64,000 bases of DNA from Takakia lepidozioides. Lineage: Eukaryota > Plantae > Bryophyta. The stretch is taken from the NCBI GenBank assembly GCA_030704615.1, contig CM060732.1:27342001-27406000 (forward strand), written 5' to 3'. Below the pieces are notes generated by a model, which saw only the letters and a program-made list of their open reading frames with translations, was not told the origin of the DNA and ran no database searches. The translations under genes were made by a program, and so were the position numbers. Of the stretch, positions 1-64,000 are shown in pieces. The stretch's first letter is position 1; the number at the start of each line of letters is the position of its first letter.

Positions 1-751
1 GATTCGGAGGAACCCACACGGTGCTGTACCTGCACCTTGTTTCAGCGGCAAATTTTTGACTCCCACATTTGCTCACGCCACAACGCAGACATTTTGGTTC
101 TGTAGGCACGACATAATGACCTGTGTATTTGGCAAGCCCAAGTACGGGATTCAGGGAATGCCGGAGCCTCCGGGCGTCTGGCCTGTTGCACCGGGTTGCA
201 GCCTCTCTCAGAATGAGGCAGATGCTCTATCTGCAACAGGATTTTGAATGGTGCAACGCACAGACATCCCGGCCCACGCATTTCCGGTTCCTTAGACCCA
301 GCCATTGCAGACTGCTCGGTCCAGTAGAGACGGATTGGACAATTCTACACATCCCACAATGCGATTCGGAGGAGTGAAGAGACGACACCCTCCCAACAAG
401 TTGAATGAGACTCGGATTGCCAATGCTCTTGGGATAGCTTGCACTATTCAGAGCTCCGTGGACGTACCCCCACCCGGCCTTGGGCGTGTATATCGGATGG
501 CAATGGCCGGCTCGGCTGTACGCGACGATGTATACACAATTACGATTGGAGTGGAGCCGACTTGCAATTGTACGGACTTCTCGTTGATGGAAGCAAAGAA
601 GGGTTCGAAGTATTATCCGTGCAAGCATCTGTATTACATTTACCTGAAGAGGTTGAGGATGAACGTGACTATTGATGACGTTATTCATGCACCGGCGTTG
701 AGCGTGAACGAGCTGCACAAACTCCTCCTTAGGGATTCCAGAAATCATTGA
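1..751 (+). pseudogene. Mutator-like transposase, C-terminal region with SWIM zinc finger
   Basis: FWFCRHDIMTCV and YTITIGVEPTCNCTDF...CKHLYYIYL (SWIM CxCx(n)CxH). In-frame TGA at 246-248 where the sister copy has CGA. Confidence 0.85.
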
Positions 752-904
752 TGGGGCAAAGGGAATCCTCCATATGGATATTTTCAATTGCATTTTGCTG
801 TATCAGACTTTTTTTTGCAGTGTAATGAAATGCACCCCAAAACTCCTGGAATGAGGCAATATTCCATTCAAACTGAGATCCAACAGAAGCAGTTGTGGGG
901 CCAT

Positions 905-1296
905 TTCTGGAAAAATGGCGCCGAATTTCTCTTTTTGGGGCCGAAAACTGGCAAAGTCCCAACATGCACTGGTACCTGTGTCTGGGAAAATGGCGCCGAA
1001 TTTCTCTTTTTTGGGCCGAAAACTGGCTAAGTCCCAACATGCACTAGTACCGTGTCTGGAAAAATGGCGCCGAATTTCTCTTTTTTGGGCCGAAAATTGG
1101 CTAAGTCCCAACATGCACTGGTACAGTGTCTGGAAAAATGGCGCCGAATTTCCCTATTTTGCGCCGAAAACTGCCTAAGTCCGAACATGCACTGGAAAAA
1201 TGGCGCCGAATTACCTGTCATGAGGGGACCTATAGCCGCGGAATTCGGCACCATTTTTCGCCAGAGAGACCTATTACCGCGAAATTCGGCGCCATA
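905..1296. repeat. Subterminal tandem array of ~74-bp units carrying AAAATGGCGCCGAATTTC and TGGCTAAGTCCC
   Basis: Motif starts at ~916, 991, 1065, 1139 and 1201; inverted copies at ~1241 and ~1282. Confidence 0.9.
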
Positions 1297-1505
1297 TTTG
1301 CACATGTCGCTGGGAATTGGCATGAGCGGAAGACGAAATATCATGAGCACAACTGTCAAAACTGCAATTTTCCCTTCAAGGGGCCGATAAAATATTTGTT
1401 TTTCCTGACACATTGCATTAAATTATTGTTTTTTTATTGTTTTTTATTTTCGAAATTTGTACTTCTGCTCATGAAAACCGATTGTCTTAAACTAATGTGC
1501 TTTTC

Positions 1506-1874
1506 TCATTTGTATCCGTCAGTGACATATAAAAACTTGTGCACCAAGTCTGTATCCATGCACGAAATCAGTTTCCAATTTTGTATGTCATGGGAAAGTG
1601 GAGGACGCACAACAGGCATAGATATCATCCGGCATAGAGGGATGTCAAGACGTCCTCCAGAGACGAGCATGTCCCTAATAACCTCCTGGGAGTTTACCTT
1701 CTGGAATGACATGAGTTCTTTCACCTTGTCAAGGTAGTGCACTTCAGGTTCATCCGTTTCATCGTTATTCTCCGAACTCTTCGCAGAGTCGTCCCCATCT
1801 CCAGAACCTTTTGCCTCTGTTCCTGTCAGCTTGGTCTTCACAGTTTTCTGCATAATGCCATGCCAATCAGACAC
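1506..1874 (-). pseudogene. N-terminal fragment of a ParB-like cargo gene paralogue
   Basis: RLDIPLCRMISMPVVRPPLSHDIQ aligns with KLRIPLCRLVSLQVVRPALPGNID (17058 ORF) and YVPLCRMKPLPAVRLP (26656 ORF). Confidence 0.75.
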
Positions 1875-1892
1875 TCAGGTATGTGCAAATAG

Positions 1893-2502
1893 TGATGGTC
1901 GGCACCGACAATCATAGTACATAGGCAAAAACAATGACATCACAATGACTTCAAAGTGATTAAAAATGTTCAATGCAGCTTCTTTACAACTGAAAGTGCT
2001 CCAAGTTCTAAAGGAACAACGATTGGCGGTACCGACAATCAAAAATTGTATCTGTAGCAAACAATAACAGAATATGGCAAACCAAATCACTATGTCTGCA
2101 TATTGTTGGTCGGTACCGACCATCAGTATGTCTTGTCTCAAATCACAGTGATTGGCGGTACCGACAATCACAACCATCTACACTAGCAAAGCTGATACAA
2201 GCAAATGCAAACCAAAATACTATGACTGCATAGTGATGGTCGGTACCGACCATCACTCTCTTTCTACGCATGCAGGTACAGGAAGGTCCCACGGAGCAGC
2301 GAATGGCGTTAACGACAATCAGAAAACACTACACTAGAAAGACTGACAATATGGGTTTGGTGCAAAAACAATATTTCTCATACTGATTGTCGGCACCGAC
2401 ACTCACTTTAGTTTGTATCAGAAAGTGAGTGGAATGCAGATTGTCTGAAATGCAAGAAATCTAAGTTTTGAAAGGAAAGCGATTGGCATTACCGACAGTC
2501 AC
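1893..2502. repeat. Dispersed array of seven GATGGTCGGYACCGACMATC-type palindromes
   Basis: Copies at ~1895, 2021, 2104, 2150, 2232, 2385 and 2481. The copy at 2232-2257 is a perfect 26-bp palindrome, AGTGATGGTCGGTACCGACCATCACT. Confidence 0.85.
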
Positions 2503-2857
2503 TTCTATCTGCTGCAGAAAACAAGAAATAGAGTGTTGGAAAGAAAATCAATATGACTCTATGATAATGGTCGTTCAACACTCACTGTTCCCTCTGGTTG
2601 TATTGTGCCTATTAAAAGATTGGTGATCAATCAGTAAAGGAAAATTAAGTCGTGATATGGATTCTGGCAAGATAGTGTAAATCTTGGAGAAATGGTAGAG
2701 ACCACTATAATTTTCTTTACTGACATACCAAGGCTTATTAAAGGGTGCTGAAAAGAAATTTTGTATATGATGTGGGAATGAATGAGGAAATTAAGGAAAA
2801 AACTAAGAAGACAGAGCTGAAAGAATAGAGAAATATACTGCAGAAAGGGAAGTTCGG

Positions 2858-5800
2858 TTGAGGAAAGAGTTCCCGGAATTACAAAACTTGAATATTATTC
2901 AAGGTGAGGCATCAAGACAAATTGACAGTGATAAACTAGAAGATCAGGAAATCGGATCTTTGGAAAGTAAGAACACTACACCAGAAGGAGTTGCAAGTAA
3001 TGCACTTGGCGAATGGTTACCACAAGAAAGATCTAAAGGACCTTCTACAGTAACAAGTTCAAATCGAGGTTTTGCTGAAATATTGGAAGAAAAATTTGAG
3101 AATATTCTGAGTGAAGAAGGTGAAAGAAGTGAAACTACTTCTCCAGAAAGGATAACTAGGACTGCACTCAAAGCTGTTAAAGATTCATTAAGCTTAGTAG
3201 GGACAGCAGCTAGAAGATGACTACCTCTAGTTTTGAATCATTGTTTGGAAGACAAACACCAACAACACCACTAGCCTTGACAATCCCAACACCAACACAG
3301 CCAGCAGCAGCGGGACCATTCCAGTTTGGACAGCCGGTTGCACCAGCAGCACCAATGGCTTTAGCAGCAAGTGCAACTAGACCGTCGTTTCCTTTATATG
3401 ATGGGAAATTTGACCCGGATATCCATCTCAATCAATTTGAGAACATATGCACCATTTACAATGAAGCAACAGACCAAGAAAAGATCTGAATATTTTCTTG
3501 TTCAATGGCCAGAAAAAGCATTGAATGGTTGGCAACCTTTCCAGCCAATCACTTTGCAAATTGGGCGGATATGAGAGCTGCGTTTCAAGAACGATATAGA
3601 TCCAACAAATCCACGTCTGAAAATCTTCACAGGATTACAGAACCTGAGACAGAAAAAGAAAGAATTGGTAGTGGACTACCTGGAGAGAATGAAGACTTTG
3701 ATCAGGAAGCTACCTAAAGCACCAGGTGACGACTTTGCAAAAATCATGGTTCATCAACGGACTTCATCCTGAATATGTAACCATGGTTACAGTCATGCCT
3801 AACAACACTTTGGTTGAAGCAGTAGGAACTGCGAAGAAATTGGAATTGGGATTTCATCAGAGCAGAAGTAAAGACTCTAAGCTAGGATCCCTTGGAAGAA
3901 GAAGACTCTGATGATGAAGAAAAACCCAAGCAAAAGAAAAAAGAAGTGATTGACAAAACCACTTTGGATCAGAAGATAGCAGAGGCTATCAAGAATTTTA
4001 AAGATGAAGGGCCATAAAAGGCAACATGGTGTCACAAATGCGGGACTGCAGGACGCTTGGCAACAGAATGCCACATGAAAGACAAATACTGTGATATTTG
4101 TCATATGAACAATCATAATACCAGCCATTGTATTTACAATCAACGGGCCAAGAAGAGTGGGTACACACGAGAGGTGGGGTACACCAAGTCCAAGTCCGAC
4201 AGGGAGGATCAGATGGACCAAGACAATACAATATGGGTAATCATTATCAGAGGCCATGAGATGACTATCCACCACGAGATAGAGAACATCAACCCAGAAA
4301 CAAAGAAATCATGAGATGTCACTATTGCAAGAAAAAGGGACACTGGAAACATGAATGTCAGTTGTGAATCAAGCATGAGGCAGAATTGGGAAATATGGAA
4401 GCCGGACCAAGTGTAGCCGTGAGTGTGGTAACTCCTGTAGTGGATACCCTTGCGGTAACTCGAACTCAGGCCAAGAAACAGAAACCTCCAGATAAGGAGA
4501 TTGAAGAAGAACGAAAACAATATCCAGAAAGTGCAGCATGGCAGGAAGAAAAGAGTTTACACCAGGAGGTAAGCAAAGCCATAGCTCAAATGTAAGAAGG
4601 AACCCATATACCTTCTGGAGAGCCAACTCCAGATAATCAAATCAGACCAACGACGAAGACAACAAACGCAACCACAGAAACAGAATTGGCTGAAGTAATC
4701 TGCCAGACCAAGACCCAAATTACCAAATTATGGACACATCTCAACACCCTGCCCGTTTTTATCAAGAAAGATAAGAGGACATTAGAATCGGTGAAGTACC
4801 TGCCACGATTGCAACCATCGGACAGGAGATTGCAGGATGGACAGTAACGGAAGAAACTCAATTGATTCAAGTGAATCTGGGAACAGTGGAAGAACCACAG
4901 ATAATACGAGTAAGTGCAGGTCTCGAAGAATCATTTCTACAAGAAGCCACTCCATTATTCACTGAATACAAGGATGTATTTGCCTGAAACTACAAAGATT
5001 TGAAAGGTATACCTTCCAACATTTGTCAGCACCGAATTGAATTGGAAGTTGACACGAAACCAGTTCGTTTGAACCGTTACAGAATGAACCCCAACTATGC
5101 AGCTAAAGTTTGGGAGGAAATCAATAAATTATTGGATACATGATTCATATACCCAGTAGAGACACCACAATGGTTATCACCCACTGTGATAGTATCCAAG
5201 AAGAATGGAAATTTACGAGTATGTGTGGACTACCGCAAGTTAAACGTATGAACCAAAAAATACCCCTTTCCACTACCTTTCACAGAGATAGTATTGGACA
5301 CAGTGGCAGAACATGAGATGTACTCATTCATGGATGGGTTCAGTGGGTACAACCAGGTGCAGATGGCAGAAGAAGATCGAGAAACCGCATTCATCACTGA
5401 ATGGGGAGCCTATGCTTACAAAGTCATGCCATTTGGACTTTGCAACACACCAGCCACGTTTCAGCGAGCAGTATATGAGATATTCAAGAATTATCTCAAC
5501 AATTTTATGCAGGTATTTTTGGATGATTTCAGTGTTTTTGGACAGAAATCCAAACACTTGGCACAATTAAAACTTTGCCTACACGCCTGCAGAAACAATG
5601 GAGTAAGTCTCAATCCGGAAAAATGTAGCACAAGATGAAGAGACAAATCCTCTAGGCGCTCTGGGAGTGTTTCAAGGAGACTATGACCTCCCAGATTCTC
5701 TTAAGCTCATGGATGACACTGATGAAAAAGAGGACTCATCAGATGAAGATGAACCTCTTGATGAAGGACCTATTATTGAGGAAGAGCCAGATCTAGAAGA

Positions 5801-6131
5801 AGAAGATGACAAGGAAAACGAAGAGCCAAATAATCAAGAATTGGCCAATATCAGTATTGGAGCTTATACAGTTACCAAGGAAGAATCAAAAGACATTCAG
5901 AATCAAGATCAAGATCCGGACGATTGGCAATGGCCAATCAAATACAATCTGAACACAGGAAAATTTCCTGAAGACTACACCAAAGATGATAGGAGAAAGC
6001 TTTCAATGAAAAGCGAGCCATACACAGTGATCAAGGGATTATGTACAACAGAGGAATTGACTCCATAATGAGAAGATGTGTGAACAAAGAACAAGCCAAA
6101 ACAGTGATGCAAGAGCTACACAAAGAAACAG
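2858..6131 (+). mobile_element. Degenerate Ty3/Gypsy retrotransposon internal region (gag, RT, pre-integrase remnant)
   Basis: Gag-like YDGKFDPDIHLNQF and CCHC-like knuckles (~4030-4130). RT motifs VCVDYRKLN, SFMDGFSGYNQV, YKVMPFGLCN and FLDDF. Many stops, frameshifts and internal deletions. Confidence 0.9.
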
Positions 6132-6615
6132 TGTAGCTACGGCGTGAGCCCAGCCCCGTGAGCCTGGGAGCTGAGCTCACGTTCCAGGGAAGCGTGAGCG
6201 GCACAAATGTGCTAGAGAAGCAGGCCCTATAGGCAAGGATTGCAGGAAGAGGGCCTATTACCGTGGACAAAACAAATGGACCACCATGCACTATGTCTGC
6301 AATGTCTGCACAAAAAGAGGAATTTGAACATATGGCATATTTGAGCTCAAAATGATTGTCACACTTTATTTCAATTCACAGAAAGACGCCTACAATGAAT
6401 GGCATGTGCAATTGCCCTGGTTCCGTGAACGAAATGTATGTGTTTGTCCTATATGCAAAGACTTCACACGATAAGCTAGAAACCAGCACTGGAAGTGGGC
6501 ATGGCTCGTTTGTGTTCAAAGAGAATCTGGCGGAGCCCCACGCTAAGTGTTCTGCTGCAGAAGAGTGATGACTTCTCCGTAGCCTAGTTTGGCTTGGTGA
6601 ATGAATTGGTCTCTC

Positions 6616-7925
6616 TTATCGTCGTAGCACATAATTATAAAGTATATGTAATATTGATGCTTGCAGGGGACCCACTTCCCTCTCATGCCGAGAGTGCCCA
6701 CGCATCGTTACAAAATCCGGACAAGTGCACGCAGGGAAGTTCCCCACGGTAACCTGATATTCTTTGCCATGAAGAACTGAGCCAGTAGACAACATTGTGT
6801 AAATCCGTCCATACCCTGGGGCCGGGACTTCGGTGATACGAGTCACCCGAGCTTGCAAATTTCTAGCCGATTCCATCTTGCAATCGTGATCTGCACCCGA
6901 AGCGACACGGTGCACTGTTTTTCCATCTCTTTTTGCTGGGTGGGAGTCGGCACCGGTTGGAGGCATTGCCGGAGCATGTGGCACATCAGTGCCCAGAGTG
7001 CATGAGGGCACCACCCGGGACCGTGCAAGACGGAACCCTCCCTCCTCCAGCATGCTTATCTTGGCTGATGACAACAACGTCCCAAGTTTCACAGGACAAA
7101 TTGCGAGCGGAGGGGGCTTCATTATCACCGAAGGACGAACTGTTCCCTTGACGCATCGTGCCATATCGTCTGGGCAGAACCAGAACTTCCAGTCCTTTGA
7201 CTCCCCACTATGATAAGGTCGGAACAACCCTGTGAATATTGGAGCTGGAGTCCCTCTGGAGCCTTTGCATATTTTTTATTTTCATTTCTTGAAAGAGGGG
7301 GTCCGAATTGCCATGCAAGCCACTCTAGATCCTGGTGGGGTGCATTCTATATCCACTCACTGTCAATGCAATCAGATTCATGCACCAAGGACACCACCTC
7401 CTCCAATGAGATTTTTGTTGTTGTGCTTGCATGATTTGCACCTGCTCCACTGGAAGAGGACCCACCTGGGAAGGGGCGGGCACATGACTTAGTCTGCACC
7501 GGAGACACCTTTGGTATTGAGAAATTGACCATGTCCGGGCGATGGGAATCTCCATCCGACCCTAGAGGAGTGTTCAATTTCCTTTTGCATGATCCAAATG
7601 TTTCCTCGCCTTCCAAATGGGGGACCCTGGATTGCAAAGAGGGCCTTCAGTGCACTTGTTCACAGCTCTCGCCATCTTCGATGGGTCTCCGGACCTGCTC
7701 GCAGGCCTTAGCATCAACAAAGTCGTATCAGGGCCCTTGCCTCCACCCCGTTCCATCATAAAATTGCGGTATCTGGTTTGTTGTGTAAGTGCCCGCACCA
7801 TGTCATCTGCAGTGGCAACATACAAGTCACGGCTTGCTTTGGTAGACTACTGCATCCAGGCGTTGTGAACAGTCTCCGCCAAATTACACGAAGGCATGTC
7901 AGTCAAGTCCTCCAAGGACATGTCT
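6616..7925 (-). pseudogene. 3' half of a second-family Mutator-like transposase (host of the 14.6-kb insertion)
   Basis: DMPSCNLAETVHNAW, PHLEGEETFGSCKRKL, FWFCPDDMARCV and SWIM YQVTVGNFPACTCPDF...CKH; frameshifted. Confidence 0.85.
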
Positions 7926-8000
7926 TACATGAGGCAATGCACGCAAATGTGAGGAACGAAAGGAAATGGCAGAGGTTCTGCAAGTTACAATCCAACAACC

Positions 8001-8009
8001 CCAGAGGAA
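8001..8009. repeat. Left 9-bp target site duplication CCAGAGGAA
   Basis: Identical 9-mer at 22609-22617 immediately outside the right terminus. Confidence 0.9.
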
Positions 8010-8047
8010 GAGGTTAGCTATTTCATGAGCATGAGCGGCATGAGCGG
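8010..8047 (+). repeat. Left short imperfect terminal inverted repeat
   Basis: Pairs with 22572-22608; built of CATGAGC sub-repeats. Confidence 0.85.
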
Positions 8048-8743
8048 AGTAGTAAGACAATCGGTTTTCATGAGCAGAAGTACAAATTCCGCAAATAAAA
8101 AACATTAAAAATAATAGTTTAATGGGATGTGTCAGAAAAAAAAACCAAAAAAAAATATTTAAAAAAAAATATTCATTGTTTGAAGTAGAAATTGTAGTTT
8201 TGAGAGCCGTGCTCATGATATCTCGATTTCCGCTCATGCGAATTCCGAGCGACATCTGCAAAAATGGCGCCGAATTTCGCGGTAATAGGTTCCGCAAGCA
8301 GACAAATCGGCAACGTATTGCGCGGTAATAGGTGACTCCAGCGAAAAATGGTGCCGAATTTCACGGTTATAGGTCCCAACTTCATTGAAGTGTAAGCCCG
8401 TCTCCAGACAATGTTGGGACTTAGCCAGTTTTCGGCCCAAAAAAAAGAAATTCGGCGCCATTTTTCCAGAAATGGCCCCCTCAACTGCAACTGTTGGAAC
8501 TCAGTTTTTTGGAAGATTTGCGAATTTTTCTTGCCGCCATCTTTGAATTGATTCTGTTTCGACATTGAATTGCCACTGGACGTGAACGGATATCCAACAG
8601 TCCCTAGTGTTTAAAAGACATCACTTTAATATTGTCTGTCTCATTCCAGGAGTTTTGGGGTGCAATTCATTACACTGCAAAACAAAATCTAATGCATAAA
8701 AATGCAATTGCAAATATCCATATGGTGGATTCCCTTTTCCCCA

Positions 8744-11700
8744 TCAATGATTTCTGGAATCCCGGTGGAGGAGTTTGTGCAGCTCGTTCACGCTCAACGC
8801 TGGTGCATGAATAAAGTCATCAATAGTCAAGTTCATCCTCAACCTCTTTAGGTAAATGTAATACAGATGCTTGCACAGATAATACTTTGACCCCTTCTTT
8901 GCTTCCATCAACGAGAAGTCCGTACAATTGCAGTCGGCTCCACTCCAATCGTAATTGTGTATACGTCGTCGCGTACAGCTGAGCCGGCCGTTACCATCCG
9001 ATAAACACGCCCAAGGCCGGGTGGGGGTACGTCCACGGAGCTCTGAATAGTGCAAGCCATCCCAAGAGCATTGGCAATCCGAGTCTCATTCAACTTGTTG
9101 GGAGGGTGTCGTCTCTTCACTCTTTCGAATCGCATTGTGGGATGTGCAGAATTGTCCAATCCGTCTCTACTGGACGGAGCAGCCTGCAACGGCTGGGTCT
9201 GAGGAATTGGAAACGAGTGGGCCGGGACGTTTGTGCATTGCACCATTCGAAATCCTGCTGCAGAAAGAGCATCCGCCTCATTCTGAGAGAGGTTGCAACC
9301 CGGTGCAACAGACCAGACGCCTGGAGGCTCGGGCATTCCCTGAATCCCGTACTTGGGCTTGCCAAATACACAGGTCATTATGTCGTGCCTACAGAACCAA
9401 AACGTCTGCGTTGTGGCGTGAGAGAATGTGGGAGTCAAAAATCTGCCGCTGAAACAAGATGCAGGTACAGCACCGTGTGGGTTCCTCCGAATCATCTCAC
9501 CACAGTGTGCTCTCGTATCCACCCGGATGGTGCAACACTTCCCTTGAAATGCCGGCAATGTCCTTGCTATTCTCCACTGTGACTCCGACACTCTTGTCTC
9601 CACAATGGGTATGTTGTACTGCGTTACTACAAATGGCTCGTTATGTTCTGCGGGTATGTGCCCTATGCTCAAAGGAGATGACGATCTTGAACGTGCAGGA
9701 CTTGCAGTGCTCAACGAGACCTCCTCGGGCAACATCACGGGACCACGAGGGAGCGTGCGAATATTCTTGTCAGCTTGCCATGAATCCTCTTCTCTGCCAG
9801 GTGCCTCGTCAAGTCTTCGTCTCACTGGACGGGTGTGAACATCTTCTTCCAAGTGTTGGCCTCTTCGAAGCAATGGCGTGTCCCGAAGGCCCTCTTGCAA
9901 GGCTGCCGCCCACTTGCGAGGATTCTTTGATCTGGAGGCAGTCCGCATCAACATTTCCTGCCTGTCCGGCCCCAAGCCCTAATGTTTCCATTTCAAGAAC
10001 TCGTTGTACCTGCAATGCTGCATAATTGAACTGACAATGTCCTCCGTTGTGGCAGTGAGGATGTCCACCAGATGCGCCGCAGAGGAGGCACGCCAGGAAG
10101 AATGTACTGATTCGGCCATGTTTGTTGTCGGCATGTCGGTGTCGGAGTCCAGACACATTTCCTGCACATGCACATGTTGAGGTTACAAGCAAGTTACAAA
10201 GAACGAGTAGCATAATATTCAACGTGACGCGAATTCGTCCAACTCACCTCCCGCATATAGTCGCCGAACTGGAAGAAACGATAATGCCACCATGCTAGCC
10301 AACTGACCATTGCTCCCTCGTCTGATTTCTTTACAGCACCTGACGTTGTCCACCAAGCTCGTATACATGCAAATTGTGTCTCTGCATCATCCAAGGTGGG
10401 AGCACGCTTCCACGCAAGACACATGGAACGGTGCTCCTCTCTAAAATCTGGCGCCATGAGCCGGGTTGTGTACTGCGACAAGCTCTACAGAAAATGGAAC
10501 CCACAAGATCTCTCCTTGCTTTCCATCGGAACATTGGGGTCTTCCCCGTACACCCTTCGGATGGCAGCCCAATTTGCTTGTGCGTTGTCCGCCATGAAAC
10601 CACGGAAATTGGGAGGGGGTAATCCCGCCCTGGCCATCTGTTTGTTTATTCCCTGCCAAAGAAGCATCTCTGATTGTGTGTCCTCTCCTTTCATCTCACA
10701 AATAGCAATTGTCATTAGCATCCTGCAGTGGGTATGTGCAGCCATTGTCACCCACTGGTGATTTGTAATTCGCTTGATATAGTCGAACATGACCCAGCTG
10801 TTTGACAAGTCCCCACTCGTCATCCGGTCGACCAGTTTGACGCCGCTGCCAGGCCCACACGTGGACATTTTGAATACAAAACAACGATCTGCCTCAGTCC
10901 CTTGTCCTGGAAACCTACTTCCATGAATGTAGTCATATCCACATCGTCGCTTCACCTCCAGAATGGAGTGCATATCCGAGCCACGCACAATTTTCTGTTT
11001 GCAGGAGACAATGTGGTTTCGGACATTCGGTGAACAGATGTGGGACACCGACTCCAGCAATGCCTCCAATTCCTTCTCATCGAGAGGAACTCTGTCGGAG
11101 CCGTCTTCCGACATAATTCTGGCCAATGCCATCTTATGGGCGGCCTGCAGCTGTATCTGTTTGGGTTTGGCACCAGGTCTCAACTTAACCTCCTCCTGAA
11201 CGAGCTGCTCTGCCTCGTGGGCAGCCTCCCGCGAGTTCCCCCTCGCCAATTTGTGACAATGGGAACCAACGTGTATGCAAGCTCGTGTGAGGTCAGGGAA
11301 ACGGTGCAACACATAGAACTGCTTGGCATTACAAACAGACATGCAATGTGGTGGTTCTTTGCAATGCGCACACTTAAATGTGGAGTTTGGAACCTTCTCC
11401 TGAGCTTGAAATGGTTGATGAGCTGTGCCTGTCCAATTCGTCTCCTTCCTGTGACCTTTGGATTTAAAGTGGAAGCAAGTTGGGGAGAAACACGGCAATG
11501 CGCCCGCACAAACAACGTAGCGCACCCGCACACCATCGAGCATCTTCATGCTGGTGGTTTTGGTGATGCACCAAGGATGACCGTCATGTTTCCTATCCAT
11601 ATCTGTCAAAATTCCGGACGCCCTCGAATAGTCCGTTCGAGGAGGGAACTCAAAGAACATATTACCGTCAACGTCTGCGGGAAGGCATGTTACAGATTTA

Positions 11701-12313
11701 ATGGCAAACTTGCTGTAGTCCAGCCCAGCCAGCTCCGAGCGGTGTCCCTCCATGTGAAGCCCTCGCAAAATTTCAAGAATGGATCGAACTGCTGTATTCG
11801 TGCTGGGAATATGACTCCCTCGTTCGCTGATGTCCATTGAGGACTTGCCTGATCTACAGGATGATCTCGGAACTTCCATGATCTCGTCGGAGTCGGACAG
11901 GTTGTGAACAACCCGGTTCTCGCTCGTCTTCATTGATGGGTTCGGCTCTGGATTTACTTCGTTGCGGACTTCTCTCTTTGAGGTACCCACTCTCTGATTC
12001 GCTGATTGTTTCGTGGAAGGCGGCAGGATAGAAGGCGCATTTGGGGGGCAAATGAAGTCCCTATGACGATGTCCGATGGTGGAACTCGCCATTCCCTGCC
12101 GTTGCCGAAATCATCGTGGAGCACAACAATACTTTCGACTACAACTCCGTTTGAATCCTTTATTTCCTCCTCCAAAAATACCGACCCCGGTTTCAGGTGG
12201 TATCGAACGCAGAGATATTTCTCCATCACCCGGCAGATCTCCCCTCTGCACGGAAATGTAGCTCTATGCTTGTGAGGAGGGCAGTACACTATAGCGCTCG
12301 GGTTTTCTGCCAT
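8744..12313 (-). pseudogene. Mutator-like transposase (GCM/WRKY-like Zn region, MULE DDE core, SWIM), mildly disrupted
   Basis: DRKHDGHPWC...CAHC...CIHVGSHCH; WVMFD, FMADNAQANWAAIRRVY, ERSCGFHF; TTNMAESVHSSW after an intron near 10165-10245; SWIM CNCTDF...CKHLYY. Stops at 10485 and 9979, frameshifts near 12030 and 8935. Confidence 0.88.
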
Positions 12314-12734
12314 GGGAGTTGTGCACACAAGACTGCCAGGACGGCGTTCGGACAAGCGCCCTAGGAGAAGGGGGGATGCAGGGAGGGGAAGGAATGCAGG
12401 GCCGATTTTTGCAAGCGACGAAGCCTATTCACGAATCCGGGGAGCCCACTCTCCCGAAATTCCACTGTCAGAGAGTAAATGAACCTTGTCTGCGGAATGC
12501 GGCCCCTGGCCTTTGCGCAGTAACTGCCAACGGTATGCAGTCAGAAGGTATATGACCTGTGCAGATGCGCTGCGCAAACCAATCATTACGGCGTCTGACA
12601 AGAAGCTTGGGGGCGCGAGCGTGCAAGCACCTTCCCCATGGACAGAGGGAACTGACAGAGGTGGCATTCTAGTGGGTCTGATTACAAGATTGAGTGCCAG
12701 AACCTCGCCGCCAAAAGTAAACATACAACAGCGG

Positions 12735-13462
12735 CGCCAAATTTGCATCCGAGGCCGGTTGGACGATTTCGTCTCCAGGGTGAGTCGGTCACCTGGCCGA
12801 CAGAGAACATCACCCGGATCAAAAACCGGCGCCGAGGCCCGTTGGATGAAGTCGTTTCAGGGGGAGAGGCCGACACTTGGCCGAGAGAGAATATCCCCCG
12901 GATGGAAAAACGGCGCCGAATTTCCATCCGAGGCCCGTTGGATGAAGTTGTCTCGGGGGGAGAGGCCGACACCTGGGCGAGAGAGAACATCCCCCGGATG
13001 GAAAAATGGCGCCGAATTTCCATCGGAGGCCGGCCGGATGAAGTCGTTTCGGGGGGAGAGGCCGACAGCTGCTCGACAGAGAACATCCCCCGGATGGAAA
13101 AACGGCGCCGAATTTCCATCGGAGGCCCGTAAGATGAAGCCCGTATCGGCACTTCTTCAACAACTTATAGTCGTTACATCAAGTTTTTCGCGTTTTTTTG
13201 TATGGCTACACACTAAACTAGGAGTTTTTTTTGCCTACATGCCACATTTCGCACGTTATTCCCACCATTCTGGTCTGCTAAAGACAAATTCGTTGTCGGT
13301 TTTCCATCGATGAGGTGGACCGAATTACGTGCAGGATGGAAATTCGGCGCCGGATTTCCATCCGGTGTCTCCTGGATGAAAACTGCTCGGGCGGAGGGAG
13401 GGCCTCGTTGCGTCATACTTCATCCGCTGGATGGTAATTCGGCGCCAATTTTTTCCATCCAG
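12735..13462. repeat. ~96-bp tandem repeats and inverted copies upstream of the transposase, with hairpin GGATGGAAAAACGGCGCCGAATTTCCATCC
   Basis: GGCGCCGA at ~12828, 12912, 13008 and 13104; inverted copies at ~13340 and ~13435. Confidence 0.88.
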
Positions 13463-14202
13463 CGGGCGATTGACGAAGTCTCGGGGGGATATTCGGTGGG
13501 CGCCTGTGACTGACCTCCATACATTAATGGCGCAGTTGGGCATTAAATGTCCTCCGCCGTCGGTTTTGAACCGGGCTGGCGACAGAGGGATTCCGCGGTT
13601 GCTTCCCGGATACGCCTTGGAAACCCTATGCTATACTTGGATGAAGGGGCGTGAATCCAACGCCCGTTCAGTGTGAAAAGAAGGGGCGTGAATCCCCTTC
13701 TGGGTGATTCTAATCTGTACTCCTCCCCAGTTGAAGTCAAAGCAAAAGGAAGGAACGTTCTAGTTATCCAACCATCTTCACATGGCTGTGGGTTTCCCTT
13801 AGTTCGTTCGTGATCAGAGTTCATGCAATCCTCATCCACGCCGCAGCGGAAGAGAAGACATGGATGGGGAGTTTTGAATTGTTCTTGCTCTTGGTTCTAC
13901 TTTTATACAACGGCCTTGCCCTATGATCACAGCGCCAACAGGGCTGCCATGATCTTTTCTGTGATGCAACCAGCCCTATGACAGCGCTGAACACGACCCT
14001 TAATGTGAAGCTCCCTTGAGCAGTGACACGTCGGAAGCCCCCTTTGTAATGGCGACACAGATTTAGAGGGAGGCAGCTCAGATCTGCCATGAACTGCAGG
14101 GCCACTGGTCTCTTTCAGGGTTCATGTTTTCTTCATCTCATCTCCCCAAATTGGCCATCCCCCATCAACCCCTTTTACTAAGCAGCTCTCTCCCTTCCCA
14201 AA

Positions 14203-14208
<6 letters not shown>

Positions 14209-14250
<42 letters not shown>

Positions 14251-14386
14251 ATCTTGGTCTACAGGTTCCTCACTTCTTCAACAGGAGCATATCTACCATG
14301 CAATGCAATGCACAACTCAGCCAGGCATCCAGTGCTCCCAGCCTTGAAATCATCCTTGGTCACACAAGGCATAACCATCCCATTCA

Positions 14387-14422
<36 letters not shown>
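14209..14422. repeat. Two (CT)n microsatellites (14209-14249, 14390-14422)
   Basis: Direct inspection. Confidence 0.95.
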
Positions 14423-14424
<2 letters not shown>

Positions 14425-16251
14425 GCCAATGTCCAACCCTTCACACTACCTTTTCCAAAAGAAGCCATTGCCCAAACAGCTCTCAGCCTTTCTACAGGTT
14501 TCAACCAAATACCCCAACAGCCCTCTTTTCCCTTCAACTGTGAACCTTAGTTGTTCATACCCTGAGACCATACTGGAAATCAGTTCCAAAACCAAATCAG
14601 TGTCGGTGTTGCTTCCCCATCCACATTATCCTTTCTCTGTTTTCAACAGTTCTAGCTAACCCTCACTGGTGTTTTCAATCAGCCAAGATAGGTCTACATT
14701 GGTTCCAGTGTATCAATACCCAGGGCAACATTGTGTGCAGGTTCATAACACTGAAACAAAGAACAAGAATGAAGACAAACAGTGACCATTCTGATTCAGT
14801 GACAAGCAGTCTCTCCCCCCACTCATTTCTCCTACTGACACTATAACATCAGGTGCATCCATCCTTTCCCTATCCTGGTTTGAAGTCCAGAGTCTCCATT
14901 CCATTTCCAAAACCTTTTTCCTCCATCACATATCTCTACCTCCTTCTCCTCTACAAAGAGCCAGTCCTAAATCCACACCAAAACGATTTCTAAGTCACCA
15001 CCCCCCAAAAACCGAAACCCACAGTCTACGAACTTATCTGTTTTATCCTCCAGCGAAGCGGTGGATCTGCCTGCCAAGATGGCACCTCACCATCGCCTGT
15101 CAGCAGCCACTTCAACCTATTCTCCTTGTCTTGATTCCAGTATTTATCATGCCATGATGGCTCCTCTTCATCCTATGGAACATCCTGTGGCTTGCCAACT
15201 AAATACTCTATCCTTCTATGCGTGCAATTCTTCCCTAAGAATTGACATGGTCCTATAGTAAAAAGACACAAAAGCAGCTATAAGCTTTGATTACAGATAA
15301 CCTGAGTTGCCATCCAGCCAGCACTTCACATGCCTCATCCCCTCCATTGATTGTGCCCACAACTCACTTCCTTGTGCTTCCGGCAGCTGGCCGTTTTCCT
15401 TGCTTGCTCATCTGCCCATAACTATTCTCTTCAAGGCAATGGCGACAGCGGTGGTGCGCCGCTCTTCTTACATGCTCCTACTCCAGGAATTGATCATCAC
15501 TACGAGAAAAGCGGCACCGCTTCCCTTTACACAGAATACCAAGCAGAAGCACTTAATGCTGCTCTCTAAACCAAGCAGAGTCCCATAGCGTAGGTACAAC
15601 CTCCCAAAATTAGACTGCCCTGCCAACCCCACTGCTCGCAGCAGCTGCTAAGAGTTGCCCGTCATCTTCCTCTTCGTTTTCCTCAACCCGCGTTTCTAGG
15701 TTAAACACCTGGGATGAAAACGTTCATCCTACGGATGAAAATACGCATGGTCATGACTTAGCCATTTTTATCCTGGCAAAGCATAAGCACAGTATGCCCA
15801 TGAAATTACCTGTATGCAGGGATATATCCCTCCTGCAGTTGTACCCGGGCACTCCAGTTGTAATGATGCAGGGTCTTAACGGTAAAACAAAATGTAATGT
15901 CACTCCCTTGCATTCACACTACAAACTTCTATTGGAGGCATGTACGCACACATTTGGCGAGATCTTTTTTCTTTTGCTGGGACTTATGCCACGTGGAGAA
16001 GGGCGTGGCTCTCCTGAGAGAGACCCCACATCCAGACCGCGGCGGAAGCTGAAGGCTTTGTACTACGGGCGACGTCCAACCTCTCGCATGGCCAAACTTA
16101 AGCTACAGCAGGAAATTCCATTTGTCTTGCTCACAGCCCGCGCCAACTGAAGCCGAGCACTCTCAGGTCCGCCCCTTCCTCTTTCTGTTTTCTTTGTCTC
16201 TGCCTGGCAGCCCTAGAAGCGCATGGTTGCATCGCAAAAGCAGGAGTTGTT

Positions 16252-16407
16252 GAGAAGAATGATCAAGGTCAGAGTGGTTAGAAAGGAGCCAGGCCGTTGC
16301 TGCATTCAGATTTGCAACATGGTGCACACCTCGCTGTAGATAACAGGTTGCAGGTCGGAATTAAGGAAATCCATGCTGAGCTGAGAAGATTGTCTGAGCA
16401 AATGAAG
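16252..16407 (+). pseudogene. Captured fragment of a PPR E+/DYW junction inside the MULE
   Basis: ATTAAGGAAATCCATGCTGAGCTGAGAAGATTGTCTG is identical to 42767-42803, and the flanks align with ~42660-42813. Confidence 0.85.
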
Positions 16408-16890
16408 TGCCTTCAAAACATTTCACCCTGTTTTCCCGTCTTATGGAATTCGTGTTCATTTGTTCATCGTGTTTCATGTTACTGGTTGAGTGAACCTTAG
16501 ATAGTTTGCAATGCGTGTGCAAAGCCGGCAGCTCTGGAGAAGGCTGCTTGTGCATTGGTTTGATTTGTTTTCATTGTTGTTCCATGCCACTCCATACTTG
16601 GTGTTTTTTTGTTTTCATTGTTGTTCCACAATTGTTGCGATGGTGGTTTTCATTCCGATGTTGGTTCTCACGATTTTTGGGGATGACAGAGTGATGACGA
16701 GCCCGGCATGCTGGTGGTATCATCGACAGCTTCAACTGCTTGAGCAGTCACTCCAAAAGCCACTACTCATTGCATGTTTGGATCGCCCAACTTGGGGCGG
16801 GAGGGCAAACTAAAACCTTTTGTTGGTGGACGGGAGGACCTGCAGCGAGAGTAAGACAGAATAGGCATTGGGGAGGTTGGTGCAGGCGGC

Positions 16891-19800
16891 ATGGCAGGTG
16901 AAGGGCATCGGATGAGGACAACAGATCCGGCAATGGAGGATGTTGATGCACATGCATTAGGGCTCGCCCAAGAAGAAGAAGAAAGCCAAGCACATGCGAT
17001 CCCCGGCGAGAGAGCCGTCACGGTCTGCGGAGGGGGGAGTGAGCAGGGCGCGGGAGAGTGCTCGAGGTGGTTCCGGCGGTGGTTGACCACGTTGAGGATG
17101 ACGAGAGGGAGCTTTCTGACCAGGATGACATCCTCCCGGACATCCCCAGGCCCCAAACCCGGAGCATACAGGCTGGATTTGGCGGTCCGGGTGGGCTGCC
17201 GGAGAACCCCCCTGCAATAGACGTCATGTCGGAGGCGGATATGAAGTTGGCCACTGCCAAGATGTTGGAGGCAACCCACAGCAACATTGGCAGGGTCCTG
17301 GGGGGCATGGTGTACCCGGCCAAGCTTCGGATTCCCCTTTGCCGCTTGGTTTCATTGCAGGTGGTCAGACCTGCCCTCCCAGGCAATATCGACAAGCTGA
17401 AATTCTCTTTTCGGGAGGGATATCGAATGGGGTCTGCCGCGTTTTACGTTTCCATGGAGAACGACCACGGAACTTCTTGTGCCCACACTTCCGATGAGGT
17501 GGACAAATGGGGTCCCCATTGGCAAAGGCGAAATGAGGAGTTCGAGAGTGTGATTGCTACTGATCCTCTTTTCCAGCACTTGTCCGGAAAGATGTTTTAC
17601 GTGTGGGACGACAATCATCGCCTCTTGGCATGGATGGAGTACATAGCCCAAGCCCACCCCAACGACCTGGATTGGCATTTCGCCGTGGAGTGTGTTGTGC
17701 TCAAGGTTGCGGGGCCCAAAGATCGCAGTCTTCTCAAAGCGGCAATGGCAGACATCAATTCGTAAGTTACAATGCTTCTTGCTTTGGAACTTTGAATTTG
17801 AAACAGACATTTCAATGCCAATCGTCATATTTGTTGCAAATTCTCAATTCTGTATTGTTTAATGGAAATGTGGCATTGCAAGGTGACTAAGAATGCCTTC
17901 ATTGCCACCAACTTGTCCCATATGCTCTTCCGAGTGAAGGATGTCGGGAAGCAAGGGGTGCGAGAGTTTGCCAATTCGCTCAGTGCCGACCTCCTGCGCA
18001 AGTCGGAGGCAAAGGCAGACAGAACCTGGTATAGGCTGAGCATGGATGCCATGGTGGACTACATATTTCGGGTAAAGCTCCTCACTGTTTTGTTGAGCTA
18101 ATCTGTCTCTCCTCCCCCAATAGAAGAAAAAGTGTTGAGCAGGATCTCTAATCTTATGTGCGCATTCTTGACAGACGAAAATTCAGCAGGATTTGGCACA
18201 TGCGCGGAGGTTCTACAAGGAGTCAGAGGAGAAGAAACTAACCCTTCCGGCACTGGAATCATATCTCAAAGCTGCGGAGGCGAAGGCCCGCATCAAGTAC
18301 AAGTCGCGGATGGTAAAGTATGTGGCCATAGCTGATCCCGCCCTTGGTGCCGATTTTCTGGTGGAGGTGGGGAGGCACTACTCCCGCGCTCTGAAGCCCA
18401 CAATGACATTGGAGAAGCTGCATCGTCTAGCCACATCATGTGTGGATGCAACAGAAAAGGTTATACATTCCTAACCAAATTGTCGTGGCAACAATTCGTT
18501 TTTGTGGTGTTTGGCGCTTACTAATATGCTGGGTGGTTGGACAGACCCGGTGGCTCCAAATCTGGAATGGTTCCCAAAGTACAAGGGACATGTGGAGCTT
18601 CCCCAAACCCGACAAACTGTCCGACCCCACATTCGACATGTGGATGAACCGCATGACATGGTGGTTTCAGGTACTTTCCCACGCTTCATTTGGGGCGTCT
18701 ACTCTTGTATCGGATGGATTTATTGTATTTTTTGAGGAAAACGGTCTGATGGAGAATCTCCACAGGTGACGACAAATGCGCAAGAGCAGCTTGACACACA
18801 AGCACATCAGTTCAAGCTGGAGATTTCTGGTGAAGCTGAGAGCCTACGCGACTATGTGACGAGGTACTTTCTGCTCTACAAAACCGACCTATTCTTTCGA
18901 GAGATATCCCATGCCCGCCGGAGCCACGAGTTCACTGACCAGCCAAACGCGGACAAAGCGGCAATGCGCCTTCTGTATAGGTACAAACGTTGTGCCTTTC
19001 TTTTTAGTCCTAACATTTCCAGGATATAAGAGGCCCTATGTGGCGCATGAAAATTAGTTGTGGTCCTAGGAAAAATAGCGCCGAATTTCCGAATTCGGGC
19101 CCTGGGGGATGGCTGTCCAGGGGGTGCCTAGCACTCAGTCCGGAAATTCAGCGCCATTTTTCCAGTTGTAGGCCCAATCAGATCTGGGACTTACCCATTC
19201 TCGGCCCCAACCTGGGAAAAAAATGGCGCCAAATTTCCAGTTGAGGGCCCCGAAAATGGCTAGGTCCCTTGGGAGGCTGGCACCGAATCCGGAAATTCGG
19301 CGCCATTTTTCCAGATCAAGGCAAAGTCAGTTCTGGGACTTAGCCATTTTCGGGCCCAACATGGGAAAATGGCGCCGAATTTCCAGTGAATGGCCCCGAA
19401 AATGGCTAAGTCCCTTTAGAGGCAGGCACTGAAACAGGAAATTCGGCGCCATTTTTCCAGTTCCAGGCCCAGTAAGTTCTGGGACTTAGGCATATTCGGC
19501 CACAACCTGGGAAAATGGCGCCGGTTTTCCAGTGCAAGGCCCCGAAAATGGCCAAGTCCCTACAGTGGCAGGCACCGAAACCGGAAATTCGGCGCCATTT
19601 TTCCAGTTCCGGGCCCAGTCAGTTCTAGGACTTAGCCATTATCGGGCCCAACCTGGGAAAATGGCGCCGAATATCCAGTGCAGGGCCCCAAAAATGGCTA
19701 AGTCCCTACAGTGGCAGGCACCAAAACCGGAAATTCGGCGCCATTTTTCCAGTTCCGGGCCCAGTCAGTTCTGGGACTTAGCCATTTTCGGGCCCAACCA

Positions 19801-22377
19801 GGGAAAATGGCGCCGAATTTCCAGTGAACGGCCCCGAAAATGGCTAAGTCCCTTTAGAGGCAGGCACCAAAACAGGAAATTCGGCGCCATTTTTCCAGTT
19901 CTGGGACTTAGCCATTTTCGGCCCCAATCTGGAAAAATGGCGCCGAATTTCCAGTTCCGGGCCTAGTCATTTTCATTCCCTAAAATTTATCTCGTTCCCG
20001 GGACCTCATTCTGTGTGTTTCTTGAATGCAGGTACTGCAAGTTCTCCCTTTTGGAGAAAAGACATCTGTCCTTCGAGCCGCCATTCTTCCTCGCATGGAG
20101 GAACCCTAGGGCTGACTCCATGTACACTGACGTTATCGTGAAGGAGTGGCATCTGGAACATTTGCGCGACTGCCCTTGGTATGTGGACCTTCCGCCCGGC
20201 TCGCTCGACCCATCCGAGTTTCAATTGGAGCTGGATGCTGAGGCTCGATGAAACCGGGCTCCGCTGCCTCCGCAGGGTCCAAAGGAGGCGAGAGTGCTTG
20301 CCCAGTCCAGGAAAGCGGCAGAGCTTGCTCAGGCAGGTATTCAAGAGAAATTGAATGAGAAGAATAAAGGACAAAAGAAAAGGACACGGAAATAGGGGAG
20401 TACAGTAACCCCCAAAAAACATAAAACCACCGGGGCACCAGAGGAGGCGCAGGAGGGGCCCCAAGGGAGTGACTCCGACGACAACTTTGTGCAAGGTCCT
20501 GCGACTACTGCTGCTGCTACCAAGTCACCGGTCGTTCGGGTTCCCAAGTCAGTTCGGTCTGGGACTGGCTCTCCCAAGAAGTTGGCATTTGAGGGCGAGC
20601 CTACACGGCGGTGACGTTTCCAAAGAGGCCAAAGCTAGAACCCCCAACCATCATCCAATGTGTCAATGAGAGCTTCCTTGACGCTCTGGCTGCCAGGGCG
20701 AAGAAGGTGGCACACAACAAGTCTGTGGAGGAGCAGAAGGGGAAAGCCAAGAAGAGGGCTCCCAGTACAGAGCCTAAAGACACCCCTGGTTTCGAATCCA
20801 TGATGGAATTCTTCGCGGCTGTGAGCACGGATTGCAAGAGCACTCGGGGTGGGGTTGAGGTGGAGAGAGACTGCGATATGATTCTCCTCGATATTCGAGA
20901 TGGGGAGCTGCTGGAGGGCCTGGATGGTGTGCCCACCTAGAACAGGTTTACAAAGGACTACTGGAGAGTCGGGTTTGGGCTGGTGGGGATGCTCCTGGAT
21001 GACGGTGGATGTATGGTGGTCCTTGCCACAAGAGGGAAGACCACAGACAATGTTGTGGCAAGGTGGACACCGAAAAGTGTCACCCCGGTCCTCCTCAAAA
21101 ATGGGTTCTGCATCAATACGCAGGGGTTGCAAACAGAGGGCCAATGTGTAAGTTATCAATCTATTGTATTCACTTCATATTGTGGTGTATCTGAACTAGA
21201 CCCTGGAGTTGATCCCTCTTTTGTTGGATGTGCAGACATTGGTGTTTGAGGCATATTGTTTTGTGAAGAGAGGGTCTACGTTCATATTCCGCAACGACGG
21301 TTGTCTTGTTGATGTCACTGTGGACCCTATTACCTACGATGTCCTCTACAACTATGTGCCCCACTTCAATATGCCGATGGACACAAAGACAGGCAAACCA
21401 TGGCGGTACAGCCGGACCCAGAGCCTTGCTTTCATCCAAACCCTCATGGAGACGTGCTCGGATGTCCAAGGGCAGATTCTTGACCTCACATGCGGCACGG
21501 GTAAGCCTTCACGTGCACAGTTTGTCCCCTGGCCCGATTGCAATTGCATGCCGCATGCTACTAACCGCCCGCTTTGTCCCTCAGGTGCCTCAATGTGGGC
21601 AGGGACATTGTCCGACAGGCATGTCTTTGCCTTCGAGCCAGATATTGCCCTCTACAACTCCGAACTTGCAGCGGCTGAACGTTTGCCGAAAGAGGAAGAG
21701 GCATCCTCGGAGGATGAGGAAGAATCCGACAAGGAGCAGGGGGAGGTACAAGTTGGGATCGAGGCCGAGGAGCCCCCGGTTTACGAGTGAGTGGTTGCAT
21801 TGTAAGTTGCCTCCTGATTTCATGAGGCACCTCCCTTCGCTCTCTTATTTCATTGAAAGACCCTTTTTTGCTTCTGCTGGTATTGACATTCTTAAAGTGG
21901 ATTTGTTCTTACTGTAGGATGCCAAATACTGCAGGAGGGACGTCTACACCGCAGTTCATGGGCAGGAGGAACGTGCCTTTTTTTGCCAGGGGGGATTTCA
22001 TGCCTAGTCCAGAAAGGGACTACATCCTTCCCACTTATGCTGCCCGGCTTGCTTCGGTGTCCATTAGGAGGTCTTCCGAACCTAGTCGTGTACAACAGAT
22101 TTTAGAAGAGGCAAGCCTCAAGAAAATGAAGATGAGGGAGGAGGCAGCAGCTATTAGAGCCTGTCAGGCTCGTAGATTTGTCTTGGATTCTGCTGAGGAA
22201 AGTGGGGGAGAAGAGGCAGAAGATTCCCAGGAGGTGAGGTGGACAGTCCCCCAAGGAGAGGACGGAATTTTTGAGAGGCATAGTGGAACTGATGCATCAC
22301 AGAGCTCGGAGGATGGGGGGGATGAGGGGGATGAGGAGGAAGGCGGGGCAAGTTCCTCGGAGGGTGTAGGAGAGTAG
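16891..22377 (+). pseudogene. Multi-exon cargo gene: ParB/Srx-like domain, helical and charged middle, beta-class DNA amino-methyltransferase-like domain, acidic tail; a few lesions
   Basis: FYVWDDNHRLLAW (~17595-17633); CDMILLDIRDG (~20872-20904); AFIQTLMETCSDVQGQILDLTCGTG|ASMWAGTLSDRHVFAFEPD. Approximate exons 17058-17761, 17883-18071, 18174-18459, 18545-18670, 18767-18980, 20032-21146, 21236-21500, 21585-21786, 21918-22377. Stops at 20251 and 20940. The start codon is uncertain. Confidence 0.75.
19070..19962. repeat. Intronic array of alternating inverted ~73-bp half-units (146-bp period) with the GGCGCC motif
   Basis: About 13 copies alternating AAAATGGCGCCGAATTTCC and GGAAATTCGGCGCCATTTT, with TGGCTAAGTCCC/GGGACTTAGCCA. 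Confidence 0.92.
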
Positions 22378-22571
22378 TGCCCATTCCGGCTATGACAGTT
22401 AGGACACACTTGTATAGATGTGGCTTGCCACAAAATTTGCAATAAAATGTTGCATTTCATTGCTATGACGAGTCCACTGGTGCCAAATTCCAACTTCATA
22501 TGACCCTATTTCCGTGCCTCCTAACCCTATTTTCGTGGACACACAATGGTCCGCTCATGCCTTTTTTTTTT

Positions 22572-22608
22572 CCGCTCATGCTCATGCCGCTCATGAAATA
22601 GCAACCCC
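22572..22608 (-). repeat. Right terminal inverted repeat
   Basis: CCGCTCATGCTCATGCCGCTCATGAAATAGCAACCCC followed by the TSD. Confidence 0.85.
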
Positions 22609-22667
22609 CCAGAGGAACAGGCATGATGCAAAGTGAAATTTGTGTTTTTGGGATTGAAGAGGCTAAC

Positions 22668-23005
22668 CATAGTCATGAAAGCTCCCCACTGTCTGTACTT
22701 GAAGTGCCAGGAAACCATCTAGTCCTCCAACTCCTGCAGCTAGATCCCAGTAGCAGCACCAGAGGAGAACCACCGAGCCTGGATTGCTTGGTAAGTGCTC
22801 TCAGCTTCTCCCATTGAGGTGGCATTTTTGTACTTGAGGCAGAGCCTTCTGTGCTCCAACTGAAGGTTAGGTCGAATGCAGCGCTTTGTATGACGTGCCA
22901 AAGATTGACTCCAATGGAAGAGGCATGTGCGGTCCCTATTTTCCATTGGCACCTTAGGATCCCCCGAACCAAAGACTCGCTGCACTGCATTATGTTTTGG
23001 ACTAA
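22668..23005 (-). pseudogene. DDE-core part of the host Mutator-like transposase (continues at 7925)
   Basis: VFGSGDPKVPMENRDRTCLFHWSQSL...WHFKYRQWGAFMTM|GTTAG donor; homologous to 10245-10600. Confidence 0.85.
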
Positions 23006-23009
23006 TGAA

Positions 23010-23830
23010 TGTAGTGGCAGGGATGAGCTCTCAGCGAGATTCATTCATCCGATAGAGCCGCGACAGTTCTCCGCGGCAAGGAACGGTTCCCGGGTGTTCC
23101 TCGGTTCTCATTGAGTTCCTAAGGGCATCTTTAGGCGCCAAGGGTATCTTTGGATTCCCCACATGAGTTCCCTTAGGGGAGGTATTTTATTTTCCTGATT
23201 TTCTTAATTTCTTTTATTTTCCAGCATTTCTGATTTGCGAAATTGCTTAAATAGGATAGATGCGCGTGGTGCTTGTTATAGCTTGCAGGGTGTTGATTAA
23301 ACTGATTGAACTTATTGATTTGAGGGGCTTAGAACCACATTATTGAATTTAGTGAACCTATTGGATGACGATAGGCATTTTGGCCACTCTTTTGCTAAAA
23401 CAAAGTATTTAGGCACTGGGATAGGAAGCGTTGGCCCTTCCATTTAGAGGTGACTTGAACTCAAGCCCTCGGCGAAGAAAGGACATTGGGAGAGGAAGAT
23501 TTTCCCTCTTCTCCCTAGGCTCGGCAAGTGCCTTGTGAAAGGATTAAAACATGTCCCGGCTATAGGCCGCTCGGGGGTCTAGGCAGTAGGAAATAGACAA
23601 TAAAACACAAAGACTTGGAAGGCAATTACTGAGTAGATTGTATGATACCGTAGGACTTAGAAACACAAACTCGCCCTGTGAAGATGAGTACGTGATTTCT
23701 CTTTGCCAGTAGGACTTAGATAGTGATCATAGCCACCATGTACGACCACGGACCCCCTGCACTAACCGCAGTCGGGTAGGCAATTCAGTGAGCCCAACCT
23801 ACACCGCAACTTACCTCGGCCCCACTAGAC
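23010..23830. mobile_element. Probable LTR-derived insertion
   Basis: Abruptly truncates the host transposase; begins TGTAGTGG and ends near CCACTAGA; non-coding. No TSD seen. Confidence 0.35.
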
Positions 23831-25242
23831 TACTATGTCGTCACCCTGACCGTGCGCGCTCAGGGCTCGTCACACAACCATCCGGTATGTCAAAGTTTTC
23901 ATAATGATTTGTTGTGTCGACGAGATGGTGCACGAGTACTCCCACGCATTTTGCCCTGTACGTTGCCTTCCAAGGGCTGGGGAGGGGCTCCAGCTACCGG
24001 CATTTGGTCCTGGGAACATTCTTGTCACCTTGCTGAACCTCGAAAAGGGGTACGACATTGAAGTGCGGGAGTTTGATGGAACGACAAAATCACTATCATG
24101 TGGTCTCCTTGAATATCTGCATCTTTTCACGCATATGAGGGCCTCTTACATGGCACATTGAACATAGTGGCCAAGTCTCGAAGCGAACCAAAATCATTTC
24201 GATGGCCAACCATCCGTTGAGCCATCGAATGAATTTCGATTGATCTCATGTCTAGTGTAGGACTTGTGAGAGGGCGTCTCAAACGTACTGGCAAAGTTTG
24301 GAAGCGAGCCAAAATGATTTGGATGGGCAACCATCCGTTCACCCGTTGAATGTATTCCGTTGGATCTGCTATTACTTTGGGACCTGTTTGGACTGTGTTT
24401 CGCGTGCTCACAATTGTTTTTTTCATTCTGTTCTTGCATGGGGCGTGTCATGACTCTGTATGCAACGTGCGTGCCAAATTTGGGAGCGAACGTAATTCAT
24501 TTGGACCCAAAACCACAGTTTCTTCCCTGTTTTGCACTCCAAACTTGATTTGTAATCTACTTCATGCACACTTCATAGAGAGTTCTGCAATAGTGAGCGA
24601 AGAGAACACTTTTTTTGGGGGGGCATTTTTTATTGGTCCACATTTTGGCGGGGGAGTAGCGGTGGGATGTTTGAAGCAGCAGAATAAAATTGAGCCAAAA
24701 ACAAAATCGATACGTGCCAGAAACCCCCAATGAAAGGCAGTGCAAACCTATTTATTGGCTTAAAATTAATTTAAATTCAATTAAATTTTGGAATGGCTTG
24801 AGGAGTGAGCGTGTCAATGGGGAGGCAAATATGTGTCGCACACATGTTCAAGAACATGGGGGCAAAAGAGGGGCTTCAACCACATCCGTTCAATGGGTGC
24901 AATAGCCGTGCACTCGCATTGAACAAAAACCAGTTGACAAGTGAACGCCTCATTGGCCATTCGAACAAATTTCGATTGATCTCATATTACACTGGGACCT
25001 ATCAGAGGGTACATTGAACACACTGGCCAAGTCACAAGGTGTCCGCACATTGAACATTCAGAAGAGGACGTCCAACAATGTTCCACGCTGGAGATGGCAA
25101 CCATTGCAAATCATCAATATTACTGGAGAAGAGGGAGCGGGAGCCACTGTCATCGAGCCTACATACTCCTTTGATTGATTATCACGCAAATTTAGGAAGG
25201 ATAAGACATTTTTGTGTTGTGCAATCTGCATACCTCTGTTAC

Positions 25243-26056
25243 TGTTCGACACCGAACAGCCAGGGTATTCTTTAGAAGTTTGGACCAATATATTGTCGCC
25301 TCAGAATCGAAGTTAAATTTAGATTGGATTTTCCTTTTCACTTGTCGAATGTTGTTTTCTGTTCGGCAACAGACGGCATAGACGAATTTTATGAATCTTA
25401 CAAAATTTTGAGTGAAATATCCTACATGTGTTTTGATATCCTGAATATATTTGGCTCAATCTGCTGTCGGCACTTGACTTTTGAGGTTCCCTTCGTGCAT
25501 GAGGTGTTCTGTTCGGCACCGAACAACGTTTCAGGATTATAATTATTACAAACATTTGCAGTTTTGAATTTATGTTTTCAACCCTGCATGTAATTTCTTT
25601 GTCATGTTTGCAGAACGTTTTCGACGGAATGGGTTCTATCTGCCTCGTGATGTAGCCGAAGTATATAAATGGTGAAAAAAGATTAGATGGATTGATCTAT
25701 CCTTCTAGGTGTTCGTTGCCGAACACTCATTGGTTTCCAGCGCCTCAAACAAAATGATACCTAATATTTCAAGCATTCATGTAATTTGTTTGCAGAACGG
25801 TTTCGTCGTTATCCTCTTATGCAAGTTAAGATAGATCCCTTTCTCAGACTGCACTACACCCCTGCTGCCTACTGATGTAGCCAAAGTTTTGAAAAGCTGA
25901 AACAAAATTACATTGTTTGTTTTAGCCAACTGGGTGTTCGTTGCCGAACACTAATTGGGTTTTGGCGACTCAAACGAAAGGATACATTATTTCACGGCTG
26001 ATATGGTCCCAATGTAAAAAAAATCCTTGTCCTCTGTGGTTGTTCGGCACCGAACG
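25243..26056. repeat. Dispersed array of TGTTCGGCACCGAACA-type 16-bp palindromes
   Basis: Copies at 25243, 25510, 25710, 25935 and 26041 plus decayed copies; one more intronic copy at 28167-28180. Confidence 0.85.
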
Positions 26057-26655
26057 TCCGTTGCATTGCCTCTACACATGTTGAATACATACAGAAAATT
26101 GTTACGTGGTTTTTTTTTTCAAGATACGGGTTTATAAGATACTTCCAAATCTTTGGGTGTAATTTCTACTCTGGGAAACACAATAGTGCACATTGATGGA
26201 TGTTTGGCTTTGTATCTTGTCGCCAGATGATAAAGGAAGAAACACGATGAATTTTGCTTACATCCCGCACGTGCGGGTGATGGATGAATGTTTGACAACG
26301 AACCGTGACTGTGGATGACGATTGTAGGGCACTGTGGATGTGCATGAGTTTTCACTGTGGATGGAAATTGTGACGGGCCTGCGGATGAACATCGCCTTCA
26401 TCCCTCTACATTCGTCATTTTTTGAACGTTGGTAAACTCTTAGGCACATGCGGGGATGTCATTTCGGGGATGGATGTTGGCCGGTGCCGGACCTTCTCTT
26501 CTCGGGTTCATGCAGGGTTCATGCTTCATGCAGGGTCCATACGTTTTCGTCCATTTGAAACCCATCAAGCTGAATGAGTCTTTCCCCCCACCAGTTCTTT
26601 TCCTCGAGGTTTTCTCTCTTTCTCCCTCTCTATATCTCAGACTCCACTGCTGTGA

Positions 26656-29235
26656 TTGTCGTTTCATTCTGACGTATGGCTCCAAAAATCTGTCTCAAAG
26701 AACCCTCTGTTTATTCCAGAGATCGAGGACCCCTTGCACTTGACTGAGATTGGGAAGAAATGGGTCTCCAATAGGATCCCCCTCTTCAACATGTCAGAAC
26801 TCAGGACGAAACGAAGAGAAGATGTGGTGGCAAATGTGGTCGACATGTCTTTTTCAGAGTCGATGCAGACTCAAGCGGAGAGAGCTCCAGAGGCCGAGGC
26901 CCAAAAGCACACATTCACTTCCATTCGTCACTTGATGTATCTGTCTCTTCCTCCTTATGTTCCTCTTTGCCGCATGAAACCCCTGCCAGCAGTCAGGCTT
27001 CCGGATAAGAATGGTGTGACCCTGCTCAAAGGATACTTCGAACAGGATAGGTACAGTGATTCTTTGGCAGGCTTCCTTTTGGCGCTTGTTAACGACAACG
27101 GTGAGGAGAGTCTTGTTACAGATAGTGATAGATCAGTGTGGGATTCGCATTGGAAGATTGTCAATGCCCAATTTGAGCAGGAGCTTGATACGAGGCCAGA
27201 TTGGCATTGGTTCAAGGGAAAAAACTTGTTCATCTACAATGGCAACCATAGATGGTGTGCCTGGACGGATGTTATCAGCAAAAAGCGCAAAATGATGCGG
27301 AGTGGCACATCCGAGTGAAGGCTTACGTGCTTGATATAAAGAAGAAGGACATGGGGTTGGTTTTCGGGGCCATGAGACGAATGAATGTGTAAGTTTCACA
27401 CTCTGAACCTGCTTTCCCACTCCACTGTTCTGCAACAAACACTGTTTTCAGATTCTCAGAGTAGCATTGCATTCAAAACAGTGTAACCCTAAACTGCCAG
27501 CTCCACGGGTGTGCAGGGTAACTCAGAAAGCACGGGTGCACAACAATCTGAATTAGCATCTGTATTTCTTCAGAAAGACTGCACAGACACCCCTTGAGCA
27601 CTTCCAGACGGCCCTGAGTCCTGTTGTCTATGAGAAATGCAAGGCCAAGAGAGACAGTTGGATGACTCTCACAAGGAAAGCTCTCGTGGAATACATTGGG
27701 GCCGACACTCTAGAGAAGGCCAAAAACCAAGCCATGCAGAGGTATTATGGAGGATGTTCCTGCGGACAAACAAACGGAGGCAGACTGTCAAGCCAAGGTA
27801 GAAGAAGCCCGTGCTGCGGATCGGAAACTGCTGACCAGCAGGTTTGCAAAGTATACGGTCATTTGTGACCTTGCACACACCGACTCGTTTCTTTTTGAGA
27901 TTTCCACCCATTACCAGCAGTGTGGGCCATCAAAGAAGCCAGAGATACAGCTTGAGAAGCTGCAGCTTGTTGCATCAAGTGCGGTTCCAGGCCCGGAGAA
28001 ATGCAGGTGGTTGAGGATTTGGAATTCGGACAGCGAATCCTGAAAGTCGAACCATTTTCCACTCGCTCCAACAGATAAGGCCATTGCAGCGTTGTGTGAC
28101 AAGGCTACATGGTGGTATCAGGTGGTATTCATCCTCATGCTTTTACTTTCCAGATTTGCGTTGAAGGTTCGGCAACGAACAGCCAGCCTGAACGCCGGCC
28201 AGTCTCCCTATAGAATATTGTGGAAGTCGAATTCATATGCTTGCTTTGTTTCCTTTGAACCTAGGTTTGCTCTGCGGACTAAGGTTCAGCTCCGAAACAA
28301 CAATCCTCAGAAGCGGCCTGCGTGTGTGTAGAATATTGAGAGATGCGCAGAGGCAGCTAGAACAGTTGCAGGATAATGGGAGCATAAACCTCCCCGACAT
28401 TGCAGGGAAGGCGGAAGACCTCCCATCGTACATGGAAATTGAATTACTGGAATCGCCTGTTCGACGTGGAATACCAGGACGGCATGTGCCGGAGTGTACA
28501 ACTGACAAACCAACCGGGAGGTCTTCGACCTTCAAAACGAATGTGTTTCAGGTAATTTATTTGGAATGCCAAATCCTTTAGTGAAATAACGTTGATTTGA
28601 GACATGTTTCTCTAATTAATCCCACATCCTTCTACCGAACAGGTACATCCACAGGCACCTCTGTGGAGAGAAGAAGTTGTTGCTGTCAACTCCTGCTATT
28701 ATGCTACCCTGGGTAAGCGATTTGTTGGGGACAACTATTTACAACGATGAGCAACTGAGTATGTATAAGGGCCATGTTTATGCAAATTGTCCCTGGTGGT
28801 TGGACATGGAGGAAGGGTATTTGCCTGCTGAAGAGAAGAAAGAGTATGAAGACACCCAGGCTCTGATAACTGGATCAATTGAGTTGGATGAGCAGGCAAG
28901 GGCCGAGGAGGCAGCTCGGTAGTCAACAGTCCTGAAAAATGCAGCTGAGGCAGAGCGCCTACGTCAAAATGACGAGCAGCAAGTGATTCAGAAGGAAGCA
29001 AAGGCCAAAGCTTGTCAGGCAGGGGCAAAGAAAAAGGACAAGGCCAGCAAGGCATCAATTCTGCAACCACACGTTCTATGTCTGGGACGGCAACCACCAT
29101 TTGCTGGCATGGATGGGATACATTCAGAAACATCATGCAAAAGACAAAGACAAACATGTTGTTGTAGAGGCAATGGTTCTGGATCGTGGAAATGACATCG
29201 CGAGGCTTCTTACAGCTATGCACGACGTGAACAAG
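26656..29235 (+). pseudogene. ParB-like cargo gene paralogue, 5' two-thirds
   Basis: YVPLCRMKPLPAVR, FIYNGNHRWCAW, LEKLQLVASSAVPGPEKCRWLRIWNS and NCPWWLDM are colinear with the 17-20.3 kb gene; stops present. Confidence 0.78.
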
Positions 29236-29328
29236 TAAGTCATTCTAGAGACTCCATTGCCTCTTCAATATCTTGTTCATCCCACCAAAACGATGTTTAC
29301 CAATGCATTGTTTTCACTCTTTTTGCAG

Positions 29329-32300
29329 ATCGACAGAGAAATCACATGTGACAACAAGCTTGGTCCTCACACTTTTCCGAATTCAAGGAATTGGTCTGAT
29401 GAAGCTGGATGATATTCGCACAGTACTCCACCCCGATATAATCAAGAACTGCGAAACATGAAGAGCTGCAGGCACTTAGTATTCTTTGACTCGAGAGGCG
29501 TTTCTAGAGTACATGTATGCGGTAAGGCCGAGCCTATACTCACTTGTCTTTTTGAATACATGTTTGTAATTCGTTTTTACTCATCCCTACTTTGATCTAT
29601 GCAGCAAGAACTGGCAGAGGCAGCTGAGAAGGGGAAATCCGAATACTACTGCACTACAACAGAGGAACTTCGGACATCAAAGGGTGTGGAGGTAGCAATA
29701 AAGAAGGAGTATGAAATCCGGAGATGTGCCTTCTCGAAGCAGCTTAGAATAGTAGATCCCGGCCTTGGGGAGGAGTTCCTTCTACATGTCAAATCTCACT
29801 ATGACAACCATGTGCACCCGGAGATGCAGAAGGAGAAATTGCATCGGCTGGCCATATCCATGGTTGACCCCCAAACCAAAATTAGATGGCTGGAGATTTG
29901 GAACTCAGATCAGACAGTGAAGGACTTGAATCACTTCATTCACATGGATTAGGGAACTTAGGGTATGTTGGCAGTGTTCTTGAATGGAATTTTTTGAAGT
30001 CGTTGACGACCATCACATCCAGAGCTGTTGTGAGCTTCTATAGAGTGAGATTTCTTGTACGTTTTGTAGGGCGCATAATAGTTTTAGGCAGTGTTACTCA
30101 CAGAATTTTCTGAATGTTGGTGCCGACATTCACTTTGAGTGCAATGGGCTTCTACATAGAGAGATTGATTTCCAATTTGTCTCATGGTTTGCAGGTACGC
30201 AAAATATGTGCTAATGGATGGAAATCACCTCAGCGGTATCCCAGATTATCTTGACATGTGGTCGGACCCTGGAAACGATCCAACCATGTACACTGTAGGG
30301 ATGCAAGTCACCAACAAAAACAAAGGACAAAGACAAGTCGAAGGAGAAGGAGAAGGAAAAGGAAAAGGAAAAGGGGAAGGAGAAGGAGAAAGAAAAGGAG
30401 AAGGAGAAGGAGAGTGAGAAGGACTTCACCGCCGGAAGGTATACCTGCACAATTCAGTGCGTGTTCGATGCCAAGCCACACCCTTCCCGTGCCGATTTGG
30501 CAGGGGAGATTAAGATTGTCAATGAGGCATGGTTGGCGATGATGGAGAGTTGGAAGAAAAGATACACTTGGGATAACATGATCTCTTTCCTTAATCTGGT
30601 GGGAATTTCATTTTCTTTCCTTTGCATTTGTAAACTAGGGGTTGAGACTTGACCCTATGTTTGTGAGTGCCTTGAGCGCATGCTTGCCCATAGTGAGCAA
30701 GATTTTTGTCGCTAAACAAGGAGAAGCAAACATAAAAAAGCTTACGGTTGGAGCGAAAGTGCCTCATTCTTCAATTAGAGAACCTTATCTCGTGAGGGCG
30801 GGAGTCCTTGCATAAGACATAATAGTCTTATAGCATCCCTTTAGGCACGATAGGCGCACTTTGTATGCATTTGTCTTGGTTTCCATTGCATTTGTATTTG
30901 GGTCCTAACCGGCCCCCCTTAAAATTTACTGTGTCTTTTTCCAGTATTTTTTCTACTTTTTGTTACCTTTGCAAGCCTTTGTTGACCACCCTAAACCCTA
31001 GTTGGATGCCACTCCTTCTGTTTCTTTGCAAGAAAGATTAAGGAAATTGGTACATGAAGAAGATCAATTGACATTGACAGTATTGATCTTCGTTTCCTTG
31101 CAAACATTCTTCTCTTCGTTCTCAATTTGAACATGTCTGTCGCAGGTGAGCACTGGTCCCTCCTTTGTGTGTGGTGTGCAAAAAATGTTTGCTGCTGACA
31201 TGGTCATTCTTGACATCCCGGACGGCCAGGCTGTGCCAGAAGTTCTTCCGAAGGGCAAGACGCCAAGCTGGAACAAATTCGATGACAACTACTGGAGTTG
31301 GGTGTTTGGGTTCTGCAATAATTTCCTTTCTGATGCAGGGACACTTCTGCTATTTCAGTCATGTGACAAGGATAGTCGTCGAGCATTGACATCGTACCTG
31401 AAGTCCTCTGGGTTTGAAGTTCTACGCACATGGAATTGTGTGAACATCCTCTACTTTGTGAAAGGGGGTTGTCCTGGTCAACTGGTATGACGCCTCCCTC
31501 CTGGTTGTGCTTTAATGCTGCGTTTCAGTGTTCTCTGCAGTGTAACTCTAGAAGAATTTGTGATGATCGGCACCGATCATCACAAATACATGACAGATCA
31601 GTTTGTTGCATGCCTATGTTTTGAAGTGCCAATCTACAAACTTCCACTTTTGTTTGTGTTTGGCAACCTAACCTTTAGTCTTTGGCAGATGGGGATGTTC
31701 AAGGCGATCTGCCTGTGGAGGATTCGCACCTCAAAGACACCATCCTCCGTCCGCAGCTTCGAGATTTCTGACCAGGGGTGTTTCATCAATCCCCTGTATA
31801 AGCCACATGTCGATGACATTTTGTACAACTTAGTCAAACTCTCAAAAGACCAGATGGCACTCCCTGGAGAGGTGCAAAGGAGAAAACCCCAGCGTTCATG
31901 CAGACACTGCTGGAGTCATGCAGCCACCATCCTGCACGGGTGGTCGACCTCTCAGTATCCACAGGTTCGTTTTCTCCCTTCAGATTTGGTTTTCTTTCAC
32001 TAGTTTCATCTTTGTAAATCCCCCCCTCCAAGCTATCATGTCCTCCTGTCTGGTGCAGGAGCAACTTACCATGCGTGCAAGGCAGGCGAAAGAACCTTTT
32101 TTTGGCATGGAGGGTGATTCAGACCTATACAAGATTGTGCTCCTCCCCCTTTTGTCTGGCTCTACATCAGGCACACAAACTGAAATGATTCAAATCCGAA
32201 ATGATGAGGAATATCCCGAGGATAAGCAAGTCGACAACAACTTTTCATGTGAGTAAGTCTGCCATGGAATCCACTTTGGGTGCCATGTTCAATCGCAGAC

Positions 32301-32590
32301 ATCAAATTTGCAGTAATAACTTTTTTCTTGTTGTGACTTGCAGGAAAGGCAACGATGGATCTTTGGGAGAGACCCCCATTTGTGGCGAGACTATTTTCAA
32401 CAGCCCCCTTTCCACTTTTGTGCTTCCTGTGTATGCCGAAGCAATGGCACTTCAAATGGCTGAGGCTCTATCCCCTGATTTTTTATTGCCCGACCACAAG
32501 TGTAGCCATCGTAGATCCGGAGTTCTTAAATTCTTGGACTTGGATGCAGAGGACGCGGGGATACATTGTATTGACTCTGAGTCAGACTAA
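29329..32590 (+). pseudogene. Cargo gene paralogue, middle to C-terminus, including the methyltransferase-like domain
   Basis: KEKLHRLAISMVDPQTKIRWLEIWNS; ADMVILDIPDG...WNKF...FLSDAGTLLLF; PWRGAKEKTPAFMQTLLESCS...VVDLSVSTG|ATYHACKAGERTFFGMEGD (small frameshifts). Late intron positions match the 16.9-22.4 kb gene. Confidence 0.78.
30340..30414 (+). repeat. (GAAGGA/AAAGGA)n hexamer repeat within the cargo gene
   Basis: Purine-only run encoding a charged low-complexity segment. Confidence 0.85.
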
Positions 32591-33138
32591 ACTACGCATT
32601 TTTAATGTTATATTTTCATCCTCTTCGGAAAAGATTGAATTCCTTTACTTCATTGCAGTTGTTCCAGTAGAAAAAAAATGAAACAAAGAATCCACTCAGA
32701 TTGAAATGGCAATCTTCATGAATCCATCCCACAAACCCACACACTCATGTCATATCCATTGTGCATTCATCTACACTATATTCATGCATCCTCCACTCAT
32801 GAATGTTTTCCATTATTCAACATCCATTGTACTCTCATCCATCACACATTCAGCCATCTACTTGCATTGTTCCCACTCATCCATCTATGTTTCATCCATC
32901 CTGCATTCATCTGTTGCTTTCAGGTGGGAATGACAACGTCATTTTATTATGTCGTCCAGCTTGTTTCCGCGGTTAAGGGTGCTCTTCCGAGGAAATACAC
33001 TCCGTTTCTTCCTTGGCGCGCGGTGACGCGACGTTTAAGCGCGATGACGTGGAGGAGCCCGGTGATGTGGCGTGGTCGCAAGGTGATGTGGGGTGAGCGC
33101 AACTGTGCTCACGCGACCAAGCTCACGCCGAGGCATCC

Positions 33139-36100
33139 CTACACCTCTATCTCACTGACATTCTCTCTGACAGGTGTGTCACTCAAATCTTCACTCACTA
33201 TGTCGGCCTTTCTCTTGCTGTCTCTATCTTCGCAGTAAAGGGTATCACGCAGTGTTGTATCATCACTTATCCTTCCCTGGTTTCCAACACCCTCACTATC
33301 TAAAGTCAGCTTCTGTTTTCCTGTCAAGCCTTGATGTTCAGTAAGTTCAAGCTGTACCTCATTGCCGGGATCATGTGGCTCTGCTGCTGCAGGTTTGCGG
33401 GTGCTGCCTCTTTCCCTTGCGGTGCTCATCAGCTGGTTTCTGCATGGATGCAGCTCCTCGCTGTCCTCATCATTGATGCCCTTGATACTCTTCAGGTGTG
33501 TCATCACCACTCCATCTACCACACTGCTTCTCTCCTCCTTTTCATTGCATCTGCCCTCTCCCTTCGTTGCTGTCCACACCATGCCCTTACCCTCTTGATG
33601 GAATGTGCTGCCCTCTCTTTCTTCAGTCACTCCAGAGCAGATCATCATCTCACAACTGTCCCTTTTGTCAAAGTGAGAGCTGCAAGATGCTTTACTTAGT
33701 AGATCTCCCACTGTATTGACGCCAGGGTATAGCTCAAATCTCATTTTTCGCTCCTTTGATATCTCTTTTGCAGGTTGTGGGATGCTCATATCTGTCAAGC
33801 CTGAAAAAGGTACCTCCATCTCTCCTTCCATTGTCTCATTAACACACACACTCTCGTTGTTTATCAGTTGGCCCAGCTCAAAACTAAAATCTTGAGTTAT
33901 GTCTGTCCCCTTGACTTGTCCCAGCCTTGCCACTTTAGAGGTTGCAGAATAGTGTCAATGAAGAAGTGTACGCTAATCAACTCCCTCCTGAACTGCCATA
34001 GAGCCCATACAAGAAGGTAATAGTGCAACTCATCGTCACTTCTCTCGTTGTATCTAACAACTGCCCTGTTTTTCTTTGCTGCAAGGACATATCTGCCTTC
34101 CTGACGTGTAAACAGTGCAACAACAAACCAATCTCCTTCCCAATACAGCTTCAACACAGTTTCAGGTATTTCCCTTCCCACTTGTGTCATATTGATTTCC
34201 ATCTCCTCTGTCTCTTCAGCCTTGCCTACGGGAAACCTACTAAGGGCGTCCACGTTGGCATGTTTGCTACCAGGTCTGTGGATGCTGCGGAATTCAAAAT
34301 CCTGCAGCATAATCCATCTACCTCGCCTCCCATAAGCATCACTAACTGTAGCTAACCACTCTAGGGGTTTATAGTCAGTCCGAACCAGAAACGGTGTGCC
34401 ATTATATAGTACTGGCGGAAATGAAGAACTCCCCACACTAGTGCATAACACTCTCCCTCTATAGGATGGTACTTCTTTTGCGCATCCGATAGTGTTTTAC
34501 TGGTGTATGCAATGACATGTTCTTTCTTCCCTCCTTCTGTGATAGTATGGCACCCACTCCCTTAGCTGACCAGTCCACGTCCAAAATGAAAGGCTTCGTG
34601 AAGTCTAGCCTTACCAAGATTGGTGCTTCAATGAGTTTTAGTTTCAGCCCCTCGAAGGCATTGTGGGCTTGGGCACCCCATTTGTACTTAGTATCCTTCT
34701 TTGTCAGCTCAAACAAAGGTCCAGCAATATGCGCATATCTCTGCACATATTCACGGTAGTACCCCGTCATCCCCAGGTATATTTTTACTCCCGTGCCATT
34801 CTTAGGTATTGGGAATCGCTCGATGGCTATAACCTTGTTGGGGTCTGGCCTGACTCCCTCTTTTGACACTATGTGTCCTAGGAATGCGAGCTCTTGCCTC
34901 CCAAATTTGCACTTGTCAGGGTTAAGTTTCAGATCATGTGCATTCAACCTCTGTAGAATTCCCTCCACATGTTGTACATGACTCTCCCAATCTGCACTGT
35001 GGACATTAATATCATCCACAAACACCTTTGCACAAAGTTTTATCTCCTCTGCCAGTATGTTGTGTGAGTCAAAAGGAGGTAACGAGGGAAACACGGGAGA
35101 ACCCCATGGGCAAGACAAGGAAATTGGGGTTTTGTGCTTAAGGAACGATGGCGGGCTAGCTGGATGAAATCGCAATTTATCATTGGAGTTAACAAGATGA
35201 AATTGACAAAATTTTCATCAGCGGATGGACGGTGGAAAATTTGGATGACAAGCAGGGATGAGATCACTAATTGACATTAGTGGATGGATGACGAGCTAGC
35301 AGGATGACAGGGCGATGAAAGCACCAATGAAAAAGTTGATTCTTCATCGCATGGGGATGATACTGCGGAAATAAGACAAATGACTCAGTGGTGATTTAGT
35401 GGGTAGAGTGGCCACAATAATATTAGCTAGGTGGCACTAAGATAAAAGGTGGATAGAAGGAGGCACACATCGCCTTAAGATGTATTTAGCAACAATCAGG
35501 CCTGTGGCACAGAGGGGAATAAAACCCGGTGGCCACTAAGTTTTTAAGCCTAAGGTTGCAGCTGATTAAGTTGTGGGATCTACTTATTAAATGATCACGT
35601 GGAGTGTCGACATAGATAAGACCAAGTTTATGATGTCAGGTATAAGACGAGTGGTTGCGCATAGTCACGGCTCTCAGATTTTTGGGACTAGCTTATCATC
35701 ATTCTGGAGTGAGCACTAGAATCAGCTTGGTGTGAAGTAAAATGTATCCAGTGACATAGAGGTGGTGTTATGATGGTTAGCTAAAGTGTTTTGTGAGGAC
35801 TAACTCTCATGCATTGAAGCAGCTGATTTGCGTTTATACAAAGAGAGGCTGCAGGCTTAGCTGCTTTGTTCCTTTCCAAAGGTCAGGTGATTATATTGGG
35901 TGACTCCAATGCCCGGGTGGGTAGGCTGTGGTGTACTAAGAATATTGAACTGATACCAATATGTAGTAGGGTAGTTTCTCCATGCACTTCTCTGCAAAGC
36001 CAAGTTAGACATATGTGTTAATACTGGAGCAAGACATGAACACTAGAGGGTCGGAAATAAGCATCACGACAGGCATGTTGCGACAGGTGAATGGTGCAAA

Positions 36101-36903
36101 CACAGATATGGAAGCGAATGAAACAACAAGCTCAAGGGCCTTTGGTCACCCTCCAGGAATGATAATAAAAGAAGACAAACAATGTGTCTAGACAAATCTC
36201 AATGATGAATCTCCGTTCGTGCCAAGTTTTCTCTTCCGCTGCAGCATGGGATAAATGGTGTACTGACTGGATGGATTGTCATGGGTTGTAGGCCCCTTCT
36301 TTTTTACGTACAGTTGTTCATTGCCCTTTGGAATGTGGTGGTGGCGTTCTTCAGCCCAAAGGGCATCACAAGCCATTCGTACATCCCTGTCTTGGTGATT
36401 ATAGCAGTTTTCTTTATGTCTTCTTCATTCATTCTTATCTGCCAAAAACCATTCTGCAGGTCTAGAGCAGTAAACCAACTTGCCTTTCCTAGCTGTTGCA
36501 ACACATCACGTATAATTGGCATTGGGTAGGCATCCCTCATTGTTTGTTGGTTCAACGGTCGATAGTCCCCGCAGAACCTTTTGCTCCCATCCTTCTTTGG
36601 TGGAAGTGTCACAGGGCAGCTGTATTATGAGGTACTAGGCCTCATCTTTCCTTGTTTTATCAGTGCTTCAATCTGAGACTGAACCTCCTTTTCCTCCCAG
36701 TCAGACAGCCTGGTAGCCCTGCTCTTACACGGTGGAAATCCCGGTGTATCAATGCAGTTCTCCACATCCTTGCAGAATCCAAGATCAGCCTTACTTAGTG
36801 CAAACACTTCTTGGTTTCTCTCCAACATCTCCAGCAATTGTTTCCTTTGCTGTTCAGTCAACATTGGGTTCAGCTTCAGCCTCGCTTGGACTATTTGTGG
36901 CAA
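33139..36903 (-). mobile_element. Degenerate Ty3/Gypsy pol (RT, RNase H) and downstream ORF, interrupted by a solo LTR
   Basis: RFCGDYRPLN, ALDLQNGFWQI, VMPFGLKNA, VFVDDI, FILDVDWS, VRTDYKPLEWL and HANVDALSR. Confidence 0.92.
35063..36312. mobile_element. Solo LTR (1250 bp)
   Basis: TG...CA ends with GTTG duplicated on both sides (35059-62, 36313-16); its removal restores the RT sequence QRAMNNILAEE. Confidence 0.85.
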
Positions 36904-37974
36904 TCAGTTGCACACTAGGTAGGCCCTTCTCAGAAACAGATCTGCCTCCTCACTTTCATATTATAGGAAGTGATAGTAGAAGTAGGATGATACAAGTGTC
37001 TCCTTAAAAGTAACTCCTTTCCATGTAGGTACAAGCTCATAGACCCATCAAACCAAATAGAGCAAAAACAACAATAGTATGTGTACAATCAACACATACA
37101 AATAGATTTGAGGTTTGAGAGAGCTCAAAGCCTCACTCCCTTAGTCTCTTGCCCTTAGTAGCATTTCCTGCAACAAAAGAAGGTGAAGTGGCATCACCTG
37201 GATCCATCACAACCAACCAACCAACCAACCAGTTAGTGATCCCTGTGGAACCCAGGCTTAAACCCCTTCACATTTGTTATCAATGTCATCCCTGCAACAT
37301 GTCATACTAGCAAAGAGAGGAGAGGTAAGAGAGGTCCTTTCAGCCATTCAACATAGGTACAAAACTCAGTAGCACCTATTTCAGCCTCCCATGCTCCAGA
37401 GGGAGAGGGGGGTGGTCTCATGTCTGTAAGCACCCATTCCCAAAAAGAAGGTGTCACTAGAGCCAAGTACTCAAGCAAGGGGACACATAGAGCCCTTGGT
37501 TTTGCAAAAGTATTCCTAGATTCAAAGTAGAGCTTAGTCAGGTCCATGTAAGTTCCTCATAGTGTCAACTCTCTTTGTCTTGCCATCCTAAGCAGCCCAT
37601 CACAGTGTTGAAGGAGTCTGAATGGATACCTTGCTTGTAGACATAGTGTAGTCACCTCCTTCAGCTCTTGCCTGCTCCTCCAAATGAGAAGAGTGGCCAA
37701 GCATACTAATCATGTAGGGCAGCAGCTTTAGGTTAAGACCTCTAGGGTGAACCCTAATGAGTCACCCTCATGAGTCATCCTAGTGAGTCATCCCGTTATA
37801 CAATTCCCCGTTCTGTTTTAGACAAAAAAATCTGAACAGAATAACGGGATCAGGCAATTCTTGAATGTTGTCTATAAAAATCTTAGCAACATTTAAGGAA
37901 AGAGGGACCTCGAGCCTCTCATTTTCAGGCAGTTCTTGAGTGTTGTTACAAAGAACATATCCACAGTCAAGTAT

Positions 37975-37978
<4 letters not shown>

Positions 37979-38012
<34 letters not shown>
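37979..38012. repeat. (GA)n microsatellite
   Basis: Direct inspection. Confidence 0.95.
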
Positions 38013-38015
<3 letters not shown>

Positions 38016-38614
38016 CTGTGGCAAGCATATATATGTCCGACATTGCGTCTGAAAGAAGAGGACCTCAGCAAAACAGCTAAACAGCAAAACAGACACCTAC
38101 CAACGAGAAAGGACAAGAGGGCACAGGAGAGGGATGAAAATACCTTGCGAGCAACATCCATTCCACTGAGATCATCACGTGGATATGTACATGTACCCAA
38201 CCCTCCCTTGATTTCCATTATTACCAGTTGGGGCTACATCCAAATTCTATCCAACAGGGGAGAGACTATGCATCAGTGCAAAAACCATCTTGCTGCCATC
38301 ACATATCCACCTCTACCTACACAGATGAGATGCATGTGGTTGCAAGAAACATCTATTCAGCTTGCACCATGGTTGAGGACCTTAAGGATGATTTGAAGGG
38401 CCTAGCTACAGTCAGCACTAGACTAAAATCTAAATTGCGGGCGGGAGTCTATCTTAGAACAATAAACAGATGCAGAGAAGAAGAGGACAATGCCAATGCC
38501 GGCTGTGTGGTCGGCAATATTCATTTTTTGCCCTGCTGCCATGACCCGTTTGGGAGCTACAGGCTAACGTCAGTAAATATGCTATGGTGGCATTCAACGA
38601 CAGAAATCCTTCCA

Positions 38615-38810
38615 TCATAGGTAATCTAGAGCTTGAAATCTGGCCCTCTTACACCAACGAGCTAACTTGCAGAATTCAACATGAAAATTTAGGGACGACT
38701 CTGATAACAGGGAAAAACAGGCTGAAATGTGTTGAAGAAGGTGCCTTCATTAGCAGTGCCTTGTTCTATCAATTGTGATGCTGCCGCTGCTGTTTGCAGT
38801 TGACCATTCG
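38615..38810 (-). pseudogene. Remnant of the PDF-motif exon/intron cassette
   Basis: Reverse complement reads GQLQTAAAASQLIEQG, then intron sequence homologous to 40040-40140, then RGPDFKL*ITYD. Confidence 0.7.
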
Positions 38811-39661
38811 TGGCTACATCCTCATTGTCGCTCCATTGTTGTAGATGTAAGGTTCACGATTTGAGTATGAGACAGATTCCATAACCGCATTGACCTGTTT
38901 CATGGATATTTTGTGGAAAATGTGTGGCAACTATCTTTATGAAGATCTGATGGCGACCTTGTATGTAATTGTTGTGCCAGATCGATGGAGTTCACGCCAT
39001 GGCAATGGTCGATCTAAGCTGTGGGGAGCAGAGGCAAGCAGAGGCGGGAAGCAAGAAGCATGAAGCGCGTGGATGAATGCATGGAAGTGACATGTAGAAT
39101 GTGGATGGAATGTTCTGGATGATAATGTATAACATTCATCCAAACTGCGCAATCAGGTGCGCAGTATTGGGAACATTATTGAGAACTGCGCACTTTTAGG
39201 ACGCTTTACCATACTTGTTGCCGAACCAGATCGTATATCTACATGTACACGCATACGGGTAAAAAGTATAGATTATAGCATGCATGGGCTATGATTCATC
39301 GCGTGGGATATCGATTCCCTGTCATGGCCGCGGGGTATTACAGTCCTTGCGCAGGGTTACTTAACATTCCCTAACCGGGCAAGCACAAAGGATCGCTGTT
39401 CGTATAAAAACCAAGTTTTGGAATCTGCCCGCGCAAGGGTGAAAGCTTGGCCTCCGACATGTGCGCCCGCCCAGCACAACTACAGGCGTAAGCTGGTTTA
39501 GCATAGCATTTGTGTACGAACATTTGGACATGTTCGTATGTTCTCAATTGTAGAGTCCAATGGAGCCCAAACTGACTTGCGTGAATGTTGTTGAAAGCTC
39601 ACCAGCACCGCTCCGTAAAGAAACTTGTCAAAATGATGCTGTCGGATTTTCGGGCACAAAG

Positions 39662-40022
39662 GTCTACCGTGGAGCGTGGAGCAGAGCTGGCATGAGTTTT
39701 TTCAAGATCCTTCACGATGGTAGGACAACCGCAATCGCAAGGTGTGGCTTTCTTAATGTACGAAGTGAAGAAGTTTGTCCATCCTACAATTGTGGGGTCT
39801 TCCTGTTAGTATCATGATTTGGTATTTTCCCTGGTGTTTACAAGGTACTTGGGAGGGTCAGCTTGGTCTTTGAGGCCGTGTTTCAATCTATGGCTGCTCA
39901 GCTGCACCGTGGTGGCTCTCACAGACCAATTCGAGATCACCTGACTACAGACACAAGCAGCACACAGGAAAGGTCCTTTGGGGTTGATGGTCAGTTGAAT
40001 CCTCCATGGGTCAGGACACAAG
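39662..40022 (+). pseudogene. Degenerate first OSB-type PDF motif (two exons) upstream of PPR copy 1
   Basis: EQSWHEFFQDPSRW*DNRNRK|GT, then CAG|TNSRSPDYRHKQHTGKVLW(+1 frameshift)VDGQLNPPWVRTQG|GT. Confidence 0.75.
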
Positions 40023-40193
40023 GTCAAGAACAATGTGGTGAGGGCACCTTCGTCTTCAACCTATTTCAGCCTGTTTTGCCCTCTTATGAGAGTCGTCCCT
40101 GATTTTTCATCTTGAATCCTACGAGTAAGCTCGTTGGGTGGATCTATGGTGGTTTGGAGTGATTTTGACATGTTACTGCCAATGTGGCAACAG

Positions 40194-43102
40194 GAAAGTA
40201 TCCAAAAACAGATAACAGAGATGAGGAGAAGCTTTGGAATGAATATTTTTCCGACCCCAGTCAATGGTGGGACAATCGCGACAATAAGGTGAATGCCTGT
40301 TAGATTACAGAGAGAACCAGTCACAATTCAGAGAACTAGTGTGGTAAGTAGGGTTGCGTTGCTTGCAAGAACAAATGTAGCTGTCATTGTCAGCTGCTAG
40401 CAGCAAGCCAAGGATGGATGCATGATTTGTGCAGAGGCAGGGATACCTGAAGGAGCAGGGATAGAGTGTGGGTCCAGATTCATCCAAGAAAGCCGGATTT
40501 CAAGCACAAGATTACCTATGATTTGCTGTGGATCGATAGCTACAAGAAACCTGCATCGGTAGATGCTCAACTGGAAGCAGCAGCAGCAGGGCCGGCACAG
40601 CTGATAATATCAGGCACCTCGACCATGACTAAAGCTTCCAAAAGAGGACCAAGAGAGGGAGTCCACAATGCCACTTTTGGCACTTCTGGGCATGTGAGGA
40701 TGCTCTGCGAGGCAGGGCGACTGAAAGAGGCTCTACAGACTTTAAACCAAGGAGGCATTTTAGCAGACTCGGATACTTATGTCTGTCTCTTGCAGAAATG
40801 CATCAAGATGAAAGGCTTGGAAGCTGGAAAGCAGGTGCACACTCACATTATTAAAAGTGGATTCAAGCCAAACGTTTTTCTACACAACACCCTTGTCAAC
40901 ATGTATGTTAAGTGTGGGAGCATTGCTGATGCTCACCAAGTGTTCACCAGAATGCCACAACGAGGTTTGATCACATGGAATATAATGATTACAGGATTTA
41001 CCAAGCATGGATGTGGTGGGAATGCTTTGGAGACATATGAGCAAATGATGCGGGAAGGGGTGAAACCTGACCACATCACGTTTGTTTGTGTTTGCAATGC
41101 GTGTGCGAGCCTGGCTGCCCTGGAAAAGGGCAAAGAGGTCCATGGTGACATCGTGAAAAGTGGAATTGTACCAGATGTCATTCTGAACAATACCCTCGTG
41201 GACATGTATGCCAAATGTGGGCGCATCGAGGATGCAAAGGGAGTGTTCAACAATATGGCTGAACGAAATGTGGTGTCGTGGAGCGCGATGATTGCAGGAT
41301 ATGCACAGCAAGGGCGCGGGATGGAGGCTTTGGAGACCTATGAGCAAATGATGCGGGAAGGGGTGAAGCCCAACCACATCACGTTTGTTTGCGTTTGCAA
41401 TGCATGTGCGAACCTGGCAGCCCTGGGAAAGGGCAAAGAGGTCCATGGTGACATCGTGAAAAGTGGAATTGTACCAGATGTTGTTCTGAACACTGCTTTG
41501 ATGAACATGTATGTCAAATGTGGGAGCTTTGAGGATGCAAAGGGAGTGTTTAACAGTCTGACAGAACGGGATGTGGTGTCATGGAGCGTGATGATTGCAG
41601 GTTATGCACAGCAGGGGCGCGGGATGGAGGCTTTGGAGACCTATGAGCAAATGATGCGGGAAGGGGTGAAGCCCGACCGCATCACGTTTGTTTCCATTTG
41701 CAATGCGTGTGCGAGCCTGGCATCCCCGGGAAAGGGCAAAGAGGTCCATGGTGACATTGTCGAAGCTGGAATTGTACCAGATGTTGTTCTGAACACTGCT
41801 CTGATGAACATGTATGCCAAATGTGGGTGCATCGAGGATGCAAAGGGAGTGTTCGACAATATGGCAGATCGGGATGTTGTGTCGTGGAATGCAATGATTG
41901 CAGGATATGCACAGCGGGGGCGCGGAATGGAAGCTTTGGAGACCTATGAGCAAATGATGCAGAAAGGGGTGAAGCCTGACCGTATCACGTTTGTTTGTGT
42001 TTGCAATGCGTGTGCAAGTATGGCAGCCCTGAAAAAGGGCAAAGAGGTCCATGGTGACATCCTGAAAAGTGGAATTGTACCAGACGTCATTCTGAACAAT
42101 ACCCTTGTAGACATGTATGCCAAATGTGGGTGGATCCAGGATGCAAAGGGAGTGTTCGACAATATGGCTGAACGAGATGTGGTGTCCTGGAACACGATGA
42201 TCGCAGGATATACCCAGCATGGTTGTCATAGGGAGGCCCTGCAACTATTTGAAGGACTGCTAAAGGAAGGCTTGAAGCCGGACAGTATCGCCTTTATTTG
42301 TGTTCTCTCTGCATGCAGCCATTCTGGCCTACTGGATGAAGGAAGACGCTACTTTGATTCCTTGAGTCAAGATCATGATGTCACTCCAACAGTAAAGCAC
42401 TTTGGCTGTATGGTGGACCTTCTCGGACGTGCGGGGCAATTGGACGAGGCAGAGGACCTCATTAATAAAATGCCAATCAAACCAGATACTATGGTGTGGA
42501 AGGCCTTGCTTGGTGCCTGCAGAATCCATGGCAATGTGGAGATGGCTGAACGTGCGGCAACATCTATTCTGAAGTGGGATGAACAGGATGCTGCGACTTA
42601 TGTGTTGCTATCAAACATCTATGCCGCAGCTGGCAGGTGGGACGATAGTGCAATGGTAAGAAAAATGATGAAGGTCAGAGGGGTCAGAAAGGAGGCAGGT
42701 CGCTGCTGCATTGAGGTTGGCGACAGGGTGCACACCTTTGTTGTAGATGACAATTTGCATCCCCAAATTAAGGAAATCCATGCTGAGCTGAGAAGATTGT
42801 CTGGGGAGATGAAGGAGGCAGGGTATGTGCCCGACACGCGCTTTGTATTGCATGATGTGGGGGAGGAGCAAAAGGAATATTCTCTTTGCCACCACAGTGA
42901 GAAGTTGGCCATTGGTTTTGGGCTGATCAGCACAGCCCCTAGGACGCCTCTCCATCTCATCAAGAATCTTCGGGTGTGTGGTGACTGCCACACCTCCACC
43001 AAGTTCATCTCAAAGATTGTTGGCCGAGCAATCGTTGTACGGGACGCTAACCGCTTTCACCACTTTGAAGATGGGGTTTGTTCTTGTGGGGATTACTGGT
43101 GA
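40194..43102 (+). CDS. PLS-class PPR-E-DYW RNA-editing-type protein with N-terminal PDF motif (copy 1)
   Basis: Exon 40194-40288 (KLWNEYFSDPSQWWDNRDNK), GT-AG intron 40289-40477, exon 40478-43102 (IHPRKPDFKHKITYDLLW, five MY[AV]KCG-containing PLS modules, HSEKLA, CGDCH, CSCGDYW*). The true start codon is uncertain. Confidence 0.92.
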
Positions 43103-44449
43103 AATGATGTTTTTCTGCAAAGGTGCATGTCTAAGGTATGGTGGGGATAGAGGTGGCCCCTTGTACACCAACACATATCAGTAAGCTGGCTTTCCATAAA
43201 GTCTCTCAAGAAGGCAGATAAGGGGTCCTTTTCCTGGTATTCTATATGTACTCTGTCACATCTTCTCGCAAGAATAGAGTTGAAGGTATCTTCTAGGAAT
43301 GGAATAGTGTCTTGGTTGAAAGGCTAGTGATGAATTGAGAGTCCTGACAGATCTCGACCTCTTGATCCAATCTGCATGCTACTTTCCCCAAAAGCATTGA
43401 ATGCTCTGCCAAGGAAAGGAGAATTCCACCCTTGGTGTAGGAGTTGGCCATCAAACAACAGCTCATTACAAGGCAGAGTGGATGTTGTGATGACATTGCC
43501 CTCAAAGCCAGAGGACCGGTCAACCGAGTATATCTTCCTCTCCTCTTCCTCCTAGTTTGGTGTAATTTTACTGATATGAATTCAACTGCCATGATGGCAC
43601 AGGAGCTCACACACAAAATTTTGAGTCCAAAATGGAGATATTGAACAGTTATCGAGGAATGGTTGAGATAAAGTGGTTCACTTTTCTTAAAAGTGGATAT
43701 TTAGGGGAGCTTTGGGATCAGCAGCTCAAGTAGTTATTGAGAACACTATGAGTCATGCCAGCGACCAACAGTAACGCCATGCACAATTGTTTCTGAAATC
43801 TGGACTCGACCTGTAGACAATTGTGTTCGGAAGTGGGTGAAGTAGCTGACTCTGTCCCCTTAACCTTTGAACTCCAACACGCACAGACCCATGTTATAGT
43901 GTGAGGGAGTCATTCAAAGCCAATTCATGCTGCATCAATTGTACCCAAGTACAATGACAATCACTATGTGAACTTTCAAGTGGCCAACATGGGATTGGAT
44001 CTTGGTGGGTTCAGGCTAGGTTTCGACAACATTCATGCAAGTTAGTCAAGGGCTCAATCTGAAGAAGCTCCGCAAGAAACATACAACATGTGTGTGGAAC
44101 CCTGGAGACCTAAGGAGTACCAACAGTCCACTGCCTTTGCAAAAAATTTCAGGATCCCCCCAAACTTTTGCGCAGGGCTGCCCCTCTAATCAGGCTCATT
44201 ACAATTTGTATTCACTTCCATCTTCAAGCTTTGGAGAAGCTCCACCACCAACACCAAAATTAGGACAGCACTCTGATTTTCTTCCCTTATCAGCAGAGTC
44301 AGTCACCCAGTCACCATTTCCTGTGGATATGCCACGGAAATGCCCTCAACAGCACATCATGGTCAATATTCTCAGGAATGAACTGAGTAGCTACACAGAT
44401 CAAAGAATGAAGCAAGGCATCCGCACCTTTCCAGAAACAAAACAACGTT

Positions 44450-47400
44450 TCACCAGTAATCCCCACAAGAACAAACCCCATCTTCAAAGTGGTGAAAGCG
44501 GTTAGCGTCCCGTACAACGATTGCTCGGCCAACAATCTTTGAGATGAACTTGGTGAAGGTGTGGCAGTCACCACACACCCGAAGATTCTTGATGAGATGG
44601 AGAGGCGTCCTAGGGGTTGTGCTGATCAGCCCAAAACCAATGGCCAGCTTCTCACTGTGGTGGCAAAGAGAATATTCCTTTTGCTCCTCCCCCATATCAT
44701 GCAGTACAAAGCGTGTGTCAGGCACATACCCTGCCTCCTTTATCTGCCCAGACAATCTTCTCAGCTCAGCATTTATTTCCTTAATTTGGGGATGCAATTT
44801 GTCATCTACAACAAAGGTGTGCACCTTGTTGCCAACCTCAATGCAGCAGTGACCTGCCTCCTTTCTAACCCCTCTGACCTTCATCATTGTTCTCACCTTT
44901 GCACTATCGTCCCACCTGCCAGCTGCGGCATAGATGTTTGATAGCAAAACGTAAGTCGCGGCATCCTGTTCATCCCTCTTGAGAATACATGTTGCCGCAC
45001 GTTCAGCCATCTCCACATTGCAATGGAGTCTGCAGGCACCAAGCAAGGCCTTCCAGACCACAACACCCGGTTTGATTGGCATTTTATTAATGAGATCCTC
45101 TGCCTCATCCAATTGCCCCGCACGTCCAAGCAGGTCCACCATACAGCCAAAATGCTTCACTGTCGGAGTAACACCATGATCTTGACTTAGGGAATCAAAG
45201 TAGCGTCTTCCTTCATCCAGCAGGCCAGCGTGGTTGCATACAGAGAGAACACACGTAAAGGCAATACTGTCCGGCTTCATGCCTTCCTTTTGCATTCCTT
45301 CAAATAGTTGCAGGGCCTTCTTATGACAACCATGCTGGGCATAACCTGCAATCATCGTGTTCCAGGACACAACATCTCGTTCAGCCATATTGTCGAACAC
45401 TCCCTCTGCATCCTTGATACACCCACATTTGGCATACATGTCCGCAAGGGTATTGTTCAGAATGACATCTGGTACAATTCCAGCTTCAACAATGTCACCA
45501 TGGACCTCTTTGCCCTTTACCAGGGCTGCCAGGCTCGCACATGCATTGCAAACGCAAACAAACGTGACGTGGTTGGGCTTCACACCTTCCTGCATCATTT
45601 GCTCATAGGTGTCCAAAGCCTCCATACCCCACCCCTGCTGTGCATATCCTGCAATCATTGCATTCCACGACACCACATCTCGTTCAGCCATATTCACAAA
45701 CACTCCCTTTGCATCCTCGATGCTCCCACATTTGGCATACATGTGCACCAGGGCAGTGTTCAGAATGATGTCTGGTACAATTCCAGCTTTGACAATATAA
45801 CCATGGACCTCTTTACCCTTTTCCAGGGCTGCCAGGCTCGCACATGCATTGCAAATGCAAACAAACATGACGTGGTTGGGCTTCACACCTTCCTGCATCT
45901 TTTGCTGATAGGTCTTCAAAGCCTCCATCCCACGACCCTGCTGTGCATATCCTGCAATCATTGTGCTCCACGACACCACATCTCGTTCAGCCATATTGTT
46001 GAACACGCCCTTTGCATCCTCAATGCACCCACATTTGGCGTACATGTCCACGAGGGAATTATTGAATGACATTTGGTACAATTCCAGCTTTGATGATATC
46101 ACCATGGACCTCTTTGCCCTTTCCCAAAGCAGCCCGGCTTGCACACGCATTGCAAACACAAACAAGCGTGATGTGGTCGGGCTTCACCCCTTCCCGCATC
46201 ATTTGCTCATAGGTCTCTAAAGCCTCCATCCCACGCCCCTGCTGTGCATATCCTGCAATCATCGCGTTCCACGACACCACATCTCGTTCAGCCATATTAT
46301 CGAACACTCTCTTTGCATCGTCAATGACCCCACATTTGGCATACATGTCCACGAGGGCACTGTTCAGAATGACATCTGGTACAATTCGTGCTTTGACAAT
46401 GTCACCATGGACCTCTTTGCCCTTCTCCAAGGCTCCCAGGCTTGCACACGCATTGCAAACGCAAACAAACGTGATGTGGTTGGGCTTCCCCCCTTCCTGC
46501 ACCATTTTCTTGTAGGTCTCCAAAGCCTCCATCCCACGCCCCTGCTGTGCATATCCTGCAATCATCGTGCTCCATGATACCACATTTCGTTTAGCCATAT
46601 TGTCAAACACTCCCTTTGCATCATCGATGCACCCACATTTTGCATACATGTCCACAAGGGTATTGTTCAGAGTAACATCTGGTACGATTCCACTTTTCAC
46701 GATGTCACCATGGACCTCCTTGCCCTTTCCCACGACTGCCAGGTTCGCACATGCATTGCGAACGCAAACAAACGTGATGTGGTCGGGCTTCAACCCTTCC
46801 CCTATCATTTGCTCATAGGTCTCCAAAGCCTCCATCCCACGCCCCTGCTGTGCATATCCAGCGATCATTGCATTCCATGACACCACATCTCGTTCAGCCA
46901 TATTGTTGAACACTCCCTTTGCATCCTCGATGCACCCACACTTGGCATACATATCCACGAGGGTATTGTTCAGAATGACATCTGGTACAATTCCAACTTT
47001 GATAATGTCACCATGGACCTCTTTGCCCTTCTCCAGTGCTCTCAGGCTTGCACACGCATTGCACACACAAACGAACGTTATGTGGTTGGGCTTCACCCCT
47101 TCCCGCATCATTTGCTCATATGTCTCCAAAGCATTCCTACCACACCTATGCTTGGTGAATCCTACCATCATTATATTCCACGTTATCAAAGATCGTTGAG
47201 GCATTCTGTTGAACACTTGGTGAGCATCCATAATGCTTCCGCACTTAACATACATGTTGACAAGGGTGTTGTGTAGAAAAACGTTTGGCTTGAGTCCACT
47301 TTGTATAATGTGAGCATGCACCTGCTTTCCAGCTTCCAGGCCTTTCATCGTGATGCATTTTTGCAAGAGACAGACATAAGTATCTGAATCTGCTGAAATG

Positions 47401-48495
47401 CCTCCTTGGTTTAAAGTCTGTAGAGCCTCTGTCAGTCGCCCTGCCTCACAGAGCATCCTCACATGCCCAGAAGTGCCAAAAGAGGCATTGTGGACTCCCT
47501 CTCTTGGTCCTCTTTCGGAAGCTGTGTTCATGGACGAGGTGCCTGATATTATCAACTGTGCCGGCCCTGCTGCTGCTGCTTCCAGTTGAACATCTACCCA
47601 TGCCGGTTTCTTGGAGCTATCAAACCACAGCAAATCATAGGTAATCTTGTGCTTGACATCAGTCCTTCTTGGATGAATTTGGACCCACACTGTATCCTGC
47701 TCCTTAGCTATCCCTGCCTCTACACGAATCATCATGCATCCATCCTTGGCTTGCTGCTAGCAGCTGACATTGACAGCCTACATTTGTTCTTGCAAGCACC
47801 GCAACCCTACTTATCACGTAGTTCCTATTCTGGATTGTGACTGCTTTTCTCTGTAGTCCTAACAGGCATTCACCTTTTTGCCTCGATTGTCCCACCATTG
47901 ACTGGGGTCGGTAAGACATTCATTCCAAAGCTTCTCCTCATCTCTGTTATCTGTTTTTGGATACTTTCATGTTGCCACATTGGCAGTGAGATGTCAAAAA
48001 TCACTCCAAACCACCATAGATCCACCCAACGAGCTTACTTGTAGGATTCAAGATGAAAAATCAGGGACGACTCTGATAAGTGGGCAAAACAGGCTGAAAA
48101 AGGTTGAAGACGAAGGTGCCCTCACCACATTGTTCTTGACCTTGTGTCCTGACCCATGGAGGATTCAACTGACCATCAACCCTCTCCTGTGTGCTGCTTG
48201 TGTCTGTAGTCAGGTGATCTCGGATTGGTCTGTAAGAACCACCACGATGCAGCTGAGCAGCCGTAGATTGAAACAAAGCCTCCTAAGACCAAGCTGACCC
48301 TCCCAAGTACCTTGTAAACACCAAGGAAAAACACCAAATCATGATACTAACAGGAAGACCCTACAATTGTAGGATGGACAAACTTCTTCACTTCGTACAT
48401 TAAGAAAGCCACACCTTGCGATTGCGGTTGTCCCACCATCGTGAAGGATCTTTAAAAAAATCATGCCAGCTCTGCTCTTTGCTCCACGGTAGACC
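44450..48495 (-). pseudogene. PDF-PLS-DYW PPR copy 2, frameshifted
   Basis: Seven PLS modules and an intact DYW domain; 2-nt deletion at ~46062; both acceptors of the second PDF motif mutated (CAG to CAT and CAA). Inverted paralogue of 39.5-43.1 kb. Confidence 0.88.
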
Positions 48496-48669
48496 TTTGT
48501 GCCCGAAAATCCGACAGCATCAACATTTTGACAAGTTTCTTTACGGAGCGGTGCTGGTGAGCTTTCAACAACATTCATGCAAGTCACTTTGGGCTCCATT
48601 GGACTCTACAAATGAGGAATATAATATACGAACATGTCCAAACGTACACAGATGCTAAACCAACTTACG

Positions 48670-51273
48670 TGTCATTAGTGCATACAACAAAGAGGAGCAC
48701 AAATCAGATATCATGAATGATATCCAGGCTATGCACTACCTGACTTTCGAAGAAATCAATGAGTATCTCAGCCATTGAGAGGAAAAGAAACAGGTGACCC
48801 TTCTATTTTGATATCTCTTAATCCTCAATCATATTGATGAAGGACTCGGACAGATAAGAGAATGAACACTTGCACAGCGGTTGGGGTGGTGGCATTTCCG
48901 ATATCGACAGTTCGGACAGTACATGCGGGAGATATGATGCCAGACTTTTCCTGCAATTGTCGTTCTATTACGAACCATTCCATTGGTCCCTCACCATTGA
49001 TTCTGTCCTTGTAGGAGCGGTGCTTGGATTCCGACACGGACATGCCGAACACGAATATGGTAGAATCAGTCCACTCCTCCTGGCGAGCGTCTTTTGCCGC
49101 ACATTTGGTGGACGTAGTGACGGCCACAACGGATGACATCAATAGAGCAATCATGCAGCAAGCCACGTACTGCAAGTTCCTGAGCGGGAAACAATGGGGC
49201 TTTGGGCTGGACAGGGAGGAATTGTTGGTACGAACAGCTTCGAGGTCAAACAATCCATTGAAATGGGCGACGACATTGCAAGAGAAGATCAAAGGGACGC
49301 CTCTGCACCGCAGAGGTGAACACCTAGAGGGGGACGTCTGTACTCACCATGTGAGACGGAGGATTGAAGAGGATTCCGGGTGCGAAGAGGATTCCTGGAG
49401 ATCCGACAGGAACATTCGGACAGCACCTCGAGGTCCTGTTATGTTGCCGCACAATGTGTCTTCCAGCAGTGGAAGCCCAAGAGTTTCCAGATCGCCATCG
49501 CCTTCAAGCAGGGATTCCGTCCGAGAAATTTCCACCGCTCGCTTGCCCCAGATTCCGCCCGCTGTTATGCAGTATGGCCAAGCCATTGTGGAGACGACTG
49601 TGTCTGCGTCACAGTGGAGAATTGCTCGCACAAAGCCGGCGTTTCGAGGCAGGTGTTCCGCAATTCGAGTGGATACACGACAACGTTGTTTAGAGATGAT
49701 AAGGAGGAATCTAGATGGGGTTGTCCCTGCTCCTACTTTTACAGGAAGATTTGTCCATGCAAAGCTTACGGAGGCGACAACCACGCAGTTCTGGTTCTGC
49801 AGACATGACATTATGACTTGCGTGTATGGAAAGCCCAAGTACGGCATACAAACAATGCCAGAGGCTCCCCCTTATGTTGAGGCTGACGCCCTTACTGCCG
49901 CATGATTTCGGATGGTGCAGTGCACTGACGTCCCCAGACAACCATTTTCACTTCCACAGCCTCCACCACCAACCCCTGTGGTAATGGGATGCAACAACTC
50001 TAAGCATCCTACACACCATTGGGGGAAACCGAAGAGGCGGCGACCTCCCTCAAAAGTGAACGAGACAAGGATGAGGAATGCACTTCGGATGAATTGTACA
50101 ATCCAGAACTCGACGGAAGTGCCTCCACCAGGCTTCGGGCGTGTGTATCAGATGGCCACGGCAGGCTCAGCTGTTCGTAATGAGGTGTACACCATCACCA
50201 TTTCAGAATTACCCACCTGCAATTGCACCGACTTCCAGATCATGGCGAAGAAGGGGGCATCATACTGCCCTTGCAAGCATCTATACTACGTGTACCTAAA
50301 GAGACTCCGATGTAATTCCACAACTCATCACTTCATACATGCACCAGGGTTGAGCCCCCAAGATGTGTACACTCTTTTGAATATGGATCCAGGGGACCAG
50401 TGACCTTGGCTTGCGGGCCAAAACACACTGTTACGCCCATCATTTTCGGAGTTTCAGCTATAGTAGAACTGTACTGCTGCAAGTACCTCTGACTTTGGCC
50501 ACAGAAATGTTCGACTTATGTCTCTCCTATCAGTAACCTGTTTTGCTCGAACTAAAATAATACTATGTCATTAACTTGTGTTTCCACGTGCTTGTATTTT
50601 TGTTTGTTGGAGAGTTCCTGTTTTTCTGCTTTCCCAAACTTTGTTTTCCTCATTCCATCCCCGGCAAGGAAATGCGGCGCCGCATTTCCAAATAACGTCG
50701 TAGGTACTGGTAGTTGCGGCCTTCGTCATAGCAAAATAGTCGCATACAGTCTTCAGGGAGCCGACTGTCGCCAACAGCGAACCCCCCAGAAATTTCGCAC
50801 GTGCGAACTGTAATGTGGCACCGCATTTCCCAGTTGACTCGCAAACCTTTCCCGCCGAATACCCGAAGATGACAGAATTGTGAAATACTGCAGATTCTAT
50901 TGGTTCAATCGCGGCAGAAGGGTCAGCTTCATGTAAAACCGCGGAATACTCTATACAGGCCAGTATGCGACGTTCTTTTGCCATGGTATACTGGATTTCT
51001 CGTTGCACGGTCACTCATTTCCATCAGTGGATCTAAACAACCATGAGCAGAGTTGTTACTAACGATATATCTTCGCCGCATTACAGGATCTGGAAGTTCC
51101 AAAAACAACAAGATCAAATTAAAAAACTATTATCTTAATACTTTTTTAATTTGCCGCATTTCCAAATTTGGAGGAATCCGCTCATGAAAACTGCATGTCT
51201 TAGACTTCGGCTCATCGCTCATGCGGCTCATGGCTCATGGCTCATGGTTTCTGCTCATGAAATAGTAAACCTC
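48670..51273 (+). mobile_element. 5'-truncated Mutator-like element of a related family with intact downstream terminus
   Basis: Ends GCTCATGAAATAGTAAACCTC (reverse complement GAGGTTTACTATTTCATGAGC, cf. 8010); contains the palindrome GGAAATGCGGCGCCGCATTTCC at 50668-50689. Confidence 0.85.
48700..50403 (+). pseudogene. Mutator-like transposase 3' half with SWIM
   Basis: DMPNTNMVESVHSSW, FWFCRHDIMTCV and PTCNCTDF...CPCKHLYY; stop at 49903-49905. Confidence 0.88.
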
Positions 51274-51890
51274 CTGATGAAGGTACCTTCTTCAATACAT
51301 TTCAGCCTGAGGGCACCTTCTGGTTTGACCTGTTTCAGCCTGTTTTGCCCTCTCAGCAGACTTAGCCTTGAAATTGCATATATACTGAATTCTGTAAGTT
51401 AGCTCGTTGGGTGGATTTGTGGTGGTTTGGAGTGATTTTGGAAGTTATTGCCGAGGTGGCAGCAGGAAAGTACCTAAAAATAGATAATAGAGATGGAGAG
51501 AAGCTTTCAAGGAATGAATACTTTTTTGACCCCAGTCAATGGCGGGACAGTGTGGGTAGATGGTAAACTGGAAACAACAACGGCAACAACGCAATTGAGA
51601 CAAGGCACTGCTAATGAAGGTACATTCTTCAACACATTTCAGCCTGTTTTTCCCTATTATCAGAGTCGTCCTTAAATTTTCAGATGGCCGGATTTCAAGC
51701 TCCAGATTACCTATGAGTCCCTGGGATAGCTACAAGAAACCTATATGGTAGATGGTCAACTGGAAGCCACAACAGCAACAACAGAGGCAGGATGTATGCA
51801 TTGTTAGCGTGGAGGGAGGGGTAGCTGTTGATGTAGGGAGAGGATTGTGGGTGCAGAATCATCCAAGAAGGCCAGATTTGGAGCATAGAA
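51274..51890 (+). pseudogene. Tandem decayed PDF-motif exon/intron cassettes
   Basis: NEYFFDPSQWRD, WVDGKLETTTA, PDFKLQITYES, SYKKPIWVDGQLEA and HPRRPDLEHR; homologous to 40040-40600. Confidence 0.75.
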
Positions 51891-52348
51891 CAGCGCTGGT
51901 AGGAGTTCTATAAATATTAGCAGCGACAAACTAATCAATCAGGTACTTGCTTTTGTACTCATTTCATCCTCTTATCAACGTAGTCTCTGCTTGGACAGCC
52001 TATAGGGCTGTAAAAAACAGAACTCTACAACCTTCCAACCCAGGTGCTCTGTCATTGGCATATCAAGGTCTGATTTGAAATGCTTTCATTGCATTTTGTA
52101 GGTGAACTCATCATAGAAGAAGAGTTGGAAGTAAAAGTCTTGCTTGTTGGAGGAGATGAATCTTGTTCACTATGGAAGGTATCACATACAAATGCATCCG
52201 AGCAAAAATTCTAGGTGATGAGCTTGTCTCAGGAAAATTTCATTTCCTTTCCATGGGGGGTAGTGTTCTTTCAGCCAAGTAGGAAGAGAGGATGGTTCTG
52301 AAAAGGGATACTGTACACAATAAGATTTCAAACTGATGGGACCAAGGA

Positions 52349-54560
52349 TTGAAAAGACCTCTATCCTCCAGTGGTTCTACGATCTTGCATGAGGACATAC
52401 CAGGCGAGGACCCGACACCAGTGTCTAAAAAAATGAGGATGGACCTTGACACTATCTTTGCTGGCGATGGTGGAAATGAAGACCATTCACATGAGCGTGC
52501 ACTTCAGCAGAGATCTGGTAGATTGTGCAGCACATTGGCTACACCCAGGGATATTCAAAAATGGCAGAAAGAGAGCCGTTGAAAGGAAAATCTCTGCAGA
52601 AGGACGATGTGACAAGTTTGAGCTCATGACAAAGGATCAACAAAGACAACCAATGTTCTACATATGGGGTGTTGAGTGTGAAGATGTTTATGCACGGTCT
52701 GGGAAAAACGAACCATATGATGCATGTGCAAACTTTATGAGATCTCATATGAGGAGTGAGGGGCATCGCATAGCCTATGATTGGCGTCATGGGAAGGGTT
52801 CATCAGAAGGTGTCATCAGCCCTGTAAGTACAGAAGAAGCATTAGATGCAAAAAAGAACAGGGTGAAGGAGGCATTAGAGGAAGTCATTCGGTTTTGTGA
52901 AGACATCCTGGAAACAGATTTGAGATTGTGGAAGCTACAATTGGAGACTATTTGCAGTTGGGTTCCATAAGGATTAAGTGTGCAATTGATTCGAAGTGGC
53001 TAATCTTGTTTCCAAGGACAGGTTCTTTGCAATCTTCTTTGACAGAGCATGTGAAAGGAAAAACCCATGTGAAGGCGGAGATTTGCCAGAAGGTTGGAAG
53101 TAATGAAGGATTGTGCAAAAAGATATGGAGGCCTCCAAAGCCCATGATTGCCAAAGATGTAAAACAACGGGATCTAAGCTCTTTCTTGGTCAATCAACAT
53201 GTGTTGCCATCCCCACCACTTGACAATCCAATTGTGGCATCAACAATGGAAGCATCCTCATCACAAACTCCATACACTTGTGTTGAAGCTGTCCAACGGG
53301 GAGATCTGATTGACGATTGACAATTACAGCGAAGGTCCCAATGCAACAAAGGAAGAGACAACTTGTGTGGGGCCTATGGGATGAATGGTGGGAGTACAAC
53401 CACAAGAGAATAAGTATGAAACCATTCCCTTAAGATAACAAGGGAGGAAAGAAGTGGTATGTTGAGCCGTTGACACATGCAACCATCATTCTCAACAATC
53501 AAAAGCATAAGGTTGTTGGTACGTTTCGACACGCAGATTGTTTTAGGTGTCATTGGATGGGGAGCCATTTTCAAACTTGAGGTGTTCGGCATGTTCTTCC
53601 ATTCCCTTGGAAAATGATTTCAGAATGAAGGTATATAGAGAGAGAGGTGCAATGGAATGTAGAGGGGAGAGAAATACTGGCAAGGGAAGAAGGCTGACAT
53701 ATCTTGGAAATGCCGGGATTATCAAACAAGTTTACAAAAACAGATAGGAGTTGAGGCAGTTGAGGTTCAAATTGTGGGAGGCCAGGACCAAAGTGACATC
53801 CTTGTCTGTGCGATATAGGAGTTTGAAGGAGTCTGGGATTGAGGCAATTGAAAGAGGAGATGTTCTCAAATTTTGTCGTGATATTGTTGATGCATATAGG
53901 AGGGGGGATTTTGAAGGAAAAGAAAGTTTGTGGGACTTTCTTGTTGATATGGGCAAGAATATTGACAGATCTCCACAAGGGAAGAGATATGGTACTAGCA
54001 CAAAAACAATGTTTGAGACTGTGTAGCTATGGGGGTGTCCGAGATTGCATCATTTCTTGGCTTCAAATGTGGGGGGTCCTTCTATTGATACTACAAGACG
54101 GTCTTTGAGGAAGGGTTTGAAATATAGAGTGGGAGAAATGGATGATATATTTCAACATGTGGCTGGAAATTACATAAATGTGATGGAAGATGCAAGTATT
54201 CCAATGGGAATCCCTGTGATGGTGGCTTCAGATGAAACTGTTGTGAAGCGATTGGTACGGTGGATTGCTAGGGATGACACCCTCCTCGGGTTCTGTGGGC
54301 TTCAAGACAACCATGCATGTATTTCAGATTTTGTGATGCAAGTGGGAGCAGGGGAATCAAGGTACGAACATATTGTGGAGGCATTCAAAAACAATGTGGT
54401 CGCCCATTACGCTAGAGTGTTGATAACAAATCCTCTACATGTACGGTTACCTCGATTGGTATTGGTAACCCAACTCCCTTGCAATAGATTTGACAACAAT
54501 TTTGTGAAATCTCAATGGGAAGTGGTGAGGCAATTGTGACAGTTGTGGTTTCCAACACTT
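52349..54560 (+). pseudogene. Decayed DNA transposase, P-element/THAP9-like (tentative)
   Basis: GGPSIDTTRR, VASDETVVKRLVRWIARDDTLLGFCG and NPLHVRLPRLVL...CNRFD...QW; upstream C/H-rich segments; many stops. Confidence 0.5.
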
Positions 54561-54870
54561 TCAACACAGGGCACACATAGATTTGGCAATGATAAGTCCA
54601 AGGCACATCTACCGCCCCACAGAAATGCTTGCATTGCTCAAGAACTCTTCCCTAAAATTTCCTAGAATAGATAACTCGCAACCTCTCGACAAAACTGGAA
54701 ACATTACACATGACTCTGCATGTTTCCTTGAACTTGTTAGTTAAGAGTCAAGATTTCTGTTTGCTGTACATTTCAGTACTTTTCACAGTTCTATGTATTT
54801 CCTACCCGAAATCTTTTGAGCTGACTGAATCAACATGAACCATAGTGTAAGCAAGGCAGGTTTAAATGGA

Positions 54871-57746
54871 TACATTCGTCCAGGACTAGCTCCAATACTT
54901 TCTCGTAGTGATCCTCTGGATTTAACAAGCTTTGATCTAACAGTATTTTCTCCTCAAAGAACATCTTGAGCACTTCTGCATATGCTCGCCTGCAACAGAA
55001 GATGGAGTCTTCGGACATTAGCCTCACACTTTGTTAAATAGAGGGGCATGGATTGGTCCCTGAGAGATTAATAAGCTAGATAAGTAGATGGAGGTGGAGG
55101 ACCAGCCATGCAAATGTTATCTTCATCTCCTCTCCTGTGAAGATTGAGAGGGGCGACTAGAGAAAAGCAAGAAGGGTACAAACAGCAGGCAACCGAGGCA
55201 CCGAAAAAGAGGGCCACATTACACTGTTGAACGTCATACTTTTGCAATCTCATATAGATACAAAACATATATCAATGTTAGAGGCTAGTAACACTGGAGA
55301 GGCAATTAAAGATATACAAACAACATACAAAAAATCACATTCTAGACAGCTGGAGAAGGCAGGCATGGTGCAAAGAGCAGAACAAGGCTGAGTTACGTAC
55401 GCAATTGCGGGGTGAAGAGCTGCTCCAGTGAGGGATACCTTTTTCATGTTATTCTCGTTTCTCTGTCTCCACCAGCCTTTTCATTAGCCTTCTCATGTTT
55501 GTTCATCGGATATTTCAAACACAGACCAGGCTTGATTCTCAGCAAAGGTGCCTAAAGAGTCTCACAGCAACACCCAAACAACTGGCACTTATAGGAAAGC
55601 CTCGTGATCTCAAATGTAGATTTAAGCCACCCAGAGCATCTATCTGCTACAGGTTGCAAAGGCCTTGCGCCTACTTTCAACTCTTTTCCTGCCACACTCA
55701 CATAAATTAGTATTTGCAGTTTTCCAGGAGCAGAAGGAAGGATTGAAAAATGTAGGTGTGACTACCATCACTTTTGTGCCCCCTTCCCGAACTGGTACTA
55801 TGTTCATCTGATTGTCATACATATTCTGAAAATTTCTGCACTGAACAATCATGGGTCCCTCCCGTGAAGTTTTCTTCACAAATTTGAAATCTATACTACA
55901 ACTGCTGATATGACCACAGTTTCTAGACCTGTTCAGAGAATGGGGTGGGGTCCACCCAAAGCAAGCTCCCCACTGACAGCCCAGCATTTCCAGTCACAGA
56001 GATAACCCATTAAGGGGAGAGTAGGTGTGTACTAAGAGGACCCTGCTCACCAACAAGTCATGAGAAATTCTTCCACATAGCTATGCATCATGTGCAGCCC
56101 TGACCACAAATGACAGCCAAGACAACGGTGACTAAAAGAAGTTGAGTAGACACCTGCGTGCTCTTGGATCACAAACCCAACAATGGACACCACGTCGACC
56201 CCTATAAACCCATAGTATGTGCTCAAATCCAAAGTCCTCTGCAAGAACAAATGAACAAAGGCATATTGAAGCCATTCCTCATAAGTGCAGCCATGAGAAG
56301 CTAAGTTGCAGCTTCAAGACACAAGGGCTTAAGGAGAAGTGTGCTATTTGGAACTTCCAGAGGGCCAGGAACAAGTTGCACTGTGAAATTTTTAATCACA
56401 TGCATGCCTCAGCCACAATTACAAGCTCAACCAGAATCATCCCTTATCAGAACCTCCAAGAAATATGTGTATGGGGAAAAGGGCCGTTCCTCGTCGAAAA
56501 GTATTAATTGGATAACATCATCAGCTACGATAGCATGCAAATAGCATGTACCTGCATACATGTACATTCAATGAAAGAGTGACAAGTCAATGAGCCAGAG
56601 GACAATCTATTATAAGACCTTGTGGGATCTTGACAAAGTAAACTAAGAGGGGAAAAAAGATTAGACCTCTGAGAGCAGTATCCATAACTTTGATGGCAAT
56701 TGTCATGGGAGGCCAACATTGCAGACATATATCTGCCCCTCTGCAACAATGGCGATTGTCATCATAGTCTGTCATATCCTGCCAGAACTACAACCCCTTC
56801 AGCACAGCTTAAGACAGCATGCCCTCTCAGACACGCAGCTTCATTCTTCTGCTTTATTTCCTTGAAAGGGCGGGGGCATCCCCCTGAATGGCGTTGCATC
56901 ACAAAGCCGATGTCCTGAAATTGTGCTTTAACTTTTTCTATCCTATTTTGTCCCATGGGCTCTCTCTCTCTAGGCAACATTTTCAGTCTTCTCATGTGCT
57001 TTTTTTGTTGATATATTTTTGTCACATGCACATAGAACTTTTAGATCAGGGCCAGAAACTCACAATGTCAGAAACAAGCTCCCTCGCCACAGGAGAGAAG
57101 ACTCGGTCTGCGCCCAGGCTTGAATATGCTGTCCTCTTAGCAGGCTGCAGCACCACTACAGTCAATCAGTATGCAGCCATAAACTGAGATGTAGTGAAGA
57201 GACAAGTCATCATCCTCACTGCTCCATGTCTGTAATGTAGACTAAAAAACCCAAGTTTCAAATGCAAACCTTTAATGCAGATTCACACTAGGAAACCATA
57301 TGAGAAGAACTCTTCACACCCTCACTAGACAGGAACGTGTATTGTGCATCATCATCAAACAAATGACTTCATTTATCCACTGGCTGTTCGTCTTGTAAAC
57401 GTTATTCACTCCAGGAAAAACAACTATGTATTTGCTGACAGGTGCAGAAATTCAATGAAAGAATCAGGTAACCTTAAGTGGACTGCTATCTTCATGGTTT
57501 CCCACAACTGAAGTAGCTACTGCTCAGTGATGGCTCCCCATATACTACAGACTTGACGTAAGAATCTTACATCAACATTGTAAACAGCCCCTATGTCAAT
57601 CTTGTGAGGGCACTGGTCCCTTATGGCCACCTCCATCCCAGCAGCATCATGGAAGGACAAGTAACGCACATAGACGTCATGCTCCAAGGTGAACGAGAAC
57701 TCCCTCCTCCCGAAAAAGGAGGGGTCGCACCCTGGATGCTTTCCAT
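54871..57746 (-). pseudogene. PRI1: Partial DNA primase small (catalytic) subunit gene
   Basis: GT-AG exons 57571-57746 (GRREFSFTL...PHKIDIGAVY), 57064-57144 (RELVSDI), 56667-56778 (DMTDYDD...CWP), 56154-56238 ([23 protein letters not shown]), ~55401-55462 and ~54871-54989. The 5' and 3' exons were not found. Confidence 0.85.
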
Positions 57747-59020
57747 CTGCAGACCCCACGCATGCAAAATTGCAGCCCCTTCTCTCCCAAGGACAATCTA
57801 TTGCAGTAAAACCTAGTGAAACCTGAACTTAAAATGCTGCTCTAATAGTTGCTTCCTGAAATGCCAAAAAGCCCATACACAAATGTAGCATTCTTCCCTC
57901 TTGAAAGCCAAACTTCCAATGTCTAAGTGAGACCTCCCTGTTTAATTAAGACATAATTCTCTTTGCCATTCTCGTATTGAAATAAACTAGCCTGAGCTGT
58001 ACCACTGTTGTTTACAATCTTTACAAGGTAAGACCCATTTCTCTTCCTTCTTTCTTTCTCACTCTGAGCAGCGATAGCAGCATTCATCTCTAACCCCTCA
58101 TATTCCTCAACTGGGCCCGAGAGCTCCTGCAGTGTGCCATGTGACATACATGAATTTTCTATAGAGCATGTGTGAAATTGCAAATCATAGAGTCTAACTT
58201 GGTGAGAATGAGACACAAAGATAGAAATGCAAACGAGAAGAAAAGAAAGAAAGAGAAAAGGAATCATGGTAATGCCCTTGAAAAGACAAGGACTTATAGG
58301 GCAATCCAGCAGAAATGTCATTCAAAACAACAAGAAACGAGGTCTACATCAGTACAGAGAGTCAGAGGATAAGTTGAAGCTGAAGAACAAAATAGCAATA
58401 TCACTGCTCATTGCACAACTGCATCATACATGCTCCCAAATCTGGTCTCAAACTGTAGATAACTGTGTTCTGAAGTGGGTCGAGTACATGGACTCTATCC
58501 CCCAACCGTGAACTCCAACATGCACAAAAAGCTTTTAATTGTGAGGGAATCATGCAAATCAAATTCATGCCGCATTAATCAATAACGGAATACCCAAATT
58601 CCATGACAGTCACTATGCGAACTTCCAAGGGGCCACCATGGGATTAAATTTTGGTGCGTTAAGGCCAGCTTTCCACAACATTCATGAAAGTTAGTCAAGG
58701 GCTATATCTAAAGCACCACGACAAACATACAAAGATGTCCAAATTTGAGATGCTGAACAAACTTGTGCACAAGGCTGCCCCTATGATCAAGCTTGTCCTT
58801 CCACTAGCACACGAGTAAATCAAAACCCCCTCTTCACTCATTACCTGCCCCAACCAAGTGTAATTATGGGCTGACTTCCCACCTATGCTGTAGACCCCAC
58901 TACCATTTCCTGTCTGCCCTCAACAGTACACTGGAAATGGTGGATGAACTCAGTAGCTACACAGATCAATGAATGAAGTAAGACAATCCCACCATCCTAC
59001 CTTTCCAGAAAAACATCGAT

Positions 59021-60060
59021 TCACCAATAATCCCCGCAAGAACAAACCCCATCTTCAAAGTGGTGAAAGTGGTTAGCTTCCCTGCTCGACCAACAATCCT
59101 TGAGGTGAACTTGGTGTAAGTGTGGCAGTCACCAAATACCCAGAGATTCTTGATGGGAGAGGAGTCCAAGGGGACGTGCTGATCAGCCCAAAACCAATGG
59201 CCACTCTCTCTCTGTGGTGGCCAAGAGAAAAATCCTTTTGCTCCTCCCCCACATCATGCAATACAAAGCGTGTGTCAGGCACATACCTTGCCTCCTTCAT
59301 CTGCACAGACAATCTTCTCACCTCAGCATGGGATTCCTCAATTTCTGAATGCAATTTCTCATCTACAACAATGCACCCTAGTTCCAACCTCAATGCAGCA
59401 GTGACCTGGCTCCTTTCTAACCCCTCCAACCTTCATCATATTTCTCAACTTGCACTATCGTCCCACCTGCCAGCTACGGCATAGATGTTTGACAGCAACA
59501 CATACGTCGCAGCCTCCAGTTCATCCCACTAGAGAATAGATGGTGCCACACATTCAGCCATCAACATTGCCATCGATTCTGCAGGCACCAAGCAATGCCA
59601 TCCACACCACAGTATTTGGTTTCATTGACATTTTGTTGATGAGGTCTTCTGCCTCATCCAATTGCCCCACACGGCCAAGAAGGTCCACCATGGAGCCAAA
59701 GTGCTCCAGTGCTGGAGTGATGCCGTGATCTTCACTCAGGGAGTTACAGTAGTACTTGCCGTCATCCACTCGGCCAGCAAGGCTACATGCAGAGAGAACA
59801 CATAGCTTGAAGCCTTCCACTTGCATTTCTTCCAATAGCTGCACGGCTCCATATCATAACCATGCTATGCATATCCTGCAATCATCAATTTCCAGGAAAC
59901 CATATTTTGCTCGGCCATACGTCGAACACTCCCTTTGCACATTTGATGCTGCCATTGGCATACATGTCGACCAGGGCACTGTCCAGACTGACATCAGGTA
60001 AAATCCCAGCTTTGATATTGTCACCGTGGACCTCTTCACCCTTTTCCAGGGCTGCCAGGA
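59021..60060 (-). pseudogene. Relic PPR-E-DYW gene (last PLS module to DYW)
   Basis: HFGSMVDLLGRVGQLDEAE, YVPDTRFVLHDV and HHRERVAIGFG (HSE lost); multiple indels. Confidence 0.88.
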
Positions 60061-60302
60061 TAAACCCTAAACCCACATCGACAGCCCTCTGATTTCTTTC
60101 CACTATCGCCAGAGACAGTCAAAATCCCCCTTCACTCATTACCTGTAGACCCCGCTACCATTGCCTGTGGATATGCCACGGGAAATGCCCTCAACAGTAC
60201 ATCATGGTCAATATTCTCAGGAAATGGTGGATGAACTGAGTTACGACACAGATCAATGAATGAAGCAAGACACTCGCACCTTTCCAGAAACAAAACAATG
60301 TT

Positions 60303-63300
60303 TCACCAGTAATCCCCGCAAGAACAAACCCCATCTTCAAAGTGGTGAAAGCGGTTAGCATCCCGTACAACAATTGCTCGGCCCACAATCTTTGAGATGA
60401 ACTTGGTGGAGGTGTGGCAGTCGCCACACACCCGAAGATTCTTGATGAGACGGAGAGGCGCCTTAGGGGACGTGCTTATCAGCCCAAAACCAAGGGCTAG
60501 TTTCTCACTGTGGTGGCAAAGAGAAGATTCATTTTGCTCCCCACCCACATCATGCAATTCTAAGTGTGTGTCAGGCACATACCCTGCCTCCTTCATCTGT
60601 CTAGACAATCTTATCAACTCAGCATGGATTTCCTTAATTTTGGGATGCAATTTATCATCTACAACAAAGGTATGCACCCTGTTGCCAACCTCAATGCAGC
60701 AGCGACCTGGCGCCTTTCTAGCCCCTCTGACCTTCATCATTTTTCTCACCTTTGCACTATCGCCCCACCTGCAAGCTGTGGCATAGATGTTTGATAGCAA
60801 GACTAAAGTCGCGGCATCCTGTTCATCCCACTTGAGAATAGATGTTGCCGCACGTTCAGCCATCTCCACATTGCCATGCATTCTGCAGGCACCAAGCAAG
60901 GCCTTCCACACCACAGCATCTGGTTTGATTGGCATTATATCAATGAGGTCCTCTGCCTCCTTCAATCGCCCGGCACGTCCAAGAAGGTCCACCATGCAGC
61001 CAAAGTGTTTTACTGTTGGGGTGACATCATGAGTTTGAGCCAGGGAACCGAAGTAGCATCTGCCTTCATCCAGTAGGCCAACGTGGCTACATGCGGAGAG
61101 AACACATATATAGGTGATACTGTCAGGCTTCAAGCCTTCCATTTGCATTTGTTCAAATAGTTGCAGGGCTTCCCTATGACAACCATGCTGGGCATATCCT
61201 GCGATCATACCGTTCCAGGACACCACATCTCGTTCAGCCATATTGTCGAACACCCCCTTTGCATCTTCGATGCTCCCACATTTGGCATACATGTCCACCA
61301 GGGCAGTGTTCAGAATGACATCTGGTACAATTCCAGCTCTGACGATGTCACCATGGACCTCTTTGGCTTTTTCCAGGGCAGCCAGGCTCGCACACGCATT
61401 GGAAACGCAAACAAATGTGATGTGGTTGGGCTTCACCCCTTCCTCCATCATTTGCTCATATGTCTCCAAAGCCTCCATCCCATGCCCCTGCTGTGCATAT
61501 CCTGTGATCATCGCGTTCCATGACACCACATCACGTTCAGCCATAGTGTCGAACACTCCCTTTGCATCTTCAATGCTCCCACATTTGGCATACATGTCCA
61601 CCAGAGCAGTGTTCAGAATGACATCTAATACAATTCCAGCTTTGGCGATGTAACTGTGGACCTCTTTGCCCTTTTCCAGGGCCGCCAGACTTGCACACGC
61701 ATTGCAAACGCAAACAAATGTGATGTGGTTGGGCTTCACTCCTTCCTGCATCATTTCCTCATAGATCTCCAAAGCCTCCATCCCTCGCCCCTGCTGCGCA
61801 TACCCTGTGATCATGGCGTTCCACGACACCACATTTCGTTCAGCCGTAGTGTCGAACACTCCCTTTGCATCTTCAATGCTCCCACATTTGGCATACATGT
61901 CCACCAGGGCAGTGTTCAGAATGACATCTGGTATAATTCCAGCTCTGACGATGTCACCATGGACCTCTTTGCCTTTTTCCAGGGCTGCCAGGCTCGCACA
62001 CGCATTGCAAGCACAAACAAACGTGATGCGGTTGGGCTTTACCCCTTCCCGCATCATTTGCTCATAGGTCTCCAAAGCCTTCATCCCATGCCCCTGCTGT
62101 GCATATCCTGCGACCATCACGCTCCACGACACCACATCTCGTTCAGCCATATTGTCAAACACTCCCTTTGCATATTCAATGCTCCCACATTTGGCATACA
62201 TGTCCACCAGGGCAGTGTTAAGAATGACATCTGGTACAATTCCAGCTTTGACGATGTCATCATGCAGCTCTTTGCCCTTTTCCAGGGTTGCCATGCTCGC
62301 ACATGCATTGCAAATGCAAACATATGTGAAGTGGTTGGGCTTCACCCCTTCCCACATCATTTGCTCATAGGTCGCCAAGGCCTCCATCCTGTGCCCCTGT
62401 TGTGCATATCCTTTGATCATCACGTTCCATGACACCACATTTCGTTCAGCCATATTGTCAAACACTCCCTCTGCATCTTCGATGTTGCCGCATTTGGCAT
62501 ACATGTCCACCAGGGCCGTGTTCAGGACGACATCTGGTACAATTCCAGCTTTGATGATGTCACCATGCACCTCTCTGCCCTTTTCCAGGGCTGCCAGGCT
62601 TGCACACGCATTGCAAACGCAAACAAACGTGATGTGGTTTGGCGTCACCCCTTCCTGCATCATTTGCTCATAGATCTCCAAGGCCTCCACCCCTCGCCCC
62701 TGCTGTGCATATCCGGACATCATTGCGTTCCACGATACAACATTTCGTTCTGTCATATTGTTGAAAACTCCCTTTGCATCTTCCATGCGCCCACATTTGG
62801 CATACATGTCCACCAGGGCAGTGTTCAGAATGACATCTGGTATAATGCCAGCTTTGACAATGTCACCATGGACCTCTTTGCCCTTTTCCAGGGCAGCCAG
62901 GCTCGCACATGCATTGCAAACGCAAACAAACGTGATGTGGTTCGGCTTCACCCCTTCCTCCATCATTTGCTCATATGTCTCCAAAGCATTCCTACCACAC
63001 CCATGCTTGGTAAATCCTGACATCATTATATTCCACGTGATCAAACATCGCTGAGGCATTCTGTTGAACACTTGGTGAGCATCCACGATGCTCCCACACT
63101 TAACATACATGTTGACAAGAGTGTTGTGTACAAAAAGGTTGGGTTTAAATCCAGTTTGGATAATGTGAGCGTGCACCTGCTTTCCTGCTTCCAGGCTTTT
63201 AATCTTGATGCATTTATGCAAGAGACAGACATAAGTATCTAAATCTGATGAATTGCCTCCTTGCTTTAAAGTCTGTAGCGCCTCTTTCAGTCGCCCTGCC

Positions 63301-63884
63301 CCACACAGCATCCTCACATGCCCAGAAGTGCCAGAAGGGGCATTGTGGACTCCCTCTCTTGATCCTTTCTCAGAGGCTGTGGTCATGGTCGAGGTGCCTG
63401 ATTTTATCCACTGTGCCGCTGCTGCTTCCAGTTGACCATCTGCCCATGCAGGTTTCTTGTAGCTATCGATCCACAGGGAATCATAGGTAATCTTGTGCTT
63501 GAAATCCGGCCCTCTTGGATGAATCTGGACCCACACTCTATCCCTGCTCCTTCAGCTATCCCTGCCTCTGCACAAATCATGTATAGATCCTTGCCTTGCT
63601 GCTAGCTGCTGACAATGACAGCCTAGATTTGTTCTAGCAAACCCCCAACCCTACTTACCACACCAGTTCCAATGGTCAATTGCTCCCAAGACTTCAAAAA
63701 AGTGCTTGGCAGAGAGTGGAACAATTCCCAACAGAGCTATGCATTGCTACTTCTTGTCTGCTTGTGTGTGTAATCTACCAGGCATTCACCTTTTTGCCTC
63801 GATTGTCCCACCATTGACTGGGGTAGGAAAGATCTTCATTCCAAAGCTTCTCCTCGTATCTGTGATCTGTTTTTGGATACTTTC
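60303..63884 (-). CDS. PLS-class PPR-E-DYW protein with N-terminal PDF motif (copy 3)
   Basis: Exon 63884-63790 (KLWNEDLSYPSQWWDNRGKK), intron 63789-63525, exon 63524-60303 (IHPRGPDFKHK, seven PLS modules, HSEKLA, CGDCH, DYW*). The gene probably continues beyond the window end. Confidence 0.93.
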
Positions 63885-64000
63885 CTGTTACCACATTGGC
63901 AGTAACATGTCAGAATCACTCCAAACCACCATATATCCACCCAACGAGCATACTTAAAGAATTCAACATGAAAAATTAGGGGTGACTCTGATAAGAGGGC

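Follow-up and report, generated by a model that had tools for sequence, protein, structure and literature searches.

In plant organelles, RNA is edited by PPR-DYW proteins, which also serve as a template for designer RNA base editors. PPR genes are in most cases described as poor in introns. In seed plants, MORF-type partners supply the helper function for editing. The PDF motifs of OSB proteins have been reported as single-stranded-DNA binders. According to passages of two published accounts, OSB proteins have a transit peptide followed by an SSB-like OB fold, with the PDFs at the C-terminus (PMC6963530, PMC4166229). The accessory domains of PPR proteins named in a review that covers DYW-type PpPPR proteins are RRM, LAGLIDADG, SMR, NYN, CBS and SAP, and PDF is not among these (PMC9459714). 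No paper describing a PDF-PPR architecture was found in the literature searched.

The window (the whole 64-kb stretch of Takakia lepidozioides DNA that was analysed) harbours three recognisable PDF-PPR-DYW paralogues (copies 1 to 3) and two relics, arranged as a cluster (Table 1). Copy 2 and both relics had been incompletely described in the initial annotation. Transposon remains lie close to the cluster. The initial annotation had reconstructed a PDF motif across a phase-0 GT-AG intron, running without a stop into a PPR-DYW ORF, and direct reading agreed with this in copy 1 (junction 40288/40478) and copy 3 (63790/63524). In copy 1, the first exon of the motif (PDF-b) ends with EEKLWNEYFSDPSQWWDNRDNK at 40288, followed by GTGAAT; the second opens at 40478 with IHPRKPDFKHKITYDLLWIDSYKKPASV and continues without a stop into an 878-codon ORF (40466-43102). 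The copy 3 ORF extends to 60303, is intact (1077 codons as listed) and has a longer PPR array than copy 1. Pfam recognised 11 PPR stretches, E, E+ and DYW_deaminase (4e-42) in the copy 1 ORF (PPR_2 6e-97, PPR 2e-83, E_motif 1.5e-16, Eplus 2e-5), and the PPR scores were stronger in copy 3. HSE, CGDCH and the terminal CSCGDYW were found in the DYW region of copy 1 and are common to the three copies. By contrast, copy 2 is, judged by its lesions, a pseudogene: a 301-nt block splits the PPR array into two ORFs, there is a frameshift near 46167, the PDF-b acceptor AG has become AA, the PDF residues read TDV, and 8 or 9 nt are deleted from the second exon of PDF-a.

Table 1. Features of the PDF-PPR-DYW cluster (window coordinates; HMM, profile positions matched).
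Feature	Position	Strand	Remarks
Copy 1 PDF-a, first half (...SWHEFFQDPSRW, stop, DNRNRK)	39667..39741	+	TAG in frame at 39721-39723; GT donor at 39742
Copy 1 PDF-a, second half (SPDYRHKQHTGKVLW / VDGQLNPPWV)	39925..40037	+	HMM 22-40, E 7e-5
Copy 1 PDF-b exon 1 (GKYPKTDNRDEEKLWNEYFSDPSQWWDNRDNK)	40194..40288	+	HMM 2-24, E 7.3e-9
Copy 1 intron within PDF-b	40289..40477	+	Phase-0 GT-AG, 189 nt, ends CAG
Copy 1 PDF-b second half (IHPRKPDFKHKITYDLLWIDSYKKPASV) and linker	40478..40624	+	HMM 24-53, E 1.4e-8; continuous with the PPR ORF
Copy 1 PLS-PPR-E-E+-DYW	40625..43102	+	First in-frame ATG (TSTMT) to stop, 825 codons
Copy 2, pseudogene by its lesions	44450..48669	-	Tail to tail with copy 1
Copy 4, strongly decayed PDF-exon relic	51200..51900	+	
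Copy 5, relic, decayed E/DYW-coding fragment	58999..60057	-	Many stops
Copy 3 last exon: PDF-b second half (IHPRGPDFKHKITYDSLWIDSYKKPAWA), linker, PPR, E, E+, DYW	60303..63524	-	HMM 24-53, E 3.8e-9
Copy 3 intron within PDF-b	63525..63789	-	Phase-0 GT-AG, 265 nt
Copy 3 PDF-b exon 1 (...EEKLWNEDLSYPSQWWDNRGKK)	63790..63884	-	HMM 2-24, E 2.9e-6

The motif had been assigned to the OSB PDF type, and profile searches support the assignment. A profile of the exon 2 N-terminus retrieved 99 proteins at E<=1e-3 from a collection of 1.84 billion, including a named OSB3 and one that combines a Pfam SSB domain with three PDFs. All 2735 pieces of the six-frame translation of the window were searched with an HMM of 122 PDF motifs taken from OSB-like proteins without PPRs; exons were searched separately, and the statistics are sums over the separate exon alignments. 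Both halves of the copy 1 PDF-b matched at E of about 1e-8 (exon 1 at 40226-40294, exon 2 at 40481-40573) with exactly complementary profile coordinates. Since the OSB proteins had been gathered with exon 2 only, the match of exon 1 owes nothing to that search. The two scores (32.6 and 30.9 bits) were on par with those of genuine OSB motifs. The PDF-b halves of copy 2 matched at E 4.3e-8 and 7.6e-5. Copy 1 keeps all seven invariant and seven of the eight near-invariant residues, copy 3 keeps 15/15, and invariant residues are lost in the pseudogene copy 2 alone. Going by sequence, the motif of copies 1 and 3 is the OSB PDF motif. Other searches returned little: Pfam, which has no PDF motif model, assigned no family to the exon peptides, and a word-based protein search with residues 1-60 of the exon 2 ORF returned nothing at E<=0.01, a limit of sensitivity and length window, since the profile search found 99 proteins. 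An ESM Atlas feature search with a 51-residue piece gave only noise (scores <=0.80). The module of about 50 residues is predicted to fold with high confidence, and the predicted structure had no relative in Foldseek against the PDB (best E 5, WW-domain fragments) or in a wide VIA-align search (best Z 2.9).

A survey of PDF-plus-PPR architectures, suggested in the initial annotation, was run on the 120 closest PPR homologues. N-terminal PDFs were present in 32 of them (E 1e-21 to 1e-25), and 14 of the 32 end in DYW. The PDF-bearing proteins included 30/48 of the named seed-free-plant proteins and 0/55 of the seed-plant proteins; by taxon they were Diphasiastrum 25/34, Sphagnum 2/2, Ceratodon 1/2, Calypogeia 1/2 and Adiantum 1/6. 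The fusion, as a coding arrangement, is thus common to annotated liverwort, moss, lycophyte and fern proteins. The best protein identity to copy 1 in the collection searched was 57%. A Diphasiastrum gene (L002) is built from exons in the same way, with its PDF intron at the corresponding place (4147/4237, 89 nt), and a phase-0 intron between motif residues 22 and 23 is shared by this gene, by PDF-b of copies 1 and 3 and by PDF-a (39741/39925). A Logan contig of 4755 nt (run SRR4210093) resembles a transcript: its ORF of 1371 codons is uninterrupted and encodes three PDFs, none of them split, together with PPRs. On this distribution, the PDF-PPR fusion is old and widespread in seed-free plants and no local accident. 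This natural, ancient and frequent fusion of PDF and PPR-DYW apparently went unnoticed, its members being labelled 'hypothetical protein' in public proteomes.

The 5' end of copy 1 is damaged. A second, decayed PDF had been seen upstream, and both of its halves were recovered. In the first, the HMM match covers positions 2-15 and is truncated by the stop; the second, between an acceptor CAG ending at 39924 and a phase-1 donor GTGAGG at 40038, has a +1 frameshift within the G run 39979-39982. The stop at 39721 and the frameshift at 39979 leave no open path from any start codon to the PDF. There is no in-frame ATG in the canonical exons between the frameshift and Met 40625; exon 1 of PDF-b has none in frame and three out of frame. 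Only about 25 residues separate Met 40625 from the first PPR helix. Homology between copies 1 and 2 starts at 39487/48669, only some 175 nt before the first PDF exon, and therefore the ancestral first exon was kept by at most one of the two copies. The first exon of copy 1 was probably lost, cut off at the duplication breakpoint. A 50-nt mini-intron (39614-39663) that would link ATG 39560 in frame to PDF-a was rejected as too short and unsupported. A transcript containing the PDF exons would have five out-of-frame ATGs ahead of Met 40625, which also argues against efficient PDF-less translation of that transcript. For the product of copy 1 that starts at this Met, an exact look-up returned no record. 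In copy 3, the sequence 5' of PDF-b exon 1 lies beyond the end of the window.

The dN/dS of the PDF exons, also proposed as a check, gave a divided answer. Between copies 1 and 3, the PDF-b exons were near neutral (4 synonymous and 16 nonsynonymous changes, omega 0.98), compared to an omega of 0.29 in the PPR-DYW part (Fisher p 0.034). Summed over three branches, the ratio of the PDF exons was approximately 0.6, not significantly different from the PPR value, with small counts. Nucleotide divergence was similar in the exons (7-11%) and in the flanks and intron (10-11%). The copies are 86-89% identical to one another. The only exonic indel between copies 1 and 3 is 9 nt long and in frame. That copies 1 and 3 retain the conserved PDF-b residues would be expected if the PDF module were still in use, and stands against the explanation that we favour.

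We consider it probable that the locus is a decaying paralogue cluster of an old, unnamed family of seed-free plants, and that PDF-b of copy 1 is untranslated. In copy 1, the upstream PDF has lost its open frame, and the first exon is probably gone as well. The stop, the frameshift, the lack of an in-frame ATG, the breakpoint and the PDF dN/dS near 1 suggest that copy 1 is either PDF-less or newly dead; it is most likely a PDF-less PPR-DYW gene translated from Met 40625, or a young pseudogene, and its PDF module is probably no longer translated. The reservation raised at the outset, that translation might start at the downstream Met and exclude the PDF, is thus probably true of copy 1. Copy 3, which may be intact, is the strongest candidate for a complete PDF-PPR-DYW gene.

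The strongest alternative, which we regard as unlikely, is that copy 1 is a working PDF-PPR-DYW gene, whose transcript begins within or before the PDF-a region and provides a start in frame with PDF-b, for example ATG 39890 or one in an unrecognised upstream exon. Its protein would have a single functional PDF module ahead of the PPR array, as had been proposed in the initial annotation. The PDF-b of copy 1 scores at the OSB level with 14/15 conserved residues, and the GT and AG splice sites are intact, as they are in copy 3. Across a phase-1 intron (40038-40193), the frameshifted end of PDF-a continues in frame into PDF-b, whose exon 1 has a phase-1 acceptor, and, owing to the frameshift, the frame of ATG 39890 continues into PDF-b. 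Moreover, many Diphasiastrum relatives show exactly this arrangement, an upstream PDF that is degenerate and a second one that is intact. However, ATG 39890 is intronic (PDF-a) and copy 2 has ACG in its place, and purifying selection is not detectable in the PDF exons. The PDF-b intron has a GC content of 48% and just 23% T, and its acceptor region is purine-rich and lacks a pyrimidine tract. No first exon or presequence was found upstream of 39652 by tblastn with the N-termini of 20 family members, a weak test as presequences are poorly conserved.

It is decidedly less probable that every copy, including copy 3, is an unexpressed young pseudogene derived by recent segmental duplication from a functional member elsewhere. 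The branch of copy 2 has a dN/dS of 0.31 although this copy is clearly dead, and therefore an intact ORF with a low ratio is no proof of present function; the two further relics and the nearby transposon remains point the same way. Against this, the frames of copies 1 and 3 are still open from the Met (825 and 1027 codons), with intact catalytic residues, at 14% nucleotide divergence, and the copy 1 branch (dN/dS 0.48; 34 nonsynonymous and 20 synonymous changes vs. 3.6:1 expected) is below neutral. Finally, it is very improbable that the PDF exons are the dead 3' end of an OSB gene beside an independently inserted PPR-DYW gene, with in-frame continuity arising by chance or as an artefact of gene prediction: PDF-b does resemble the C-terminal PDF of bryophyte-type OSB fragments (P0021) and the PPR part has its own Met near the junction, but the second PDF half shares one ORF and exon with the PPR array in the three copies, in Diphasiastrum genomic DNA and in metagenome ORF fragments, the architecture recurs in five plant lineages, all 26 sampled PPR-linked PDFs fall in one clade (support 0.88) separate from 33 OSB PDFs, and no SSB family was matched in the copy 1 and copy 3 ORFs or the larger upstream ORFs (Pfam, which small exons could escape).

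The favoured explanation, a decaying cluster of an old family, implies an ancestral layout in which a first exon with start codon and presequence would be followed by one to three PDFs, each split by a phase-0 intron, the last exon holding the second half of the last PDF and the PLS PPR, E, E+ and DYW regions. As this layout is family-wide, the splice reconstruction of the initial annotation corresponds to the ancestral coding structure and is no chance juxtaposition. Intact members would be imported into an organelle, where the PPR array would read the RNA target and the DYW domain would deaminate C to U; the PDF module would add sequence-independent binding of single-stranded nucleic acid, or a nucleoid tether, on the 5' side of the target. 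Tethering of editing to nucleoids or R-loops, or deamination of ssDNA, might be the role of the PDF, as had been suggested.

More broadly, a large share of the PPR-DYW editors of seed-free plants might have, in the OSB-type PDF, an anchor of their own for single-stranded nucleic acid. The ancestral plant editosome would then have had a component that is so far undescribed, an idea that we put forward as doubtful. If true, the PDF would couple editing to the nucleoid or to nascent transcripts, or would supply the helper function that falls to MORF-type partners in seed plants, among whose 55 proteins the PDF-PPR architecture was not seen. In a radical version, the DYW deaminase could act on single-stranded organellar DNA. 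The family raises a testable question, namely how, in bryophytes, lycophytes and ferns, the editing factors manage without the helper proteins known from seed plants. The locus also illustrates gene turnover, with local duplication, changes in PPR array length and a 5' module that decays first.

Compared to OSB proteins, the family in the window has the same motif of about 50 residues (W..F..P..WWDNR..K..P..PDFKHK.T...LW....P.W), found reciprocally in profile searches, and in both groups one to three PDFs per protein are possible. The two differ in that the window family has N-terminal PDFs, no recognised OB fold, and a PPR-DYW editing factor after the PDFs. With the PLS-class PPR-DYW editors, the window genes share the PLS array, E, E+ and DYW with HxE, CxxCH and terminal DYW, but small 5' exons are present, unlike in typical PPR genes. 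The closest counterparts of copy 1 include the PDF-PPR proteins of Diphasiastrum complanatum (O6H91_01G119900, KAJ7570437.1), Adiantum capillus-veneris (KAI5061374.1), Ceratodon purpureus (M758_12G068300) and Sphagnum fallax (BDL97_05G031600). Their models have a start codon and presequence, unlike copy 1, and they share with it the domain order, the linker, the first PPR helix (LCE.GRLKEAL) and the order of a degenerate PDF before an intact one, with identical intron positions in Diphasiastrum.

Self-comparison of the window revealed three copies of a PDF-PPR-DYW gene (86-89% identity) together with relics (see table). The copy 1 ORF matched PPR_2 and DYW_deaminase (6e-97 and 4e-42, Pfam). 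Upstream of it, the exon 1 frame reads ...EEKLWNEYFSDPSQWWDNRDNK up to 40288, followed by GTGAAT; a 189-nt intron with CAG at its 3' end leads to the acceptor (40477/40478), and the next 49 codons encode IHPRKPDFKHKITYDLLWIDSYKKPASV and a linker. The motif split by this intron (PDF-b) is preceded by a damaged one (PDF-a), whose end, past the frameshift, is in frame with exon 40194-40288 across a phase-1 GT-AG intron (40038-40193). The exon coordinates of copies 1 and 3 in the initial annotation all hold on reading the sequence, and the decayed second PDF that it placed further upstream in copy 1 is present, with its stop codon and frameshift.

Features of the PDF-PPR-DYW cluster (HMM, profile of the PDF motif)
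Feature	Position	Strand	Observation
Copy 1	39487-43126	+	PPR-DYW ORF intact, 5' module damaged
Copy 1, PDF-a, first half	39667-39741	+	TAG at 39721-39723
Copy 1, PDF-a, second half	39925-40037	+	+1 frameshift in G run 39979-39982
Copy 1, exon 1 match	40226-40294	+	HMM positions 2-24, E 7.3e-9
Copy 1, exon 2 match	40481-40573	+	HMM positions 24-53, E 1.4e-8
Copy 1, PPR-DYW ORF	40466-43102	+	Pfam: PLS-type PPR, E, E+, DYW deaminase
Copy 2	48669-44423	-	Pseudogene, tail to tail with copy 1
Copy 2, exon 1 match	47936-47868	-	HMM positions 2-24, E 4.3e-8
Copy 2, exon 2 match	47672-47583	-	HMM positions 25-53, E 7.6e-5
Copy 3	window end to 60276	-	ORF intact; 5' end beyond window
Copy 3, exons	exon 1 63884-63790, intron, exon 2 from 63524	-	
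Copy 3, exon 1 match	63852-63784	-	HMM positions 2-24, E 2.9e-6
Copy 3, exon 2 match	63521-63429	-	HMM positions 24-53, E 3.8e-9
Copy 4	about 51200-51900	+	Shredded PDF relic
Copy 5	58999-60057	-	Decayed E/DYW fragment

The PDF motif is a unit of approximately 50 residues, present in one to three copies, which is responsible for ssDNA binding in OSB proteins (PMC6963530, PMC4166229). OSB1 binds ssDNA through its PDF motifs, and both OSB1 and OSB2 bind ssDNA in preference to dsDNA or RNA (PMC4166229, PMC6963530). When 1.84 billion representative proteins were scored with a profile built on the exon 2 N-termini of copies 1, 2 and 3 (A1), 99 matched at E<=1e-3 (15 at E<=1e-10). Among them were a Chenopodium quinoa protein named OSB3 and one of 500 residues in which three PDF motifs follow a Pfam SSB domain. 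An HMM made from 122 motif instances of matches without PPRs (consensus KEELWKDLFENPSEWWDNRKEKKNPKAPDFKHKETGEALWLDSATPEWVKEKLE) was run over the whole window, cut into 2735 six-frame pieces, and the exon halves were each scored separately, never as a joined sequence. Both halves were matched in copies 1 and 3 and meet exactly at the intron, confirming an OSB-type PDF in frame with the PLS-PPR-DYW ORF; the PDF-a pieces likewise scored. The exon 1 match counts as independent evidence, since the proteins were gathered without use of the motif's first half. By these comparisons the PDF is homologous to the OSB motifs. PDF-like repeats were also seen in other contexts: a dozen in tandem without an OB fold in P0008 (JGI metagenome, 908 aa), 11 with a weak SSB match in P0007 (Kingdonia uniflora, 1160 aa), and PDF-like stretches in a kinesin-motor gene model that may be mis-joined (P0054, Coptis chinensis, 1526 aa).

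The A1 search also returned proteins combining PDFs with a PPR array from Adiantum capillus-veneris (KAI5061374.1), Adiantum nelumboides and Diphasiastrum complanatum (O6H91_01G119900, eleven isoforms), and a 4755-nt Logan contig encoding a 1371-residue product with three PDFs and a PPR array. The contig is a single uninterrupted ORF with every PDF unsplit, as a spliced transcript would look like, and carries no poly(A) tail. When the whole last-exon ORF was searched, no protein in the collection exceeded 57% identity, the closest matches (55-57%) being from Diphasiastrum, a lycophyte. Among the best 120 PPR homologues, 32 had a full-length PDF match N-terminal to the array (E 1e-21 to 1e-25), 14 of these ending in DYW. 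The survey of PDF and PPR architectures proposed earlier found it in moss, lycophyte, liverwort and fern genera (Diphasiastrum 25/34, Sphagnum 2/2, Ceratodon 1/2, Calypogeia 1/2, Adiantum 1/6) and in two unnamed metagenome proteins, and in neither Ceratopteris protein (0/2) nor any of the 55 seed-plant homologues (Cryptomeria, Taxus, Typha and 'Gb_' proteins, presumably Ginkgo judging by the prefix). A tree of 59 motif instances placed all 26 PPR-linked PDFs in a single clade (support 0.88), separate from the 33 OSB-type PDFs and with a bryophyte-type OSB fragment as neighbour. This would fit a single early capture, in a short alignment whose sampling is dominated by Diphasiastrum. The fusion is a family trait rather than a local accident. 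Annotated isoforms of Diphasiastrum O6H91_01G119900 and O6H91_12G041000 (P0050, P0100-P0109) have two, one or no PDFs, and the module may be included or skipped in family relatives via alternative starts or splicing.

The window locus is a decaying example of this architecture. Three lesions show that copy 2 is dead: an additional 301-nt block that shifts the PPR frame, a PDF-b acceptor reading AA instead of AG, and a change of PDF to TDV that removes two invariant motif residues. Copies 1 and 3 have open PPR-DYW frames and intact catalytic residues. The paralogues differ by blocks of approximately 300 nt that each correspond to one P-L-S triplet; copy 2 carries two more than copy 1 (46690-46388 and 46167-45867, minus strand), one of them the frame-breaking block, and copy 3 exceeds copy 1 by about 200 codons. 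The length of the RNA-reading array is changing between recent duplicates. The DYW domain is expected to start with the PG-box (PG.SWIE). At this place (approximately 42700-42730, plus strand, in copy 1) all three copies read (E/A)(A/P)G(R/H)CCIEV, deviating jointly at a motif considered important for editing. Retrotransposon remains, seen as ORFs that encode reverse transcriptase and RNase H domains (33139-35175, minus strand; RVT_1 1.5e-10, RT_RNaseH_2 2.8e-12), lie approximately 4 kb upstream of copy 1.

Of the differences that separate copy 1 from copy 3 in the PDF-b exons, 4 are synonymous and 16 nonsynonymous (omega 0.98, from few changes), compared to 127 and 150 in the PPR-DYW frame (omega 0.29; Fisher p 0.034). 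At the nucleotide level, the two PDF exons differ by 10.7% and 7.2%, a divergence equal to the 10.2% of the non-coding flank upstream and the 11.4% of the intron. Branch-wise PDF-b totals (6.5 synonymous, 16.5 nonsynonymous) were too small to be decisive. In the PPR C-terminus, branch omega was 0.48, 0.31 and 0.33 in copies 1, 2 and 3; as dead copy 2 still has a low ratio, these values mostly reflect history before recent inactivation. The dN/dS check suggested in the initial annotation thus gave a near-neutral ratio, but residue retention argues for the opposite: of 15 PDF residues that are invariant or nearly so, copy 1 has 14 (W49 is S) and copy 3 has all 15, invariant residues being lost only in copy 2, which would oppose loss of PDF use in copies 1 and 3.

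In copy 1, the route from a start codon to PDF-b appears closed. PDF-a, lying upstream, carries a stop and a frameshift, and there is no in-frame ATG within 39983-40037, 40194-40288 or 40478-40624. The sole in-frame upstream ATG (39890) falls in the intron of PDF-a, and copy 2 has ACG at this place. Copies 1 and 2 are homologous only from 39487/48669 onward, approximately 175 nt ahead of the first PDF exon and probably inside the former intron 1; therefore, at most one of them would have retained the ancestral promoter and first exon. The N-termini of 20 family members matched nothing further upstream. The PDF-b intron has no pyrimidine tract and is unusually T-poor, with 23% T compared to 35% in two neighbouring introns and 37% in the Diphasiastrum intron. 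Translation of PDF-b in copy 1 seems unlikely. We somewhat favour an untranslated PDF-b, with either a PDF-less protein starting at Met 40625, the earliest in-frame ATG of the ORF, or a newly dead gene. Both routes face problems. A transcript with the PDF exons would have five out-of-frame ATGs before Met 40625. The fusion interpretation stands for the gene family and probably fails for copy 1.

An AlphaFold2 model (maf4a5c04c13c; PDF of P0238:1-62, alignment A2 of 59 natural motif instances) predicted a compact mini-domain (mean pLDDT 91.4) with helices at 2-10 and 49-60 and short strands at approximately 15-17, 30-32 and 38-39. No solved structural relative was found (Foldseek best E 5; exhaustive VIA-align best Z 2.9), and therefore there is no mechanism to borrow from a known fold. 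The domain order is PDF, PPR, E and DYW, with the deaminase signature intact. A PPR array is oriented with its N-terminal end towards the 5' side of its RNA target. This is the end at which the PDF of intact members would be placed, and it could add sequence-independent single-strand binding there; alternatively, it could tether the editing factor to the nucleoid, the site at which nascent RNA emerges. Mosses lack non-PPR editing helpers (PMC9459714) and seed-plant homologues lack the PDF, making a helper-like editing role an attractive possibility.

The accessory domains of moss PPR proteins in a 2022 review are RRM, LAGLIDADG, SMR, NYN, CBS and SAP, with PDF not among them (PMC9459714). Our literature search returned no paper mentioning PDF and PPR together, and the PDF-PPR-DYW architecture is absent from the literature that could be searched. 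The gene plan of the window copies is the same as that of a Diphasiastrum complanatum locus (L002), in which exon 1 encodes Met and a presequence, PDF1 is split after ...DK, an 89-nt GT-AG intron interrupts PDF2, again after ...DK, and the last exon spans the second PDF half and the entire PPR array. In several Diphasiastrum proteins an intact PDF is likewise preceded by a degenerate one, and their first PPR helix is LCE.GRLKEAL, as in the window copies.
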